From Antedon mediterranea (taxonomy: Eukaryota; Animalia; Echinodermata): a DNA stretch of 64,000 bases. Both the position numbers and the translations under genes were made by a program. Positions within the stretch are counted from its first letter, which is position 1. Each line of letters begins with the position of its first letter. The notes beneath the pieces are model-generated. The model was given only the letters and a program-made list of their open reading frames with translations, was not told the origin of the DNA and searched no databases. The stretch covers positions 18,675,237 to 18,739,236 of the forward strand of contig NC_092672.1 of NCBI RefSeq assembly GCF_964355755.1, written 5' to 3'. Positions 1 to 64,000 of the stretch are shown here, piece by piece.

Positions 1-41
1 TTGCGTTTTAGTTTAGCTGCAACGACCGAGTTTCAAAGGAT

Positions 42-1934
42 ATGACTCGACCGAGAGTACATTTCCGTGGAACCAGTGAGAAAAGGCTATCAGGAAATCA
101 CAAAGAGGTCACAGAAAAGGTTGCTGATGAACCCAAACAGAAAAGTGAGTGTAACGCAGTTTGGAAACCAACGGATCGAGATGAAGAAAACAGTCCATGT
201 AGATCACCAGCTGGTCCCTCTGGCGATTTGTACCTTCAGGAACAATCATTAACTAAACATGGAATTTTGCCCAATATATCAAGTGGGACCAAACGAACCA
301 TTACTTCAGATACAGCAATAACAACCAAGGTAAAACCTAGGAACTCTCTTCTAACACAACAAAGACCACCCTTTGTTGTTGGAAAACACAAACAGGATCC
401 TGTACCATTGTCAATGAAGTTTGGTCAAAATCGAGCACACTCAGCTTTTGCTCCAAATGTCAGTAATAAGTTTCATCAAGCTTGCTTTTCCCAACCTCAA
501 GAATCTATACTTAAATCAACTTTGATAAAATCTCGAAAAAAAAATTTGCGAATGTCTACAACAGAAAACACAAATGGAGAAAATACTGTTCAAAAACATG
601 ATCAGCATTTGAGTTGCATCGCAGAAATAAGTAAAAATAATCAATCCTTTATGTTATTCAATGATGCTTCCACACAATCATGCTTTGAAAAACGCAAATA
701 TTTTATTGAAAAGCACAAACAGATATCACGTGGTATTTTGTTAGACCCATTGGTTGAAAACATTATCATTAAAGCTGAAAACGACGAAATGGTACAAGGT
801 GATTTGAAAAAAGAGAAAAAGAATCCTTGCACCGAATTAAAAGATACAGAGAGAAAGACTGATTCAAGCTACATCAAACAAGTTGAAATGGATAGCAATA
901 ATTCCCGTAATGATAAAGTGATATGTCAGTATAAAATAAAGACAAAAACAAGTAAACATATTTCAAGTGAAGAGAATAAGATGGAAATAAAAGATGAGGT
1001 AATAGAAAATACAGATTTGTTGCCGCAAAATGATTTCAATATAAATAATCAACCTTTACAACATAGTGATCTAATTTTGGAAAAATTAACGTTTAATGTA
1101 GATTATTGTAATGACAAAGAACGCTTCCTGACAACAGATGATCAGATAGAGGGTGAGAAAGAATCTAACACGACGATGGAAGTAGATAAAGAACACGAAC
1201 TACCGATTGAAGTTGTCAATAATTGTGAAATATCTGATAAGCAACCCGATGTCTTACCTAATTGCGAAATTGATATCCAACATGAAAATAGAAAAATTGA
1301 AGTTAGTGAAGAAATTGAAACCACTGATCAGTGTGCCGAAATGGAGGAAACAGAACCTGCAGCAACTGTCTTGGCTATAAACTACTCTGCTAATGATACT
1401 CCAAAATGTAATGATGCCCTCACCACTTTTTCTGCTAATCAAGAATTGAACATTGATGATAAAGAAGATAAAGTAGAAACCACAACCGGCAGTAGTGCTG
1501 AACAAATATGTGACATTGAAAATGATGAATCTGTGGATGTTATTCAAAGATTTGCAATTAGTCACAACCCAATCGGCCGTGTAAAGGGTAATACGGCATT
1601 TGATCATGCGTTTGACAAGCTGTTGACTCTTGAATATTACGGAAATCTTTTGGCAAGGTTGTCGAAACATTCTCAAATTCGACTCATTGAAGCTTTGAAT
1701 CTAGTAAGCCGGAATGACCGAGTGTACAATGCTGCGCTAAAGAGCGAAGCGTCAGTGGAACTAGACAAAGCACTTGACGTGTTCTTAGGTCAATTTGCAA
1801 ACTCACTCATGTCATATTATAATGTAGCTGCATCTGAAGCTAATGCTTCTACCTTTTATAAGTGGTTCAGTCAAGCTGAGAATGAAATGGCAGCTGATCT
1901 TACTGAAGCAGGAGACGCCAACGACAACTTTTAG
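42..1934 (+). CDS. Uncharacterised 630-aa ORF; probably a large terminal or single exon. Long disordered acidic/Lys-rich region followed by a ~130-aa helical-looking C-terminal domain
   Basis: 1.9-kb stop-free frame in AT-rich DNA; possible acceptors (TTTTAG/TTTAG at ~6-16) just upstream; AATAAA motifs downstream (~1991, ~2049); no family recognised. Confidence 0.65.
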   Translation: MTRPRVHFRGTSEKRLSGNHKEVTEKVADEPKQKSECNAVWKPTDRDEENSPCRSPAGPSGDLYLQEQSLTKHGILPNISSGTKRTITSDTAITTKVKPRNSLLTQQRPPFVVGKHKQDPVPLSMKFGQNRAHSAFAPNVSNKFHQACFSQPQESILKSTLIKSRKKNLRMSTTENTNGENTVQKHDQHLSCIAEISKNNQSFMLFNDASTQSCFEKRKYFIEKHKQISRGILLDPLVENIIIKAENDEMVQGDLKKEKKNPCTELKDTERKTDSSYIKQVEMDSNNSRNDKVICQYKIKTKTSKHISSEENKMEIKDEVIENTDLLPQNDFNINNQPLQHSDLILEKLTFNVDYCNDKERFLTTDDQIEGEKESNTTMEVDKEHELPIEVVNNCEISDKQPDVLPNCEIDIQHENRKIEVSEEIETTDQCAEMEETEPAATVLAINYSANDTPKCNDALTTFSANQELNIDDKEDKVETTTGSSAEQICDIENDESVDVIQRFAISHNPIGRVKGNTAFDHAFDKLLTLEYYGNLLARLSKHSQIRLIEALNLVSRNDRVYNAALKSEASVELDKALDVFLGQFANSLMSYYNVAASEANASTFYKWFSQAENEMAADLTEAGDANDNF

Positions 1935-2721
1935 CGTGTGTTTTGTTTTTAAATCCACCGAAAACGTAGCATATTTTCATAGTTTCCTGAAATAAATTTC
2001 TGTTTCAAATGTAATTGTTTTTTTCTAACTTATTAAACAAATGCGATAAATAAAGATTAAATATGTTTGATGATTTACTGTATTTTAATCTTTAAAGTAT
2101 TACAGACAATTCATTTTAATTACTTGTTTATTGTTACGTGATAAATATATTTTCAATGAAATCAAACGACAACTCGACTTAGCCCGTACTAATAATATAA
2201 AGTTAGATGTGTTTGTTGTGTAAACTGTTAAACACATGCTTGACTATTGTAAACGACAAAGGAAGACATTGATATATGACGTATGCTGCAGTTTTTTTGT
2301 GGAAAATAGGTCAAAAAATCAAAATCTTTATGCTCTCTCTACGGGTCTAACTGTTAAAACTAGAAAATATGACTTTTCTTGCCACAGTAAGATAAGATAA
2401 GATTTATAAAGCGCACATATCCACAAAGTGCTCAAGGGCAGTAGGGGTACTATAGAGTGCATCGTACCACCCTCGACCCTACGACAGTTTCACTTCCTAA
2501 AAGATAAGCATCATCGTTGATTTGTTTTGCTAAATCGGATTTAGTTAAATAATTAAACATTCTGCTGACGGCAACATGCTCATGTAACACCACCTAACTC
2601 CTAATATTAACCAAACCTTCTAAATAATCGCTCACTAATTTAGTATGTCATGGATGCAGGTTGCTGTCAGAATACGGCACGCTGGGATTGATACGATATG
2701 ATGCCGCTCGTGCATACTTAC

Positions 2722-2857
2722 CCAGGTTAGTGACAATTGACCATCCATTAATTACAAGAGATGTTGGGAATGAAACGGAAAACGTCATGTGACCCATATC
2801 CATACTATGTGAATTTGAAGAGTTAGCAGAACCAACCATCATGTCCATACTGTCCAT
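2722..2857 (-). CDS. First coding exon of a CTR/SLC31-family copper transporter; the gene continues leftwards
   Basis: MDSMDMM...HSMDMGHMTFSVSFPTSLVINGWSIVTNLG: Met/His-rich N-terminus, then M-x-F...L-x-x-x-W as in Ctr1/Ctr2; donor G|GTAAGT at 2722/2721; polypyrimidine-AG acceptor at 2860 just before the ATG. Confidence 0.75.
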
Positions 2858-3057
2858 TTCTTTAAAGAAAAGGAAATAGATTGCCGTAGTACTGTAGTAG
2901 GCTCCAATATATTTCGTCGCGTGGTTTATAAAACCTGGTAGGTATCAAATTATGTGTTCTAGAGGGTCTACGTGTCGGAACCTACAAAATTCAATGATAA
3001 TACTACTTCGGCAGGCAGAGCAGCCATCGTTAGTTAATTACTGTTACGCCTACTTAC

Positions 3058-3140
3058 CTTTCTTGTTCCAATTGTGCTTCCGTCCGTTGGTCTTGCGATG
3101 ATCTGAGTGTCTAAATGTCTAAATGAGAGGTTCAGTGAAT
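3058..3140 (-). other. Putative non-coding 5' exon of the CTR gene (5' boundary approximate)
   Basis: Strong donor AAG|GTAAGTA at 3058/3057 on the minus strand, matching the acceptor at 2860. Confidence 0.45.
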
Positions 3141-3762
3141 GTGAATTTAAAATAAGAGTTTACTATTGTTATTGTTCAATTGTTATGAACCGATGAGGCG
3201 ATTGTATTTTACACCTTTACAATTCGACACAATACAATTGTATCTAACAATAGGTCATCGTAACTGAGATTCTAACATGTACACAGTGGAACAGGACCTA
3301 ATGGAAGATTCAATCATATTATATTTCTGAGGCAGACCTTTATAATTACTATAACTTTATAATAGAAGAGATGCTTAAGCAGGGCTAGTAGTTAGTTAAT
3401 AATTATAATGTATATCTGATATTTATCGATGATAGCATCGGAATATAAAACAAAGAAGTTAGACTCTCGTATAATTGCTATTTTGTCCATAGTTAGCGAC
3501 GGTGAAATAGGCATAAAATGGTGATGGGATTTTTAATTATAGGTTTTAAAGGGTGCACTTTATTTTTCACCAAAACGACTTTTTAAGATTTTACAATAAA
3601 AGATCATTTGGAGGCATGTCTATTATGAAAACAAAACACCAAGACAGAAACAGTTTTAATTAATTTTGTGGAAAAAAATGATTTCGGTCATAAAAAAATA
3701 CAAAATAAAACACATAAATCAGATCGATCGGTTGACAGTTTTTTGTTCACATGCTACTAGCA

Positions 3763-3800
<38 letters not shown>

Positions 3801-3988
3801 TATTTTTATGGGTACAATCAATGATATATAGCCGAAGGCTGGATGGCAAACTACAATGTTATCGCAGTTTAAAAAGTGATTTTCCATGGAGAGGGAACCA
3901 ATAAGATGGTGGCTGAAATCGCATTACTATACGCAGTGTTGCGCCTATCTACGTGAGATAACGATACGCAACACGTACGTATAATAGT

Positions 3989-4900
3989 CAAAATGGCCGC
4001 CACTTTTATATAAAATGTGCATAAAATCAGATCTAAATAAGGTAGATACACAATCTTGGTGTCTAAGCACATGTACTTCAGACACGGAATCCATTAGGCC
4101 TTGTTGACACTTCAGTTTTTGCCTCGTATTGAAATGGCGGCCATTTTTCAAAATGGCCGCCATTTTTATATAAAATGTGCATAAAATCAGATCTAAATAA
4201 GGTAGATACACAATCTTGGTGTCTAAACATGTACTTCAGACACGGAATCCATTAGGCTTTGTTGACACTTCAGATTTTGCCTCGTATTGAAATGGCGGCC
4301 ATTTTGAAAAATGGCCGCTAATTTTATAAAAATGTGCATACAATCGGATCTAAATAAGGTATATGCACGATCTTGGTGTCTAAACACATGTACTTCAGAC
4401 ACGGAATCCATTAGGCCCTGTTGAAACTTCCTTTTCCCCTTTATAATGAAATGGAGGCCATTTTTTAAAATGGCGACCAATTTTATATAAATGTACTTAA
4501 AATCGGATCTAAATAAGGTAGGCCTAGATACACAATCTTGGATTCAAAATGGCGACCTATTTATATAAAATATGCTTAAAATCTAAATATGGTAGATTCA
4601 CGATCTTGGTGTCCAAATAGAAATCCATTAGATTTATAATAAATATGACTAGGTTAAAAGATAATTGTATTTAGGCCTAACTGGCTGCTAATTTTTGTAA
4701 TGGCTGCCTAATTTTTCTAAAAAGTGCTTAAAAGCGGAACTAATTAGGCTAGATCTTGGTCTAAACTCATGTTTTTTCAGGCAAGGAATCCATTAAATCT
4801 ATAATAAATAAATTTAAATAGTTTGATTAATTTTTTAAGTTAAATTTTATTTAGGATTAAATGCACAGTAGCTAACATTTTTCAAAATGGTTACCTAATT
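3989..4900. repeat. ~160-bp tandem repeat (about 3 good copies, then degenerate copies) rich in AAAATGGCSGCC motifs
   Basis: Unit aaaatggccgcc...atctaaataaggtagatacacaatcttggtgtctaa...cagacacggaatccattagg recurs at ~3989, ~4149, ~4307 and ~4467. Confidence 0.85.
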
Positions 4901-5076
4901 TATCTGTTCATGAAATCGAAAATCTGTAATTTGTTTTACAAATTGGTAAAGGTTTAGTTTGTATAGAGCCATGACTAGGATTTTAAAGCCTCAGCTTTTG
5001 TTGAATTCATTTGCATGTAACTTCACAGATGTTTCAGCTTGACTGTAGGCCCTCCTATTACATAAACTAATATTAT

Positions 5077-5550
5077 TTACCTCCGCTAAGGAGATATATG
5101 TAGTCTATGGCGTACCCAAATTATAAACCCCAGCAGGATTTGAACTATGTAAAGCTAATATCTAAAGCAAAAAAATGTATCATTCAACATGCTCCCTATC
5201 AGTGGATATATTTTGCCAAGTAGGCCTAATTCACTCAGTTTCTGAGGGCTTTCATTTGTTTGTCTGTTTGTTAGCAGGATTACTCAAAAATTTATTGCAA
5301 GATCTTTACCAAAATTAGGGTTAGATAGATATGTGGTCAAGTTATACTCCATTACATTTTGGAGGCAATCCGGACCACGGTCCCAATTTTCGACCACTTT
5401 TTAGTATTATTTTCAGACCTGCTAGTAAAAGATAGGAGAGAATTTTCAAAAGCCGGCGAGAAGTCTTAAAGAAACAAGTAAACTGAAACTGCATTTTATT
5501 GAGAACTACTTGTCCAAAAAACTTATTTAGATCCGATTTTATGCACATTT
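5077..5550 (+). mobile_element. Non-autonomous Helentron/HINE-like repeat fragment; related copy at ~6905-7506
   Basis: 5' TTACCTCCGC motif at 5077; 5265-5520 is similar to 6910-7145; 3' GGCAGAGGTATGCACTCTCGGAGTGGCTTTCTAGTT (subterminal IR, hairpin, CTAG) at 7471-7506. Confidence 0.5.
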
Positions 5551-6092
5551 TATAAATGTAACATTCCACTCCCCCTAACTTGATTTCTAAGCATCTTTTC
5601 AGATTTTTGTCCTAGACTATAAACGCGAACGCATTCTATGTGATCCTCGTATAAATATATAAAAATGCTAGATTACCAGGAAATTATTCTTTCCATTGCG
5701 ATTAACAATATGTTTAATTTCACTGTGCTTTTACAAGAATATGTGTTGTAATTTATGTGGTCTTAATGTATTATATTAGATTATTATTTATTATTTTAAA
5801 TAATGTTTTTGAACATATTTACATATTTACTCGAAGGCCCGCTTATTTTGAATCGGCATTTATTTATTATATACCATCTAGAACACTCTGTCAGAGTTAC
5901 AGATTAAATTTATATAAATTATATTATATCTTGTTGGTTCCCCCTCCACATTGGAATCACTTTTCAGTCTGGAATACGCCCTCTAGCTTTCGGGTTATTA
6001 CATCTCTCTGGGTCAATGATTTTATATAGCCGAATCTCATCATCACCGTTTTAAGCTTAGCGCCCTCATTATAATGTTTTGATAGTAAAAAC

Positions 6093-6377
6093 ATGGCTGC
6101 CTCCATGGACACTACTCAACAATTACAAATGTCAAAAGTGTATACATTAATTTCTAGGATTAAGCAGAATGTTTCCGTTAATGATATAATTGACTGTTTA
6201 AAAACTTTAAAAGCACAGTTTGTTAAGCAATCATATGGATGTACACACATTGTACAATGCAATGGAATTCCAATTTTAATTGCATTGCTAGAGTCCACAA
6301 AGTGCACTCGCATAATGGATCTCTGCCTTAGTGTCTTGGCTGACTGCTCATTGCAACTAGAAGAGATACGGCTTCTG
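6093..6377 (+). CDS. ARMC5: ARMC5-like ARM-repeat/BTB protein, exon 1
   Basis: AAAACATGGC start; ARM-like GIPILIALL...IMDLCLSVLADCS; phase-0 donor CTG|GTGAGA. Confidence 0.75.
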
Positions 6378-6904
6378 GTGAGAACCTGGAGCTGCCCTGG
6401 CTTTTTACTTGAGTTAAGGGTAGACTATAGTATTTAGAGTGAGATTACCAGGGTGTCTAACTAAAGTAATTAATGATTTAAAAAATAGGGCTAGCCAGGC
6501 CTATTTAGTATAGATAGGCCTGCCAGTGCTAGGCCTATTTGTTATTATAATTTATATTCTAGGCCCTAGGCCTAGACTCCTAGTAGTAGTAGTACTATTA
6601 TCTGTGTGGTAGTACTAGAGTAGTAGGCCTAAACTAGGAGAGACTAGGCCTAAGTCTAGCTAGAAAGGTGGGTGTCACAAAACCTAAGATCACGAAACCT
6701 CGTTGCTGTTCTATTGTTAGTCGACTGAAGCTATTGTTAATGTTAGTTGAACATAACCTTTTACACCAAACTCGTATACACATGATTGTAGTGAAATTAG
6801 CCTAAATCACACAGCGTAAGACACACACTTATGGTGAAAATTGGGTCAATGTCAGGAGGCCAATTTTGATTTAGCCAAAGTATCGCGCAATGCGCGAAGA
6901 CTAG

Positions 6905-7506
6905 TTTGTTTGTTTGTTAGGATTACTCAAAAAGTAATTACAAGATCTTTACCAAAATGAATATAAAGATAGATATGTGGTCAAGGACCATTCCATTGGT
7001 CCCAATTCTGGACCACTTTTTAGTATAATTTTCAGACATGCTAGTGTTAAAAGATAGGACAGAAGTTTTCAAAAGCTGGCGAGCAGTCTTAATAAAGTAA
7101 TAAGTAAACTGAAATTACATTTTCTCGAGAACTACTTGTCCAAATAACTTCATTTTTGTACAAGAGGCAAGAGTTATAATTTGTAATTTTAAAACATAAT
7201 TTGATTTGATGTGCACCTTTTTTGATGTGAGTTGTTTAAAAAACCTATTTCTTTTCAAATTCACTCGTTTGATTTTCGCGTTTGCTGTTCTATTGTTAGT
7301 CAACTGAAGCTGTTGTTAATTGAAAGGCTTGTTACATAACCATTACACCAAACTTGCATACACATCTTGTAGTGAAATTAGCCTAAATCACAAACAGCAT
7401 TAAGACACACACAAATATATATCTATATTTTTTTTCCCGGAGAAATCTTATGTAGGAGAATTTTACAGTAGGCAGAGGTATGCACTCTCGGAGTGGCTTT
7501 CTAGTT
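6905..7506 (+). mobile_element. Non-autonomous Helentron/HINE-like element in ARMC5 intron 1
   Basis: (GTTT)n start, similarity to 5265-5520, 7283-7410 duplicates 6705-6830, 3' hairpin followed by CTAGTT. Confidence 0.5.
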
Positions 7507-9550
7507 AAATTAATTATTGGTTATCCGCACTTGATGGATAACCCCTTGTTATTGTCAGGATCTTTTTTTTTTCTATCTTATTCTTCTTTGCCCGAATTTT
7601 TTGTCATGTGTATCTCTAATTCTTATGAACATAACATCGTTTAACTTTGTCAGAAGATTGACCTCTAACTGTAGAAGTACAGGAAACTTTAACATCATGC
7701 ACACTTAATAGAGCGCATATCCACTTATCCGTATTCCATTTTTCCCCATTTTTTGATATTGTCTAGGTCAATCAATTATCTTTTACATGATTTTCCATTT
7801 TATAAATTGTGATGACGTCATCATGTTCAAAAGCGTGAATAACTTGGGTCACTTATTTTCATCATTCCATTAAATTTAAATATGTTATAGCTAATCAGAA
7901 TGAAAAATGATACTCGTGATTAAAACATTTTCTGGAAGCTGTTGAATTTTAGATACGCTAGGTGGTATTTTCAGTAAGATCAAATATCTTTTGATTCGCA
8001 TAATACATGATGAATGTAAAGGTGGGGAATAACCTATGATGTGTAGCCTAACTGGGCTGAATTGCGCACAGTACATATACTGATCGATCTGCGCATGCTC
8101 GTGCAAGCTCCCTATAAGAATACTAATAAGATGGAAGTGAGCTTTTATCATCTGGATGATGAGACACCAAAATGTCCATATTTCTTAACAGATCTAAAGA
8201 CTCATTTAGTGTGGGTGGATTTTGAAAGTGAGGAAATCTTTCATTCTTGGCAGCTTTTTTTTTAGTAAACCCCATGCACAGTGACCTAAGGATTCAAGTT
8301 CTTTTTCGCTGACCCCTAAGAAGCAACTTCAGAGACAACAAACATCCATACCAGTAAGACAGTCAAAGGCAATTATATGATCACTAATTTTATAAAGGGT
8401 GTTTCACCATTTACAGTAACTATTAGGCAATGCAGAGTGGATATTCCCTCCTGGTTGTTAAACTGACGTTTATCAATATGAAATTAGCTTCGAACAAATT
8501 GAGAAATCTTGGCTAATAATTAAATTTGTCTAAGAGGATTTGGAAGGGCAGATCTAATCTAAAGAAGCATATATGATAATGGTAATTGGAATACTTAGGT
8601 CATATAAGGACATTCTTTTAATACAATATTATATACTGTATATCGATAAGTGGATCTGGCCTTTGATCTCATTTTGAAATTGAATTGTTCAGTAACTGGG
8701 GGTCATAAGCTTGATATAGTTATGTAAATATGTACAATAACTTCTGTGTAAAATGTATCAAAATTTAATTATCGGTTGGTAAATTCAGTATTTTAAATAC
8801 AGTATAAAAAAATAAATCATAAGTGGATAGTAAAATATACAAATTTAGATTTCATGTATGCTGGGTGAAAACAAATAATAGGCCTAATAACTCTCTACCA
8901 TCTCACTACTACATGTTAATTGCAGATCAATTTGCATGTTTTTTTTGTTAGAGAAATGTTTTTTTTGCATGTCAACATTTGCTTTTGGTAATTTAAATTT
9001 GTTACAGTAGTTCTGTCAGGTTAAACAAATTAGTCTGTTCACACCAATGGAGTTGTATTGTATTGGTGTTTTAGCATAAAACACTAAAACACAATCTGTT
9101 TCTGTACATTTAGTGTCTTATATTATAACATTGCCTTGTATTAGTTGTAAACAGTCTTTGATGCTGATGTAATACCCCTTTTACACCGCCAGTAAAAATG
9201 TGGAGTTGATCCGGAATTGTATAACCCGCGTCGTACCCGGGACGCAAAAATGCGGAAATGTAGGCCGGTGTAAACGACATAAAAAGTTAAAAGTCAACCC
9301 GGGACGCACCCAGGATGAACCTGTGTTTGCGGTGTAAAACGCTCAGCGTATCTTTACCCGTTTGTTTACTATCCTCGCTCACTATAGTATTTAATTTACA
9401 TAAAATTAGGATTAGATTTTGTTCGCTTATTTAATAAATAAAACTTATGGTTATTTGTTATTTATTTTTATTTCAAGATATGATTCTTCCCGAGTAGACT
9501 TAATTTTTGTGTGTATTGCAATAAAACAAAATTGTGAGAGGTATAATGTA

Positions 9551-10427
9551 TGGGCGGCCATTAGGGCCAAAATAGACAAACGTTGCCGTACGAACAATTC
9601 CGCTCCCGTAAGCCAAACAAATGGCGTTAAAGACATTATCTGCTCGAGTAAGCCAAACAAATGGCATTAGAGACATTATCCGCTTCCGTAAGTTAAACAA
9701 ATGGTGACTATGTTTATCGAGTGACAAACAAATATTGCCGTACGGACACACGCACACATTGCTGTATGAACAAATTGCCATATGGTTAAATTTCCGAAAG
9801 GACAAAAATTGGCGTCAGGACAAAAATTGGCGTAAGGACAAATTGCCGTAAGGACAAATTTGCGTACAGTCTAACTAAATTTAAATGTTGAGGGCAGCAT
9901 ATTGTGACTGAAACCACTCTGCTCTCTGCTGCTGGGGCTGGGTGGTGGGGAGGATAACATAACATAACCCATCTAAATATATTGCACTTGATTTAGATGA
10001 ATTTCCTTATTTTCGAGAGAAGCAAGGCGCTGAATTCTGTTTCCAAAGTTCGTTACAATTCTCGCTTCCATGATTATGTTTTTATCCCCTCCCCCCCCAA
10101 CCCGGCCCCAGAGCAGAGTGGTTTCAGTCACGTGGTTTTAAAATACTATGATGCCCTCAACGTTTAAATTTAGTTAGACTGTATGCCAATTTGTCCTTAC
10201 ACCAATTTTTGTCCTTACTCCAATTTGTCCTTACGCCAATTTTTGTCCTTACGCCAATTTTTGTCCTTTCTGCAATTTGTTCATACGGCAATGTGTGTGT
10301 GTGTCCGTACGGCAGTATTTTTTTGTCACTCGATAAATATTATGTCTTTAACGCCATTTGTTTGGCTTACGGAAGTGGAATTGTTCGTACGGCAACGTTT
10401 GTCTATTTTGACCCTAATGGTCGCCCA
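9551..10427. mobile_element. Middle foldback MITE with ~250-300-bp inverted arms containing short AAGGACAAAAATTGGCGT subrepeats
   Basis: TA|TGGGCGGCCATTAGGGCCAAAATAGACAAACGTTGCCGTACG... is mirrored by ...CGTACGGCAACGTTTGTCTATTTTGACCCTAATGGTCGCCCA|TA. Confidence 0.8.
9867..10181. mobile_element. Inner Tc1/mariner-type MITE
   Basis: TA|CAGTCTAACTAAATTTAAA... and ...TTTAAATTTAGTTAGACTG|TA; CAGT termini with TA flanks. Confidence 0.75.
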
Positions 10428-12362
10428 TAATAATGAGCAGACAGTTACTATGGTTTCTCTTAATGCGTGAGAGGGCGATATTTCGATTGATCTAGAACAT
10501 TTACACGGGTTGGTATTTTGTAAATACACGCAACCTGTGGCATTCCCGTGTTATGAATCAGGTGTGAAAAGGAAATTTATCCGGACACGACACGGGTTTG
10601 TTATAATGTCGGCGGTGTAAAAGGGGTATAATTCAGCGTATCTAATCGGAATGTTTTGTATGATTACAAAAAGCGTGTCATTTCTCTTTTCTACTCCCTT
10701 CCACAAACCATTTAACTTTTTCATTAAAAATTTAAACTTGAACAATGGAACTCTATATTAAATTGGTACTGTTATCTTTTTTATTCAATGTTTGATGTTG
10801 TCTTTATCTTCTTGTTCTGTACATTTTTATATTATTATAAATATTTATAATAAAAATGAGCAATGAATTTCCGGAAGGATAAATAAATATAACTTGAATT
10901 TGAATTGTAACCAAAAGCACTGCCCTGAGTCTGAACACATTTGTTTTTTCTCTGCAGTATATAAATTGACCTTGTTGTACACTAAAATAACTCAATTGGT
11001 GTGACATAGTGTGTCATTTCTATAAAATCTGTGATGAAACAGTAGAACGACATACATAAATTATACATGAATTATTTGTCCCTGTCAAACAATGGGAAGC
11101 TGTACCACCAACTGGAATAGTTACTTCATAGAAAAAAGACCCAATACATTAATGATACAATTTGAACAATTGACTGTTGACTATAAACACTAATGTTTTA
11201 TTTGGTGTTATTGTTGTCTTATAAATTATCAATTCTTGTAATAACTAATATTAATTAAAATCTCAATTACAAATTGTAAGTGAGTCATAATAATACATAT
11301 TATTATTTAAAAAAAAATTCTAAATATTTATCATAGTGTACGTATTATGTTATAAAATGCCAGCGTACACGCATATTGCAATCTGTTTTGTTTATACCAG
11401 CATACATTGTATTAAGGGTGTATTTAAACTTACCAGTAGTGTTGTTAAAACTAAATAATGTATGTCTTGTGATACAAATTAACCAATGAAATAGCAAGGA
11501 TTATTTTCGGTGCATTATAGTAATATTAAATTCCCTTTTTTCATATTTAAAATATCTCATTTTACTGTCTAATTTGATCATTTTAAAGCACATGCAACAT
11601 TAAAAATTACCCATACTAAAATGAATATTACAACGTAAATTTGAAAATGTCATGGTTGATTGCACTGTGAATGTCATGGTTGATTGCACTGTGATTGAAT
11701 CAATTATAATTCAAATTGTACTGTATGCATTAGTCAAGTAAAATCATAAATTTCAGACTAGCTAATGATATTACTGTGGAAATTATTATAAGCATATAAA
11801 ATGTAGCCTGAAGCATGTGTGTACACACCTTTTTGTATTTATTGTTTTCTTAGATATTGAATTTACCCTTACATATATTATTAATTTTGCAGCTGTTGTG
11901 GATTCATTTCCAATTTTACGTTGGTGGGAATATAAAACAAAACTATGTAGGCATAAAAATATCAAAATATTGATATGCTATTTAAGAATTGAATAATTGG
12001 TGTGATTATCAATTCCTAGTTAAAGATGCTTTTTACCATTTCATCAACAATGTATACAAAAGAATGGTTATTTGACAACTTATTAAATGAAAAACACAGC
12101 CTGTGTAAAAAATGTCATCCAAATATTAAGATTAATATATAATACAATTTTAATAATAAAGCATTTTTTAAAAGATGTACAGTATTAATATTAATTTTTA
12201 AAAATAGCAGTGTATTATATATATTGGTGTATACCGTAATTAAAATTTGTTAATTTAGCATTGGAAAAATCATCCATTTTTTATGACAGATCTTGTGTTT
12301 GACAGAATTCTAATTAAAGATCACTAATTGTGGCACACTGTAATAACTATAGCAGATGGCTG

Positions 12363-12590
12363 TGTTATTGATCTATGCATTGTAATAATAGCATTCCCGG
12401 TCATTCTGCATAAACCACTATGTTATTGATCTATGCATTGTAATAATAGCATTCCCACTCATTCTGCATAAACCACTATGTTATTGATCTATGCATTGTA
12501 ATAATAGCATTCCCAGTCATTCTGCATAAACCACTATGTTATTGATCTATGCATTGTAATAATAGCATTCCCAGTCACTCTGCATAAACC
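12363..12590. repeat. 58-bp tandem repeat, ~4 copies
   Basis: tgttattgatctatgcattgtaataatagcattccc...tctgcataaaccacta at 12363, 12421, 12479, 12537. Confidence 0.95.
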
Positions 12591-12600
12591 ATATAGTCTA

Positions 12601-13409
12601 GTAGGAAGGAGGGGTTACCGTGCACCCCCATGATGTATTTTTTTAATGTACATTTTTGTAATCCTGAATATATGTAATTAACATTTTTTGATGTTCCCAA
12701 GACGAAATATTGTCCCATGGGGTTTTTTGGGGGCCATTTTGGTGGCCATCTTGGATTTATCAAAATCATAAATATAGACGGTACTTGACAAAGACTGATC
12801 ATAGAGGTCTGATTTTGGTCTTAAATTGTTCCGAATATGCACATTTCTATGTACTATAATGAAAAGTTTTTGTTCAAAATGGCCGTAAATATAAATATAG
12901 GTCGAATACAAAAATAACCTAAATTATTGCGAAAATCGTTATGCAATAATGTCAAAGGTCAAAAATGATATTTCCCGTCAAATTTCAAAAATATGTTCCA
13001 TTAAAGCGAATATAAATATGGATATTCTGAACAATTTAAGACAAAAATAAAATCTTTATGACCAGGGGTTACCAAGATATGACCCTTATGTAAAAACAAG
13101 GTCAAAGGTCAAAAGTGGCATTTACGGCCATTTTGAAAAAAAACTTTTCATTATAGTACATAGAAATGTGCATATTCTGAACAATTTAAGACCAAAATCA
13201 GACCTCTATGATCAGTCTTTGTCAAGTACCGTCTATATTTATGATTTTGATAAATCCAAGATGGCCACCAAAATGGCTCCCAAAAAACCCCATGGGACAA
13301 TATTTCGTCTTGGGAACATCAAAAAATGTTAATTACATATATTCAGGATTACAAAAATGTACATTAAAAAAATACATCATGGGGGTGCACGGTAACCCCT
13401 CCTTCCTAC
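12601..13409. mobile_element. MITE/foldback element with ~290-bp near-perfect TIRs
   Basis: 12601-12888 is the reverse complement of ~13122-13409; gives mirror ORFs 12575..12802(-) and 13208..13417(+). Confidence 0.85.
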
Positions 13410-13521
13410 CCTACTAATAACCATCTAATCAATATTTCTCAACCAAAATAACATTAGAATTCCGTTTCTAAACATAGTATTTATAATGGTTTTCATTCTC
13501 TTTTCCAATTGTTTTTTTCAG

Positions 13522-13552
13522 ATAAAAGAAAACAATGGAATACAAATTATTG
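13522..13552 (+). CDS. ARMC5: ARMC5-like gene, 31-nt exon 2 (IKENNGIQII)
   Basis: TTTTTTTCAG|ATA...ATTG|GTAAGC; phase 0 in and phase 1 out, exactly bridging exon 1 and exon 3 and completing an ARM repeat (NGIQIIVNILKS...RAARALGNIS). Confidence 0.8.
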
Positions 13553-14265
13553 GTAAGCTTGCCAAAAATATTGTTTTACTTTTAGTGACTTGAATATAAT
13601 CCTATTCATGATCATGAAGTGGAGGACAGGGGTGAGGTGTTTAGAGGGTCTCCAGGACCAGAGATTGTTTGCATTTGGAAGTGTATATCGAGTATTAATA
13701 AACAAATTATGGTATACATAGTTTATCATATGATTAATATTATAGAAATTTTGTATTTGAATTGACGTGCTTAAAGGAACTGACATAGGGAAAACATAAT
13801 ACAAAACAGTACAGTGCATTTTTTTTGTGGCCATTTTTTGTACATGTATTGAGTATATTTTTGTTTTGTACATGTATGTAATGATTCTATTCAAAGATAT
13901 AATGTATTGTCCATTTTTTGTTGTTAAATAGGTCATTTGCAAATTTTTGTTTCCAAAATACCATTTACTTTTACAAAATAATGGATAAAAAAAGATTAAA
14001 ATAATCTGATCATATAGTTTATAGTCTACCATAATTTAAGAAAAAAATAGTAGTCAACCAGAAGTCAATGGGTTTCTATTTAAATTTAAATGTTTATTCT
14101 GTGTCTTTTTTAAGTAAAATCATAATTGGCAAAATGTAATATTCAAATTTAATATTAAAATTATACAGAATTGCATATTTCATGTTTGGGGGTGAAAATA
14201 TGAAAGTTGAAAATAAATTGTAATTAGATAAATTACTGTTTAATTTAAATGTTTTTATTTTTTAG

Positions 14266-16159
14266 TGAATATCCTGAAATCACAACATAAAAGTGTTCTG
14301 AACAGAGCAGCACGTGCCCTGGGTAATATTTCACTTAGCCATGACAACATTACCACAGTTCATAAATATGCTGCAGGCCCATTACTTATTAAGGTCCTAA
14401 AAGATAGTAATGACCCTGGCACACAAGAAAGCCTTACAAGGACCATTAGACTGATATCAAACAATTCAAAGCACAGAGATTTGATTGTGAAAGCTGAAGG
14501 CTTAAGACCAATTGTACAACATTTAAATTCAGAGGTGGTATCTGTTTGTAGCCAGTGTGTTCGTGCTATTGCTGAACTGACCAAAACCTGTTCGCCAGCT
14601 GCAGCTATTCAGGTGTTAGAAGAAGGTGGCATTACCACACTTGTACAACTCACTTCACATAATAAATCAATTGTGAAAGAACATGCTTTTACATCATTGA
14701 TTAACCTAATGAGACACAGCACAGTTCGAGCAAGTGTTGGCAGTGCTAATGGCGTTTTTATTTTTTTGCAAGGTATTCAAAATCCCACAGAGAAGGTATT
14801 TTCATTACATCTTCATGCTTTATGTTTGTGTTGTCAGGAAGCAGTTAATAGAGCTAAACTGAAAGAAATAAATGGTTTGATAATGTTGATAAATATTTTG
14901 AAAGCTAATGAACATGTAATTCATCATGAACGAATAATTTTAGCATTAGAATGTTTCTACTTTGATGAGGATGTCTTGGAATTATTTGGCAACAGTGGGT
15001 TGATTCAGATTTTGGTCAATAAACTAACTTCATTAGAAATGATCTCTGATCTTAATGATACCATTGACAATGAAAGTGAGGTACATCTAGAAGAATGCTG
15101 CAGTCAAAGCACCAGTGCAAATATAAGTAGTGGTGAATCTAAAAATTCTAACAAGAGAATTCATTCTAAAGTCACTTCAATGTTTGATCTTGATGAAGAT
15201 ATCGATGAAAAGCATTTAAAAGAAAAAGTTCAATCATTATCAGACTCAAATACATCGGAATTTGATCAATTTATAAGAAAGCCACAGCTGTATAGTCCAA
15301 TCAGTGTAGATTTAAGTCCATTCCTTAGAAATCAGGAACAACATCATCCCTCTAGCTTGTCGCCATCTAGTGATGCCTGCTACTCGCCTTGTTTTTCAAT
15401 GAGTCCTCCTTCATATGAATTTTCACCTACTACATCACCCCAATTAAGCCCAGGTGCAAGTGATTGCCTTTCATCTACCTCTGCTACATTTAATTCAGAA
15501 GAATGCCATACAGATGATCACATTCTGACAAGAGAATCTTTGAGTGAAGGGTGTGCAAAAACCACCCAAGACACTCAAAGTTCAGTGGAAGTGTCATCAC
15601 CGAATTCTAATTTTAAGAGGAAGTGCAGACAACAAGCGTTTTCTTTAAAGGCAAGAAAACATGAATTCAATGAACCTATCAACAATGAAAATAAGTCATA
15701 CGCTCATTCAGATTTAATAAGTGAACCAACAACTTCTCAAACTGTGACAAGATTGAAAAGTAGAGAACATGGTATACTGCTACTCCTGTCAAGGTTCTCA
15801 TACAAAAATGAGTTATGCAAATTTTTATTGACTGTAGACTGCTTTGATGCATTCATAAAAGTTATTGTAACATCAAAGAGTGCTAAATGTGTTGCAAAAT
15901 GCAGCAGATTGATGGTACGACTTCTTCATAATGTACACTGCCTTGAAGACCTTATCATGTTAAGTATTCCAACTCTTATAAATCAGAAGCTCACAAATGA
16001 AAAGAAACGTTGGCCAGCATGTGAAATAGTGGAACATCTTTTCCAGCTTGGTCTTCAAATTGAAACGGTATTTGGAGAAAAACTAATTGAAAATATGATT
16101 ACATCGACAGTAGAAACACGAAGGTTTGCCTGTTGTAAGGTCATTCCTTTCTTTTGTAG
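14266..16159 (+). CDS. ARMC5: ARMC5-like gene, exon 3 (ARM repeats plus Ser/Pro-rich linker)
   Basis: Acceptor TTTTTTAG|TG; ARM repeats (RAARALGNI, EGGITTLVQL, LCLCCQEAVNRAKLKEINGL); phase-2 donor AG|GTAGGT. Confidence 0.85.
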
Positions 16160-16452
16160 GTAGGTTTTTTTATAGATTTTATTAATAATTAATGCTCGTG
16201 AATGTAAGTATGGGCTTAACATGTTTAGTTGAATTATTTTAAATTATGCATAGTATTTAAATTGACAATGTTCTTATTATCAAAAAGAAAAATCTTCCAC
16301 AAATGACGTAGTATAATAATATATACTGGTTAATTAATAAATGTTTTTAGATCTGTCTAACTTATATATTTAGATATTTTTTTATTAGAAGAGAAGGCTA
16401 GATTGTGTCGCTTGAACTTCTTAATATCATTATTTTGTTGTTGTCTCAATAG

Positions 16453-17305
16453 GTTACCTCAAACAAGGAAGAAATTACTACAAGATATGAATGCAATAAG
16501 TCTTTACAGGGAGTTTCTTCAAATATCTAAAGGTGATGAGATTTTCAATGAGTCTGTTCATAGTCTAAGACAGTTAGCACATACTGTTGGCATTAAAGAT
16601 CCAGTAAGAATTTACAGAAAAAAAATTGAAAAGCAACAAAAGCAATCTGCAGACTACTGCTGCAAGTATGACAACAGCATTTCAGATGTAGACACTGAGT
16701 TTATCTTGGATGATAAGTCTAAAATTCCTGTCAACCGTAACATACTCAGTGAAAAGTCTGATGTATTTGCAGCAATGTTGAGTGGTGACTTTATTGAATC
16801 CCACCAGAACCTTGTTCCATTGACAGAAGTTTCCCAAGATACAATGAAATTCATCATACATAAATTGTATGGTTGCTCTCATTGCTGTGTGGTATCCTTA
16901 TTTGGAAATGCAGAGTGTAGTACCCAGAACTCTTCAGAGTCAGAAGGTAGAAAATTGTCTTTTGGTGAAACAACTGCAAACACTACTCTAGTAGGTTGTG
17001 ATAAGGATGTAAGCTCCAATGTGAAAGTATGCATTGAAGCTATGGTAGTGTCTGATAGATTTCTTTTACATGACATTCAGAAACAGGTATATGATATATT
17101 GGTATCAAAAGTGTTAAATGAAAGAACAGCCCCATTCCTCTATACATGCAGTAAACAGTTTGAACGTTGCAAATTGGGTAAAGCCTGCTTAGAACATATT
17201 TTATGTGGAGATGATGTAAACCCTCAGTCATTTAAAACATTTTTACAGTCCACGATTTCTGCCATAGATCACATGATCTTATTAATTTTAGAAAAATCAA
17301 GTTAA
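16453..17305 (+). CDS. ARMC5: ARMC5-like gene, exon 4 (BTB domain); spliced CDS is 3063 nt / 1020 aa
   Basis: Acceptor AATAG|G restores the Arg codon; BTB motif DTEFILDD...VNRNILSEKSDVFAAMLSGDFIES...SDRFLL; ARM plus C-terminal BTB is the ARMC5 architecture. Confidence 0.85.
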
Positions 17306-17800
17306 ATGAAACTAAATCTCTGTTTTGTATTTCTGAATTGCATAGTTTAATAAAATATGTAATATCTAATAGATAGTTATCTCAATATGATGATGGAACA
17401 CGACCAAGTCAAGACCTGTCTTAACAATATGTAGTTTTTTTGGTACCAGTACTAGTATCTGATTCCTGGTAATAAATTGCAGTTTATGCCCTTTGACATG
17501 TTATATAGTTTGATTTAAGTTTATATCATCTTTCTGCCTGCATCAGATAAGCATTAATAGAACTGATTATAACTAAATTAGATTAAAAACCATTACTCAT
17601 TTGTTTATTTAATGTATTTTTTTAGTTGTAAATACATTTTTGTTTTAACATTGATTTTTAATTCTGTTTGGCAAAAGAAAATATTGTTATTATTTTAAAT
17701 ACATTGAATACAATTGTGCATTATTTAAGCATTTACTCTTGTTGATATTTCATAACACTGTTATGCAGATATCTGTTTTATGTAAATACACCATAGCAAC

Positions 17801-20800
17801 TGACTCAATAACCAACAGCAGGACCACCTAAAGTGTTCTGACTCAATAACCAACAGCAGGACCACCTAAAGTGTTCTGACTCAATAACCAACAGCAGGAC
17901 CACCTAAAGTGTTCTGACTCAATAACCAACAGCAGGACACCACCTAAAGTGTTCTGACTCAATAACCAACAGCAGGACCACCTAAAGTGTTCTGACTCAA
18001 TAACCAACAGCAGGACCACCTAAAGTGTTCTGACTCAATAACCAACAGCAGGACACCACCTAAAGTGTTCTGACTCAATAACCAACAGCAGGACCACCTA
18101 AAGTGTTCTGACTCAATAACCAACAGCAGGACACCACCTAAAGTGTTCTGACTCAATAACCAACAGCAGGACCACCTAAAGTGTTCTGACTCAATAACCA
18201 ACAGCAGGACACCACCTAAAGTGTTCTGACTCAATAACCAACAGCAGGACACCACCTAAAGTGTTCTGACTCAATAACCAACAGCAGGACACCACCTAAA
18301 GTGTTCTGACTCAATAACCAACAGCAGGACACCACCTAAAGTGTTCTGACTCAATAACCAACAGCAGGACCACCTAAAGTGTTCTGACTCAATAACCAAC
18401 AGCAGGACACCACCTAAAGTGTTCTGACTCAATAACCAACAGCAGGACACCACCTAAAGTGTTCTGACTCAATAACCAACAGCAGGACACCACCTAAAGT
18501 GTTCTGACTCAATAACCAACAGCAGGACACCACCTAAAGTGTTCTGACTCAATAACCAACAGCAGGACCACCTAAAGTGTTCTGACTCAATAACCAACAG
18601 CAGGACCACCTAAAGTGTTCTGACTCAATAACCAACAGCAGGACACCACCTAAAGTGTTCTGACTCAATAACCAACAGCAGGACCACCTAAAGTGTTCTG
18701 ACTCAATAACCAACAGCAGGACACCACCTAAAGTGTTCTGACTCAATAACCAACAGCAGGACCACCTAAAGTGTTCTGACTCAATAACCAACAGCAGGAC
18801 ACCACCTAAAGTGTTCTGACTCAATAACCAACAGCAGGACCACCTAAAGTGTTCTGACTCAATAACCAACAGCAGGACACCACCTAAAGTGTTCTGACTC
18901 AATAACCAACAGCAGGACCACCTAAAGTGTTCTGACTCAATAACCAACAGCAGGACACCACCTAAAGTGTTCTGACTCAATAACCAACAGCAGGACACCA
19001 CCTAAAGTGTTCTGACTCAATAACCAACAGCAGGACACCACCTAAAGTGTTCTGACTCAATAACCAACAGCAGGACCACCTAAAGTGTTCTGACTCAATA
19101 ACCAACAGCAGGACACCACCTAAAGTGTTCTGACTCAATAACCAACAGCAGGACCACCTAAAGTGTTCTGACTCAATAACCAACAGCAGGACACCACCTA
19201 AAGTGTTCTGACTCAATAACCAACAGCAGGACCACCTAAAGTGTTCTGACTCAATAACCAACAGCAGGACACCACCTAAAGTGTTCTGACTCAATAACCA
19301 ACAGCAGGACCACCTAAAGTGTTCTGACTCAATAACCAACAGCAGGACACCACCTAAAGTGTTCTGACTCAATAACCAACAGCAGGACACCACCTAAAGT
19401 GTTCTGACTCAATAACCAACAGCAGGACACCACCTAAAGTGTTCTGACTCAATAACCAACAGCAGGACCACCTAAAGTGTTCTGACTCAATAACCAACAG
19501 CAGGACCACCTAAAGTGTTCTGACTCAATAACCAACAGCAGGACCACCTAAAGTGTTCTGACTCAATAACCAACAGCAGGACCACCTAAAGTGTTCTGAC
19601 TCAATAACCAACAGCAGGACCACCTAAAGTGTTCTGACTCAATAACCAACAGCAGGACACCACCTAAAGTGTTCTGACTCATTAACCAACAGCAGGACCA
19701 CCTAAAGTGTTCTGACTCAATAACCAACAGCAGGACCACCTAAAGTGTTCTGACTCAATAACCAACAGCAGGACCACCTAAAGTGTTCTGACTCAATAAC
19801 CAACAGCAGGACCACCTAAAGTGTTCTGACTCAATAACCAACAGCAGGACCACCTAAAGTGTTCTGACTCAATAACCAACAGCAGGACACCACCTAAAGT
19901 GTTCTGACTCAATAACCAACAGCAGGACCACCTAAAGTGTTCTGACTCAATAACCAACAGCAGGACCACCTAAAGTGTTCTGACTCAATAACCAACAGCA
20001 GGACACCACCTAAAGTGTTCTGACTCAATAACCAACAGCAGGACACCACCTAAAGTGTTCTGACTCAATAACCAACAGCAGGACCACCTAAAGTGTTCTG
20101 ACTCAATAACCAACAGCAGGACACCACCTAAAGTGTTCTGACTCAATAACCAACAGCAGGACCACCTAAAGTGTTCTGACTCAATAACCAACAGCAGGAC
20201 ACCACCTAAAGTGTTCTGACTCATTAACCAACAGCAGGACCACCTAAAGTGTTCTGACTCAATAACCAACAGCAGGACCACCTAAAGTGTTCTGACTCAA
20301 TAACCAACAGCAGGACACCACCTAAAGTGTTCTGACTCATTAACCAACAGCAGGACCACCTAAAGTGTTCTGACTCAATAACCAACAGCAGGACCACCTA
20401 AAGTGTTCTGACTCAATAACCAACAGCAGGACACCACCTAAAGTGTTCTGACTCATTAACCAACAGCAGGACCACCTAAGGTGTTCTGACTCAATAACCA
20501 ACAGCAGGACCACCTAAAGTGTTCTGACTCAATAACCAACAGCAGGACCACCTAAAGTGTTCTGACTCAATAACCAACAGCAGGACACCACCTAAAGTGT
20601 TCTGACTCATTAACCAACAGCAGGACCACCTAAAGTGTTCTGACTCAATAACCAACAGCAGGACCACCTAAAGTGTTCTGACTCAATAACCAACAGCAGG
20701 ACCACCTAAAGTGTTCTGACTCAATAACCAACAGCAGGACACCACCTAAAGTGTTCTGACTCAATAACCAACAGCAGGACCACCTAAAGTGTTCTGACTC

Positions 20801-22170
20801 AATAACCAACAGCAGGACACCACCTAAAGTGTTCTGACTCAATAACCAACAGCAGGACACCACCTAAAGTGTTCTGACTCAATAACCAACAGCAGGACCA
20901 CCTAAAGTGTTCTGACTCAATAACCAACAGCAGGACACCACCTAAAGTGTTCTGACTCAATAACCAACAGCAGGACACCACCTAAAGTGTTCTGACTCAA
21001 TAACCAACAGCAGGACCACCTAAAGTGTTCTGACTCAATAACCAACAGCAGGACCACCTAAAGTGTTCTGACTCAATAACCAACAGCAGGACACCACCTA
21101 AAGTGTTCTGACTCAATAACCAACAGCAGGACACCACCTAAAGTGTTCTGACTCAATAACCAACAGCAGGACACCACCTAAAGTGTTCTGACTCAATAAC
21201 CAACAGCAGGACACCACCTAAAGTGTTCTGACTCAATAACCAACAGCAGGACACCACCTAAAGTGTTCTGACTCAATAACCAACAGCAGGACACCACCTA
21301 AAGTGTTCTGACTCAATAACCAACAGCAGGACCACCTAAAGTGTTCTGACTCAATAACCAACAGCAGGACACCACCTAAAGTGTTCTGACTCAATAACCA
21401 ACAGCAGGACACCACCTAAAGTGTTCTGACTCAATAACCAACAGCAGGACCACCTAAAGTGTTCTGACTCAATAACCAACAGCAGGACACCACCTAAAGT
21501 GTTCTGACTCAATAACCAACAGCAGGACACCACCTAAAGTGTTCTGACTCAATAACCAACAGCAGGACCACCTAAAGTGTTCTGACTCAATAACCAACAG
21601 CAGGACCACCTAAAGTGTTCTGACTCAATAACCAACAGCAGGACACCACCTAAAGTGTTCTGACTCAATAACCAACAGCAGGACCACCTAAAGTGTTCTG
21701 ACTCAATAACCAACAGCAGGACACCACCTAAAGTGTTCTGACTCAATAACCAACAGCAGGACACCACCTAAAGTGTTCTGACTCAATAACCAACAGCAGG
21801 ACCACCTAAAGTGTTCTGACTCAATAACCAACAGCAGGACCACCTAAAGTGTTCTGACTCAATAACCAACAGCAGGACACCACCTAAAGTGTTCTGACTC
21901 AATAACCAACAGCAGGACACCACCTAAAGTGTTCTGACTCAATAACCAACAGCAGGACCACCTAAAGTGTTCTGACTCATTAACCAACAGCAGGACCACC
22001 TAAAGTGTTCTGACTCAATAACCAACAGCAGGACACCACCTAAAGTGTTCTGACTCAATAACCAACAGCAGGACCACCTAAAGTGTTCTGACTCAATAAC
22101 CAACAGCAGGACACCACCTAAAGTGTTCTGACTCAATAACCAACAGCAGGACACTACCTAAAGTGTTCTG
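17801..22170. repeat. Minisatellite, roughly 110 units of 38/40 bp: TGACTCAATAACCAACAGCAGGAC(AC)CACCTAAAGTGTTC
   Basis: Direct reading; two length variants differ by an AC indel; rare variants TGACTCATTA and CCTAAGG. Confidence 0.98.
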
Positions 22171-23245
22171 TTTGTAAATATCTTGCGCATTTAAATAATA
22201 AAAATGAAAGGAAGCAAATACTTTTACAGTATATTACTATTATATTATGCTTTATAATTAGCATTAGAATTTGTTAAAAGGTAACGTTGTATTGAATGGT
22301 TGTAGGTCATTTTGTTGTCAAGGGATTTGTCATTCTATCATCGCCATTTAAAATAAACTTGAGGAATTACCCTGATTTTTTCTTCAAATCCAAGATGGCG
22401 AGCAAAATCCAAATTGTATCGCACTTGTATTTTAATGTCTATTAAATGCCCCTTCATTTTAAACTTGATAAAACAGAGACCTCTTCCATAGAGCCCATTA
22501 AGTATTGAGAGGTTTTAGCGGAGTCTCTAAAATATAATAACAAATATTGACAAATTCCCTATTTTGTCTGAATTTTATAAAAACAGAGACCACCCCATAG
22601 AACACATGTTATTGAGAAGTTTTATTGGGTCTCATTGGTTAGTTGTTTTCTCCGCCAAATTAAATAGTTTCCGCCATAATTCATAAATTGTATTGAATAA
22701 TATGCTACGTTTTATGAAGAGACCTGAGACCATACTTTGTTTTATTGTGTTCTATACGTTGGTCTCTGTTTTCGAAAAATATCGAATGTGTTCACTCAGT
22801 GGTTCAATGTTATTGTTTTCAAGCAAAAATTTACAAAAAACATTTACGGTTGCTCTTAGGCTCAATAAAAGTCACTCGGAAACTGGTACTTAAACACACG
22901 ATTGTAAATATTGCAGATATTAATAATTCAATCAAATTAACTACAATTTTTTTTATTATTTGTTAAATTTAATTATTTCACAAATTCATACATGACGTCT
23001 AAAGTCTATAGGCCCTAATGTTTTCTAATACCTTTTACATACACCCATTACACGAATATTGTGTTGTACGACTCAGTTGTAAATACAATGAATAAAAACA
23101 CATTATAAAAAGACACAATTAGATAAAAATAATTATACTAAAAGATCATTTTAACAATTAAGATACAGATAGTAATTTATGTGTTAAACTCTGCTACGCG
23201 AGCAAATTAATACAAAAATCTAAATTTGTGGTCAAATTACTAGTT

Positions 23246-23378
23246 TAAATCTCTGTCTAGACTATCGAACTTTATGTGACGTGTCGATACATAGACACGA
23301 CGACGTCATATCACTACTATATTTGGGCGCATCTTAATTCTGTTGTCAAACTAGTTTGATAGTGTAGACAGAGCTTTA
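23246..23378. mobile_element. Short MITE with ~26-bp TIRs (PIF/Harbinger-like TAA/TTA ends)
   Basis: TAAATCTCTGTCTAGACTATCGAACT ... AGTTTGATAGTGTAGACAGAGCTTTA. Confidence 0.65.
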
Positions 23379-25110
23379 GATCTGCGACGATTAGTTCTCC
23401 ACAACGTTTTAATGTCATAAGTTTATGCATTTGCATAATCATATTATGCTTAGGTTCCGTCAAGTTAAATCTTACAAAATATCGCCATTATAAGACTACT
23501 GACTAATAAAAAAGAACGTGCATAGGCCTACATCATTTGCTACTACCGATTATGATGATCGAAAATAGAAATAGAGCGTGTGTTACATTTCTTTGGCTTC
23601 CATTGCATCAGGATTAGGCCTTTTCTACGAATGATTATTGAACTAAATCAAACATTGTTATGCTTTAGGCCTATCCAATCTCTGATGTAGGCCAAACTTG
23701 CCCTACATCATACATGTAACCAAGAAGAAGTGGATGCTGTCTATTTCTTCAACCAATCACGTTCTAGTGATTACATAGGCTATGCAATATCATTAAAATA
23801 TTTACAATTTTCACTACCATCATAATTGATGAAAATATTATAGATTAAATTTATCACAAAACTTACTTTAATATTAATTTGTTTAATAGTAGAAACATAT
23901 ATAAAAAACAATTATTAACATAATATTAAATTACATTTATTTAATATTTTTAATATCTCGTAGGATATATTTTATTAATACATTGGCCAAGCATTTGGAA
24001 AAAAAATCACATAACCTCAATAATGATTGAAGATAATAATAATACTTAATACTTATAACGTTTCTATATTTTATATTCTGTATCATATGTTAATATTTTA
24101 TGCACATCATACCGTGAAAGAAAATCATACTACATATAATAAATATATAGCAATGACTTTAAAGTTATTTTTCTCTACATTAAAAAATACTAAATTATAT
24201 GTCGCCCATAACAGGATTCAATCAATAAATATAATTTATATAGATAACTAATTAAACAAAACAATTACCTAAAAGTTGATAATTTATTTTTCATATAAAA
24301 CTGTAAGAATGAATGTGAGGAGGAATTGAATATGAATTAATCTATTAACTTGTGCTGCAGAGACATCACTCCAGTTTAGTGTTATTTTCAAATGCATTAG
24401 ATTGGTAGCTTCCACACAATCACACTTTTATTATTAGACTCTAGCCTCAGTTACAATATTTTTGTTGGGTCACCTCGAAAGGAGATATTATTCTTCGTCT
24501 TTCGTCTTAATCATTTGTGTTTGAATTCATCCGTTGTTCCACATTCTTTATTAGTATCTAAACAAAAACTATTGACGATTTAATTACAACAAATTCTTCC
24601 GAGTCAACAGGACCAAGGAAGAAACGTTTGTGTCAATGGGTTTCACTTAAATTAGTTTCTTAGTTATGATCTCCTTAGGGTACATTTGTATTTAACGAGT
24701 GACCGTCAACCTCGTTAATATTAGGTGTGGGGTTATTGTGTTCCACGGCGAGGCATTCACTTCATAGCTCAGCACAATTTTATTATTTCCGCTAAACACA
24801 ATTTTGATTTTAAAAGATCTGCATTTAGATCTATTAGTATTATTTGGTGGCATACAATTTTCACTGATTTACAATCTACTTTGAAAGATCTGTGTTTATC
24901 AATACTATTTGTAATTCGCGTTCTGGTACGTACGTATTGCTTTTATTTACGAATATTATATATTATATAACACCTATATAAATTCCTGTCATTTGATTGG
25001 ACGAATGTGGGTCACATGGCGTGCAATAGTACGCACTATTCAACGATCGTTAAATAGTACTTTTTGAAACATTTTTGTGTACGAAAAAAAACGTCTAGAT
25101 GTTATATAAA

Positions 25111-25272
25111 ACAAATAATGAATGTTTTGTATTCGTGTAATGGTACAAATAATGGCACTTGGTGAATGATGAAAGGTTATATCAACTCGGCTTTGCCTCG
25201 TTGATATAACCTTTCATCATTCACCTCGTGCCATTATTTGTACCATTGCACTCATAAACATTCATTATTTGT
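25111..25272. repeat. ~160-bp near-perfect palindrome (hairpin-type interspersed repeat)
   Basis: acaaataatgaatg...ggtgaatgatgaaaggttatatcaac-loop-gttgatataacctttcatcattcacc...cattcattatttgt. Confidence 0.85.
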
Positions 25273-25309
25273 ATACTATGGAATCGACACCTGTACGCTA
25301 CAAAATATG

Positions 25310-25720
25310 CGTACTAAGCCACTCTTTCATTCGGCGTCTGTCTGAGCACGTGTGAGTAAATCACCGCAATAAAAGAACGAGCGCTTCCGATGTCTTGGAA
25401 TTCAAAGTGGTGCCAGATAATACATGATTTGCCATCCATACTAAAAGGTCGTACGTCATACGATAATTATAGTTATATTCAGATAGGAGAAAATGACATA
25501 GGGAATGACATAGCGAACATCATGATACACTATTGGTCTTTCATAGACTACCTATTGCTGGGGACAGACGTCAAATTAGTGATCGTAGGTGAACTCATCC
25601 GTAGACTACCAAAGAACGCGATACATGTTCAGTACTACAATTAAGAAGGTGAATAATAACTTGGCAACATGTTTCACCGACCATCCTAAAGTTATTTTTT
25701 GGAGACACCGTGGTCTCGTT
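25310..25720 (+). pseudogene. Decayed SGNH-hydrolase-like ORF of the kind carried by Ngaro/DIRS tyrosine-recombinase retrotransposons
   Basis: Fragments VLSHSFIRRL, IQIGENDI, VIVGELIRR, FTDHPKVIFWRHRGL resemble SGNH blocks; frame is disrupted. Confidence 0.5.
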
Positions 25721-25958
25721 GTTTCACATTCTTCATTATTATCTAAACAAAAACTATTGACGATTTAATTACATATTTTGCGTCGGATAATTTGTAGAAC
25801 TAAGCTGTACTAACGATTACTGAGAGTTTTGCTGGTAATCTAATATGATTCATGTTCCAGGCGATTATTGTAGAGTACTTTGAGGCAATAAGTATAAACA
25901 GCAGATGAGAAGATGATAAAGCATAATTCTACAAAATTTTAGTATAGAAATTGAAGCA

Positions 25959-27362
25959 TTATCTCATTGTATTAGATCTACTTGTGGCAGCATATATGTA
26001 ATGATTACTTTGTATTTCTAAATACATGGCATCAACCTCTTTATCATCTGGTGCCTGAGCAGCAAATGATCTTCTCCAGATTGTGGCATCTCTTGTGCGA
26101 GGTAAAGGTAACGTCATTCTATCGCGAGGTTCAAAGTACACTTCAGGTTGATGTACTATTGTTTTAGTTTGATTTGTTGTGATGTTTTTTGAACATAAAC
26201 AATAATAATAAACTGGAATCATAACGATGATTACTAATAAGACTACACAAGCAACAATGATAATGACGATGACGTCAGTAGATAATCCTGAAGATGTTTC
26301 TTTATTTAATGTGTCAATTCCACGTGATTTATTATTTTCATTATCGTCAATAATTACAGAATCTTTAGCTAATGAAACTGTAACATCGTTTTGTGTATCA
26401 GATTGTATCGTTAACGTAACACTTGTTGATGAACTTCCAATTCGATTTTCAGCTGTGCACGTGATCACAGTTCCATCCTGTTTCATTGTAGGATTATACA
26501 ACATTAATATGTGTCCAGTATTATCAATGTTGTATTCTTTGTTGTCGAGTGGGGGAAGAGTTAACCACGTATAACGAGTAACTGCAGGATTAGCGGTAGT
26601 GTCACAAATAAAGAAAGCTTGCTTACCGGCAGATATCAAACCTGTTTGAGGAATGCTAACTCTTGGCTTGTAATATATTGTCAGTGGTTGCGTTGTACAA
26701 TTTCTACTAAGATCAGGAATTTGTACATTTGTCATTGAACACACAGCTTTATTTCCATTTAAATCAGGATTAGCAATTAATCTCTTTTGTAATCTTGCAG
26801 TTTCTCCATCAATTATTTCAACAACATGTGTAGCGCCATCATTCCATCGTAATGTAACTGGCGGTTCTGTATACTCAGAAGCGCAGAAAAGCATGACGTC
26901 ATCACCTTCTGTGTAAACATCCTTAGATGACGTACATAATGGATATTTCTCATGAGGAATTTGCAATACATTTAAAAATGCTTTATCTGATTCTAGTAAA
27001 AGACTATTATTTCCAAATACGTCACACTGATAAAATCCCCGATCGCTATTCAAAACGCTATAGAAAAAAATATTGTAAATTATCCGCTTAGGAGGCCTAT
27101 TATTATCTTCATTTATTGTGACAATAAAGTTGTGTTGTATTTTCAAATCCTCTCGTACAATGTCATCAGTGGCAATGTATTCTCCATCTTTCTTCCATTT
27201 AAGTTTGTACTGGCTTGTAAAGGTTGTATCAAATTCTACAATGCAAATTAACGAAGCTGCTCTTTTTGCTCTTACTGTTGAATTTGATGGATGTCCGTCA
27301 AATAGAAGACTATTCGTCAAATTCACAAAAAGGACAATAGTAGTACACAATATTGATAACAT
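25959..27362 (-). CDS. IgSF receptor A1 (SP-V-Ig-Ig-TM-tail), intronless CDS; V type a
   Basis: Signal peptide; V-set C..W..DRGFYQC; two more Cys-paired Ig domains; TM DVIVIIIVACVVLLVIIVMIPVYYY; 467 aa. Confidence 0.92.
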   Translation of the reverse strand: MLSILCTTIVLFVNLTNSLLFDGHPSNSTVRAKRAASLICIVEFDTTFTSQYKLKWKKDGEYIATDDIVREDLKIQHNFIVTINEDNNRPPKRIIYNIFFYSVLNSDRGFYQCDVFGNNSLLLESDKAFLNVLQIPHEKYPLCTSSKDVYTEGDDVMLFCASEYTEPPVTLRWNDGATHVVEIIDGETARLQKRLIANPDLNGNKAVCSMTNVQIPDLSRNCTTQPLTIYYKPRVSIPQTGLISAGKQAFFICDTTANPAVTRYTWLTLPPLDNKEYNIDNTGHILMLYNPTMKQDGTVITCTAENRIGSSSTSVTLTIQSDTQNDVTVSLAKDSVIIDDNENNKSRGIDTLNKETSSGLSTDVIVIIIVACVVLLVIIVMIPVYYYCLCSKNITTNQTKTIVHQPEVYFEPRDRMTLPLPRTRDATIWRRSFAAQAPDDKEVDAMYLEIQSNHYIYAATSRSNTMR

Positions 27363-27628
27363 TTTGATTAATAAACTCGATTTTTTAAGTTACATTCTTC
27401 CAGATAAATTATTATTTACTACATTTCGAAAAAATATATTGTTCTCCAAAAGGAAAATTACTTTTTCAATAATGCAGATATTTAACGTTAATACATCAGT
27501 GGTATATGTCCAAACAAATTGATGGTTATGTTTCGCGTTTAAAGGAAACCTACAAAAACAAATTGTATAAGCCGAATTAAGCATTTATGTTTCATAATAT
27601 ATGAGATTGAAATGTATGCGAGAAAATG

Positions 27629-29023
27629 TTATCGCATTGTATTAGATCTACTTGTGGCAGCATATATATAATGATTACTTTGTATTTCTAAATACATGGC
27701 ATCAACCTCTTTATCATCTGGTGCCTGAGCAGCAAACGATCTTCTCCAGATTGTGGCATCTCTTGTGCGAGGTAAAGGTAACGTCATTCTATCGCGAGGT
27801 TCAAAGTACACTTCAGGTTGATGTACTATTGTTGTAGTTTGATTTGTTGTGATGTTTCTTGAACATAAACAATAATAATAAACTGGAATCATAACGATGA
27901 TTACTAATAAAACTACACAGGCAACAATGATAATGACGATGACGTCAGTAGATAATCCCGAAGATATTTCTTTACTTGCAGTTTTATTACCAAGTGATTT
28001 ATTATTTTCATTATAACCAATAATTACAGAATCTTTAGCTGTTGAAACTGTAACATCTTTTTGTGTATCAGATTGTATCGATAACGTAACACTTGTTGAT
28101 GAACTTCCAATTCGATTTTCAGCTGTGCACGTGATTACAGTTCCATCCTGTTTCATTGTGGGATTATACAACATTAATATGTGTCCAGTATTATCAATGT
28201 TGTATTCAGTTTTGTTGAGTGGTGGAAGAGTTAACCATGTATAAATAGTAACTGCAGGATTAGCGGTAGTGTCACAAATGAAGAAAGCTTGCTTACCAGC
28301 AGATATCAAACCTGTTTGAGGAATGCTAACTCTTGGTTTGTAATATATTGTTAGTGGTTGCGTTGTGCAATTTCTATTAAGATCAGGAATGTGTTCATTT
28401 GTCATTGAACACACAGCTTTATATCTATTTAAATCAGGATTAGCAATTAACCTTTTTTGTAATCTTGCGGTTTCTCCATCAACTATTTCAACAACATGTG
28501 TAGCGCCATCATTCCATCGTAATGTTACTGGCGGTTCTGTATACTCAGAAACGCAGAAAAGCATGACGTCATCACCTTCTGTGTAAACATCCTTAGATGC
28601 TGTACATAATGGATATTCATCGCCAGGAATTTGTATTACATCAAAAAATGCTTTATTTGACTCAAGTACAAGAGTGTTATTTTCAAATACGTCACATTGA
28701 TAAAATCCACGATCGCTATTCCAAACACTATTGAACATAAGATTATACGTAATAGTCCCGGTGTTTCTACTCACATCAACAACAAAATGATTTGAATTTT
28801 CCAAATCTTCTCTTATTTTATCTTCAGTGGCAATATATCCATTGTCATTTTTCTTCCATCTTATCTTGTATTGGTATTCAAGACTAAGTTGTGTTTTTAA
28901 AATACAAATTAACGAGCTAGTTTCTTTTACGTTAGATGTAGAGTTTCTGGGATGGTAATCGAAAGACAAACAGCGTGCAAGTTGAAACAATACTACTTCA
29001 AACAATACTACAACAATCTTCAT
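27629..29023 (-). CDS. IgSF receptor A2; V type b
   Basis: Same architecture, 464 aa. Confidence 0.92.
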   Translation of the reverse strand: MKIVVVLFEVVLFQLARCLSFDYHPRNSTSNVKETSSLICILKTQLSLEYQYKIRWKKNDNGYIATEDKIREDLENSNHFVVDVSRNTGTITYNLMFNSVWNSDRGFYQCDVFENNTLVLESNKAFFDVIQIPGDEYPLCTASKDVYTEGDDVMLFCVSEYTEPPVTLRWNDGATHVVEIVDGETARLQKRLIANPDLNRYKAVCSMTNEHIPDLNRNCTTQPLTIYYKPRVSIPQTGLISAGKQAFFICDTTANPAVTIYTWLTLPPLNKTEYNIDNTGHILMLYNPTMKQDGTVITCTAENRIGSSSTSVTLSIQSDTQKDVTVSTAKDSVIIGYNENNKSLGNKTASKEISSGLSTDVIVIIIVACVVLLVIIVMIPVYYYCLCSRNITTNQTTTIVHQPEVYFEPRDRMTLPLPRTRDATIWRRSFAAQAPDDKEVDAMYLEIQSNHYIYAATSRSNTMR

Positions 29024-29491
29024 TGTTTATGTTATTACCGTATTAGAAATGATGTTTTACACTGTGATGTCTCAAAACAATCTCTGATAATATTCCTAAA
29101 ATGAACAGCAAACGACTGCGAATTTATAATTTTAGAGAGACATGTCCAGACAAATATATGATTTTGGTACTCGTTTTGAAGAAACTTATAAAATTAAAAA
29201 AAGTAAGAATATACATCAGTGTCACCTTTCATTAATCTTACTTATGTAAAAGTATGATAGACTTGCAAAATGATTTACGAGAGTTTTTACTTCAATGATT
29301 GCTGGAATATGTTACGTTATTGAATTAGGCATAACTCTTCGTAAATGATAGGAAAATATAAAAGGATATTATTTCTCATTATAATATTATCTACTTCTAT
29401 AGGTAGTACCATATTAATTTATACATCAACATTGTGAAAGTTAAGGTTGTACTCACTGAAAAAGGTAATATATTATATTGAATGAGCATTA

Positions 29492-30883
29492 TCATCTCAT
29501 TGTATTAGATCTACTTGTGGCAGCATAAATGTAATGATTACTTTGTATTTCTAAGTACATGGCATCAACCTCTTTATCGTCTGGTGCCTGAGCAGCAAAC
29601 GATCTTCTCCAGATTGTGGCATCTCTTGTGCGAGGTAAAGGTAACGTCATTCTATCGCGAGGTTCAAAGTACACTTCAGGTTGATGTACTATTGTTGTAG
29701 TTTGATTTGTTGTGATGTTTTTTGAACATAAACAATAATAATAAACTGGAATCATAACGATGATTACTAATAAGACTACACAGGCAACAATGATAATGAC
29801 GATGACGTCAGTAGATAATCCTGGAGATATTTCTTTACTTGCAGTTTTATTACTAAGTGATTTATTATTTTCATTATAATCAATAATTACAGAATCTTTA
29901 GCTGTTGAAACTGTGACATCGTTTTGTGTATCAGATTGTATCGTTAACGTAACACTTGTTGATGAACTTCCAATTCGATTTTCAGCTGTGCACGTGATTA
30001 CAGTTCCATCAAGTTTCATTGTTGGATTAGACAACATAAATATGTGTCCAGTATTATCAATGTTGTATTCAGTTTTGTCGAGTGGTGGAAGAGTTAACCA
30101 TGTATAAATGGTAACTGTAGGATTAGCGGTAGTGTCACAAATAAAGAAACCTTGCTTACCAGCAGATATCAAACCTGTTTGAGGAATGCTAACTCTTGGT
30201 TTGTAATATATTGTCAGTGGTTGCGTTGTACAATTTCTATTAAGATCAGGAATGTGTTCATTTGTCATTGAACACACAGATTTATATCCATTTAAATCAG
30301 GATTAGCAATTAATCTCTTTTGTAATCTTGCACTTTCTCCATCAACTATTTCAACAACATGTGTAGCGCCATCATTCCATCGTAACGTTACCGGAGGTTC
30401 TGTATACTCAGAAACGCAGAAAAGCATGACGTCATCACCTTCTGTGTAAACGTCTTTAGATTCTGTACATAATGGATATTTATCATCAGGAATTTGTATT
30501 ACCTCTAAAAATGCTTTATTTGACTCCAGTACAAGACTGCTATTTTCAAATACATCACACTGATAAAATTCACGATCACTATTCCAAATACTTATGAATA
30601 TCAGATCAAATTTAATTCTGTTATTGATTCTGTTAATAGTCACTACAAAATGGCGTTTATCGTCAATGTCTTCTCGTAAATTTCTGTTTGTAGCTATGTA
30701 TTCCTTGTTTTTCTTCCATTTCAAATCATAATTGCTTTTATCAGAACCTTTAAGTTCAATAATACAAACAAGCGAAACTGTCTCTTTTACATTAGCCGTG
30801 ATGTTAAAAGGATGTTCATAAAACTGTAGACTATTAACTACATTAAAGAAGTAGCTGAAAATAATAATAAAAATTCGTTTCAT
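29492..30883 (-). CDS. IgSF receptor A3; V type c (start taken at MKRIF)
   Basis: Same architecture; ATG at 30883 directly precedes the signal peptide. Confidence 0.92.
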   Translation of the reverse strand: MKRIFIIIFSYFFNVVNSLQFYEHPFNITANVKETVSLVCIIELKGSDKSNYDLKWKKNKEYIATNRNLREDIDDKRHFVVTINRINNRIKFDLIFISIWNSDREFYQCDVFENSSLVLESNKAFLEVIQIPDDKYPLCTESKDVYTEGDDVMLFCVSEYTEPPVTLRWNDGATHVVEIVDGESARLQKRLIANPDLNGYKSVCSMTNEHIPDLNRNCTTQPLTIYYKPRVSIPQTGLISAGKQGFFICDTTANPTVTIYTWLTLPPLDKTEYNIDNTGHIFMLSNPTMKLDGTVITCTAENRIGSSSTSVTLTIQSDTQNDVTVSTAKDSVIIDYNENNKSLSNKTASKEISPGLSTDVIVIIIVACVVLLVIIVMIPVYYYCLCSKNITTNQTTTIVHQPEVYFEPRDRMTLPLPRTRDATIWRRSFAAQAPDDKEVDAMYLEIQSNHYIYAATSRSNTMR

Positions 30884-31167
30884 TCTGGCTGAACTGGCAA
30901 TTTGAAATGTTAAAAATCTTCTTGAATAAACACCTTCCAGCACATAACGTATTAAAGACAAACGCTTCTTTAATGACTACCTTCAATGAAAAAAATATTC
31001 AACAAGCTATACGTACTTGACTCCATTACACAGCTTTCCAAAATGTCCTATAAAATTCAATTTTATGTTTCGCGTTTTGACAAAACCGTTTATTTCAGAA
31101 TTCAAAGATCATTAGAAAGTGTTATTTGTTTAAGAATATTAAAATATCACAATTCCTCTTGAACGTT

Positions 31168-32538
31168 CTATCTCATTGTGTTAGATCTACTGGTGGCAGC
31201 ATAAATGTAGTGATTACTTTGTATTTCCAAGTACATTGCATCAACCTCTTTATCATCTGGTGCTTGAGCAGCAAATGATCTTCTCCAGATTGTGGCATCT
31301 CTTGTGCGAGGTAAAGGTAACGTCATTCTATCGCGAGGTTCAAAGTACACTTCAGGTTGATGTACTATTGTTGTAGTTTGATTTGTTGTGATGTTTCTTG
31401 AACATAAACAATAATAATAAACTGGAATCATAACGATGATTACTAATAAAACTACACAAGCAACAATGATAATGACGATGACGTCAGTAGATAATCCTGA
31501 CGACGTTTCTTTATTTACAGTGTTATTCCCACGTGATTTATTGTTTGTATTATAATCAATAATTACAGAATCTTGAGCTGATGTAACTGTATCAGATTGT
31601 ATCGTTAACGTAACACTCTTTGATGAAGTTCCAATTCGATTTTCAGCTGTGCACGTGATTACAGTTCCATCCTGTTTCATTGTAGGATTATACAACATAA
31701 ATATATGTCCAGTATTATCAATGTTGTATTCAGTTTTGTCGAGTGGTGGAAGAGTTAACCATGTATAAATAGTAACTGCAGGATTAGCGGTAGTGTCACA
31801 AATAAAGAAAGCTTGCTTACCGGCAGATATCAAACCTGTTTGAGGAATGCTAACTCTTGGTTTGTAATATATTGTCAGTGGTTGCGTTGTGCAATTTCTA
31901 TTAAGATCAGAAATTTGTACATTTGTCATTGAACATACATCTTTATATCCATTTAAATCAGGATTAGCAATTAATCTCTTTTGTAATCTTGCAGTTTCTC
32001 CATCAACTATTTCAACAACATGTGTAGCGCCATCATTCCATCGTAATGTTACTGGCGGTTCTGTATACTCAGAAACGCAGAAAAGCATGACGTCATCACC
32101 TTCTGTGTAAACATCATTCGATGCTGTACATAATGGATATTTATCATCAGGAATTTGTATTACATCCAAAAATGCTTTATTTGACTCAAGTACAACGACG
32201 TTACTTTCAAATATGTCGCATTGGTAAATTCCACGATCACTGTTCCATACACTAATGAACACAAGGTTGAAAGTTATTTCCAAAATGCTTCTACTTACAG
32301 TGACAATAAAATGACTGGTATCTACTAGGTCATCTCGAATGTCCCCATTAGTGGCTATATATTCTTCGTCTTTCTTCCATTTTATATCATATTGTCTTTT
32401 ATTGTTTGTCTCATATTCAGCAATACAAGTTAGCGAAACTGTTCCCATTGCTTCAATTGTTACATTCAATGGTTGTTTATCAAATACAAGAGAATTTGAA
32501 GAACGAAGCAAAACTGTAATTATCATTAACAATAGCAT
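31168..32538 (-). CDS. IgSF receptor A4; V type d
   Basis: Same architecture, 456 aa, shortened stalk. Confidence 0.92.
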   Translation of the reverse strand: MLLLMIITVLLRSSNSLVFDKQPLNVTIEAMGTVSLTCIAEYETNNKRQYDIKWKKDEEYIATNGDIRDDLVDTSHFIVTVSRSILEITFNLVFISVWNSDRGIYQCDIFESNVVVLESNKAFLDVIQIPDDKYPLCTASNDVYTEGDDVMLFCVSEYTEPPVTLRWNDGATHVVEIVDGETARLQKRLIANPDLNGYKDVCSMTNVQISDLNRNCTTQPLTIYYKPRVSIPQTGLISAGKQAFFICDTTANPAVTIYTWLTLPPLDKTEYNIDNTGHIFMLYNPTMKQDGTVITCTAENRIGTSSKSVTLTIQSDTVTSAQDSVIIDYNTNNKSRGNNTVNKETSSGLSTDVIVIIIVACVVLLVIIVMIPVYYYCLCSRNITTNQTTTIVHQPEVYFEPRDRMTLPLPRTRDATIWRRSFAAQAPDDKEVDAMYLEIQSNHYIYAATSRSNTMR

Positions 32539-32799
32539 CTTGACTACCTTAGTCTATACAATCAATGTAAACTATTATATAATGAATGCATTATTACAGG
32601 TGTAATATATTGCAATATAGTATAGCCATCGAAGTAGACATTTTCTTGCCGGGTTTGAAAACACATTGGCACAGCAATTACAATAGCTCTATGTTATGCT
32701 AGATTAATGTCCATTTAAAATAAAAATTGTGTTTAACGTTTTACAAAAATGGTATTTATCAAAAGAAATAGCATACCAATTTAAATTCATAATAACGTA

Positions 32800-34194
32800 T
32801 TATCTCATTGTATTAGATCTACTTGTGGCAGCATATATGTAATGATTACTCTGTATTTCTAAATACATGGCATCAACCTCTCTATCGTCTGGTGCCTGAG
32901 CAGCAAACGATCTTCTCCAGATTGTGGCATCTCTTGTGCGAGGTAAAGGTAACGTCATTCTGTCGCGAGGTTCAAAGTACACTTCAGGTTGATGTACTAT
33001 TGTTTTTGTTTGATTTCTTGTGATGTTTCTTGAACATAAACAATAATAATAAACTGGAATCATAACGATGATTACTAATGAAACTACACAAGCAACAATG
33101 ATAATGACGATGACGTCAGTAGATAATCCTGTAGATGTTTCTTTATTTACAGTGTTATTTCCACGTGATTTATTATTTCCATTATAATCAATAATTACAG
33201 AATCTTGAGCTGATGTAACTGTAACATCATTTTGTGTATCAGATTGTATCGTTAACGTAACACTCGTTGATGAACTTCCAATTTGATTTTCAGCTGTGCA
33301 CGTGATTACAATTCCATCATGTTTCATTGTGGGATTATACAACATTAATATGTGTCCAGTATTATCAATGTTGTATTCTTTGTTGTCGAATGGTGGAAGA
33401 GTTAACCATGTATAACGAGTAACTGCAGGATTAGCGGTAGTGTCACAAATGAAGAAAGCTTGCTTACCAGCGGATATCAAACCTGTTTGAGGAGGAATGC
33501 TAACTCTTGGTTTGTAATATATTGTCAGTGGTTGCGTTGTACAATTTCTATTAAGATCAGGAATGTGTTCATTTGTCATTGAACACACAGCTTTATATCC
33601 ATTTAAATCAGGATTAGCAATTAACCTCTTTTGTAATCTTGCAGTTTCTCCATCAACTATTTCAACAACATGTGTAGCGCCATCATTCCAACGTAACGTT
33701 ACTGGAGGTTCTGTATACTCAGAAGCGCAGAAAAGCATGACGTCATCACCTTCTGTGTAAACATCCTTAGATGCAGTACATAATGGGTATTTATCTCCCG
33801 GAATTTGTATTACATCAAGAAATGCTTTATTTGACTCCAGTACAAGTATATCCTTTTCAACAACATCACATTGATAAAATGCTCGATCACTGTTCCTTAT
33901 CCTTATAAAGACAAGATTAAAATTAATACGGACATCGGTCTTGCTATAGGTTACAACAAAATGGCTTGTATCTCTAATGTCCTCTCGTATGTTGCCATTT
34001 GTAGCAATATATTTTTCGTTTTTCTTCCACTTCATCTCATATTCATGTATGCCCAATGAGTGTAGTTCTACGCTGCAAATCAACGAAACTGTTCCCTCTG
34101 CTTTGACAGTAAAGTTGGATGGATGGTCATAGAACTGCAGACTATTTATTAGATAAAATAGATAGCTAAATATAGTGATAGCAAATAATTTCAT
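32800..34194 (-). CDS. IgSF receptor A5; V type e
   Basis: Same architecture, 464 aa. Confidence 0.92.
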   Translation of the reverse strand: MKLFAITIFSYLFYLINSLQFYDHPSNFTVKAEGTVSLICSVELHSLGIHEYEMKWKKNEKYIATNGNIREDIRDTSHFVVTYSKTDVRINFNLVFIRIRNSDRAFYQCDVVEKDILVLESNKAFLDVIQIPGDKYPLCTASKDVYTEGDDVMLFCASEYTEPPVTLRWNDGATHVVEIVDGETARLQKRLIANPDLNGYKAVCSMTNEHIPDLNRNCTTQPLTIYYKPRVSIPPQTGLISAGKQAFFICDTTANPAVTRYTWLTLPPFDNKEYNIDNTGHILMLYNPTMKHDGIVITCTAENQIGSSSTSVTLTIQSDTQNDVTVTSAQDSVIIDYNGNNKSRGNNTVNKETSTGLSTDVIVIIIVACVVSLVIIVMIPVYYYCLCSRNITRNQTKTIVHQPEVYFEPRDRMTLPLPRTRDATIWRRSFAAQAPDDREVDAMYLEIQSNHYIYAATSRSNTMR

Positions 34195-34428
34195 CTTTAA
34201 TAAAACTGGTCAACTTGATCGTGATATTCGTCTTCAATAATCATATCTCAGGAAGTAATACTGTTTAAGAAAATGTCCAACTACCTACATCATTTTTAGC
34301 TGATAGAGAAATCATATTATTGACAAAACACATCTACAGTATTCTATCTGTCCTATACAATTAAAAACTGTGTTTCCCGTTTCTTTAAAACACTAATTTC
34401 AATAGAATTCCACAATTGCAATACCAAT

Positions 34429-35823
34429 CTATCTCATTGTATTAGATCTACTTGTGGCAGCATATATGTAGTGATTGCTTTGTATTTCCAAGTACATTGC
34501 ATCAACCTCTTTATCATCTGGTGCCTGAGCAGCAAATGATCTTCTCCAGATTGTGGCATCTCTTGTGCGAGGTAAAGGTAACGTCATTCTATCGCGAGGT
34601 TCAAAGTACACTTCAGGTTGATGTACTATTGTTGTAGTTTGATTTGTTGTGATGTTTCTTGAACATAAACAATAATAATAAACTGGAATCATAACGATGA
34701 TTACTAATAAAACTACACAAGCAACAATGATAATGACGATGACGTCAGTAGATAATCCTGACGACGTTTCTTTACTTATAGTGTTATTCCCACGTGATTT
34801 ATTGTTTTTATTATAATCAATAATTACAGTATTTTGAACTGATTTAACTGTGACATCGTTTTGTGTATCAGATTGTATCGTTAACGTAAAACTTGTTGAT
34901 GAACTTCCAATTTGATTTTCAGCTGTGCACGTGATTACAGTTCCATCCTGTTTCATTGTGGGATTATATAACATTAATATATGTCCAGTATTATCAATGT
35001 TGTATTCAATATTGTCGAGTGGTGGAAGAGTTAACCATGTATAACGAGTAACTGCAGGATTAGCGGTAGTGTCACAAATAAAGAAAGCTTGCTTACCGGC
35101 AGATATCAAACCTGTTTGAGGAGGAATGCTAACTCTTGGTTTGTAATATATTGTCAGTGGTTGCGTTGTACAATTTCTATTAAGATCAGGAATGTGTTCA
35201 TTTGTCATTGAACACATAGCTTTATATCCATTTAAATCAGGATTAGCAATTAACCTCTTTTGTAATCTTGCAGTTTCTCCATGAACTATTTCAACAACAT
35301 GTGTAGCGCCATCATTCCATCGTAATGTTACTGGTGGTTCTGTATACTCAGAAGCGCAGAAAAGCATGACGTCATCACCTTCTGTGTAAACATCCTGAGA
35401 TGCTGTACATAATGGGTATTTACCTCCAGGAATTTGTATTACATCAAAAAATGCTTTATTTGACTCCAGTACAAGAGTATTTTTTCCAAATACGTCACAT
35501 TGATACAATCCACGATCACTATTCCAAATACTTATGAACATAAGAATAAATTTAATTTGGTTATTTATTCTCCGCATAGTCACTACAAAATGACTCTTAT
35601 CGTTAATATCTTCTCGTACATGTCCGTCTGTAGCTATGTATTCCTCATTTTTCTTCCATTTCAACTCATAATTTCCTTTATCAAAATCTTTTAATTTTAA
35701 AATACAATCAAGCGAAGCTGTTTCTTTTACATTAACAGTGTTGTTAAATGGATGTTTATCAAACCGCAGACTACAAATGAGACAGAATAAATAACAAAAT
35801 ACAGTAATAGAAAATAGTTTCAT
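34429..35823 (-). CDS. IgSF receptor A6; V type c-like
   Basis: Same architecture, 464 aa. Confidence 0.92.
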   Translation of the reverse strand: MKLFSITVFCYLFCLICSLRFDKHPFNNTVNVKETASLDCILKLKDFDKGNYELKWKKNEEYIATDGHVREDINDKSHFVVTMRRINNQIKFILMFISIWNSDRGLYQCDVFGKNTLVLESNKAFFDVIQIPGGKYPLCTASQDVYTEGDDVMLFCASEYTEPPVTLRWNDGATHVVEIVHGETARLQKRLIANPDLNGYKAMCSMTNEHIPDLNRNCTTQPLTIYYKPRVSIPPQTGLISAGKQAFFICDTTANPAVTRYTWLTLPPLDNIEYNIDNTGHILMLYNPTMKQDGTVITCTAENQIGSSSTSFTLTIQSDTQNDVTVKSVQNTVIIDYNKNNKSRGNNTISKETSSGLSTDVIVIIIVACVVLLVIIVMIPVYYYCLCSRNITTNQTTTIVHQPEVYFEPRDRMTLPLPRTRDATIWRRSFAAQAPDDKEVDAMYLEIQSNHYIYAATSRSNTMR

Positions 35824-36088
35824 CTTGGCTGAATTTGAAATACCTTTTTAAATAAACATTTTGAAGCACATAAAGGCAACTAGTTCCTTAGCAATTACCT
35901 TCCTCATTGTCACATAATAAAGCAAGAACATTTACTTATCGACGCTACTTTACACAGCTATTCCTAATGTCCTACTTAATACGATATTATGTTTAGCGTT
36001 TTGCTAAAACAAGTTTATTTCAGAATACACACACCAAATAAAAAAAACACTATTGACAACCATTTTAAGCTAATACCATAAAAACGTT

Positions 36089-37480
36089 CTATCTCATTGT
36101 ATTACATCTACTTGTGGCAGCATAGATGTAATGATTACTTTGTATTTCCAAGTACATGGCATCAACCTCTTTATCATCTGGTGCTTGAGCAGCAAATGAT
36201 CTTCTCCAGATTGTGGCATCTCTTGTGCGAGGTAAAGGTAACGTCATTCTATCGCGAGGTTCAAAGTACACTTCAGGTTGATGTACTATTGTTGTAGTTT
36301 GATTTGTTGTGATGTTTTTTGAACATAAACAATAATAATAAACTGGAATCATAACGATGATTACTAATAAAACTACACAAGCAACAATGATAATGACGAT
36401 GACGTCAGTAGATAATCCTGTAGATGTTTCTTTATTGACAGTGTTATTTCCACGTGATTGATTATTTTCATTATAATTAATAATTACAGAATCTTGAGCT
36501 GATGTAACTCTAACATCTTTTTGTGTATCAGATTGTATCGATAACGTAACACTCGTTGATGAACTTCCAATTCGATTTTCAGCTGTGCACGTGACCACAG
36601 TTCCATCCTGTTTCATTGTGGGATTAGACAACATAAATATGTGTCCAGTATTATCAATGTTGTATTCAGTTTTGTCGAGTGGGGGAAGAGTTAACCATGT
36701 GTAACGAGTAACTGCCGGATTAGCGGTAGTCTCACAAATAAAGAAACCTTGCTTACCAGCAGATATCAAACCTGTTTGACGAATGCTAACTCTTGGTTTG
36801 TAATATATTGTCAGTGGTTGCGTTGTACAATTTCTATTAAGATCAGGAATGTGTTCATTTGTCATTGAACACACAGATTTATATCCATTTAAATCAGGAT
36901 CAGCAATTAATCTCTTTTGTAATCTTGCACTTTCTCCATCAACTATTTCAACAACATGTGTAGCGCCATCATTCCATCGTAACGTTACCGGAGGTTCTGT
37001 ATACTCAGAAACGCAGAAAAGCATTACGTCATCACCTTCTGTGTAAACGTCTTTAGATTCTGTACATAATGGATATTTATCATCAGGAATTTGTATTACA
37101 TCTAAAAATGCTTTATTTGACTCTAGTACAAGACTGCTATTTTCAAATACATCACATTGGTAAAATCCCCGATCGCTATTCAAAACCCCATAGAAAAAAA
37201 TATTGTAAATAATTTGCATATTATCTTCATTTATTGTGACAATAAAGTTTTGCGATGTTTTCAAATCCTCTCGTAAAACGTCGTTAATGGCAATGTATTC
37301 TCCATCTTTCTTCCATTTAAGTTTGTACTGGCTTGTAATCGTTGTATCAAATTCTACAATGCAAATTAACAAAACTGCTCCTTTAGCTTTTACAGTTGAA
37401 TTTGATGGTTGTTTATCAAACACAAGACAATTCGTAATGTTAAAAAACAGAAAAATATAACTAAGCACTGTTAATAGCAT
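36089..37480 (-). CDS. IgSF receptor A7; V type a-like
   Basis: Same architecture, 463 aa. Confidence 0.92.
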   Translation of the reverse strand: MLLTVLSYIFLFFNITNCLVFDKQPSNSTVKAKGAVLLICIVEFDTTITSQYKLKWKKDGEYIAINDVLREDLKTSQNFIVTINEDNMQIIYNIFFYGVLNSDRGFYQCDVFENSSLVLESNKAFLDVIQIPDDKYPLCTESKDVYTEGDDVMLFCVSEYTEPPVTLRWNDGATHVVEIVDGESARLQKRLIADPDLNGYKSVCSMTNEHIPDLNRNCTTQPLTIYYKPRVSIRQTGLISAGKQGFFICETTANPAVTRYTWLTLPPLDKTEYNIDNTGHIFMLSNPTMKQDGTVVTCTAENRIGSSSTSVTLSIQSDTQKDVRVTSAQDSVIINYNENNQSRGNNTVNKETSTGLSTDVIVIIIVACVVLLVIIVMIPVYYYCLCSKNITTNQTTTIVHQPEVYFEPRDRMTLPLPRTRDATIWRRSFAAQAPDDKEVDAMYLEIQSNHYIYAATSRCNTMR

Positions 37481-37758
37481 CTTGATTAATATTCTTGATT
37501 TTTAAGATGGCTACAGTTCTCTAGATCAATAGTTACTTACTGTACTTCGAAAGTAGTAGTAGTAGTTTTCGCAAAGCAACGTTACAATGGAAACGACAAT
37601 GAATATAGTTATTATATTCTTTATCAATGGGCAATGTCCAAATGAATTGGTGGTTGTGTTTCACGTTCTCAAAAAACGTTACATAAACAGATTATATCAC
37701 CAGAAATAAGTATTGCTGTTGACACATTATATGAGATAGAAATGTATGCGGGAAAGTG

Positions 37759-39153
37759 TTACCGCATTGTATTACATCTACTTGTGGCAGCATATATGTA
37801 ATGATTACTTTGTATTTCCAAGTACATGGCATCGACCTCTTTATCATCTGGTGCCTGAGCAGCAAACGATCTTCTCCAGATTGTGGCATCTCTTGTGCGA
37901 GGTAACGGTAACGTCATTCTATCGCGAGGTTCAAAATACACTTCAGGTTGACGTACTATTGTTGTAGTTTGATTTGTTGTGATGTTTCTTGAACATAAAC
38001 AATAATAATAAACTGGAATCATAACGATGATTACTAATAAAACTACACAAGCAACAATGATAATGACGATGACGTCAGTAGATAATCCTGTAGATGTTTC
38101 TTTATTGACAGTGTTATTTCCACGTGATTGATTATTTTCATTATAATCAATAATTACAGAATCTTTAGCTGTTGAAACTGTGACATCATTTTGTGTATCA
38201 GATTGTATCGTTAACGTAACACTTGTTGATGAACTTCCAATTTGATTTTCAGCTGTGCACGTGATTACAGTTCCATCCTGTTTCATTGTGGGATTATACA
38301 ACATTAATATGTGTCCAGTATTATCAATGTTGTATTCAGTTTTGTCGAGTGGTGGAAGAGTTAACCATGTATAAATAGTAACTGCAGGGTTAGCGGTAGT
38401 GTCACAAATGAAGAAAGCTTGCTTACCGGCAGATATCAAACCTGTTTGAGGAATGCTAACTCTTGGTTTGTAATATATTGTCAGTGGTTGCGTTGTACAA
38501 TTTCTATTAAGATCAGGAATTTGTATATTTGTCATTGAACATACAACTTTATATCCAATTAATTCAGGATTAGCAATTAATCTCTTTTGTAATCTTGCAG
38601 TTTCTCCATCAACTATCTCAACAATATGTGTAGCGCCATCATTCCATCGTAATGTTACTGGCGGTTCTGTATACTCAGAAATACAGAAAAGCATGACGTC
38701 ATCACCTTCTGTGTAAACATCCTGAGATGCTGTACATAATGGGTATTTATCTCCAGGAATTTGTATTACATCAAAAAATGCTTTATTTGACTCCAGTACA
38801 AGAGTATTATTTTCAAATATTTCACATTGATAAAATCCACGATCGCTATTCCAAACACTATTGAACATAAGATTATACGTAATAGTCCCGGTGTTTCTAC
38901 TCACATCGACAAAAAAATGATTTAAATTTTTCAAATCTTCTCTTATTTTATCTTCAGTGGCAATATATCCATTGCCATTTTTCTTCCATCTTATCTTGTA
39001 TTGGTATTCAAGACTAAGTTGTGTTTTTAAAATACAAATTAACGAGCTAGTTTCTTTTACGTTAGATGTAGAGTTTCTAGGATGGTAATCGAAAGACAAA
39101 CAGCGTGCAAGTTGAAACAATACTACTTCAAACAATACTACAACAATCTTCAT
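37759..39153 (-). CDS. IgSF receptor A8; V type b
   Basis: Same architecture, 464 aa. Confidence 0.92.
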   Translation of the reverse strand: MKIVVVLFEVVLFQLARCLSFDYHPRNSTSNVKETSSLICILKTQLSLEYQYKIRWKKNGNGYIATEDKIREDLKNLNHFFVDVSRNTGTITYNLMFNSVWNSDRGFYQCEIFENNTLVLESNKAFFDVIQIPGDKYPLCTASQDVYTEGDDVMLFCISEYTEPPVTLRWNDGATHIVEIVDGETARLQKRLIANPELIGYKVVCSMTNIQIPDLNRNCTTQPLTIYYKPRVSIPQTGLISAGKQAFFICDTTANPAVTIYTWLTLPPLDKTEYNIDNTGHILMLYNPTMKQDGTVITCTAENQIGSSSTSVTLTIQSDTQNDVTVSTAKDSVIIDYNENNQSRGNNTVNKETSTGLSTDVIVIIIVACVVLLVIIVMIPVYYYCLCSRNITTNQTTTIVRQPEVYFEPRDRMTLPLPRTRDATIWRRSFAAQAPDDKEVDAMYLEIQSNHYIYAATSRCNTMR

Positions 39154-39601
39154 TGTTTATGTTATTATCGTATTAGAAATGATGTTTTACACTATGTTGT
39201 CTCGAAACAATCTCTGATAATATTCCTAAAATGAACAGCAAACGACTGCGAATTTATAATTTTAGAAACATGTCCAGACAAATATATGATTTTGGTACTC
39301 GTTTTGAGGAAACTATATAAGTAAGAATCTACATCAGTGTCACCTTTCATTAATCTTACTTATGTAAAAGTATGATAGACTTGCAAAATGATTTAAGAAA
39401 CTTTTTACTTCACTGATTGCTGGAAAATGTTACGTTATTGAATTAGGCATAACTCATCGTAAATGATAGGAAAATATAAAAGGATATTATTTCTCATTAT
39501 AATATTATCTACTTCTATAGGTAGTACCATATTAATTTATACATCAACATTGTGAAAGTTAAGGTTGTACTCTCTGAAAAAGGTAATAGGAAAGAGGCTT
39601 A

Positions 39602-40996
39602 TTAGCTAATTGTATTAGATCTACTTGTGGCAGCATATATGTAATGATTACTCTGTATTTCCAAATACATGGCATCAACCTCTTTATCATCTGGTGCCTG
39701 AGCAGCAAATGATCTTCTCCAGATTGTGGCATCTCTTGTGCGAGGTAAAGGTAACGTCATTCTATCGCGAGGTTCAAAGTACACTTCAGGTTGATGTACT
39801 ATTGTTGTAGTTTGATTTGTTGTGATATTTCTTGAACATAAACAATAATAATAAATTGGAATCATAACGATGATTACTAATAAAACTACACAGGCAACAA
39901 TGATAATGACGATGACGTCAGTAGATAATCCCGAAGATGTTTCTTTATTTAATGTGTCATTTCCACGTGATTTATTATTTTCATTATGATCAATAATTAC
40001 AGAATCTTTAGCTTTTGAAACTGTAACATCGTTTTGTGTATCAAATTGTATCATTAACGTAACACTCGTTGATGAATTTCCAATTCGATTTACAGCTGTG
40101 CACGTGATTACAGTTCCATCATGTTTCATTGTTGGATTAGACAACATAAATATGTGTCCAGTATTATCAATGTTGTATTCAGTTTTTTCGAGTGGTGGAA
40201 GAGTTAACCATGTATAAATAGTAACTGCAGGATTAGCGGTAGTGTCACAAATAAAGAAAGCTTGCTTACCGGCAGATATCAAACTTTTTTGAGGAATGCT
40301 AACTCTTGGTTTGTAATATATTGTCAGTGGTTGCGTTGTACAATTTCTATTAAGATCAGGAATGTGTTCATTTGTCATTGAACACACAGCTTTATATCCA
40401 TTTAAATCAGGATTAGCGATTAACCTTTTTTGTAATCTTGCAGTTTCTCCATGAACTATTTCAACAACATGTGTAGCGCCATCATTCCATCGTAATGTTA
40501 CCGGAGGTTCTGTATACTCAGAAGCGCAGAAAAGCATGACGTCATCACCTTCTGTGTAAACATCCTGAGATGCTGTACATAATGGGTATTTATCTCCAGG
40601 AATTTGTATTACATCAAAAAATGCTTTATTTGACTTCAGTACAAGAATATCATTTTTAAATACGTCACATTGATAAAATCCACGATCGCTATTCCAAATA
40701 CTTATGAATATCAGATTATACGTAATAGTCCCGATGTTTCTACTTACATCAACAAAAAAATGATTTAAATTTTCCAAATCTTCTCTTATTTTATCTTCAG
40801 TGGCAATATATTCATTGTCATTTTTCTTCCATCTTATCTTGTATTGGTATTCAAGACTAGGTTGTGTTTTTAAAATACAAATTAACGAGCTAGTTTCTTT
40901 TACGTTAGATGTAGAGTTTCTTGGGTGGTAATCGAAAGACAAACAGCGTGCAAGTTGAAACAATACTACTTCGAACAATACTACAACAATCTTCAT
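39602..40996 (-). CDS. IgSF receptor A9; V type b with a type-c patch
   Basis: Same architecture, 464 aa; C-terminus NTIS. Confidence 0.92.
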   Translation of the reverse strand: MKIVVVLFEVVLFQLARCLSFDYHPRNSTSNVKETSSLICILKTQPSLEYQYKIRWKKNDNEYIATEDKIREDLENLNHFFVDVSRNIGTITYNLIFISIWNSDRGFYQCDVFKNDILVLKSNKAFFDVIQIPGDKYPLCTASQDVYTEGDDVMLFCASEYTEPPVTLRWNDGATHVVEIVHGETARLQKRLIANPDLNGYKAVCSMTNEHIPDLNRNCTTQPLTIYYKPRVSIPQKSLISAGKQAFFICDTTANPAVTIYTWLTLPPLEKTEYNIDNTGHIFMLSNPTMKHDGTVITCTAVNRIGNSSTSVTLMIQFDTQNDVTVSKAKDSVIIDHNENNKSRGNDTLNKETSSGLSTDVIVIIIVACVVLLVIIVMIPIYYYCLCSRNITTNQTTTIVHQPEVYFEPRDRMTLPLPRTRDATIWRRSFAAQAPDDKEVDAMYLEIQSNHYIYAATSRSNTIS

Positions 40997-41454
40997 TGTT
41001 TATGTTATTATCGTATTAGAAATGATGTTTTACACTATGATGTCTCGAAACAATCTCTGATAATATTCCTAAAATGAACAGCAAACGACTGCGAATTTAT
41101 ATTATTAGAGACATGTCCAGACAAATATATGATTTTGGTACTCGTTTTGAGGAAACTTATAACATTAATTAAAGTAAGAATCTACATCAGTGTCACCTTT
41201 CATTAATCTTACTTATGTAAAAGTATGATAGACTTGCAAAATGATTTAAGAGACTTTTTACTTCACTGATTTCTTGAAAATGTTACGTCATTGAATTAGG
41301 CATAACTCTTCGTAAATGATAGGAAAATATAAAAGGATATTATTTTTCATTATAATATTATCTACTTCTATAGGTAGTACCATATTAATTTATACATCAA
41401 CATTGTGAAAGTTAAGGTTTTACTCTCTGAAAAAGGTAATATGAAAGAGGCTTA

Positions 41455-42831
41455 TTATCTCATTGTATTAGATCTACTTGTGGCAGCATATATGTAATGA
41501 TTACTCTGTATTTCCAAATACATGGCATCAACCTCTTTATCGTCTGGTGCCTGAGCAGCAAATGATCTTCTCCAGATTGTGGCATCTCTTGTGCGAGGTA
41601 AAGGTAACGTCATTCTATCGCGAGGTTCAAAGTACACTTCAGGTTGATGTACTATTGTTGTAGTTTGATTTGTTGTGATGTTTCTTGAACATAAACAATA
41701 ATAATAAACTGGAATCATAACGATGATTACTAATAAAACTACACAAGCAACAATGATAATGACGATGACGTCAGTAGATAATCCTGTAGATGTTTCTTTA
41801 TTTACAGTGTTATTTCCACGTGATTTATTATTTCCATTATAATTAATAATTACAGTATCTTGAGCTGATGTAACTGTATCAGATTGTATCGTTAACGTAA
41901 CATTCTTTGATGAAGTTCCAATTCGATTTTCAGCTGTGCACGTGATTACAGTTCCATCCTGTTTCATTGTGGGATTAGACAACATTAATATGTGTCCAGT
42001 ATTATCAATGTTGTATTCAGTTTTGTCGAGTGGTGGAAGAGTTAACCATGTATAACGAGTAACTGCAGGATTAGCGGTAGTGTCACAAATAAAGAAAGCT
42101 TGCTTACCAGCGGATATCAAACCTGTTTGAGGAATGCAAACTCTTGGCTTGTAATATATTGTCAGTGGTTGCGTTATACAAGTTCTATTAAGATCAGGAA
42201 TGTGTTCATTTGTCATTGAGCATACAGCTTTATATCCATTTAAATCAGGATTAGCAATTAACCTCTTTTGTAATCTTGCAGTTTCTCCATGAACTATTTC
42301 AACAACATGTGTAGCGCCATCATTCCATCGTAATGTTACTGCCGGTTCTGTATACTCAGAAACACAGAAAAGCATGACGTCATCACCTTCTGTGTAAACA
42401 TCCTTAGATGCAGTACATAATGGGTATTTATCTCCAGGAATTTGTATTACATCCAAAAATGCTTTTGTTGACGCCAGTACAATATTTTCAGTTTTGAAAA
42501 CATCACATTGATAAAATCCACGATCAGTATTCCAAACACTTACAAAGACAAGATCGAATTTAATTCGTGTACTACTTCTTCGTATTGTAACAATAAAATG
42601 ACTTGAATCTTTTAGATTATCCACTATATTTCCATTAGTAGCAATATATTCTTCGTCTTTCTTCCACTTCATATCATATTGTATTTCGTCGTTTGTTTTA
42701 TATTCTACAATACATGTAAGTGAAACTGCTCCTTCTGCTTGTACGGTTGAATTTAATGGATGCTCATCAAATAAAAGACAGCTTGTAAAACGAAATAAAA
42801 GAACATTAACAGCAAACACAAACCTTAACAT
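41455..42831 (-). CDS. IgSF receptor A10; V type d-like (start taken at MLRFV)
   Basis: Same architecture; shortened stalk as in A4. Confidence 0.92.
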   Translation of the reverse strand: MLRFVFAVNVLLFRFTSCLLFDEHPLNSTVQAEGAVSLTCIVEYKTNDEIQYDMKWKKDEEYIATNGNIVDNLKDSSHFIVTIRRSSTRIKFDLVFVSVWNTDRGFYQCDVFKTENIVLASTKAFLDVIQIPGDKYPLCTASKDVYTEGDDVMLFCVSEYTEPAVTLRWNDGATHVVEIVHGETARLQKRLIANPDLNGYKAVCSMTNEHIPDLNRTCITQPLTIYYKPRVCIPQTGLISAGKQAFFICDTTANPAVTRYTWLTLPPLDKTEYNIDNTGHILMLSNPTMKQDGTVITCTAENRIGTSSKNVTLTIQSDTVTSAQDTVIINYNGNNKSRGNNTVNKETSTGLSTDVIVIIIVACVVLLVIIVMIPVYYYCLCSRNITTNQTTTIVHQPEVYFEPRDRMTLPLPRTRDATIWRRSFAAQAPDDKEVDAMYLEIQSNHYIYAATSRSNTMR

Positions 42832-43069
42832 TCTTGAATAATTTTGAAAATACGTATTATACATAATTAGTATCATTCCCATATAAACGTATACTTTTGT
42901 AGTATATTGTCGAAACGTTTAAATATTGAGTAAATGTTTAATCATTACCATAGCACACGTATTAATAATTGAACTTGTCAGAAACATGCTCAGCTGAATT
43001 TGTTATTATGTTACGCGTTCTTAATTATAACAAAAAACAGAAACATATTATGCACAGTAACTTACTTAG

Positions 43070-43180
43070 TATATAGCAATGGTTACTCTGTATTTCCAAG
43101 TACATTGCATCAACCTCTTTATCATCTGGTGCTTGAGCAGCAAACGATCGTCTCCAGATTGCGGCATCTCTTGTGCGAGG
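43070..43180 (-). pseudogene. Truncated cytoplasmic-tail relic of an eleventh cluster A gene
   Basis: Near-identical to the tail-coding DNA (PRTRDAAIWRRSFAAQAPDDKEVDAMYLEIQSNH); homology stops abruptly at 43180. Confidence 0.85.
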
Positions 43181-43319
43181 TTTTCATATGTGTTATTTAT
43201 TAATATAATATACTGGATATAAGTATATTTATTGTATTTTTTTATATTAAATCTTATCTTTGTTTTATTGTTTTTATTATGTTTATTACATTTTTTTATG
43301 GAAAAACAAGAAAGACAAG

Positions 43320-44020
43320 ATATCAAGAAAGGTAGTAATTCGAAAAATAATTCAAGGTGGTCTAAACATTTGTGATTTTTAAAGCAAATGCCACTCGCTT
43401 AAAGCCATTTGGGCAACAATAATTTTGTCAGGGTCTGCAACATGGATACAGCTTGCAACATCCTTTCTTGATACGTTTGGACCTAATAGGTTGATCTTAA
43501 AAATGAACATAGATAGATAGATAATCTGGAGTCTATTCCATTATTTTACCAACAAATTGTTCTTGCCTTATGTTTATGTGCTTAAAATGCCGCCTAGTCT
43601 CCGAAATCTTCATTTGATATTAAAAAAGAAATTTTTTAAAATCGAAATAAGCTTTAAACATCGGATAGACTGTGGTATTGTTTATATTGATGATCTTTTA
43701 AATGAACACGGTTTGTTATGTCAATATCATATTAAAAAAAACTTAAATCATAAACAAACTGGAAAGCCGAAATTAAATCAACTCTTGACTCTACTCCAGC
43801 TGCATGGAAAGAAAAATACGTAAGGATCCACTTAAATTAAAAACCATACCAGCTGATGAAAGAATCATAAAAACTTAAGACCTATATAATGAATTGATAT
43901 TAATAAAATCCACTCCTCCACATAATATTTTAAACAAATGGGGGAAAATGTATGTCACAGTGCAATTAAATGGAATAATGTATGGTCAGTGAAGCTACAC
44001 AACATTAAAGATATGGATTG
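43320..44020 (+). mobile_element. Decayed L1/Tx1-like non-LTR retrotransposon ORF2 fragment (region after RT)
   Basis: Frameshifted peptides QGGLNICDF..KANATRLK and FKHRIDCGIVYIDDLLNEHG. Confidence 0.55.
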
Positions 44021-44805
44021 CTCATTTAAAAAGCAATTGAGGGGGTCGGGTTTTTTAGGCGAGGTTCGTAAAATTTTCAGCCTAAATAGATTTTAAGAAA
44101 TTAATTAATATTAAATTAATTAATTAAGTATGTTAAGATATGACCCAGAGAGTGTTGATGATATAAAGAAATATCCATACTGGCCACATAAGCCAATCTG
44201 GGAGCAGAAGGCATAGGCACAACATGCATCCATTGTCAACAAGAGATAGTGCCAATTAAGACTCCTTATTGGTCTGGTAAACATTTTGAAATATGAACCA
44301 TCCATGTTGTTAAAAGAACCATAACATTGTAATGGCAATATTGTTTACATCTCTTGTTTCAAATTGTAATTTAGTACTGTAATTCAGGAGTAGTAATAAC
44401 GTGTTTCACCAATAACTATTAATTCAATACAAACCATTACCTAGAATGTTGAATGAGTAACAGATATGAATAAATGAAAGAGTTATATTAAAACAATATA
44501 TATATATATATATTTAAACGGAAACCATTTTAGGATTTTTTCTTTAAACAAGTTAATTTGTTATGTTAATATTATTTTTAGATTTTTCATATAAAATGTA
44601 AATCTATTAAACAGGAATTGTTAAGTAAATTATTAAATTTGTAACTTGATGTTTTTAAGTTTAATAGAATTAAGACATGTTCATTCTTCAGTAACAGCTG
44701 AAAATATGGTCACATGGATCATTATAATGAGAAAACATTGTATGAAAATTAAATGTTGTGAACGGTAAAATAAAAAAAAAAGTAATATGCTACAATATGA
44801 ATTTT

Positions 44806-44990
44806 GGATTTTCCCCTAAAAGCATGAAAACTGCAAAGGTCACTCCTATATACAAAAAAGGTAACAAATCTGATCCCAACAATTATCGACCAATTTAAAA
44901 TTATTTAATGATCTTCCCGACGAAATTAAAATGGCACCTTCAAACAAAATATTTTCTTTTAAACTTAAACAAATTCTATTCCATAAATAA
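44806..44990 (+). mobile_element. Internally deleted L2/CR1-group LINE relic
   Basis: KTAKVTPIYKKGNKSDPNNYRPI (RT N-terminal motif) joined directly to the ORF2 C-terminus LFNDLPDEIKMAPSNKIFSFKLKQILFHK*. Confidence 0.7.
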
Positions 44991-45275
44991 CTTATAATAA
45001 TAAAAAAACATATTTATTTTGGTTTTTCTGTGCTTCCATATTATTTGTTATATTATTGTTGTCTTGCGTTACCTGTTTGTTTGTCTTGTTTTGTTTTCTG
45101 TTTGTTCAAACTTTAATATGATTACAACTTCTTAACTGGCTACCCGTCAAAAGTTTTTTTGGAGGGAATCTTCCAAATTTTATTACTTTCTGGGTTTTTG
45201 CCTCTTAATTATTTATATTTAAATTGTTATTTTGTTTACTTTGAAAGATAAGAAATAAATGTTATTATGAATGAA

Positions 45276-45370
45276 AATTGTGTTAAGAAATGAATATGCT
45301 AGAATATGAATTGTGTTAAGAAATGAATATGCTACAATATGAATTGTGTTAAGAAATGAATATGTTTAGG
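45276..45370. repeat. Short tandem repeat of ~33 bp, about 3 copies
   Basis: aattgtgttaagaaatgaatatgcta(g/c)aatatg repeated. Confidence 0.8.
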
Positions 45371-48300
45371 AAAATGAATAGGCCTACGCTAATTGAATGT
45401 GTTAAGACATTTATGTTACGTTATGAATATTATGAAATAAAAGAAAAAAAAATGTTTATTACATAAATCATTGCACTGCTTATATTAATACAATAAATAA
45501 ATAAACATAAATATAGCAACTATATTGGTATACATATTACTACCAATACTACTAATTAATTCAACGTGATGGTAATTTTTATTTTTATAGCCATTTGATT
45601 AGTTAGTCCCGACGTGTACGATTGAAGGTATCAGCTGGCTTATAAATAATATAGAATCATATTGAAATCTAACCTGTTAGTGTATGCCTTCTGTAACGGC
45701 TCTTCAAACGCTCCTTTCTACTCAAGATGGAAGCGGCGGTATATTTAATCTATAAATGACTTATAAAACAAATAATGAACGTTTTTTATTCGTTGAATGT
45801 TAAATATAATATATATCCCAAGATAAACAGTAAAATGCTATATCGGATGTTTAGTGTTTAATTTTATATTGTGATGGCCACGATATTTACATATTGGTTG
45901 ATGATAGCTCCCTCAATCAATCCTTAATCGAAACTCTGTTTAATGTGACGATATAGATGGCGCCCCTTTTCTATGAGTCATGTTATGTTAATGATATGCA
46001 TTTCATACATCTTATTAAACTATAATTTCCATCTCATTAACTCTTCTATGCATAGAATTCATATAATTATCTGGCGGTGACTAATGCTTGTTTTTCGTAC
46101 ATAATGAGTGCACCCTGTGACGTGAAAGAGTGTGAGCATTTTATAATCTGATTTCTGTTCGCATCAATAGGCCTACAAAACATTTACAATGAATAGAAAA
46201 ATTGAATAACATAGTTTAATAACTATTTAAACAAAATTTAAATACTTGTAATGATAACATTATGTCTCTTTTTAACATTTTCATTTCGTGATTTATTAAA
46301 AAAATATATATTGTCATGTAGGAGGCCTTTCAAATATGTATTAAATAAATAAAGACATTTATTACTGATATTAAATTACTTGTATAATATGTAGGCAAAT
46401 ATTTTTTTTAAAAACACAGATATAAACATTTTCTCACAGGCAAAGTAATCTTATATTATCAGGTTGAAATTAAGAATTATAATTTTGAACATTGCATAAC
46501 ATAAATATAGTAAATACCCCGACAAAATTATGCTGTAACATGTAATTTCTCAATGTTACGAAATATAAATGCCGTCACTTTCAGATGACTCATCTTGGAT
46601 CTAAATGGAAATTGCCATATGTCTCGTTCGTAATACAATTACTAGACTGCTTATTATTCTTATCGACCGTCTTTTTCGCATCTTATTATCCTTTGTCTTG
46701 GCAATAAATGACTGCGCAATCTCCTGTTCGTTAATCATATTCACACTGCATGAATATGAACGTATTGAAAGTTATTGACGTCAAAAAAACCCGGATGGCC
46801 ATCAAAATTTAAAAATGAACATCTCATTTAGAGCTGTACAATAGACAACATTACCATTTTTTAATTTGCCTATATTATAGCAACACGACATTTATTTTTA
46901 ACAGATTTTTAAAACGGCGTGAATTATTTACTTTCAGTAAAAAAAAGTGTTTAATTTTAAGCTAGAATGTACAATTTTAAAGCAATTTTTAAATATAATT
47001 TTCAAGTTGTTTTGCGCCCTCTATATTTTCTACTAAAATTGCCACGATTCAGAGGACGTCTATCGGTTCGTGGTGTCATTCAAACTTACTTAACATAATA
47101 AATATAATACTGCCAAGCCCTTCTTTGTTGCCAGGATATTCAGCCTACATTTTACCCAATATGTTTTAGAAACGGTAGTGTTTGCCAGAAAACATTGGTT
47201 GGGTGGTGTGGTTGATTATGTCTTAATATTGTTTATATTGAATAAGTTAAGTACGCTTGTTATTATAATCATGCTATAGATATTGTGATTTCCTGGGATC
47301 ATACCTCAATATAGTATTTTTATATACTGTTGGAGCTATTATGAATTCGTGGTACTTAAACGTGAATTTAAAGTCAACGAATATGATATTAATAATACTA
47401 CTTCTATTGAATAATTTAGTTGTTTGTTCTTTATTAGTTTCCACATATAATACATATAATTTTCTTAATAAATCATTAAATATTTATAAATGTTGATGGT
47501 GGTCCCAATATCTCTAGAAGCAGACTTTAAGCAGAGGCCACCATTAACAAAATAGAAAAAAAAAACATGATAAAGGTAGAATGGTTTATGACATAGAATG
47601 TAGGCCTACATATACCAACCGTGGCTGCACATGTCATAATTCAGCTGAGAAGGAAAAAAAGGCATACAAATGAAGGAATAAGTAATTAGATAGTAAAATA
47701 TAAATCATAACAGAAGACTTAACACACCAATACCAGATGCTTTTTGATATTGAATTTAAAAGAAGAAGAAGTTAGTTGAGATATAAAAAAACGGGTCGAA
47801 ACTATTCCATAGTTTTGGTCCATTATAAAAAAACATTTTTTCCTAAGCAAAGTTATATTTTTTTAAATTGTAACACTACCTTTTGCAAATCTAGTTAGGT
47901 ATCAGTGTATATCAGACTCATGCTGTTTTGGAAATAAAGAAATGTGTTTTGGTAATGAATTATTAATAAAACGATACATGAACGTGTAGGTTTGTTTGTT
48001 TGAGATCAAAAACTTTTAGGCCCATTTATTATGCCTGGGATGATATAATACTGTACTCGAGCTGTTTAACCGGATTTCAGCTATTAAAAACAATTATTGT
48101 AGAAGGAGATAGGTAGGCCTAAATGCGAAGCATCCTCGTATTATTAAGTGTGGGTATTTTTCAGCATCATTATCCATAGACAGTGAATGCCACGATCGGA
48201 AAACACCCCTATTTGGAAAAATCGTTGAACCTAAATTCGTTTTGATTGTCTAATTATCTAATTCAACTTAATAAATGGTCTCTAGGATCTGAGTCAGATT

Positions 48301-48379
48301 TGTATGCATTTAATTTAGAAGAGAATATCTCAACTGTTATAGGATAATTTGACTCCAATAAACAACATGGGATGTGTGC

Positions 48380-50640
48380 TAAATTCGCTATCCGGGGCGA
48401 ACTTGCCCAAAATCGGGGTCAAAGGTTAAAAATGTGTGGTACTTATATCTCGACAACCACTTGTCGTACAGATTTGCCTTTGGTTTCAAATTTTTCAGAA
48501 TATATATATTTATATTCGGTCTAACACAAAGTTTATCGAAAAATATGACCGGAAATGCTTTTACTGACCTTTGACCAAAAAATGGATAAAAAACACATTT
48601 TTGGGTTAAATTATTCTTTAAAATGTCAATGGACAAACTGTATAATATCAAATGAAACATATACATTATGCTACCCACTGCTACCCAACTTGTATTGAAC
48701 ATTTTTAGTTATGTTGGGTAGCATATTGTATATGCTAATTATTTTTATTAATTTTAGAAAAAAATTAGTATAAATTAGTCTAAATTAGTCTAAATAATTC
48801 TAGCGTTGTAATGAAATATTTTGTATAAAATATAAAATCCCATAAAATATGCTATCCATTGCTACCCAACATAATATGCTATCCATTGCTACCCAACATG
48901 TATTGAAAATCTTTAATTATGACGCTAACTTTATTTTTTGAAAATTGCAAAAATTGAGTAAACAGTAAACATCTATTTTGGTTTGTTTGTTTTGTTTGTG
49001 TTATCTTTATACTGGGTGACCTCTTCAGTCAAAGACTGATCTCCCAGAGGGCCCAGTTGGTGATCAGTGGCTGTGATGTACTAATACACCGGGGTAACCC
49101 CCTACTCGTCTCGAAAGATGTACTAGGTTCTTTAAAGTGCACACGAGCAAGTTGTGTACACTGGACCTACGGTTTATAGTCCTTATCCGAGAAGACTCGT
49201 TCTACCACCAGAACCATGGAGTGAGTGAGCCTCGAACTCGAACCCCTGTCGATGTTATGGCTACGTGATTACGGTTCCACTGTCTTAACCGCTCGGCCAC
49301 TCACTCACTCACTTGATTTATTTTATATAATTTATAGAGTTTTTTATGCATAGATTCATTTTCAATACATATTATAATCTGTATGTACTAGGTAGCATGT
49401 TTTATGGGTTTCATTTGATACCAAATAGTTAATTAAAACACTAGAATTAAATGTATAATAAACCAAAATATATACACTAACTGTATACCGTACTCATTTT
49501 TTGTCAATTTTAGTTGACAAAATATGCACATTTTCGGAATTATTATATACTTGATAATTAAAGGCTTTTAATACAAGAAATTGGATAGCATGTTTGATTG
49601 GCTTTTATTTGATGTCACATAGTTTATTAAAGCTAAACAAATATTGATTTATTATACAAAATAAACCAAAATATATGTACACTAAATTAATAAAATATGC
49701 ACATTTATTTTTTAAAATAGCATCATAATTAGATTTTTGATACAAGTTGGGTAGCAATGGATATAATATTTTATGGGCTTTTATTTTATACTAAATAGAT
49801 CTTCCAAACGCACAACAAATTATTTAATCATTATAATTAACCGAAATAAATGTACAGTATTTAATATTAATTATAGAATTCCTGGCGCTCTTTATCCATT
49901 ATTTTCAACATATCGATTTTAAAAAAACTAAAAATAATAGATACCAATATTTATGTTTCACATAACAAGCAATAACATGAGAAACATGAGTCTTGCCTGA
50001 TTATGAGTAATCATCTTATTATTTATTTATTGTGAAAATTGTTAATACATTCTGTCAGAGAATAAACACTCCTGATACTAAGTTCAGTTTTTTGCTATGA
50101 ACCTTGTCTTGTTAAAAAAAAATTATCTATCTATTTATTTTTTTTAAAGCAGGATATGTCATGAGTCGAACGGGACAACGGGACACAACATAATAAAGCG
50201 GGACAATTCCGCCAAAAGCGGCGGGACAGTTGCAATCTATGTCTGTGGTCGGTATCCTTTATACGATCAGCTGTTTGGTGGTTCATGTATTGGTGGTAGG
50301 CCTACATTTTCATCATCAGCATCAAATTCATAAGTTATTACATTTTTCTAAAAAATGAATAAAATATGCACATTTAAAAAAAAAGTAGCATCATAATTAC
50401 AGTTTTTTAATATAAGTTGGGTAGCAATGGATAGAATATTTTATAGGCTTCATTTGATACCAAATAGTTTTTCCAAACACTTAAATTATGTAATATTATA
50501 TAAATAAACACAACAATTACGCTACCAAATATTCTTTTTTTGTATAAAAATAACCAAATTATGTACATTTTCCAAAAAATTAGCTTATACATAATTAAAA
50601 ATGTTTGGTAACAGTAGGTATCGACAGGGCTTCGAATTTA
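48380..50640. mobile_element. Degenerate foldback-like element with GCTACCCAAC / GTTGGGTAGC subrepeats in both orientations, interrupted by a SINE
   Basis: tgctacccaac blocks at ~48680, ~48860, ~48888; inverted gttgggtagcaatggata at ~49746 and ~50416; boundaries uncertain. Confidence 0.45.
48980..49312 (-). mobile_element. tRNA-derived SINE with a Deu/Nin-like central domain
   Basis: Minus strand: A-box TGGCCGAGCGG, B-box GGTTCGAG, core GGATAAGGACTATAAACCG..GGTCC...TTAAAGAACC...GAGTAGGGGGTTACCCCGGTGT resembling the DeuSINE domain; (AAAC)n tail. Confidence 0.75.
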
Positions 50641-53600
50641 ACGCAAATTATTCTTATATTAAATATAATGTAGTTGTTATGATTTTCTACTTTCTGTCTT
50701 TTTCCCTCTCTTCGCTTTCATTTCATTCTCTTTTTCTTCTCTTTCCACTTTGCCCTTTATATGGAATCGTAATTAATTCCCCCTTGCAGATGATTTCTGT
50801 CCTTGAAATCCATTAAAATCTCTTTATGTTATTGTAAAGAAAGAGCAAATGTTTTAATATCTAATTTTTCTTTATTATAAAGAATGTTGCTGGTACACCA
50901 ACGTGAGCAATTTAGGACTAAATGAAAATAATAAAACGTAATTTACACTTGACAATGTGGTTTTCCGGATCTTATTCTAGGGCTTCACTAGCTTTTTAAC
51001 GTAGCAAGTCAAAGCGCAGTCAGTAAGAACGATGTAGGCCTACATGTTCAGAAACTTGGGTCTAGCTTACTATCAATTACGAGATGTATACAGTATCTGT
51101 TCAGAAACTTGGGTCTAGCAATTACGAGATGTATACACTCTCTATTGCCCCTTTTTCATGAGCTAAAGTACATTATTGTTTATATGCCGGAAGGTTATTT
51201 TTTATTATCATGTTTTATGGTGTAATGAGAGCTGGTGATAGAAGTAATGATCACGTCAATCAAGTTTATCACTATACCAGTCAATGTGACATATTGCAAA
51301 ATAGTACTTTAATTAGGTTTGAAAAGGTACATATAAAAGTCACAAGAATAATTTTGTTTAAAAATTATAATTAATATATTTTAGTTTTTATAAAAATCAT
51401 TATTAATATAATTGTAATTGTGTGAATTTGTATAGTATATAGAGGAAGAGAAACAAACCATCTGGAATGGAGGTTGCTCTACAAGATATTGCATTCAGTA
51501 TAGCCCGCAATAATTCACAAACGCATACCTTGTGTTATACAAGATCAATAAACAACCGGCGTTGGTTTGCTAATAGGCTCATATTAAGTAGGGTCTATGG
51601 ATAACAGATCGTTGTTAGATATATGCCTCATATTATTATTATTATTAGATTTCAGATTTAATATTATTACAATTATCAGGGATAAACATGTTAGCTCTGC
51701 TTATTATTTAACCATCTACCTGTATTATGACGTATAATACAAATTCCCTGTTCAAAATAATCTTCTAGTTGTGTAGGTTGTCTAATTACATCAAACCGTA
51801 TTATTTTTCTTCAATCCAAATATCAATCAATCAAGCAATCTACAAAGCAAGATTTTACTACAATGAATGACGGGATTTTGTGTCATCATCATTGTATATC
51901 ATTATTCTACTATATCTCATCATATAATAGTTATTCTTCACATCTTTCTATTTTAGTAATGATTAGTATTAACACTAATATTATTCATAATAAAATTATG
52001 TATTGTTCATTCACATTAGTATTCGTTTCCTTTTTGATTTAGCCTATACACAATTTTATAGATTGTACTCAATACGATTCTGTAGGCATATAATATAATT
52101 ATGATAATAAAACGGAATATGAACCAGCAAGAGACACCGTCTCAATCTCATTGATGTGAAACAAAGAGGACATGCATGGATGGCTTTGCCCGAGTGAACG
52201 TGAATAGCAATCATATTTTATCCATGATTAAAGGTTATCATTTTGCGGTGCGCAAGTAATATTGACTAAACTAAAAGCTTGGTCAAATTACTGGCGTGGG
52301 TGCCTAACCGTACCATATCTTGCTTTGAAGTTGATAATATAATAATAGATAGATTTATATAGCGCAAATAAACTATGTCTCTATGCGCTGGATAATAAAA
52401 AGAAAGAGTGGAAAACAAAAGGAAGAGAACAAAAAGACAAACACACCAAGCTAACACCCAAACCAGAGTATGGGGATACACAACTCACCGCTAACTGGGG
52501 ATCAGTGTGAAGTACCCCAGTTAGCATCGGTTAAGTCTTGATCTTTTTAGAGATCCTCCGGTGCCTCCTAGCCTAGTCAGAAAACAGGCAACAAACACTT
52601 CATTAATGTTTACTTCATATCCCACTCTTATTATATAAAAATTTTTTTATATTGTAACAGAATCATTATTTCCTGTTGGCATATATGCTTACACATTGAG
52701 GTCAGTAGCCAGCATCATGAGGTATTCGTAGTGTGCCTTTATAAGATGATGTCACATAGAAAACATTTCCAGGACAAAATACCGGGGATAGAACCCTGTC
52801 TCCAATAAGACAACGATTTTTGTTTTAAAGTAGCTTAAACTGGTATACAGAACTAATGTGTAGGAATTAGAGCTGATTGCCAAACACACCATCAACCAAA
52901 GTTGATAAGTGTTTATATTAGAGTTTAAATAATATAAAATCTATATTTAATTGATCCTCAATTGCCTTTTCACGGCCAAAGATTGTTTGATGATTATATT
53001 CGATGTGTAAATAAAAGACATGTGTGTACTTACTGTAAATCTACTTTTTTTAATTCTTTTCATAGATTAGATTAGAACACGGATATAATTATTTTTTGTA
53101 GATAATATGGATGAAATTATACATTATTAATTACTATTGCTGGTTTAATTACTACTATTAGATATATGCATTTGCCAACCATATACAGTGCTCAAGTGGT
53201 GGTTCGTTTATGAACCAGTTGTGTGGGTCGGTGTGTGTCGACGTGTTTCAATTGTAGCCCTTTGTCGGTGACACAGCGTATTGAAAGCACATCGTTAAGA
53301 TTCGTATGAAAATACATTGCAAAAGACCAATGTATCTTAGGATTAGGTAATAGAAACCATTAAATAAAGTACAACTTTCCATAGTTTTATTATTGTCGGC
53401 AATCTGGGGCTTTACGTGTGCCGACTAGGCTATACACCCATTTACATAGCCAGTCGGGACGGGGTCGGCAAATTGGGATTTGGCAAACTGGAGTCGGCGA
53501 ACTTTATGTCGACAAATTGGGTTTGATAAAATTGAGTGAGTGAGTGTGAGTATTATTAATATGTTACTATTGATTAATTATTTGATATTATTTTTATCAG

Positions 53601-56423
53601 ATAGTAGGCCTATATTTGTATTTGTTTTATATTAAGGGATTATATTTTTACCTTTATCATAACAATTAGTTATGTTAATTATTATTTTAAAAATCATTAT
53701 TGTTAGGACTAAAATACTTAATAACTAGTAAGTCCGATTTCAATATTGCACAGTAAACAAATCTGACTAGTCGTAGCTCATTATAATATTCCGTGTCAGT
53801 ACGCGTGTCTCATTATAATAAGAGACACTTTGTAATTCTGCATTTGTTGGCCTTTTATCTACAATGAATTGATTTGATTTTAATTAAATTTGATTAATTA
53901 TCAACCAATTTATTATACAAACGAATATCTATAGACAATATGTGAACATTTTCAAACAACTTTATTTATTCAATACTATTACAAAAAAATATAAAATGTT
54001 AAAACTAAACAATTCCTAAATTAAAATGTAGTGCTTCAATAAGAAATGTTAACGATTTTAGATAATTTAGTGCAATATCCGTGATACAGCGGAACATCGA
54101 TACACAACAGTATCACATCATGTGCGACGGTATTTAGAATTGTTCTATTTGAGAGTGGGTAAATATGTAATGAACAAGATAGTTTGAATCTACTTTACAA
54201 CTTACTATGACAATTACTTGTACATAGCTACAGTAGTATTAACATTAGTACCTTATTTAGCAATTGCATTATATATACACAACGTAATGATTATAACCCA
54301 AAAGTTCTAATTCTAAAATATTAATATGTCCAGTGCACCAAATGTATTACAAAACCTATTACTTATATGTAATAGTCTAATTACGTAAATAATTAAAAAT
54401 TAATAGGATTACCATTTAACATTACATATAATACACAATTTATAAATATTCACGATCATCATTGTAATTCTCTGCACAGGTTTGCAATAATGGCAACAGC
54501 ATCGCGTTCAAAAAAAAGAATATATACGGTCACATGCTATATTGAATTTAAAATTAATTTACCCAAATAACTATCTTGATCATATTAGAACTTCATAATT
54601 ACAATATTATCTATTTTTTATAGTAATTTTAAAACTTAGATATGCCTACCAACGATGAAATTGTCAACGTGTTTAATACTCAAATAACTATAAGTATACA
54701 GCACATTTATATAACATTATATTATATCTATAGCAAGCTTATAATATTCATATGACCTACAACTACAACTTACATCAATGTTTGGTTTTATTGTTGGTCA
54801 TTTATCGACTGGCTTCTAACAATATCAATAATATTAATAATAAAGTGATGTCGGATATTACGCTGTGTGTAGAAGACAAAGAACTTACGAACAAAGGATC
54901 TCTTTCTTTTAGTAGTATTGTAGTATTTATTTTAATTAGCTCTAAGCATTGAGCTAATTAACATAAATACTACATTATTGGCATAATGTGAGTAACTTGC
55001 ATTATGCCTATAATACTCTCATTCTTTAAACTGAAATTATTATACTGTAGCTATTTTATTTATAATAAGAAAAACCCTCTTAACTACGACTATAAAAATG
55101 TATATATATAATTTATATATATATATATGTAAATGAATATGAATGTTAATGATAAATGAACCATAATACTAATTATTGTATTAACATATTTAAACATATT
55201 TTTTTCTAAGAATAACATTATTTATACTGAATATATCTATGTATTGAATATGTTTTGGCACATATTATTAGCGAAATATATAAATTAATTAATAAAAAAT
55301 AAACAGGTAGAGAGCAATGCCCTATCTCACTTGAAATAACTAATTTAATTCTTTATGTACAGATATTTTTTACTAGAGTTGCTTATACATATTTGTTACA
55401 GTACATCACTAGTTAAATCCTTGTAGAGCTAAGCAAATAAAACACAACATTTACATAACCTATAATTATGATAATGTTTTGGGCACCGTGCGCTTTGTCA
55501 TTGATTATGCTAATGTATGCATTTGTATTTAAACGCCAACAAGGAATATTCATTTTACCGACTTACGACTTATACCTTTGGTTAAAACCGTCCCCAGTGA
55601 GTCATAACATAATAATTACGTTGTAGGCTTGTAAGTTATTTCAGCTGTGGTCTAAAACATGCTAATATTCGATGGCTTCTTTGTACACAGAATACAAAAT
55701 GGCTGAGTACACTTGCAATTACGTAATTGTCTGCTGTCTGTAATAAACAAAAACATGAAATACATTATTATGCTATGGCATGCTAATAATAATAATGGCA
55801 ATACTTTGATAATGATAATGATGATGGCAGGTGGGTGCTGGTTAATGATAATGTTCATAATCATACAACTATAAATATTAGAAATGAAAATAATAGTACA
55901 AAGATAAAATGTGTTAAGAACGTGATAAAGATCCGTCTTGTAGTTGACCATAGAGTAATAGTTATTACTCTATGGGTTGACGTACAACCTAAAATTAGAA
56001 AAATAATAAAAATGTGTCCAGAATTAGGATCCTGGATTGTCAGTCCTTGAATAGGCAAATTTTCACTTATAAAAAGAAAAAATAAATAAAATCAACCTAA
56101 AACACGTTGACTAGCATCGGTAAAATTTTCAGGTAAATAATATATTTTCTTTGATCCAATTTTTTGCCAATGTGAATAACTATTCTTTGACATAAAATGG
56201 ACTATTCAACCAAAAAATTAAAAGAAATGTTTTTTCAGGGGTACAATTTATCTTTAAATTTGACAAATATCCGACTTTTAGTTTTGAGGTTATTATTCTA
56301 ACAGAAAACATACACAAATATCTCAAATGAAACTGTAATAGTATTACTTTTTAATTGTCAATTCATGTTTTTAGAATCATAATTCAGTACCATAAAAAAA
56401 CGAAGGCTTTCATTTTGAAAGAA

Positions 56424-56530
56424 ATTTCATTCCTCGATTGATCGAGTATCAGATATAAACCAGGTTAGTGACATTTCATTCCTCGATTGATCGAGTATCA
56501 GATATAAACCAGGTTAGTGACATTTCATTC
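56424..56530. repeat. 49-bp tandem duplication
   Basis: atttcattcctcgattgatcgagtatcagatataaaccaggttagtgac occurs twice. Confidence 0.9.
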
Positions 56531-57490
56531 TTTTTTGTTGGTTTTGTTTGATTATCGTTATTCATAATTATGATTATTTATATGAACATCATAAATTGAA
56601 AAAGAGTAAATGTGTGGGTGGTGGGCAAACCTCAAGGCATCTCCACTAAGGAAAAGATAAATAAAAATAATATTAATACTGTTCTAAAAACGTAATATAC
56701 CCAAATCTGCTCATCGTGCCTGTCAATAACACAACTCCTAAACTAGGCATTTAACCAAGTGTTTTCAGTACATTACCACAATGTCTAACCTTTATACTGG
56801 TCAGGAAAACTGTACTAAATGTACTGAATATGTATACATAAACTTTAGTGTAGTTTCGTGAGAGATTCTAATAAATCGATTCCCAGTTTACGTTAGAATG
56901 ATATAGTGGTACAGTGGACATGACATTCTAACGATTCTTGCAGTTGTAAATTAAAAAATTAATACTGTACTTTGACTTAGAATAGGCCCTTTCTTGGTTT
57001 TTCACTTCCGTAGAAAAAAAGGAACAACATAATTTCACAAAATAACCAATTAAATTAAACTCCCATTGTTTAAAAGACAATGTCTGTAAAATACAGTTTT
57101 GTTGGGTAAATAATTTATTTTCGATCACATATTTGGTCAAAGTGAGTACCTATTATATATCTTTAATCGATTATGATAAATAGCTGAAAAGTATGATATG
57201 ATTGATTAACGATTATAAGAAATTAACAATAGTTAGAATGTAAGAAATATATATTTGCTGGTTGTTTCTTTATTCAATGTCCCTATTAAGACCATAATGT
57301 CTCTAGTGACGTCACGACGTAGGTAAATACTGTATGGCAAACATGAATCTCACAGAGCACTTTGAAATAATCTCTTGTTTCATTGTACATAGTAGATCGA
57401 TGTAGGTTAGTAGTTTAATTTTACATCTTTGGAAAAACAGAACCGTAATGTATATTAAGTACTATAGTCCACAGACAACAACTTACTTTA

Positions 57491-58879
57491 CTAAAGTGTG
57501 TTTTGATTGTTTCTGTCTCCAATGTACGTATATCCTTGTACATCAAGATCTTCAGGAACTTGAGAAGCAAATGAATGTCTCCAGTGACCATAATGTCCAG
57601 TACTTGGTAATCGAGGTAAAGATCGATCATAAAGACCACTATTTGAAACTCGATCTCTGGTATCATAGTACACAGTAGGTTGATATATCTCTCTACCAGA
57701 TGAATCAGTAGCAGTCCTTGTCTTACAGAAGCATTGATAATAAACAGGAATGATGACAACAACTACAACAATAATGACGACTAATATGATAATAATGATC
57801 ACAACATACAAAGAGATTTCCCTTTTGTCTCCTAAATCATCTGATAAAAGCATTTTATTTTCATCTTCATAGTCTGATTCGGAATTTCCACCCGTATTGC
57901 CATGATGTACATTACTATTCCGTTTCTCTTCACTAATGTATAATACAACTGTATGTGACGTTTCACCTACCACATTTTTACCTGTACATGTTATCTTAGT
58001 TCCATTGTGCTTGCGTGTGGGTTGCAAAAGACGGAATACTTGTCCATCATTTTCATATTCATTGACATCTAGCATTGGCAGAGAAATCCATTCATATTGT
58101 TTCACCGGTGGGTTTGCAAATGATTGACAAAATAGTATAGCATCAGATCCTGTATATATAACATCAGTATGTTGAATTTTTATGACTGGTTTGTAATAAA
58201 TATTTAAATTGTCGACTACACAGAAAGCAACATATGGCTGTTGTTTTACATGCGAAGATTGTTTACAAGTAAATGCATATTTTTTTTCAGCTTTTTTAGC
58301 ATTAAATGTCAAATTTGTATAAAAAAATTTTCCCCACACGTTACTTCGTACACCACTTGTAATTATCGTACCATTTTCATGTATCCAATTAAGTTCAACT
58401 GGTGGTTTGATAAGTTCACTTACGCATGATAATGTTATAGTAGATCCAACAATAAAACTGTCTCCAGAACCAATACACTGTGGGTAATCAGAAGATGGTA
58501 TTTGAAGTACCGTAAGATGCGCCGTGCCAGATCTTATGTTTTCATCTTCTTGTAGTCTACAGTGATAATCGTCTTCGTCTGTTAATGTAACATCTGATAT
58601 CACCAATGAATACATACGCATTTCACCAGAAGGAACTTTCAAGGAAGACATGGACATTCGGGCATTTTCATCCTTTATATTTTCATTTAGATCTGCTAAC
58701 TTACTACGTCCTTTCCACCAAGAAACGGCATTAACTACATCTTCAGAAATAAAACAAGAAAGAACTGCTTGTTTTCCTTCTATTACAGATACATCTTCAA
58801 GTTTTCCAACAAAACTAACACAACTAACGCCTAAAATGTGTGTCCACAGAAACAGTATAGTTACAATAATGTTTCCCAT
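57491..58879 (-). CDS. IgSF receptor B1 (SP-V-Ig-Ig-TM-tail), intronless CDS
   Basis: V-set LSC..WWK..DEDDYHC; TM LYVVIIIIILVVIIVVVVVIIPVYY; tail homologous to cluster A; 462 aa. Confidence 0.92.
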   Translation of the reverse strand: MGNIIVTILFLWTHILGVSCVSFVGKLEDVSVIEGKQAVLSCFISEDVVNAVSWWKGRSKLADLNENIKDENARMSMSSLKVPSGEMRMYSLVISDVTLTDEDDYHCRLQEDENIRSGTAHLTVLQIPSSDYPQCIGSGDSFIVGSTITLSCVSELIKPPVELNWIHENGTIITSGVRSNVWGKFFYTNLTFNAKKAEKKYAFTCKQSSHVKQQPYVAFCVVDNLNIYYKPVIKIQHTDVIYTGSDAILFCQSFANPPVKQYEWISLPMLDVNEYENDGQVFRLLQPTRKHNGTKITCTGKNVVGETSHTVVLYISEEKRNSNVHHGNTGGNSESDYEDENKMLLSDDLGDKREISLYVVIIIIILVVIIVVVVVIIPVYYQCFCKTRTATDSSGREIYQPTVYYDTRDRVSNSGLYDRSLPRLPSTGHYGHWRHSFASQVPEDLDVQGYTYIGDRNNQNTL

Positions 58880-59686
58880 TACATGTTCTATACAATATAT
58901 TTTCCGTTATGTTTCTTTCCTTGTTATTCAAAAAGTCAATCACCATTGTTTGTACCTTATAAATATTATTGTTTGACTGTTTCTAGTGAATTATAAGAAG
59001 TATAATATCTGTTTGTCAGGCAGAAAAGGTGCGTGCATATCGTTTGATAAAGCATGCTCATTAAAAAAAATAGTTTCTGGTATCTAAAAAATAACTAATG
59101 TGAATGCATATTGATTATAAAGTTACAACATTATACCTTTATCAAATTGGATTTTGTTTTCAATAATCTACAAAATAAACAATTAAAGTCGTTATAGATG
59201 ATATAATAATAGTGTATACGAACCATATTTGACGTCGAATGAAGGTAAAGAAGTTCGTATGATCACATTAAACTAGCAATCTAGGAATGTTGCTGGGCGC
59301 AAGTGCTATGATTGTGAACAACGGTGACTTTATTTTTGGAATAGGCCTTAAGTAGAAATACTTCATACATACATAAAATAATTATGTAAAACTGAATAAA
59401 TACTGTACTCTTAGGCTATTTATGTATTCACTGAAATGTATTCACTGAGCACATCATGATTATATAATTTTTTTTAACGGATGTGGATTTGGAAATAAAA
59501 ATGAAAATATAATAAGAACAATGCATTTTTTATCTTATCCTTTCTGTGATGAACTTCATATTTAACATGCACTCATTATTTCAACAAAGTTGAGAGGACC
59601 AGTGGCTATAAAAATGACCAATATTCTACTTGGTAGAGCTAAAATAAAATAATTATTTTTTTCTGTAACAAGAACAACCTACTATG

Positions 59687-61075
59687 CTAAAGTGTATTCT
59701 GATTGTTCCTATCTTCGATGTATGTATATCCTTGTGCATCAAGATCTTCAGGAACTTGAGAAGCAAAGGAATGTCTCCAGTGACCATAATGTCCAGTACT
59801 TGGTAATCGAGGTAAAGATCGATCATAAAGACCACTATTAGAAACTCGATCTCTGGTATCATAGTACACAGTAGGTTGATATATCTCTCTACCAGATGAA
59901 TCAGTAGCAGTCCTTGTTTTACAGAAGCATTGATAATAAACAGGAATGATGACAACAACTACAACAATAATGACGACTAATATGATAATAATGATCACAA
60001 CATACAAAGAGATTTTCGTTTTGTCTTCTAAATCATCTGATAAAAGCATATTATTTTCATCTTCATAGTCTGATTTGGAATTTTCACCTGTATTGCCATG
60101 ATGTACATTACTATTTTGTTTCCCGTCACTAATGTATAATACAACTGTATGTGACGTTTCACCTACCACATTTTTGCCTGTACATGTTATCTTAGTTCCA
60201 TTGTGCTTGCGTGTGGGTTGCAAAAGACGGAATACTTGTCCATCATTTTCATATTCATTGACATCTAGCATTGGCTGAGAAATCCATTCATATTGTTTCA
60301 CCGGTGGGTTTGAAAATGATTGACAAAATAGTATAGCATCAGATCCTGTATATATAACATCAGTATGTTGAATTTTTATGACTGGTTTATAATAAATATT
60401 TAAATTGTCCACTACACAGAAAGCAACACCTGGCTGTTGTCTTACATGCGAAGATTGTTTACAAGTAAATGTATGTTTGTTGTCAGCTTTTTTAGCATTA
60501 AATGTGAAATTTGTATAAACAAATTTCCCCCACACGTTACTTCGTACATCACTTGTAATTATCGTACCATCATCATTTATCCAATTTAGTTCAACTGGTG
60601 GTTTGATAAACTCACTTACACATGATAATGTTATAGTAGATTCAACTATAAAACTGTCTCCAGAAACAATACACTGTGGGTAATCAGATGATGGTATTTG
60701 AAGTACCGCAAGATGCGCCGTGCCAGATCTTATGTTTTCATCTTCTTGTAGTCTACAGTGATAATCGCCTTCGTCTGTTAATGTAACATCTGATATCATC
60801 AACGAATACATACGCATTTCACTAGCAGGAACCTTCGAGGAAGACATGGACATTCTAGAGTCTTCATCAATTGTATTTACAGTTAGAGCTGCTAACTTAT
60901 CCAGTCCTTTCCACCAAGAAACGACATTAACTACATCTTCAGAAATAAAACAAGAAAGAACTGCTTGTTTTCCTTCTATCGCAGATACATCTTCGGGCTT
61001 TCCAACAAAACTAACACAACTAACGTCTAAAATGTTTGTCCACAGAAACAGTATAGTTACAATAATGGTTCCCAT
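59687..61075 (-). CDS. IgSF receptor B2, a recent duplicate of B1
   Basis: Close to B1 throughout; upstream flank also duplicated (58880-59350 vs 61076-61510). Confidence 0.92.
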   Translation of the reverse strand: MGTIIVTILFLWTNILDVSCVSFVGKPEDVSAIEGKQAVLSCFISEDVVNVVSWWKGLDKLAALTVNTIDEDSRMSMSSSKVPASEMRMYSLMISDVTLTDEGDYHCRLQEDENIRSGTAHLAVLQIPSSDYPQCIVSGDSFIVESTITLSCVSEFIKPPVELNWINDDGTIITSDVRSNVWGKFVYTNFTFNAKKADNKHTFTCKQSSHVRQQPGVAFCVVDNLNIYYKPVIKIQHTDVIYTGSDAILFCQSFSNPPVKQYEWISQPMLDVNEYENDGQVFRLLQPTRKHNGTKITCTGKNVVGETSHTVVLYISDGKQNSNVHHGNTGENSKSDYEDENNMLLSDDLEDKTKISLYVVIIIIILVVIIVVVVVIIPVYYQCFCKTRTATDSSGREIYQPTVYYDTRDRVSNSGLYDRSLPRLPSTGHYGHWRHSFASQVPEDLDAQGYTYIEDRNNQNTL

Positions 61076-61996
61076 TACATGTCCTATACAATAGTTTTTT
61101 CGTTATGTTTCTTTCCTTGTTATCCAAAAAGTAATTCACCATTGTTTGTACCTTATAAATATTATTGTTTGACTGTTTCTAGTGAATTCTGAAAAGTATA
61201 ATATCTGTTTATCAGGCAAAAAGCGCGCATGCCCATCGTTTGCTAAAGCATGCTCAATTTAAAAAATAGTTTCTGGTATCTAAAAAATAACTAATGTGTG
61301 TGAATATTCATTAATAGAATTACAACATTATAACTATAAACAATTAAAGTCGTAGTAGATGATGTAATAATAGTGTATACGAACCATATTAGACGTATAC
61401 GATGAAGGTAAAGAAGTTCGCATGATCACATTGAACTAGCAACATGGGAATGTTGCTGGGCGGAAGTGCTATGACTGTCAACAACGGTGACTTCATTTTT
61501 TGAATAGGCCTTACATACAGCCTCTTACAAACATAAACTTGACAAACGTAAATGCCTGTATTATCATTTCCACCATATAAAATAATGTAAAACTGAATAC
61601 TGTACTCTTAGGTTGTTTTTATATTAACTGAGCACCTTATGATTATATAGTATTTTTTTTAGACATGTGTATTTGGAAATAAAGATAAAATGAATGCATG
61701 TATATATATATATATATAGAAGAAAAATATATATAAAAGAAAAATATTGAAAAAATGACAATGCTGTGGGTATCTCTGTATCTGCCAGAAAAGTTAGCAG
61801 AGCTTTTGGACAACACTGGCCCTTCATCAGTAAAGATACTAGGACAAAGATAAAATTATCCAAAGTATCCTCCAGGATTACAGAGTCAGATAAAGCTATT
61901 TCAATGAAGTTGAGAGGACCAGTGATTATAAAATTACCAGTATTCTACTTGGCAGAGCTAAAATAATTATTTTTTCTGTAACAACAACTTACTATG

Positions 61997-63364
61997 TTAA
62001 AGTGTATTCTGATTGTTCCTATCTTCAATGTACGTATATCCTTGTACATCAAGATCTTCAGGAACTTGAGAAGCAAATGAATGTCTCCAGTGACCATAAT
62101 GTCCAGTACTTGGTAAACGAGGTAAAGATCGATCATAAAGACCACTATTTGAAACTCGATCTCTGGTATCATAGTACACAGTAGGTTGATATATCTCTCT
62201 ACCAGATGAATCAGTAGCAGTCCTTGTTTTACAAAAGCATTGATAATAAACAGGAATAATGACAACAACGACAACAATAATGACGACTAATATGATAATA
62301 ATGATCACAACATACAAAGAGACACTATCCTTATTTTCTTCAGTATTCCTATTTGTATTTACTTTGTGTAATTGTATTAAGTCATTATTTTCTTCTCTAT
62401 ACAATTCATTTTCTCTTACAAGTGATATTATCAAAGTAAGTGTATCTCTACTGATACCAACATTGTTTTCGGCAGAACACGTGATTATTGTTCCATTTGC
62501 CGCTATTGATGGTTTTATAAGCGTCAATACTTGTCCATCTGCAATATATTTATTTGCATTTATTACAGGTAAAAATGTCCATCTGAATTGAGTAACTGGA
62601 GGATTAGCAAATGATTGACAGAATAAAATAGAATCAGATCCGGCGAATAGTGTACTTGTGTGTTGTATTTTAACTTCTGGGCGATATTGTATATTCAGAT
62701 TTTGAACTGTACAGTTGCGCTTTCCAGGTAAAACATCTGTTGTTTGAAAACAAGTAAATGTACCATCGTTATCTAGTTTGTTTGCTTTGAATACATAATG
62801 ATTATATATAAGTGGGTCTTTATTTTCCCTCGATGTCTTCGAAAGCGAAACATCTCTTGTCTTGTAATTCCAACTTAATTGAACTGGTGGATTAATCATT
62901 TCACTAATACAAGATAACTTTATTTCCGATCCAACAACGTAACTCTCTTTTGATTGAATACATTTTGGATATTCACCTGATGGAATTTGATAAACTGCGA
63001 GATAAGCTGGTTGTGATTTAACTTTATTATTTATTTTACAGTGATATTCACCTGCATCTGTTTGCTTTAGGTTGGTAATCAGCAACAAATATGAATAAAT
63101 GTGTGTGTCACCAACTTGCTCTAGGTTTACTGACAACCTCGAATCTTTCAATAAAACTTCTGCTTGATTGCTTAACTTAACATCATCTCTCCACCACGAA
63201 ACTTCATCATTTTTTGGATTAATGTTTTCAATATAACATTTTAGCGTTGCTGCTTTACCTTCTGGTTCGCCTACATCATTGGGTCTTGCAGTAAAATGTC
63301 CACATTCTACAATATGTACAACTACGACGCAAATTACGTATGTACGTATTATTATTATTTCCAT
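61997..63364 (-). CDS. IgSF receptor B3: divergent ectodomain, near-identical TM and tail
   Basis: V-set LKC..WWR..DAGEYHC; identical to B1/B2 from SLYVVIII onward apart from single residues; 455 aa. Confidence 0.92.
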   Translation of the reverse strand: MEIIIIRTYVICVVVVHIVECGHFTARPNDVGEPEGKAATLKCYIENINPKNDEVSWWRDDVKLSNQAEVLLKDSRLSVNLEQVGDTHIYSYLLLITNLKQTDAGEYHCKINNKVKSQPAYLAVYQIPSGEYPKCIQSKESYVVGSEIKLSCISEMINPPVQLSWNYKTRDVSLSKTSRENKDPLIYNHYVFKANKLDNDGTFTCFQTTDVLPGKRNCTVQNLNIQYRPEVKIQHTSTLFAGSDSILFCQSFANPPVTQFRWTFLPVINANKYIADGQVLTLIKPSIAANGTIITCSAENNVGISRDTLTLIISLVRENELYREENNDLIQLHKVNTNRNTEENKDSVSLYVVIIIIILVVIIVVVVVIIPVYYQCFCKTRTATDSSGREIYQPTVYYDTRDRVSNSGLYDRSLPRLPSTGHYGHWRHSFASQVPEDLDVQGYTYIEDRNNQNTL

Positions 63365-63856
63365 TTGAAGAATTCCTGATTGCGATTTTCAATATTTTAC
63401 CAGTATAATAATGAAAGTTTATGCGCTGAATACCTACAACATAATCCGAACGTTTAAGAGTCTAAATATGAGAGTAATATTAAATGAATATTAAATTCAC
63501 ATTAAATGAACATATTACCTCCAAGTTTCATCATTCGATTCCTAATGCTGTTATTGTTTATTTAACAATATTACCGATCTCTCATATTTATATCCTTCGC
63601 AAAATTAAAATGAAAAAGATCTTACTAGCATTAAAACGATACAACGCATACTGGATATTAAGTTGTGTTACTGGTATGGGCAAAATGAAGTTTTCATAAT
63701 AATACAATAATCACACTAGGCCAACCTCCAAAATTAGTTTCAGTGTTTTTGTTTTTTCAGAGTTTTGTTGTAATAATTCTTAAAACGAAAGAAAGTTGAG
63801 AAGAAGGTTTTTGTATAATTATCTTTTGCATCCAAACAGTCGATAGGAAGCTTGAT

Positions 63857-64000
63857 TTAATCTTGAAGTGTATTTTGATTGTTCTTATCTTCAATATACG
63901 TATATCCTTGTACATCAAGATCTTCAGGAACTTGAGAAGCAAATGAATGTCTCCAGTGACCATAATGTCCAGTACTTGGTAATCGAGGTAAAGATCGATC
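63857..64000 (-). CDS. IgSF receptor B4, 3' end only (runs off the window)
   Basis: ...DRSLPRLPSTGHYGHWRHSFASQVPEDLDVQGYTYIEDKNNQNTLQD*. Confidence 0.8.
   Translation of the reverse strand, partial: DRSLPRLPSTGHYGHWRHSFASQVPEDLDVQGYTYIEDKNNQNTLQD

Follow-up and report, generated by a model that had tools for sequence, protein, structure and literature searches.

Clustered protocadherins (Pcdh) and Dscam/sDscam are the known routes by which animals obtain cell-identity repertoires. In the Pcdh alpha, beta and gamma clusters, whose organization is laid out in the available portion of PMC7811963, tandem large exons code for ectodomain, transmembrane (TM) segment and cytoplasmic sequence, a conserved element containing a CGCT box is found at a fixed distance 5' of the ATG, upstream variable exons are spliced over downstream ones to a common 3' exon, and the common cytoplasmic domain is encoded by constant exons. 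Pcdh proteins carry six cadherin ectodomains, stochastic choice and homophilic binding are among their traits, and regional conversion has been described in them, with raised GC3 in fugu Pcdh (PMC1852091, available portion). In sDscam alpha and beta of the Chelicerata, the variable units at the 5' end are Ig-based, stand in tandem, carry promoters and are spliced to constant exons; each cassette encodes Ig1 or Ig1-2 in two or four exons, the remainder, including an FNIII body, comes from the constant exons, and the sequence between cassettes is retained in RNA, according to the accessible part of PMC4835542. The Hydractinia Alr receptors are clustered members of the Ig superfamily with V-set tips and tyrosine motifs; they lie in tandem within one interval, have one exon for each domain, a membrane-proximal Fn3-like fold among them, and come in tens to hundreds of alleles, as far as the accessible part of PMC9546547 describes them. 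Among echinoderm proteins, KirrelL, Kirrel2L, IgTM and Hypp1164 share the layout signal peptide (SP)-V-Ig-Ig-stalk-TM, and KirrelL is marked by expression in skeletogenic cells and a part in cell fusion; kirrelL is an intronless V-Ig-Ig-TM gene, treated in the available portion of PMC8903837 as one well-conserved gene per species, with no array. Our literature search found no description of cell-identity repertoires of the Pcdh or Dscam/sDscam kind in echinoderms, and no publication describing the crinoid locus presented here.

The window, i.e., the whole stretch of DNA analysed, comprises 64,000 nucleotides of Antedon mediterranea, a member of the crinoids, the earliest-branching echinoderm class. 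ORF calling revealed ten head-to-tail, uninterrupted and intact ORFs of 456-475 aa on the minus strand at 25959-42882 (subcluster A), each coding for a signal peptide, three Ig domains of which the first is a V domain, a stalk, a TM helix and a tail. This is the arrangement that an initial annotation had read from the sequence, and the seven BC-loop strings quoted in it were all found in the translations. Its statement that no copy is broken holds for the ten ORFs but not for an eleventh copy, of which a tail-only remnant is left; likewise, 'single-exon' is correct for the coding region, but the sister subcluster B has a spliced 3' UTR exon.

25959..27362, minus strand: A1, 467 aa, the gene at the end of subcluster A
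27629..29023, minus strand: A2, 464 aa, V lineage in common with A8 and A9
29492..30883, minus strand: A3, 463 aa, A6-like V, yet Ig2 99% like A7
31168..32538, minus strand: A4, 456 aa
32800..34194, minus strand: A5, 464 aa
34429..35823, minus strand: A6 (P0001), 464 aa, modelled as V, two more Ig domains and TM
36089..37480, minus strand: A7, 463 aa, A1-like V
37759..39153, minus strand: A8, 464 aa
39602..40996, minus strand: A9, 464 aa
41455..42882, minus strand: A10, 475 aa counted from the first ATG
43079..43180, minus strand: what is left of an eleventh A gene, its tail alone, with 90-95% identity to the A tails

In the database, the A10 protein (P0004) is given from the ATG at 42831 onwards, with 458 aa. 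Two sets of contigs, X6 and X10, were judged RNA-like only from a spliced joint and their size. The region downstream of A1 is covered in RNA-like contigs as one unbroken stretch, and a high-copy repeat at ~24950-25280 fills the junction tables, masking any splice signal for A. In the X10 contigs 28484-29811 is uncovered and X6 contig depth declines from A1 to A10; neither entered the evidence, since genes cannot be ranked by the depth of contigs.

A 38-bp ungapped element lies 150-202 nt 5' of the ATG in all ten A genes, with one occurrence per gene and none elsewhere in the window. Its leave-one-lineage-out scores were 19-33 bits, a level reached by none of about 128,000 other positions, and its between-lineage identity was 0.65, against 0.28-0.37 in the flanks. 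The element is likely a promoter element of each A gene.

27504..27541, minus strand: element 5' of A1, 38 bp, conserved, likely promoter element
29140..29177, minus strand: element 5' of A2, conserved
31041..31078, minus strand: element 5' of A3, conserved
32705..32742, minus strand: element 5' of A4, conserved
34346..34383, minus strand: element 5' of A5, conserved
35965..36002, minus strand: element 5' of A6, conserved
37632..37669, minus strand: element 5' of A7, conserved
39268..39305, minus strand: element 5' of A8, conserved
41111..41148, minus strand: element 5' of A9, conserved
42984..43021, minus strand: element 5' of A10, conserved

Two other identities were considered for it and discarded, namely an RNA structure (z -1.54 to +1.40 in the eight of ten copies folded; no Rfam match in the window) and a splice acceptor (an AG precedes the GGAC block in some copies only).

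Subcluster B spans 57491-64000, the window end, and here tandem variable exons are joined to a common downstream exon, as seen in the X6 and X10 contigs.

55266..55737, minus strand: common non-coding 3' exon of B, acceptor at 55738-55739 behind a pyrimidine tract, lower end at or below 55266
57491..58879, minus strand: B1, 462 aa, GT donor 4 nt past the stop
59687..61075, minus strand: B2, 462 aa, GT donor 4 nt past the stop
61997..63364, minus strand: B3, 455 aa, GT donor 4 nt past the stop, joint from 61993 to 55737
63857..64000, minus strand: B4 tail, cut at the window end, without a GT donor past the stop

The joint 55737/61993, of the GT-AG type with CT..AC ends as read, corresponds to a B3-type exon spliced across B2 and B1 and was absent from the DNA run X1; two further X6 joints link other tail ends to the 55737 acceptor.

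The locus thus resembles clustered Pcdh in its tandem large exons, in a conserved element at a fixed distance 5' of the ATG (10/10 A genes), in variable exons that are spliced past those downstream of them (B), in having several subclusters, one possibly without constant exons, and in the regional homogenization of the 3' parts of paralogues. It differs in that three Ig domains take the place of the cadherin ectodomains, every exon has its own complete tail, the donors of B1-B3 lie behind the stop and the common exon is non-coding, the element lacks the CGCT box, and the A spacers are just 234-468 bp. Stochastic choice and homophilic binding of the Pcdh kind would be putative traits of it. The likeness to protocadherins and sDscam drawn in the initial annotation goes further than could be told from the sequence alone, through the per-gene element in A, the shared-exon splicing in B and the species-specific homogenization. 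As to sDscam, the X6 contigs over A and B spacers suggest that between-unit sequence is retained in crinoid RNA as well, whereas in the crinoid the whole protein lies in one exon; the A proteins gave no cadherin match and have no FNIII. It is to be noted that a protocadherin-like model has against it that no conserved donor was found past the stops of the A genes, that the element was not detected in the three B spacers (best score 1.1 bits), and that B4 lacks a donor.

Divergence is unevenly distributed along the A proteins. Mean pairwise amino acid identity over the 45 A pairs was 31% in the SP, 52% in V strands A-F and 76% in V strands F-G, while in the body it was 92% in Ig2, 91% in Ig3, 76% in the stalk, 99% in the TM and 97% in the tail. 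The reported near-identity of Ig2, Ig3, TM and tail is indeed found (91-99% in amino acids, bodies 94-99% at the DNA level), but the 'near-invariant body' does not extend to the stalk, and the 'sharp switch', although located within one coding exon, is a ramp of about 30-40 codons over strands F-G, along which nucleotide identity rises from 0.70 to 0.94. Domain by domain, SP and V are divergent and the body, apart from the stalk, uniform, as had been noted, but with pS 0.61, pN 0.29 and dN/dS 0.29 the term 'hypervariable' is misleading for V: since silent sites are near saturation and dN/dS is low, the A V domains are old rather than fast-evolving. They make up about six lineages (A2/A8/A9 90-95% alike, A1/A7 78%, A3/A6 70%), and the similarity of the spacers tracks the lineage of the V downstream (0.95-0.97, 0.73 and 0.69, respectively). 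Between lineages, V identity was 32% in loops versus 68% in framework, the variation being located in strand A' and in loops BC, C'-D, DE and FG; strands C, C' and F, which usually form the face for side-by-side binding, were 73-88% conserved. In the BC and DE loops pN was close to pS (0.58 vs 0.63 and 0.63 vs 0.63). By a counting method, without a codon-site model and with power limited by saturation, pN was below pS in the V loops for far and near pairs; dN/dS was below 1 in loops and framework alike, and about 0.5 for recent A pairs. Loop-centred variation fits tip binding or drift equally well. In another sample of the same organism (X6, the one independent sample), V-bearing contigs differed by 0-24 nt in 315-800 nt, i.e., 0-3%, and in a second organism (X5) by 8-35 nt in 481-826 nt. 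The dN/dS below 1 in V and the 0-24 nt differences lend no support to reading the array, in the manner of Alr/NITR, as hypervariable through rapid evolution, selection or allelic variation.

About 33 relatives lie putatively on the same contig as the window and 25 on one Anneissia scaffold. Identity within window A and to Anneissia (45 and 30 pairs) was 0.58 vs 0.57 for V, 0.92 vs 0.76 for Ig2, 0.91 vs 0.61 for Ig3 and 0.98 vs 0.84 for TM-tail. Because the body is alike within the species while V is equally far within and between species, the body is homogenized, with gene conversion as the likely agent. In the trees, Ig2 plus Ig3 of the window A genes formed one clade (98/91). That bodies group by species and V domains do not is formally shown by tree tests for B, where a window-only V clade was rejected (p-AU 5.6e-7; 8 rows vs 9) and the tails formed one clade (100/98), and is suggested for A, where a window-only V clade withstood the test (p-AU 0.07-0.08). 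V lineages persist in two crinoid genera, and A3 combines an A6-type V with an A7-type Ig2. In B and C the divergence runs through Ig2 and Ig3, and TM-tail alone is homogenized. A runs test for conversion tracts gave p<0.05 in 12 and p<0.01 in 4 of the 45 pairs (tracts of 60-135 nt), a weak result since rate differences along the gene yield the same signal. GC3 was 0.20-0.27 in the body and 0.28 in V, without the rise seen in fugu Pcdh.

To judge from its sequence, the array stems from an expansion, in crinoids, of a three-Ig family of echinoderms that resembles KirrelL/Kirrel2L/IgTM. The initial annotation could not match it to a named family; it can be placed beside these three, but appears distinct from kirrelL itself, by eye and by short motifs. 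The opening of Ig2 with (Y/F)PxC and a late extra cysteine, read by eye from KirrelL and Kirrel2L in supplement 7 of PMC8903837 (the part available), recur in the crinoid array proteins, while Anneissia KirrelL appears by the same means to be a separate 623-aa protein; its short motif occurred in 0 of 199 retrieved proteins. A tail search in Atlas gave scores under 0.9 throughout, and a third homologue search, with a limited candidate set that is no proof of low copy number outside crinoids, returned five proteins. The A6 ectodomain model resembles nectin/Necl, DIP, IgLON and SYG folds, with the top TM-scores for nectin-1. Nectin/Necl (CADM), Kirrel/SYG-1 and DIP/IgLON were the best structural and profile matches, but at only 15-22% identity and with another tail; their genes are multi-exon. 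A predicted A6 V homodimer scored 0.14, which gives no answer for or against. Paired immune receptors of the NITR kind have canonical ITIM or ITAM tails, with activating forms as partners. In the crinoid family a canonical ITIM was found at the distal tyrosine in 9/26 aligned family members (juxtamembrane Cys-containing matches dropped) but not in the A, B and C tails, which have non-canonical YxxI only; the ITAM pattern occurred in 1/26 members and in none of these tails.

We lean slightly towards the view that the locus is a crinoid three-Ig receptor cluster laid out like clustered protocadherins, with V domains that likely act as recognition labels feeding one signalling tail. Each large coding exon would have a likely promoter element to itself, and a cell would switch on one or some of these promoters. 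Recombination among the near-identical 3' parts, by gene conversion and unequal crossover, would keep the tail uniform and do the job of the coding constant exons in Pcdh-alpha/gamma, while subcluster B exons are spliced to their one common non-coding 3' exon. To go by Kirrel/SYG-1, nectin/CADM and KirrelL, the V domains would engage partners in trans on other cells, and signalling may run through the distal tyrosine of the tail, as in relatives. Given the conservation of strands C, C' and F in A, specificity probably differs between subclusters and V lineages more than among all ten copies. We infer the cell-recognition role by analogy with these systems; the initially annotated picture of surface receptors diversified in the germline, variable at the tip and constant at the signalling end, is supported. 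A bolder version is possible but doubtful, namely a crinoid promoter-choice cell-identity code that arose apart from those of vertebrates and chelicerates, out of an intronless KirrelL-type Ig gene. Three or more subclusters would together hold dozens of exons, each coding for a whole protein, with own promoters, shared non-coding end exons joined just past the stop, conversion-kept tails and stochastic choice for self-avoidance or selective fusion in a nervous or skeletal system with many arms.

The array might instead diversify expression and not binding: promoter-SP-V units would have escaped conversion once diverged, the loops would drift, and the A proteins would share one partner across tissues and stages. 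Such a history would agree with BC and DE loops in which pN approaches pS, as under relaxed constraint, with the conserved C, C' and F strands, with a cleaved signal peptide that diverges as much as V, and with spacers that go with the downstream V lineage. However, the ectodomain-wide divergence of B and C over a homogenized TM-tail and the common 3' exon of B both fit an ectodomain repertoire on one output, and the V lineages have been kept in two genera; we consider the expression-only history unlikely. A role in innate immunity, with varied ligands from microbes or parasites bound by CDR-like loops at the tip and signalling through an ITIM-like tail, like that of the NITR, VCBP or SIRP families, would account for the concentration of variation in the tip loops and for the distal ITIM of the nine members, but hardly for the YxxI-only tails of A, B and C, the near-absence of ITAM, dN/dS about 0.5 even in recent pairs, ten intact ORFs with one remnant only, or the order and content of array A retained in the second organism (X5 contigs). 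This role, too, is improbable.

A locus for allorecognition of the Hydractinia Alr1/Alr2 kind, where homophilic binding between individuals depends on the allele, is suggested by the V-set tip, the tandem family in one interval and the tyrosine motifs (PMC9546547, accessible part), but the X6 and X5 differences are far below Alr allele diversity, and all domains here lie in one coding exon, without Fn3, which makes it very improbable. There remains the artefact of collapsed or falsely duplicated repeats, which the initial annotation had itself raised. The high DNA identity of the A bodies would be expected from it, and X1 may be the assembly's own sample; nevertheless, all A bodies differ at silent sites, DNA-type contigs of X1 and, independently, X5 bridge tail-spacer-V junctions in unchanged order among the matches listed, and Anneissia carries a separate, parallel array, leaving an artefact with next to no likelihood.

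If the locus is indeed a receptor cluster of the protocadherin layout, it would represent the same genomic grammar written from a third protein family, with a non-coding common exon and a constant part kept by recombination, and would let one test directly whether arrays with promoter choice have evolved more than once in the service of cell recognition; a factor binding the 38-bp element could parallel CTCF at Pcdh promoters. The element, the splicing of B exons to a non-coding 3' exon and the large set of relatives in two crinoids are new, and even the weaker readings leave a large, previously undescribed crinoid receptor family. Database names for this family number a dozen and are inconsistent, and four Anneissia B proteins, different over their whole length, carry the annotation of isoforms X1-X4 (XP_033118812-18).

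Two subclusters of related receptor genes, A and B, and a remnant of one further gene lie in the window:

25959-42882, minus strand: A1-A10, ten ORFs of 456-475 aa, uninterrupted under the standard code
43079-43180: tail-only remnant of an eleventh A gene, recognized by sequence match to the A tails
57491-64000: subcluster B, related to subcluster A, comprising B1-B3 and the tail of B4

The initial annotation had described ten intact ORFs of one layout, and both points were confirmed: all ten are open from end to end, and they align as signal peptide, V (the membrane-distal Ig domain), Ig2, Ig3, stalk, TM and tail, the part from Ig2 onward being called the body here. The spacers between the A genes measure 234-468 bp. 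Only Ig families gave credible Pfam matches in the five array proteins scanned, and in the AlphaFold2 model of A6 (mean pLDDT 74.6 overall; stalk and tail <50) all three Ig domains are well formed; by structure search, its matches were nectin/Necl, DIP, IgLON, LRIG1 and SYG structures, with identities of 15-22%. The remnant, which may be retained as a component of the unit upstream of A10, is followed by a perfect GT donor (about 43060), and is also bridged by a contig of X5, a DNA-type run of a second organism code.

A variable V on a near-constant body had also been proposed, and the domain-wise comparison of the 45 A-gene pairs upheld the contrast, qualified by a dN/dS of only 0.29 in V strands A-F (pS 0.61, pN 0.29); body pS was 0.12 in Ig2, 0.09 in Ig3 and 0.04 in TM. 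Since silent and replacement sites share the same step, the contrast does not come from protein-level selection alone. Comparison with three full A-type relatives from the crinoid Anneissia japonica gave V identities of 0.57 across species and 0.58 among the window A genes; the corresponding values were 0.61 versus 0.91 for Ig3, and 0.84 versus 0.98 for TM-tail. The window A genes form one clade in the Ig2+Ig3 tree (support 98/91), while the best A-type V tree intermixes Antedon and Anneissia, a window-only V clade being still compatible (p-AU 0.07-0.08). In subcluster B, the same test rejected a window-only V clade (p-AU 5.6e-7), and the tails form one clade (support 100/98). It was also found that spacer, signal peptide and V co-vary as one unit among the A genes, and that the A bodies are mosaics of one another. 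As judged from sequence comparison, the 3' part of the genes is under concerted evolution; this is likewise reported for fugu protocadherins in the accessible text of PMC1852091, although the GC3 rise described there is absent from the A-gene bodies. In the last tail codons of the A genes, pS reaches 0.41 with a pN of 0.004, and thus strong purifying selection also acts on the region of the distal tyrosine.

Isoform labels X1-X4 (XP_033118812-18; these labels are not our runs) are attached to four Anneissia B proteins whose sequences differ over their whole length, and in B1, B2 and B3 a GT donor lies 4 nt past the stop. A shared non-coding exon was predicted beforehand, and contigs of runs X1 (DNA-type), X6 and X10 (both judged RNA-like) were then aligned to 55050-64000. 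A joint at 55737|61993, which has CT..AC ends and leaps over 6255 nt that include B2 and B1, was present in X6 and X10, which are two studies, and absent from the X1 contigs aligned to this region. Two further X6 joints link other tail ends to the acceptor at 55737, which is preceded by a long pyrimidine tract; by eye, one of these two tail ends matches how P0019 ends, a B gene that lies outside the window. The donor side of 55737|61993 could instead belong to a B3-like gene farther upstream. At 63857-63870, the tail of B4 reads two residues longer and its stop is not followed by a donor; an X6 contig extends from the B4 tail into B3.

No conserved donor follows the stops of A1-A10, and seven of the ten A spacers are without any AATAAA or ATTAAA. 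X6 contigs span an A tail, the spacer and the V that comes next; in one X10 contig, an A3-like V is joined via the near-identical tail to sequence downstream of A1. All of these observations hint weakly at a common 3' end; a single transcript cannot be demonstrated with contigs. Two acceptor-like sites lie 30 and 81 nt past the A1 stop (25878-25930, minus strand) and a strong donor lies 35 nt past the A3 stop, sites that may serve a shared A end exon.

Each A spacer contains one ungapped 38-bp element, 150-202 nt upstream of the ATG, with the core AACG-NN-WAMCA ... GGACAT. Across the window, the core pattern occurs exactly 10 times, always on the coding strand, and held-out copies scored 19-33 bits with leave-one-lineage-out matrices, every other position scoring lower. 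The element is lacking downstream of A1, and the B spacers yielded no copy of it. A structured-RNA reading was ruled out by RNA folding of 8 of the 10 copies (z from -1.54 to +1.40) and by the lack of an Rfam match in the window. We infer that it is a promoter element; its placing parallels the conserved sequence element of the vertebrate clustered protocadherins, as far as the available part of PMC7811963 describes it. That the element serves in handling the 3' end of the gene upstream is less likely, because it sits anywhere from 47 to 316 nt from that gene's stop.

In the mechanism that we propose, the promoter ahead of one exon would fire and the transcript would continue through the downstream genes; in B, the splice documented by the contigs would then join it, just past the stop, to the shared end exon. 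Junction-dependent decay requires a junction far enough past the stop, and one only 4 nt past it is too near to trigger it. Recombination among the 3' parts would give every product of a subcluster the same tail, and the differing V domains, by analogy with related families, would likely set which cells bind. Among the six V lineages of A, the BC loop has 15% identity with pN near pS, and strands C, C' and F have 73-88% identity. That the array diversifies expression only, and not binding, appears rather unlikely; binding of immune ligands we regard as unlikely, and allorecognition, compared through the Hydractinia Alr features in the accessible text of PMC9546547, as highly improbable. Literature listings and abstract openings, mostly without subscription papers, contained no description of this cluster. 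Compared with the protocadherin clusters, and with chelicerate shortened Dscam as covered by the available portion of PMC4835542, the locus works like both, yet belongs to neither.

In homologue searches, all ten matches to A3 and 29 of 33 to B3 were own-assembly or crinoid proteins. One 1,305,899-bp Anneissia scaffold carries 25 family members in three tail types, and we infer about 33 on the window's own contig (13 whole and one partial in the window, 19 outside). Twenty of the 150 listed profile-search matches were looked up, and these included 16 crinoid three-Ig proteins, one holothurian cluster and two long Ig-repeat proteins, from a hemichordate (P0044) and a brittle star (P0090). The latter two repeat the same Ig2-Ig3 pair, extra cysteines included, pointing to a putative ambulacrarian module. 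Family members have in common an extra cysteine pair in Ig2 and the tail signature YFEP-x-D ... W-x-R ... QV-P ... Y-x-x-I. An R-x-V-G-(I/V)-Q-V stretch, presumably resembling dynein light chain LC8-binding motifs, is conserved in the tails of P0159, P0157, P0148, P0149, P0142 and others, and altered versions occur in the A and B tails and in C, a further tail type outside the window. By eye, over the part ahead of the tail, KirrelL and Kirrel2L, as presented in the accessible part of PMC8903837, have the architecture and Ig2 start of this family, and IgTM and Hypp1164 its architecture.

The cluster is flanked by an ARMC5-like multi-exon gene (6093-17305, plus strand; ARM_ARMC5 and BTB matches in Pfam), a synteny marker for other echinoderms. 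Between it and the 3' end of the cluster is a 4.4-kb minisatellite (17800-22170), strongly strand-skewed, in which a 38-40 bp unit is repeated about 112 times (96% match). The 630-aa low-complexity ORF at 42-1934 (plus strand) has no Pfam match. Downstream of A1, at about 24950-25280, is a small repeat of very high copy with an internal inverted repeat; about 1 kb is missing here from one contig of organism code B. At 48400-50600, in the gap between the subclusters, diverged repeats in direct and inverted orientation form a nest.

Follow-up and report, generated by a model that had tools for sequence, protein, structure and literature searches.

In the available text of PMC10734073 echinoderms are without clustered protocadherins, and how echinoderm cells might carry individual surface identities is therefore a question. 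The locus analyzed here, a crinoid (feather star) array of head-to-tail intronless three-Ig receptor genes, is a candidate for such a role, since it is compact and has, in its subfamily A, one well-defined 44-bp element per gene; what this element does is the question addressed below. The window, that is, the whole stretch of 64,000 nucleotides, contains ten A genes, 1.6–1.9 kb apart and separated by spacers of 234–468 bp, and a cluster of related B genes:

25959..27362, minus strand: A1, a single ORF of 467 aa (signal peptide, three Ig domains, transmembrane segment, tyrosine-bearing tail), last gene of the array
27629..29023, minus strand: A2, 464 aa
29492..30883, minus strand: A3, 463 aa
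31168..32538, minus strand: A4, 456 aa
32800..34194, minus strand: A5, 464 aa
34429..35823, minus strand: A6, 464 aa
36089..37480, minus strand: A7, 463 aa
37759..39153, minus strand: A8, 464 aa
39602..40996, minus strand: A9, 464 aa
41455..42882, minus strand: A10, 475 aa if read from the first ATG; the second ATG, at 42831, gives 458 aa and is the start matching the other A genes
43063..43181, minus strand: remnant (119 bp) of an A-type 3' end, 91–92% identical to the A tails, with a splice-donor-like AGTAAGT at 43066 as its end, directly before the A10 module
57491..58879, minus strand: B1, related three-Ig gene sharing about 30% identity with A, no module upstream
59687..61075, minus strand: B2, related three-Ig gene, no module upstream
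61997..63364, minus strand: B3, related three-Ig gene, no module upstream
63866-64000: tail of a fourth B gene

Pfam assigned A1, B1 and B3 to Ig families and reported no FNIII family and no cadherin ectodomain repeats in them. The wider array comprises three subfamilies, with at least 21 proteins on this contig and 22 on one Anneissia scaffold; its V domains are diverse and its tails homogenised. The nearest Anneissia proteins are named 'kin of IRRE-like' in RefSeq. No earlier description of such an array was found in our literature search, and a search of metagenome contigs for crinoid DNA yielded 201 pattern matches but no relatives.

A 44-bp module upstream of each A gene

The original prediction was a bipartite motif, TGTCC and a second block 17 bases away, upstream of every A gene. 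Coordinates, letters and the 17-base gap are correct at all ten sites, and a loose regular expression finds only these ten on both strands of the window. The two blocks belong to a gap-free, AT-rich module of 44 bp, which reads GTTT-N5-AAACG-N3-A-CA-A-N8-TT-N5-GGACAT on the coding strand and is present once, always on the same strand, before each of the ten A genes, in spacers that are otherwise unrelated:

27506..27549, minus strand: module before A1 (pattern match, alignment)
29142..29185, minus strand: module before A2 (pattern match, alignment)
31043..31086, minus strand: module before A3 (pattern match, alignment)
32707..32750, minus strand: module before A4 (pattern match, alignment)
34348..34391, minus strand: module before A5 (pattern match, alignment)
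35967..36010, minus strand: module before A6 (pattern match, alignment)
37634..37677, minus strand: module before A7 (pattern match, alignment)
39270..39313, minus strand: module before A8 (pattern match, alignment)
41113..41156, minus strand: module before A9 (pattern match, alignment)
42986..43029, minus strand: module before A10, the most diverged copy (pattern match, profile score)

Fourteen of the 44 columns are invariant across the ten copies, and conserved and free columns alternate. The 17 bases between the blocks had been called divergent, which is too strong: three positions are invariant in 10/10 copies, and pairwise identity between lineages is 0.35–0.71. The neighboring AAAC, described as lying a few bases further on, is indeed present but not loosely placed, since it has a fixed position and forms a GTTT-N5-AAAC palindrome, exact in seven of the ten copies. 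RRACA occurs twice in the module, 22 bp apart, and two small palindromes are centred 21 bp apart. The module ends 116–168 bp before the ATG and lies 37–306 bp from the preceding stop codon; the TGTCC-to-ATG range initially given, 118–170 bp, holds for A1–A9 but not for A10 (105 or 156 bp, by the start used). The A10 copy has lost the palindrome and keeps all 14 invariant columns; its leave-one-out score is 12.1 versus 22.7–35.0 for the other seven of the eight copies tested, and two other positions in the window outscore it.

Downstream of A1 there is no full copy, as had been noticed; the left block alone matches there at 25740 (minus strand, 12.1 bits) and 25605 (plus strand, 12.8 bits), the true copies scoring 18.2–27.7 bits and a site in an ARMC5 intron 14.1. 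Cluster B likewise has no full copy (0/3 B genes), and a module variant upstream of B was rejected (the best left-block match reached 8.3 bits, and Z for the spacer alignments did not exceed 2.9 in 30 comparisons).

A blind search for an ungapped 44-nt motif in six of the ten spacers, one per lineage, recovered exactly these sites at 49.3 bits, versus 35.1 ± 0.8 (maximum 37.9) in dinucleotide shuffles, none of 400 reaching the real score (120 seeds in the real run, 30 per shuffle). The stretches from module to ATG alone scored like shuffles (33.4 versus 33.5 ± 0.7, n=585).

Lineages and selection

The ten copies represent six lineages: {A1, A7}, {A2, A8, A9}, {A3, A6}, A4, A5 and A10. Each spacer travels with the downstream V domain, and the remainder of each gene, from the V-domain end up to the stop codon, is homogenised (94–96% identical). 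The spacers do not align across V types, in agreement with the original prediction (flank alignment Z at most 3.0 between lineages, 4.5–28 within). The V-domain dS between lineages ranges from 1.02 to saturated, with a median of 1.45 (15 pairs). Positive selection on the whole V domain was considered and rejected, dN being lower than dS in all 14 pairs listed.

We compared the module with the neutral expectation. Under neutral descent at distance 1.0 on a star tree about three of the 44 columns should be invariant, compared with 14 observed (P about 2e-6), where dS serves as a proxy for distance and at distance 0.5 the same 14 columns are not significant (P 0.17). In hold-out comparisons, with conserved columns defined from the other lineages only, none of the ten differences between A1 and A7 (P 0.012) and none of the nine between A3 and A6 (P 0.020) fell on conserved columns, while the A2/A8 pair, with one difference, was uninformative.

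These data bear on the possibility that the module is functionless leftover homology or a gene-conversion patch. Conversion is active in the array, and the 17 central bases resemble each other more than random sequence would (0.35–0.71 between lineages); however, the flanks are unalignable on both sides, conserved and free columns interleave inside the module, the hold-out differences avoid the conserved columns, and no indel is seen in the 44 bp, as opposed to seven different module-to-ATG lengths. We regard this explanation as very improbable. Residual spacer homology, the danger pointed out beforehand, is contradicted by the hold-out result; moreover, unalignable flanks combined with V-domain synonymous sites near saturation argue that the module is kept by selection. 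Its reading as a putative selected cis-element common to the A genes is supported by these comparisons.

Contigs of one run, X1 (RNA or DNA), cross the A1, A3 and A6 spacers, with no GT..AG joint among the six joints listed; one contig has its end at 42909, in the stretch that separates the A10 module from the ATG. We do not count these contigs as evidence for or against transcription or read-through. Another lies on the module-bearing block 31025-31150 with 19 differences, while 107 unalignable letters replace 30916-31025, which weakly suggests a further paralogue. In the A1 spacer at least five changes were seen, none of them in the A1 module among the rows listed, where about one is expected, so that the comparison is uninformative.

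The CpG of the module is invariant in 10/10 copies. The observed/expected CpG ratio is 0.82 in cluster A coding sequence and 0.91 in its spacers versus 0.26 in ARMC5 exons; because cluster A is not CpG-depleted, retention of this CpG is unsurprising in itself and lends little support to the methylation sensitivity suggested earlier.

Possible roles of the module

With a probability of roughly 0.6, we read the module as a candidate promoter-proximal element copied with each unit of spacer and V domain. The shared promoter element initially proposed thus stands insofar as there is a shared selected cis-element at a position that fits a promoter-proximal one; the accompanying analogy with the conserved sequence element (CSE) of protocadherins holds for layout only, with no CTCF-type consensus in the cluster. 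As a binding site the module would provide the same transcription-factor input to all the A genes, each of which would have a promoter of its own, and transcription probably starts between module and ATG. A common TATA-like box after the module was not found (3/10 spacers only, all of one lineage). The array may grow and shuffle through the C-terminal two thirds that its genes share, where crossover or conversion would take place; with exchange confined to this part, the units of spacer, signal peptide and V domain would drift apart and the bound positions alone would persist. The fixed contacts, among them the RRACA repeat and the palindromes, are spread across about four turns of the helix, as might be expected if a complex with several subunits or fingers bound to one of its faces. 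The consensus RNA fold of eight of the ten copies has no pairs, and none of six sub-threshold Rfam matches falls on a module, which points to a DNA-level element.

Several known sites were tried as well. GGACAT as a DPE was rejected, because the implied start position is AAAC and not an initiator (by eye, against the usual consensus), and so was a p53 half-site, RRRCWWGYYY covering the right block in only four of the ten copies, from two lineages. The module may partially resemble RFX, IRF, STAT, forkhead and E2F sites.

Alternatively, the module may serve the unit upstream of it, as a termination, 3'-end or boundary element preventing read-through into the next gene. The A10 copy has the remnant before it instead of a free 5' end; counting this remnant, all ten copies are downstream of an A-type 3' end, with which a terminator, boundary or splicing role would agree. 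AATAAA is missing from eight of the ten spacers; divergence is greatest in the A10 copy, which follows the dead remnant; and after A1 there is no gene to protect, the first AATAAA beyond it being about 1 kb on. However, the distance to the upstream stop varies more (37–306 bp) than that to the ATG, the A10 copy retains all 14 invariant columns, the module has no RNA structure, and a real 3'-end signal should follow A1 as well. We consider this role unlikely.

A splicing or exon-choice mark, the ORFs being alternative exons of one transcription unit with a shared untranslated exon, is in our opinion quite unlikely. It would agree with the scarcity of poly(A) signals (AATAAA in 2/10 spacers) and with two observations on subfamily B: B1–B3 each have a donor-like AGTARGT 3 nt past the stop, at 57487, 59683 and 61993 (the strand has just 11 such words in all, these three included), and the consecutive Anneissia accessions XP_033118812-818, labelled isoform X1-X4, encode full-length B-type proteins of four different kinds, as if a single gene model with a shared exon lay behind them. 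But subfamily B, to which the isoform and donor evidence pertains, has no module, and none of the four Anneissia A-type records is labelled as an isoform. The A genes have no good donor at their ends: the corresponding position reads only AGTAGAT, and synonymous changes continue as far as the stop. The A C-terminus was rejected as a read-through splice donor. There is no common acceptor before the A start codons, and the window contains no complete complementary copy that could serve for docking.

The bipartite module with its fixed spacing, in an array that is clearly reshuffled (lineage order, homogenised tails), might also be a signal for recombination or rearrangement, by which units would be deleted or swapped in germline or somatic cells. 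This we hold to be extremely improbable, as homogenisation is bounded by the V-domain end and the stop codon rather than by the module, and none of the six joints listed for run X1 joins module to module (contigs drop rare variants). The RAG recombination signal sequence consists of a CAC heptamer, a spacer of 12 or 23 and an A-rich nonamer, whereas the spacer here is 17 and no CAC-initiated heptamer is seen by eye on either strand of the consensus.

Comparison with known systems

The best solved-structure matches of the family profile, all remote, are OPCML (9e-17), DIP-theta (8e-16), SYG-2 (2e-14) and CADM4 (4e-14); a profile of the A genes alone has no matches at 1e-8. These matches belong to the three-Ig recognition proteins (IgLON, DIP, CADM, nectin, SYG/KIRREL), in which the first domain sets specificity.

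The array genes are intronless three-Ig transmembrane ORFs, as are the echinoderm kirrelL genes, which have control elements close upstream of the ATG in the available part of PMC8903837; the corresponding control role in the crinoid array is putative. Sea urchin embryos are reported to accept upstream DNA of crinoids (PMC8903837). In contrast, the Anneissia kirrelL protein and the A-type Anneissia proteins appear to differ in sequence (partial sequences compared by eye; supplement 7 of PMC8903837). Moreover, kirrelL relies on sites for Alx1 and Ets1, and these are not consistently present in the module (Alx1-type TAAT-N3-ATTA in 0/10 spacers, an Ets-like core inside the module in 3/10).

Chelicerate sDscam, as presented in the available text of PMC4835542, is likewise an array of Ig-superfamily genes in invertebrates; its N-terminal Ig domain is variable and every cassette is preceded by a promoter, the crinoid promoters being predicted ones. 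However, sDscam cassettes splice to common exons, whereas each crinoid unit is a whole ORF whose constant part is kept alike by homogenisation, and no single fixed-spacing motif is described for sDscam in that text (PMC4835542).

All protocadherin promoters share a 22-bp element, according to the available part of PMC3333863. Here, too, tandem genes for cell-surface proteins have one short element in common upstream, where their sequences otherwise differ (PMC3333863, PMC8787164, both as available in part); it is conserved before 10/10 A genes with diverged flanks and before 0/3 B genes. Both systems also have large coding exons, a division into several subfamilies, each with its own type of tail, and a CpG in the element, and the array layout resembles that of the vertebrate protocadherins. 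By contrast, the protocadherin element is about 22 bp long and CTCF-bound and the crinoid module 44 bp and AT-rich; the domains are cadherin there and Ig here; and the crinoid module is confined to subfamily A, with no shared coding exon seen. Three matches to a CTCF consensus (at most two mismatches) occur in the window, none of them in the cluster, with a chance mean of 1.84; judged by its letters, the module is not a CTCF site.

Tandem gene families commonly share promoter motifs; if the module is merely a shared promoter site, it would be a clean natural footprint of an echinoderm factor, though of modest interest. A further-reaching reading, which we consider rather unlikely, is that feather stars independently built a protocadherin-like Ig cell-identity code. 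It would consist of 20–30 single-exon receptors, which form three subfamilies and combine a diverse first domain with a common tail; the module would be the handle for a non-CTCF complex through which any one cell activates just a subset of the A genes, and a shared exon may be joined to the subfamily B genes by splicing. Should the module support promoter choice, a third independent solution, and one without CTCF, would be added to those of protocadherins and sDscam.

Genomic context and receptor family

The window content is eukaryotic and includes two clusters of minus-strand genes for receptors with three Ig domains, the intronless cluster A (A1–A10, A1 being the last of the array) and the related cluster B (B1–B3).

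Features of the window
42-1934, plus strand: ORF of 630 aa, no Pfam match
6093-17305, plus strand: ARMC5 exons in which, by contrast with the Ig clusters, CpG is depleted (0.26)
17800-22170: CpG-free satellite, about 112 copies of a 38/40-bp unit
24960-25280: high-copy element, ends inverted, depth very high in each of four runs
Cluster A, minus strand: ten ORFs of 456-475 aa, one every 1.6-1.9 kb
43063-43181, minus strand: solitary remnant (119 bp) of an A-type cytoplasmic tail, with 91-92% identity to the A genes
43066, minus strand: splice-donor-like AGTARGT at the end of this remnant
57491-64000 and beyond, minus strand: cluster B, three ORFs and the tail of a fourth
57487, 59683 and 61993, minus strand: splice-donor-like AGTARGT, 3 nt past the stop codons of B1, B2 and B3

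The high-copy element, which is replaced by other sequence in one contig of X1 (a sequencing run taken by guess for RNA, which may be DNA), is likely a polymorphic miniature transposon. In the stretch matching the 119-bp remnant the A genes are 96% identical to each other; the remnant is a sign of a putative lost eleventh gene.

Ig families were assigned by Pfam to A1, B1 and B3, and the best structure matches of the family profile were IgLON, DIP, SYG and CADM. The outside sequences most closely related to A1 are four proteins from another feather star, Anneissia japonica, at 63-67% identity, and a search with B3 as the query yielded 33 proteins. Sorted by tail sequence, 46 family members formed subfamilies A (14), B (17) and C (15), each being a clade with local support of 99-100 in a fast tree that took in 43 members (three partial rows excluded) and carried a long-branch warning. 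At least 21 members lie on the window's contig, and 22 of 25 Anneissia proteins are encoded on one 1.3-Mb scaffold. Cluster B and the third subfamily, C, extend the array past cluster A.

A gap-free module upstream of every cluster A gene

The original prediction described two short motifs at fixed spacing before each cluster A gene. Its ten sites proved correct in coordinates, letters and 17-base gap upon direct check, and a loose pattern matched these ten sites and none besides on both strands of the window. The gap, described as divergent, has the predicted length but contains an invariant TT pair. The conserved block comprises 44 bp and, read along the minus (coding) strand, shows a GTTT-N5-AAAC palindrome (exact in seven of ten copies), an invariant AACG, A-CA-A, the TT pair and GGACAT; 14 columns are invariant in all ten copies. 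The copies have no indel, and the module-to-ATG lengths take seven values, from 116 to 168.

A 13-letter pattern of invariant columns, derived from the ten sites themselves, had ten matches in the window versus a mean of 0.01 in 100 local shuffles. With a profile built on eight copies (A8 and A9, near copies of A2, were dropped), the ten sites ranked first at 22.9-39.0 bits, followed by a position in an ARMC5 intron at 19.5 bits. In the leave-one-out scan, seven of eight copies outscored all other positions, and the A10 copy, the weakest, was beaten by two. As in the original observation, no full copy of the module follows A1. Two partial matches to the left block, one of them reversed, lie within 400 bp behind A1 (25585-25740); their scores of 12.8 and 12.1 bits are close to chance.

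Selection or residual homology

Between lineages, the signal peptide and V domain share 44-65% identity, and the remaining two thirds of the gene, from the V-domain end to the stop codon, show 94-96% DNA identity. Constant-part trees sort by species (100/100), and the V-domain tree places A2/A8/A9 with two Anneissia proteins (92/94, under the tool's star threshold). Since a spacer can be aligned only with others of its V lineage (Z of 4.5-28, versus no more than 3.0 across lineages) and tails are near-identical, the diverging unit consists of spacer, signal peptide and V domain. The spacer tracks the V lineage, so that the ten motifs represent six independent samples ({A1, A7}, {A2, A8, A9}, {A3, A6}, A4, A5 and A10).

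Motif discovery against shuffles, proposed as a check, bore the motif out: a blind search of six spacers, one per lineage (for A2, the final 300 nt of the spacer), recovered the module at 49.3 bits, and none of 400 shuffled controls scored above 37.9 bits. Module-to-ATG stretches alone scored at shuffle level. V-domain dS between lineages is at least 1.02, and neutral descent on a star tree predicts about three invariant columns versus the 14 observed, an excess that is not significant if the true distance is 0.5. In a hold-out of two pairs, 0 of 19 differences fell on columns defined from other lineages. From these comparisons we infer that the module is conserved by selection and is not a residue of common descent.

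X1 sequence matching 30765-31150, 35509-35670 and 41541 includes a 641-nt contig that resembles a further A3/A6-type gene, and a loose end at which an A-like tail runs on into different sequence. It looks as though the array or family may differ between individuals, or have more members.

Function of the module

The original observation is thus confirmed and extended, and the shared promoter element proposed with it is likely, a function that we infer from position and V linkage. A promoter-proximal role (probability about 0.6) is favored because the module keeps a tighter distance to the ATG than to the stop codon before it, is linked to the V type downstream and is absent after A1. The same position and absence argue against a terminator or boundary element, an unlikely role with which the missing AATAAA in eight of ten spacers and the A10 copy, which follows the remnant of an A-type 3' end and is the weakest, would agree. 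No consensus RNA fold of the copies and no Rfam match on the module were found, and therefore a role at the DNA level is favored. In all ten spacers the 33 nt immediately preceding the start contain no ATG, with ATGs common farther upstream; post hoc, this weakly hints at short leaders, and the start site would then lie well downstream of the module. Use of the module in promoter choice is possible, at rather long odds.

A splicing element is slightly less probable than a terminator. The donor-like words right after the three B stops, which with that of the A remnant make up four of the 11 on the minus strand, would fit it, as would Anneissia XP_033118812-818 of subfamily B, labelled isoforms X1–X4 yet four different proteins; but subfamily B lacks the module, and Anneissia A records carry no isoform label. 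The donors and labels hint that B genes may be spliced to a 3' exon that they share. The starts of B1 and B2 are immediately preceded (58880-58925 and 61076-61120) by AAACA-N21-G(G/A)ACATGTAATG, with an ATG-stop overlapping the true start and a loose likeness to the module's right end; p53-type decamers occur at 59050 and 61246. A recombination signal is very improbable, as such a role does not match the boundaries of homogenisation or the joints seen in X1.

Comparison with known systems

No description of the array or motif was found in titles and abstract openings of the open-access literature. Upstream motifs common to the members of a tandem family are nothing unusual. The predicted analogy with the conserved sequence element (CSE) of protocadherin promoters holds for the layout: the regions upstream of the tandem receptor genes all carry one element in common, as described for the CSE (PMC3333863, PMC8787164). 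However, the module is not a member of the CSE class, since the cluster contains no CTCF consensus and its domains are Ig, not cadherin. The suggested methylation sensitivity is weakly argued because cluster A, unlike the ARMC5 exons, is not CpG-depleted; for the CSE, methylation is reported to have had no effect on complex formation (PMC3333863).

The sDscam arrays have a promoter per cassette, as proposed here for each cluster A gene, but share exons (PMC4835542). Echinoderm kirrelL has no introns, and Alx1 and Ets1 regulate it from near the ATG (PMC8903837); cluster A, judged by eye, is not its orthologue, and no Alx1 or Ets site is consistent across module copies. The module is worth testing because its 44-bp geometry is rigid, the spacers are very short and the array, three subfamilies of receptors with variable V domains and constant tails, belongs to a phylum described as being without clustered protocadherins (PMC10734073).

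Follow-up and report, generated by a model that had tools for sequence, protein, structure and literature searches.

The ten tandem immunoglobulin-type genes that we call A1–A10 are very probably mosaics over their rear three quarters, which run from late in the V domain through the tail, produced by non-allelic recombination in the germline and most likely by gene conversion. Array A is thus a case of regional concerted evolution, in which conversion and double crossover are indistinguishable in these data. The mechanism is already known; the receptor family is seemingly undescribed. All ten crinoid genes are intact single open reading frames (ORFs) of 1.4 kb packed into 17 kb, each with a signal peptide (SP), an IgV, an IgC2 and a further Ig domain, a stalk, a transmembrane segment (TM) and a tail. 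"Intronless" here means an ORF without interruption, and the UTRs may contain introns. Within the window (the whole 64,000-nucleotide stretch that was analysed), the array spans 25959–42831, which is larger than the extent given in the first-pass annotation. The window also holds a second, paralogous cluster, B, with the same layout and a different boundary, as only its TM and tail are homogenised.

25959..27362 (-): A1, 467 aa, intronless SP-IgV-IgC2-Ig-stalk-TM-tail ORF, V type A1/A7
27629..29023 (-): A2, 464 aa, V type A2/A8/A9
29492..30883 (-): A3, 463 aa, V type A3/A6, probably received a tract from A7
31168..32538 (-): A4, 456 aa, 15-nt stalk deletion common to A4 and A10
32800..34194 (-): A5, 464 aa, extra Pro codon, as in A6
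34429..35823 (-): A6, 464 aa, V type A3/A6
36089..37480 (-): A7, 463 aa, V type A1/A7
37759..39153 (-): A8, 464 aa, V type A2/A8/A9
39602..40996 (-): A9, 464 aa, V type A2/A8/A9 with an A3-type patch
41455..42831 (-): A10, 458 aa
43079..43180 (-): A11, 3' remnant (tail only) of an eleventh copy, cut off by a decayed insertion that we take to be LINE-like from its motifs
27528..27540 (-): example of the upstream motif, AACG..AAAC(A)..GGACA-type
57491..58879 (-): B1, cluster B, layout as in array A
59687..61075 (-): B2, cluster B
61997..63364 (-): B3, ectodomain 46–66% identical in nt to B1/B2, TM and tail 96–99%
63866..64000 (-): B4, 3' end only, cluster B running on past the window edge

The upstream motif lies 150–200 nt before the ATG in 10/10 A genes, and a scan of both strands of the 64 kb gave 10 hits, one per gene, with a pattern that was fitted post hoc. 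In each gene it is a putative promoter element. The spacers between the genes measure 234–468 nt, and AATAAA is missing from most of them.

The front and rear of the A genes have diverged to very different degrees. In the constant part (aa 136–469), any pair of A genes is about 5.5% different regardless of V type, and constant-part distance is not predictable from V distance (rho 0.16, p=0.15). Synonymous difference falls from 0.58 in the V core through 0.32 in the V 3' third to 0.10 in the constant part, where it ranges from 0.058 to 0.141 across all 45 pairs. The V cores are old (median dS 1.3), and the V of A7 is 87.5% identical in nucleotides to that of A1 and 64–71% identical to the remaining V. 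Between A2 and A8, likeness is 97% in V, 94% in the spacer and 95% in the constant part; because their constant parts are less alike than their V, exchange scrambles recent duplicates too. It is highly improbable that this contrast arose without any exchange, through recent tandem duplication of one gene whose copies then came under fast positive selection in V and under purifying selection in the constant part. That account has in its favor that purifying selection is evident in the TM and tail, as indicated by a pN/pS of 0.11, and that the tip loops of V are highly variable (BC, C''D, and FG most of all). However, selection at the protein level cannot yield synonymous differences of 0.58 and 0.10 in the same ORFs, pN/pS in the V core is 0.53, and synonymous changes make up 10 of the 20 allele or orthologue changes listed in SP and V, which are a subset of all such changes. 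Exchange is moreover shown by PHI and by segment trees. Positive selection across V was rejected as such, with pN/pS below 1 in the V core and in close pairs.

For the constant part, PHI gave p=1e-4, with z=-7.6 against a minimum of -2.0 over 120 no-recombination simulations, and 47% of site pairs were incompatible, against a simulated maximum of 44%. Trees of V and constant segments conflict and are not congruent. In AU tests, which used trees picked from the data and are therefore liberal, V-core data rejected 6/6 other segment trees and Ig2 data likewise 6/6, and the V-core tree was not rejected by the V 3' third (p=0.08) or by Ig3 (p=0.06). The 291-nt window with the lowest mismatch (1 mismatch) was equalled in 6 of 200 no-recombination simulations. 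The earlier proposal of constant-part homogenisation through interlocus conversion or unequal crossover is therefore upheld by PHI, shared tracts, segment trees, the synonymous contrast and the comparison with Anneissia given below. The companion proposal, that V sub-segments are shuffled, holds from the end of strand E onward but not for the V core: exchange within V is confined to the last third (end of strand E, F, FG loop and G), and the core is without significant recombination (PHI p=0.13). None of 702 V-core triplets passes Bonferroni correction in a test whose smallest attainable p, with 4000 permutations (2.5e-4), exceeds the Bonferroni threshold; this floor was reached by whole-V triplets and by no V-core triplet. 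A derivation of the A6 signal peptide from A5 (triplet p=0.007) was rejected as non-significant among 704 triplets.

Only six shared tracts are globally significant:

30143..30559 (-): A3 side of the A3/A7 tract, F-strand Cys to the start of Ig3
36740..37156 (-): A7 side of the A3/A7 tract, junction with the A1-type V at about 37156
40689..40716 (-): A3-identical patch in A9, 28 nt, end of strand E and EF loop, partner 30579–30606
36319..36477 (-): A7/A8 identical tract, 159 nt, stalk/TM, partner 37989–38147, global p=0.007
29864..29975 (-): A3/A8 identical tract, 112 nt, partner 38131–38242, global p=0.007
35047..35428 (-): A6/A9 tract, 382 nt, 8 mismatches, partner 40220–40598, global p=0.004
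35434..35481 (-): A6/A8 identical tract, 48 nt, end of V, partner 38761–38808, global p=0.016

The first-pass annotation had pointed to four instances of patchwork, all of which are present in the sequence, with unequal evidential weight. A7 does combine an A1-type V with an A3-like downstream part, the match to A3 covering alignment aa 114–253 in a tract of about 420 nt with 5 mismatches (global permutation p=0.008–0.011). Likewise, the patch of A9 at 40691–40716 is identical to 30581–30606 and belongs to a full identical run of 28 nt (global p=0.011), inside which 5/5 sites that differ between A9 and A2 agree with A3. The Pro insertion ascribed to A5 and A6 is an extra CCT codon exclusive to these two genes, but the surrounding tract (162 nt, 1 mismatch, gap columns unscored; pairwise p=0.014) is only suggestive because its global p is 0.39. 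The SRCNTMR end said to unite A7 and A8 comes down to a single base: the common Cys is there, but the codons that follow differ, and because 4/4 Anneissia homologues also carry Cys at this position, it is probably ancestral and weak evidence of exchange. Sharing between neighbors, which the last two instances had implied, did not hold as a general effect, as adjacent pairs are 5.5% and non-adjacent pairs 5.4% different (Mantel rho -0.03, p=0.56).

Near-identical repeats can be collapsed or switched in assembly, and chimeras that arose in this way would find some support in the 94% likeness of the units and in one additional V, of A3/A6 type and absent from the window, that occurs at half depth in the same sample. 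We consider this origin extremely improbable. The A7 junction lies inside one X1 contig of the same sample (37127–37338, 0 differences), with overlapping X2 contigs covering it, and in a related organism, organism B, it lies inside one contig each of runs X6 and X8 (37094–37319, 4 differences). Four V-plus-spacer pieces of 439–683 nt also match contigs with 0 differences, and 10/10 ORFs are intact. This check covered the A7 junction and the four pieces; constant-part contigs, with depths several times that of a single copy, were left out of allelic conversion-tract calling owing to the collapse of paralogues in that region. The A7 chimera is thus not a mis-assembly, and because its junction is common to both organisms, it is not recent.

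That exchange is "ongoing," as the first-pass annotation had it, therefore gains indirect support from other observations but not from the A7 junction. One of these is the half-depth extra V, and the other is that organism B has its A3-type V on a different F–G segment. Depth steps of 51.3 and 138 match the depths of the contig concerned and so identify it; it departs from the A7/A3 sequence at 37133, and the next 30 nt differ, matching A9 at 29, A2 at 27 and the A3 of the window at 24 positions (by eye). From this one 30-nt loose contig end, A3 is likelier than A7 to be the recipient in the A3/A7 tract.

The contigs also bear on programmed or somatic diversification, in which body cells would recombine or convert V segments in the manner of chicken Ig or lamprey VLR. 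The V-type domain, variable tip loops and compact array would suit such a process, and the excerpted text of PMC6563789 reports somatic change in the SpTransformer genes of sea urchins. Here it is very unlikely. The A7 junction is inherited, since two organisms carry it, the ten genes are all complete, and the window holds neither a pseudogene donor pool nor separate segments. Microsatellites do not flank the array, and a search of the 64-kb window with an RSS consensus gave one weak hit, at 10295, and nothing RSS-like within the array or close to it.

Under germline exchange, conversion would copy tracts of ~30–400 nt among 1.6-kb repeat units, and unequal crossover would likely alter copy number. 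Exchange would start in the 94%-identical constant part, continue for some distance into V (strands G, F and E), and stop where identity drops to about 65%. Because it halts inside V, the V cores would escape homogenisation and persist as long-lived lineages, six in all, each tied to a signal peptide and an upstream spacer of its own, and the FG loop could pair anew with a different V core. Natural FG-loop variants occur between A1 and A7 and among A2, A8 and A9. The A genes are putative cell-surface recognition receptors with different tips and one common TM and tyrosine-bearing tail, which may serve in immunity, self-recognition or cell adhesion. A bolder and rather unlikely picture is an undescribed, protocadherin-like echinoderm recognition code with one promoter and one exon per IgV receptor. 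Conversion that spills from the shared stalk would in this picture join the FG loop, the equivalent of CDR3, to old V cores in new pairings and so give new germline binding specificities, and cells would each express a subset for self/non-self or cell-cell recognition.

The constant parts are 89–95% identical in amino acids within the array and 67–73% identical to four Anneissia homologues, three of which are full and are 83–87% alike among themselves. The V lineages are 48–60% alike within the array (A4/A10 67%) and 48–67% alike to the three full Anneissia V. Constant parts therefore group by species, with weak support in the protein tree (A clade 55/48; also 93/57), and the V tree, being unresolved, gave no one-to-one V orthology with Anneissia. 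The A genes belong to a wider, large echinoderm three-Ig family with a common tyrosine-bearing tail, present only under automatic names, with several homologues labelled "kin of IRRE-like" by NCBI. We found no earlier description of the array or the family in the literature searched, most subscription journals lying outside its scope. The A-gene motif AMYLEI departs from the ITIM consensus [ILVS]xYxx[ILV] (as in the excerpted text of PMC9546547), which is present at this place in 13/32 family representatives. The top sequence and fold matches among solved structures are three-Ig adhesion proteins (Nectin/Necl, DIP/IgLON and SYG); because fold-search identity is only 15–22%, we assign the genes to none of these families.

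The same regional pattern of homogenisation has been published for clustered protocadherins of fugu (PMC1852091, in excerpt). Its Pcdh2 subclusters likewise consist of large single exons in tandem, with a 3' part that regional gene conversion homogenises and N-terminal domains that escape; they have distinct consensus 3' parts, as clusters A and B do here, and lineage-specific homogenisation, as in array A. In contrast to protocadherins, array A has Ig domains and no cadherin repeats, and compared with Pcdh2 as excerpted, each A ORF bears the whole tail, with no shared constant exons seen, homogenisation is looser and patchy (94% versus over 99%), and the boundary is a gradient inside V. GC3 in the converted part is 0.22 versus 0.27, without the rise of fugu; such a rise, used in that text, is an accessory sign of conversion and no requirement.

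Among echinoderms, KirrelL and related Ig-TM proteins (PMC8903837, in excerpt) are, like the A genes, intronless with an SP-three-Ig-TM layout, and the spacing of the V/C2-junction motif is similar by eye. KirrelL is treated there as a single gene per species, and the published Anneissia KirrelL is clearly different, by eye, from the Anneissia homologues of array A; orthology of the A genes with Aj-KirrelL was rejected on a by-eye difference in sequence. SpTransformer (Sp185/333) genes, for which immune function has been shown (PMC3091723, in excerpt), also form tight clusters of small echinoderm genes with mosaic sequences, conversion and duplication have been proposed for them, and proximity is unlinked to similarity, as in array A. 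Unlike the A genes, they are non-Ig, with two exons and GA/GAT microsatellite flanks. Hydractinia Alr genes (excerpted text of PMC9546547) are similarly clustered invertebrate V-set Ig receptors with a TM and tyrosine-motif tails, but their domains, which include an Fn3-like one, are on separate exons, and divergence is greater in their tails than in their ectodomains, the reverse of array A.

Array A is an unusually clean case, with a measurable gradient of exchange that fades inside the V domain and a cluster nearby with a different boundary. Together, the two clusters permit a direct test of whether homogenisation stops through divergence alone or through selection on V. The finding further draws attention to an echinoderm Ig receptor family that is large and has a conserved, putative signalling tail; few polymorphic Ig recognition receptors are known from echinoderms. 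If V-specific binding is true, the A genes would be candidates for immune or self-recognition receptors in the earliest-branching living echinoderm class.

The array of paralogous genes and its neighbours in the window are as follows.

12-1931, window start: an unassigned 640-aa open reading frame (ORF)
6075-17302, plus strand: ARMC5-like gene with ARM_ARMC5 and BTB domains
17800-22170, between ARMC5 and the array: 4.4-kb minisatellite in which a 38-40-nt unit recurs ~112 times (96% matches)
25959-42831, minus strand: A1-A10, ten uninterrupted ORFs of 456-467 aa, head to tail with gaps of 234-468 nt
A11: an eleventh copy, left only as a tail remnant
43180-45000, plus strand: decayed, apparently LINE-like reverse-transcriptase fragments adjoining the A11 remnant
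57491-64000: cluster B, B1-B3 plus a B4 truncated where the window stops; it belongs to the same family as A

The product of each A reading frame has a signal peptide, three Ig domains, a stalk, and a transmembrane (TM) helix, and its tail contains four tyrosines. Pfam matches are weak for domain 1 (V-set) and for domain 2 of A2 (CD80-like C2), the C2 match being stronger in the B genes. The closest homologues belong to Anneissia japonica, a feather star. All ten spacers share a motif 150-200 nt upstream of the ATG, in keeping with a separate promoter for every gene; the pattern was derived post hoc. AATAAA occurs in two of the ten spacers of the array (25959-43065), and read-through or 3'-coterminal transcripts across the spacers are possible. 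Among the pieces listed from X5, a sequencing run only guessed to be RNA, contigs cross the spacers, with depth peaking behind A1.

Recombination acts in the constant part of the A genes (amino acids 136-469). The PHI test was significant (p=1e-4, 82 informative sites). Of 120 recombination-free simulations on the fitted tree, 1.7% gave a significant PHI and not one approached the observed z (-7.6). The first-pass annotation had named congruent trees across domains as evidence against exchange, and the segment trees instead conflict. The V core (V without its last third) groups A1+A7, A3+A6, and A2+A8+A9, Ig2 groups A3+A7 (support 100), and the stalk groups A2+A3 (99), A1+A9 (90), and A4+A6 (97). 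Trees of other segments were rejected in 6/6 cases by the V core and by Ig2, 5/6 by the stalk and by the 3' third of V, 4/6 by Ig3, and 3/6 by the TM-tail segment.

Synonymous sites differ least in the constant part, at a level of 0.10 that is even across all 45 pairs, against 0.32 in the 3' third of V and 0.58 in the V core. Compared with Anneissia, constant parts group by species, while the A V lineages are about as distant from each other as from Anneissia V domains. Counting against homogenisation, support for the A clade in this constant-part comparison is weak, and GC3 is not raised in the homogenised region. In the recent triplet A2/A8/A9, identity is alike in V (94-97%), spacer (94-95%), and constant part (94-95%), which argues that exchange draws all copies to a level common to the array, and that this level does not follow descent. 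Array position has no effect on similarity.

All four mosaic features of the first-pass annotation are in the sequence, with unequal weight by our own GENECONV-like permutation test, corrected over 45 gene pairs. Two remain significant after correction: the A3-like stretch downstream of the A1-type V in A7, and the A9 patch identical to A3. The proline insertion shared by A5 and A6 is present, its significance being pairwise only; the common end of A7 and A8 is also present, yet it is a single base, with the same Cys in 4/4 Anneissia homologues.

Mis-assembly had been raised against such chimeras, and for A7 the chimera stands. In X1, a run of the probable source sample, the junction lies within a single read-derived contig (37127-37338, 0 differences, depth 52) that breaks off 30 nt inside the stretch identical to A3, where merging of the graph would be expected to end it. 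The junction recurs with 4 differences in independent contigs of related organism B (runs X6 and X8) and is thus inherited, either older than the split from B or common to both. Somatic diversification as the maker of the chimeras is unsupported in these data and very improbable; germline interlocus conversion, with unequal crossover, very probably produces the patchwork, conversion rather than double crossover being the presumed process.

Figures for the contig comparisons (X1, X5, X6, X8) come from the pieces and difference rows listed. An A3-type gene of organism B, 95% alike over 710 nt, is without the A7-type segment, and of the 30 nt that follow in it, 29 agree with A9 (by eye). On the simplest reading, A7 would have overwritten A3 from the F strand onward in the window's lineage, and the A9 patch would have come from an older A3; alternatively, a later overwrite may have taken place in organism B. 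A third A3/A6-type V, on a 641-nt contig present also in X5, X6, and X8, has 25 differences/152 nt to A3 and 20/162 to A6; its X1 depth of 19, against 40-52 for A6 and A7, suggests haplotypes with different gene content. In contigs of organism B (X6, X8; window 31182 / 25873), an A1-like 3' flank adjoins the gene end lying upstream of the A3-type gene, hinting at a unit order different from the window's.

At aa 76-91, identity among six lineage representatives is 0.52-0.61; it has risen to 0.79 by aa 101 and to 0.93 by aa 141. On the predicted structural model, with strands assigned by us, the A9 patch takes in the last part of strand E plus the EF loop, and the A3/A7 tract runs from the F-strand cysteine through the FG loop and strand G. 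Recombination tests within the V core gave nothing significant. The proposed shuffling of V sub-segments therefore holds only for the E-F-G end, while the V cores are old lineages, and divergence there would act as a barrier. At the start of the A6 FG loop (35482-35506), two adjacent amino acids differ between the window and X5/organism B, toward the A2/A8 state.

The patchwork is real and well supported, and its mode of evolution is already known. Fugu protocadherin clusters (PMC1852091) likewise show regional conversion, although the A genes are not protocadherins; SpTransformer clusters (PMC3091723) also lack a proximity effect but have microsatellites absent from the A array; and Hydractinia Alr tails (PMC9546547) are the more divergent part, the reverse of the A array. 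Published crinoid KirrelL (PMC8903837), compared on its first 400 letters without tails, has the same layout and is a different protein. The literature searched held no description of the receptor family, and the solved structures that come nearest are those of generic three-Ig adhesion proteins.

Cluster B, ~35% identical in amino acids to A in the constant part, is a second case of homogenisation with a different boundary: in nucleotides, B3 matches B1/B2 at 46-66% in its old ectodomain and at 96-99% in TM and tail. A donor-like GTAAGT/GTAGGT word lies within a few bases after every B stop, and one is also found behind the A11 remnant; these transcripts may have an intron in the 3' UTR.

A full-library search returned 776 matches at E<=0.001. 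A Y-x-E-P-K/R-D-like tail motif is present in 32 of the 150 proteins scanned; in most of them W-x-R-S-x-x-x-Q-V and a distal Y-x-E-I come after it. An ITIM consensus occurs in 13 of the 32, against which AMYLEI of the A genes is non-canonical. The tail stretch S-x-G/A-x-Q-V resembles a motif that binds the dynein light chain LC8. Ten family proteins were looked up; the named ones belong to crinoids or sea urchin (Diadema) and carry automatic names, and two of the ten (P0064, P0073) are without the tail motif. Other subfamilies, among them P0009, P0010, P0012, and P0014, share this tail layout. An Anneissia contig, apparently that of the A homologues, carries P0009 and P0010, and loose contig ends among the pieces listed match a P0012-like tail, which together indicate more clusters beyond the window.

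The A genes would presumably act as receptors. Strands C (0.73) and C' (0.88) of V are conserved, and variation in V is greatest in the BC loop (identity 0.15), A' (0.37), C''-D (0.38), and FG (0.46); on the predicted model, this pattern would fit ligand contact at the tip.

Follow-up and report, generated by a model that had tools for sequence, protein, structure and literature searches.

A crinoid tandem array of nectin-like immunoglobulin receptor genes with homogenised tails and a probable shared 3' exon, and its possible use as a protocadherin-like recognition code

Introduction

The nectin and CADM genes are dispersed and multi-exon, and the C-terminus of their products carries a PDZ-binding motif (afadin or MAGUK). 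The Alr genes of Hydractinia are also multi-exon and encode V-like, I-like and FN3-like domains, and both their domain content and their gene structure are unlike those of the crinoid array described here. With nectins and Necl/CADM proteins (PDB 5zo1, 4fmf) this array shares a three-Ig V-C2-C2/I ectodomain and a single transmembrane segment (TM), but its tails have no Pfam match (none in the seven tails searched) and no class I PDZ-type end (0/48 tails, class I being the one pattern searched). With the Alr complex it shares the character of a clustered invertebrate Ig family, which in Hydractinia reportedly serves self-recognition (PMC9546547). The chelicerate sDscam genes are a further invertebrate Ig family, in which variable cassettes, arrayed in tandem at the 5' end and each equipped with a promoter, are spliced to constant exons; according to one report (PMC4835542), these cassettes comprise two to four exons and one or two Ig domains, and the constant exons encode the remaining protein. 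In contrast, the crinoid cassette is a whole ORF without FN3 among its Pfam matches, and its product is nectin-like rather than Dscam-derived.

The closest parallels lie in the clustered protocadherins of vertebrates (Pcdh alpha, beta and gamma). According to two reports (PMC7811963, PMC1852091), these share with the crinoid array tandem large variable exons in several subclusters, a homogenised 3' region whose discrete boundaries vary from one subcluster to the next, divergence of the converted parts between subclusters (in fugu), a conserved upstream element at a similar distance from the ATG (here in cluster A only), and, probably, splicing onto a shared downstream exon (here of B-type tails, in runs not recorded as RNA). 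As in Pcdh beta, each exon encodes a whole protein. On the other hand, the constant exons of Pcdh alpha and gamma encode the tail, while the likely shared exon of the crinoid B genes lies after the stop codon and is non-coding. The crinoid proteins also have Ig domains instead of the six cadherin repeats; Ig families alone were matched in B1, B3 and A1, and the genes are not members of the clustered protocadherins. A CTCF consensus had three matches, a chance level, and none in either cluster. GC3, which rises in the fugu protocadherins, shows no increase in the homogenised block, with 0.16-0.19 in the B tail and 0.22-0.27 in V. The layout resembles that of clustered protocadherins, but Ig genes make it up and its probable shared exon is non-coding. 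Echinoderms reportedly lack clustered protocadherins and have a single isolated protocadherin gene, according to a published account (PMC10734073).

Results

The window, that is, the whole stretch of 64,000 nucleotides analysed, comes from the feather star Antedon mediterranea and carries a tandem array of single-ORF Ig-type surface-protein genes (Table 1). The original prediction gave B1 to B4 one common SP-V-Ig-Ig-TM-tail design. This was confirmed for B1, B2 and B3 by their uninterrupted ORFs, by Pfam matches in B1 and B3 (V-set, C2-set, Ig_2/Ig_3) and by a predicted model of B3; B4 enters the window with its tail end only. The same genes had been called intronless, a term that is right for, and limited to, their coding sequence, because a GT-AG-ended joint starts 4 nt past the B3 stop codon. 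As genes, the B members are probably not intronless.

Table 1. Positions of the genes and sequence features in the window
Feature	Position	Strand	Remarks
B1	57491..58879	-	single-ORF SP-V-Ig-Ig-stalk-TM-tail, 462 aa
B2	59687..61075	-	462 aa; recent sister of B1 (89% aa); tail end and 3' flank B3-like
B3	61997..63364	-	455 aa; other ectodomain subfamily, TM+tail as in B1/B2
B4	63857..64000	-	only tail end in window; terminus NTLQD-stop
Homogenised TM+tail block of B3	61997..62323	-	counterparts about 57491-57817 and 59687-60013
B3 splice donor GTAAGT	61987..61992	-	4 nt after stop; used in joint to 55737
B2 predicted donor GTAGGT	59677..59682	-	4 nt after stop; use not seen
B1 predicted donor GTAAGT	57481..57486	-	4 nt after stop; use not seen
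Acceptor	55738..55765	-	T-rich tract with terminal CAG at 55738
Likely shared non-coding 3' exon of B genes	53950..55737	-	about 1.8 kb; start from two joints, end inferred
Sister cluster A	25959..42882	-	ten single-ORF genes; SP+V variable, Ig2 to stop homogenised
A-specific upstream element AACG-N2-WAACAYA-N15-GGACA	27507..43022	-	one copy before each of 10 A genes
Copies of the A element	27507, 29143, 31044, 32708, 34349, 35968, 37635, 39271, 41114; variant at 42984	-
A-type tail remnant	43079..43180	-	34 codons, 90-95% nt identity to A tails; then GTAAGT

As predicted, the B cluster runs beyond the window: five further B-type proteins come from outside it and are listed with a contig of 38,962,182 nt, as are four A proteins that we equated by eye with A6, A7, A9 and A10 of the window. 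The family comprises at least 20 genes in one species. Its tails fall into classes A, B and C. Each class is set apart by a single branch in the tail tree and again in the ectodomain tree, and each is present in two genera (Antedon and the crinoid Anneissia), in agreement with the predicted locus of several subclusters, every one with its own tail type. Rows excluded from the trees were P0029 and P0041 (internal deletions), P0034-P0037 (window duplicates), P0030-P0033 (not of the family) and P0044 (fused model). The members are scattered in RefSeq under CADM-, KIRREL-, NCAM- or hemicentin-like names, and this mixture conceals that they are one family. Outside crinoids, only a lizard nephrin was matched at E<=1e-20; this absence is weak, because the search also missed P0034-P0043, ten proteins of classes A and C, although nine of them had been part of the query alignment. 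Rfam gave no match in 43000-64000.

In the predicted model of B3, three beta-sandwich domains precede a TM helix that spans residues 350-377, and the tail is modelled at low confidence. The top-ranked fold matches were Necl-4 and nectins (about 22% identity for the best sequence/fold match), and the nearest solved structures were Necl-4, nectins, DIPs and SYG-2. The ectodomain of B1-B3 has a nectin/Necl-like fold, with three Ig domains of the V-C2-C2/I type of Nectin/Necl (CADM). The tail motifs are RxLPxxP, which we take to be SH3-ligand-like, a tyrosine and WRxSxxxQxP. Read by eye, the tails end in NTL, NTMR/NTIR or TEND, which presumably differ from the nectin and CADM ends.

The claim that the B3 ectodomain is strongly diverged from that of B1/B2 while TM and tail are nearly identical proved correct. 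Amino acid identity to B1/B2 is 31/35% in V, 41/43% in Ig2, 53/51% in Ig3 and 98% in TM+tail, and the switch to similarity is abrupt, at about 62323 in the first codons of the TM. The B4 tail, likewise expected to be near-identical, matches B1, B2 and B3 at 129, 128 and 131 of 135 nt. Synonymous sites of the TM and tail are not as diverged as those of the ectodomain: B3 differs from B1 at 127/202 ectodomain sites and 9/75 TM+tail sites (Fisher p 9e-15), and from B2 at 127/201 and 8/75 (p 7e-16), which amounts to 63% vs 11-12%. TM+tail is under strong purifying selection as well, with a pN of 0.008 against a pS of 0.11-0.12 (pN/pS about 0.07).

In cluster A, similarity climbs through the last V strands and exceeds 0.9 from Ig2 onward, as expected if homogenisation starts right after V. 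The proposal that the boundary is a fixed trait of each cluster, after V in A and at the TM in B, did not survive. A start at the TM holds between B subfamilies only, as B-class proteins from outside the window meet B3 after V (P0002: V 66, Ig2 89, Ig3 89%), after Ig2 (P0003: 38, 49 and 89%) or at the TM only (P0009: 32, 52 and 61%). Hence, the convergence boundary within B is nested and pair-specific and is not a cluster property.

Phylogenetic trees of the B-class domains and the corresponding AU tests covered 17 rows. B1/B2 join the Anneissia proteins P0011-P0013 in each of the three ectodomain trees (support 100/100 in V, 99/99 in Ig2 and 97/97 in Ig3), and AU tests reject a single clade of the eight Antedon-side B rows (V p 8e-45, Ig2 p 1.5e-4, Ig3 p 4.9e-5). 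In the TM+tail tree, the same eight rows form a clade (100/98), and five TM+tail columns have no residue common to both genera. Class C behaves similarly, P0025 pairing with P0028 in the ectodomain (100/99) and with P0026 in the tail (100/97). Among 69 informative sites of the A constant region, 23% of the pairs less than 30 nt apart are incompatible, against 56% of those more than 300 nt apart (permutation p 0.0005). B2 itself looks like a mosaic of B1-like and B3-like tail sequence: towards the 5' end of TM+tail it agrees with B1 at 4/5 shared sites, from -29 to -10 it agrees with B3 at 5/5 sites, and its flank matches that of B3 at 112/150 nt, compared with 78-85 in the other five pairs. 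Since the ectodomains of B1/B2 group with Anneissia genes and the tails group by species, we have little doubt that the tails undergo concerted evolution.

This regional 3' homogenisation among paralogues is of the protocadherin type, and the homogenised block terminates at the stop codon. RNA-templated conversion was considered but not favoured, as homogenisation does not extend into the 3' flanks. Within Anneissia the B tails are only 87% alike, no more than the average between genera (87%), and homogenisation in that genus is hence weaker or older. In class A, the V tree mixes genera, yet a clade made up of window rows alone is not rejected by the AU test (p 0.076). Spacers and the SP+V that follow them showed no significant rank correlation (rho 0.17, p 0.15); as a post-hoc remark, the five spacer pairs of highest similarity are the same five as for SP+V.

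The upstream element of the A genes is present before 10/10 of them and absent before B1-B3 (0/3), and no common upstream element was found for B. The A-type tail remnant sits directly upstream of the element of A10.

A joint between 55737 and 61993, leading from a B3-type tail, was found in contigs of two runs, X9 and X5, which represent two organisms and two studies and are not recorded as RNA (X5 is guessed to be RNA, X9 is of unrecorded kind). Its CT..AC ends read GT..AG on the strand of the genes, and the 6255 nt skipped equal the distance from donor to acceptor. The sides of the joint measure 86 letters in X9 and 30 letters in X5. A second X5 joint, read by hand, leads from the tail of another paralogue, with the C-terminus NQNQNTL (present in P0009 alone among the five outside B proteins), onto the same exon start. 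Among the rows listed, no joint was specific to B1 or B2; one X5 contig continues unspliced across the B1 donor, and B4 has no GT donor right after its stop. The donor position is maintained across B1, B2 and B3, and the exon edge lies at the same place in an Anneissia model. In addition, RefSeq calls four different B ORFs of Anneissia isoforms X1-X4, with consecutive accessions, and residues 8-58 of P0011 are the B tail in another reading frame, ending at the stop codon. The exon end is placed from an AATAAA at 53970 and contig ends at 54146 and 53930. With a longest sense ATG-ORF of 46 aa and a donor beyond the stop, the exon does not encode a cytoplasmic domain. Altogether, a spliced 3' exon shared by the B genes is likely. 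The original prediction made no mention of it. A motif-based search for a comparable exon in A gave a weak GTAGAT, placed 23 nt short of the end in each of the 10 A ORFs, but Anneissia conserves the residues that follow it.

Discussion

We favour, with moderate confidence, a crinoid array of nectin-like Ig receptors with homogenised tails, a shared B 3' exon and a protocadherin-like recognition code. Each gene encodes its whole protein in one ORF, and gene conversion with unequal crossing-over likely holds TM and tail uniform. Purifying selection may keep the tails similar enough for continued exchange, and homogenisation would for that reason decay 5'-ward and end at the stop codon. Each gene would have its own promoter, with the A element as a candidate. 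B transcripts are likely spliced just past the stop onto one shared non-coding exon, which would provide a common 3' UTR and polyA site. The products would form a cell-recognition code in which outer specificities are numerous and each subcluster has a single inner signal, through putative per-cell promoter choice, trans-binding by the V domain and signalling by the tail motifs RxLPxxP, tyrosine and WRxSxxxQxP. On the recognition-code function we lean slightly to the doubtful side.

Two alternatives concern the genomic mechanism. Tail identity could stem from purifying selection alone, on protein and DNA (for instance, with the tail as a regulatory element for the next gene) and without gene exchange. 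The low pN/pS of TM+tail, the stop-codon limit of the block, the unraised GC3 and the survival of the A-tail remnant just upstream of the A10 element would all fit, but the synonymous sites of A vs B are saturated (TM 0.72, tail 0.59), cluster A has a direct recombination signal, and the tails group by genus with genus-diagnostic residues; already weakened by the B-class trees, this explanation is very improbable. It is also improbable, if less so, that the 55737 joint is a private 3' UTR intron of B1 or another single gene, reached by upstream genes through read-through, or an assembly artefact of near-identical tails. Gene ends can be exchanged in short contigs that pass through such tails, the X5 joint has short sides and the exon is closest to B1; however, both joined tail ends differ from that of B1, and the length of the X9 side, the donor position kept in three genes and the matching exon edge in Anneissia argue for a shared exon.

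Other readings accept the array and its mechanism and differ in what the proteins do. Variable V domains with a constant tail are typical of immune receptor families, and this layout would suit innate immune or allorecognition receptors with a variable ligand-binding V and a uniform signalling tail. A YxxI/L/F-type tyrosine pattern occurs in 48/48 tails, juxtamembrane matches included, and the Atlas row 'Histocompatibility ligand transmembrane form' scores 0.95, as one among many equal Ig matches. We nevertheless consider this role unlikely, given that no match to the ITIM, ITSM or ITAM consensus patterns was found in the 48 tails, V-domain dN/dS was 0.18-0.60, below 1, in 6/6 A pairs tested, and ectodomain lineages endure across two genera. 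Slightly less likely still is a deterministic code of heterophilic matching, with classes A, B and C binding one another in the manner of nectins or DIP/Dpr pairs and without stochastic self-identity. The nearest solved structures and the adjoining of three ancient classes speak for such a code, but the shared exon, the repeated upstream element and the pervasive homogenisation point to interchangeable isoforms.

The layout of the array would suit a protocadherin-like cell-identity code. In its broadest form, the proposal is that crinoids independently evolved an identity system like that of clustered protocadherins from nectin-like Ig genes, with dozens of whole-protein exons in three subclusters, per-cell promoters, a tail kept by recombination and a shared non-coding terminal exon that gives B isoforms a common 3' UTR; taken as a whole, this is a doubtful proposition. 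A literature search with most subscription journals outside its reach found no published description of the crinoid array. The upkeep of its constant region, by recombination inside each ORF together with a non-coding shared exon, is unusual. With at least 20 genes in one species, the locus is a concrete candidate for how echinoderm cells may discriminate self from neighbour.

Results

Cluster A comprises ten genes (A1-A10), and B1, B2, B3 and the end of B4 lie about 14.6 kb upstream of it on the same minus strand. Each complete A or B gene is a single ORF of 455-475 aa, encoding a signal peptide, V-set, C2-set and third Ig domains, a stalk, a transmembrane segment (TM) and a tail some 80 aa long. 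Among solved structures, Necl-4/CADM4, nectins and DIPs are the top matches in both sequence and fold, at about 20% identity. The close relatives found come from feather stars in every case, and four database proteins match A6, A7, A9 and A10 (compared by eye). Counting B4 and putatively Antedon members from outside the window, the Antedon side has a minimum of 10 A, 9 B and 3 C genes, the letters denoting tail classes. In Anneissia, a second feather star genus, 24 of the family proteins listed cover the three classes, putatively on one scaffold of 1,305,899 nt. Several subclusters, each with its own tail type, had been proposed; this is borne out, as A, B and C each form one side of a branch in the tail tree and in the ectodomain tree (46 rows), and the third class, C, occurs in both genera. 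The long Anneissia model P0044 (1463 aa), which clusters with the C-class protein P0023, is probably several tandem genes merged by annotation. Other features are compiled in the table.

Features of the window
Feature	Position	Strand	Remarks
Acidic ORF	42-1934	+	630 aa; no Pfam match; probably a large exon
Two ORFs	14709-17305	+	ARM_ARMC5 and BTB matches; likely exons of ARMC5; flank the array, strand opposite to the clusters
Tandem array	17800-22170		38-40 nt unit; 4.4 kb; ~112 copies; 96% matches; pronounced strand skew; separates ARMC5 from cluster A
Cluster A	25959-42882	-	ten genes
Isolated A-type tail remnant	43079-43180	-	a short way upstream of the A10 element; 90-95% identical to A tails, then GTAAGT; probably what remains of a deleted upstream A gene
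High-copy repeat fragments	48400-50600 and 61784-61832		matched by very many contigs; one short piece in the B3 3' flank, none in the B2 flank
Likely 3' exon	55737 to ~53950		no long ORF
Joint	61993 to 55737		skips 6255 nt; ends read GT..AG on the gene strand
B4 C-terminal extension	63857-63866	-	extended to NTLQD; no donor past the stop

The original prediction described a B3 ectodomain strongly diverged from B1/B2 next to a nearly identical TM and tail, and this holds at synonymous sites (Nei-Gojobori counts). Rather than being equally diverged in both parts, B3 differs from B1 at 127/202 sites in the ectodomain and 9/75 in TM+tail (Fisher p 9e-15), and from B2 at 127/201 and 8/75 (p 7e-16). 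Since B1 and B2 themselves differ by 9% in the ectodomain and 12% in TM+tail, the B3 tail is as near to their tails as these are to each other. Synonymous sites in TM and tail are free to change, as A-B comparisons are saturated there (TM 0.72, tail 0.59). Purifying selection on TM+tail is strong too (pN 0.008). The switch in identity is sharp and placed at the first TM codons, and similarity among B1, B3 and B4 is lost no more than a few bases from the stop codon. The homogenised parts show no rise in GC3.

Trees of 8 Antedon-side and 9 Anneissia B proteins point the same way. B1/B2 group with Anneissia P0011-P0013 in the V, Ig2 and Ig3 trees, where a clade of the Antedon-side B rows is rejected (AU p 8e-45, 1.5e-4 and 4.9e-5, respectively); in the TM+tail tree these eight rows form one clade (support 100/98). 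Hence, the ectodomain subfamilies predate the genus split but the tails do not, the signature of concerted evolution, which we regard as a well-supported mechanism for the tails. Five TM+tail columns have no residue common to both genera. Against a simple picture, however, Anneissia B tails are alike at only 87%, which equals the cross-genus mean. The class A proteins separate by genus in Ig2, Ig3 and TM+tail, with support of at least 100/99. Their V tree intermingles the two genera, though without significance in the AU test (p 0.076).

Homogenisation had been described as starting at the TM in cluster B and right after V in cluster A. B3 and B1/B2 do converge at the TM; a fixed boundary per cluster is not what we found, as the pattern is nested within B. 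V/Ig2/Ig3 identities of B3 are 86/93/97% with P0001, 66/89/89% with P0002, 38/49/89% with P0003, 32/52/61% with P0009 (all B proteins outside the window) and 31/41/53% with B1, at a TM+tail identity of 96-100% throughout. Homogenisation therefore fades from the 3' end and extends further between closer subfamilies, and cluster A resembles a single subfamily in this respect.

The A constant region has 69 informative sites, and 49% of site pairs are incompatible; the share climbs from 23% for the closest to 56% for the most distant pairs (permutation p 0.0005). A rank test for A spacers travelling with the following signal peptide and V was not significant. Along the B2 TM+tail, the 5' portion is closest to B1 and the tail end to B3, as is the flank, a mosaic that may have arisen by unequal crossing-over within the common tail.

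The B genes had been called intronless, which is correct for the coding sequence of each complete gene but probably not for what follows the stop. Exactly 4 nt past it are donor sequences in B1 (GTAAGT), B2 (GTAGGT) and B3 (GTAAGT), and the joint in the table occurs in contigs of sequencing runs X9 (organism B) and X5 (organism A), neither recorded as RNA. Its acceptor side carries a T-rich tract ending in CAG at 55738. One X5 contig of 1592 nt ends precisely at 55737, and the unmatched end that X5 leaves at 61993 is the start of the likely 3' exon. A second X5 joint leads from a different tail end to the same site; this end encodes NQNQNTL (read by hand), a peptide unique to P0009 among five B proteins from outside the window. 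Joints of B1 or B2 were absent among the contig matches listed, and one X5 contig passes the B1 donor unspliced. In Anneissia, isoform labels X1-X4 with consecutive accessions fall on four different B ORFs, and the X1 model opens with B tail sequence, translated in a different reading frame as far as the stop codon, and then enters the next gene; an exon edge thus falls at the equivalent point. Altogether, a non-coding 3' exon common to the B genes is likely. B4, with its longer C-terminus and lack of a post-stop donor, may terminate its transcript in another way.

A1-A9 each carry a bipartite motif, its two parts a constant 15 nt apart, 122-174 nt ahead of the ATG. The strict form of the motif occurs six times, whereas 100 shuffles yielded none; leave-one-out scores span 19-39 bits, the 14 kb gap reaches no more than 4.3, and the A10 copy, outside the training set, scores 27.7. 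The B genes lack this motif, and it does not match the CTCF consensus. The element is a candidate promoter of each A gene.

Among 48 tails, WRxSxxxQxP is present in all, juxtamembrane CxC in 47 and RxLPxxP in 33; ITIM, ITSM, ITAM and class I PDZ ends, searched with consensus patterns, occur in none. V-domain dN/dS ranges from 0.18 to 0.60 across the six close A pairs compared, giving no sign of an arms race.

Discussion

The pattern originally described has a precise precedent in fugu protocadherin (Pcdh) subclusters, whose 3' regions are near-identical up to discrete boundaries, placed differently from one subcluster to the next (PMC1852091); PMC12227049 cites Noonan. As PMC7811963 describes, Pcdh alpha and gamma variable exons are spliced to coding constant exons, each beta gene consists of a single exon, and nearly every variable exon or gene has a conserved element upstream. 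From the genome layout, the crinoid locus is like Pcdh beta genes plus a likely gamma-style shared exon, here placed behind the stop codon. An Ig parallel among invertebrates is sDscam (PMC4835542), and echinoderms are reported to be without clustered protocadherins (PMC10734073). The locus lies outside all families compared, protocadherins and sDscam alike. We found no description of this crinoid Ig family in the literature searched; the family is real and looks undescribed. Our best guess is that it may provide feather stars with a protocadherin-like cell-recognition code.
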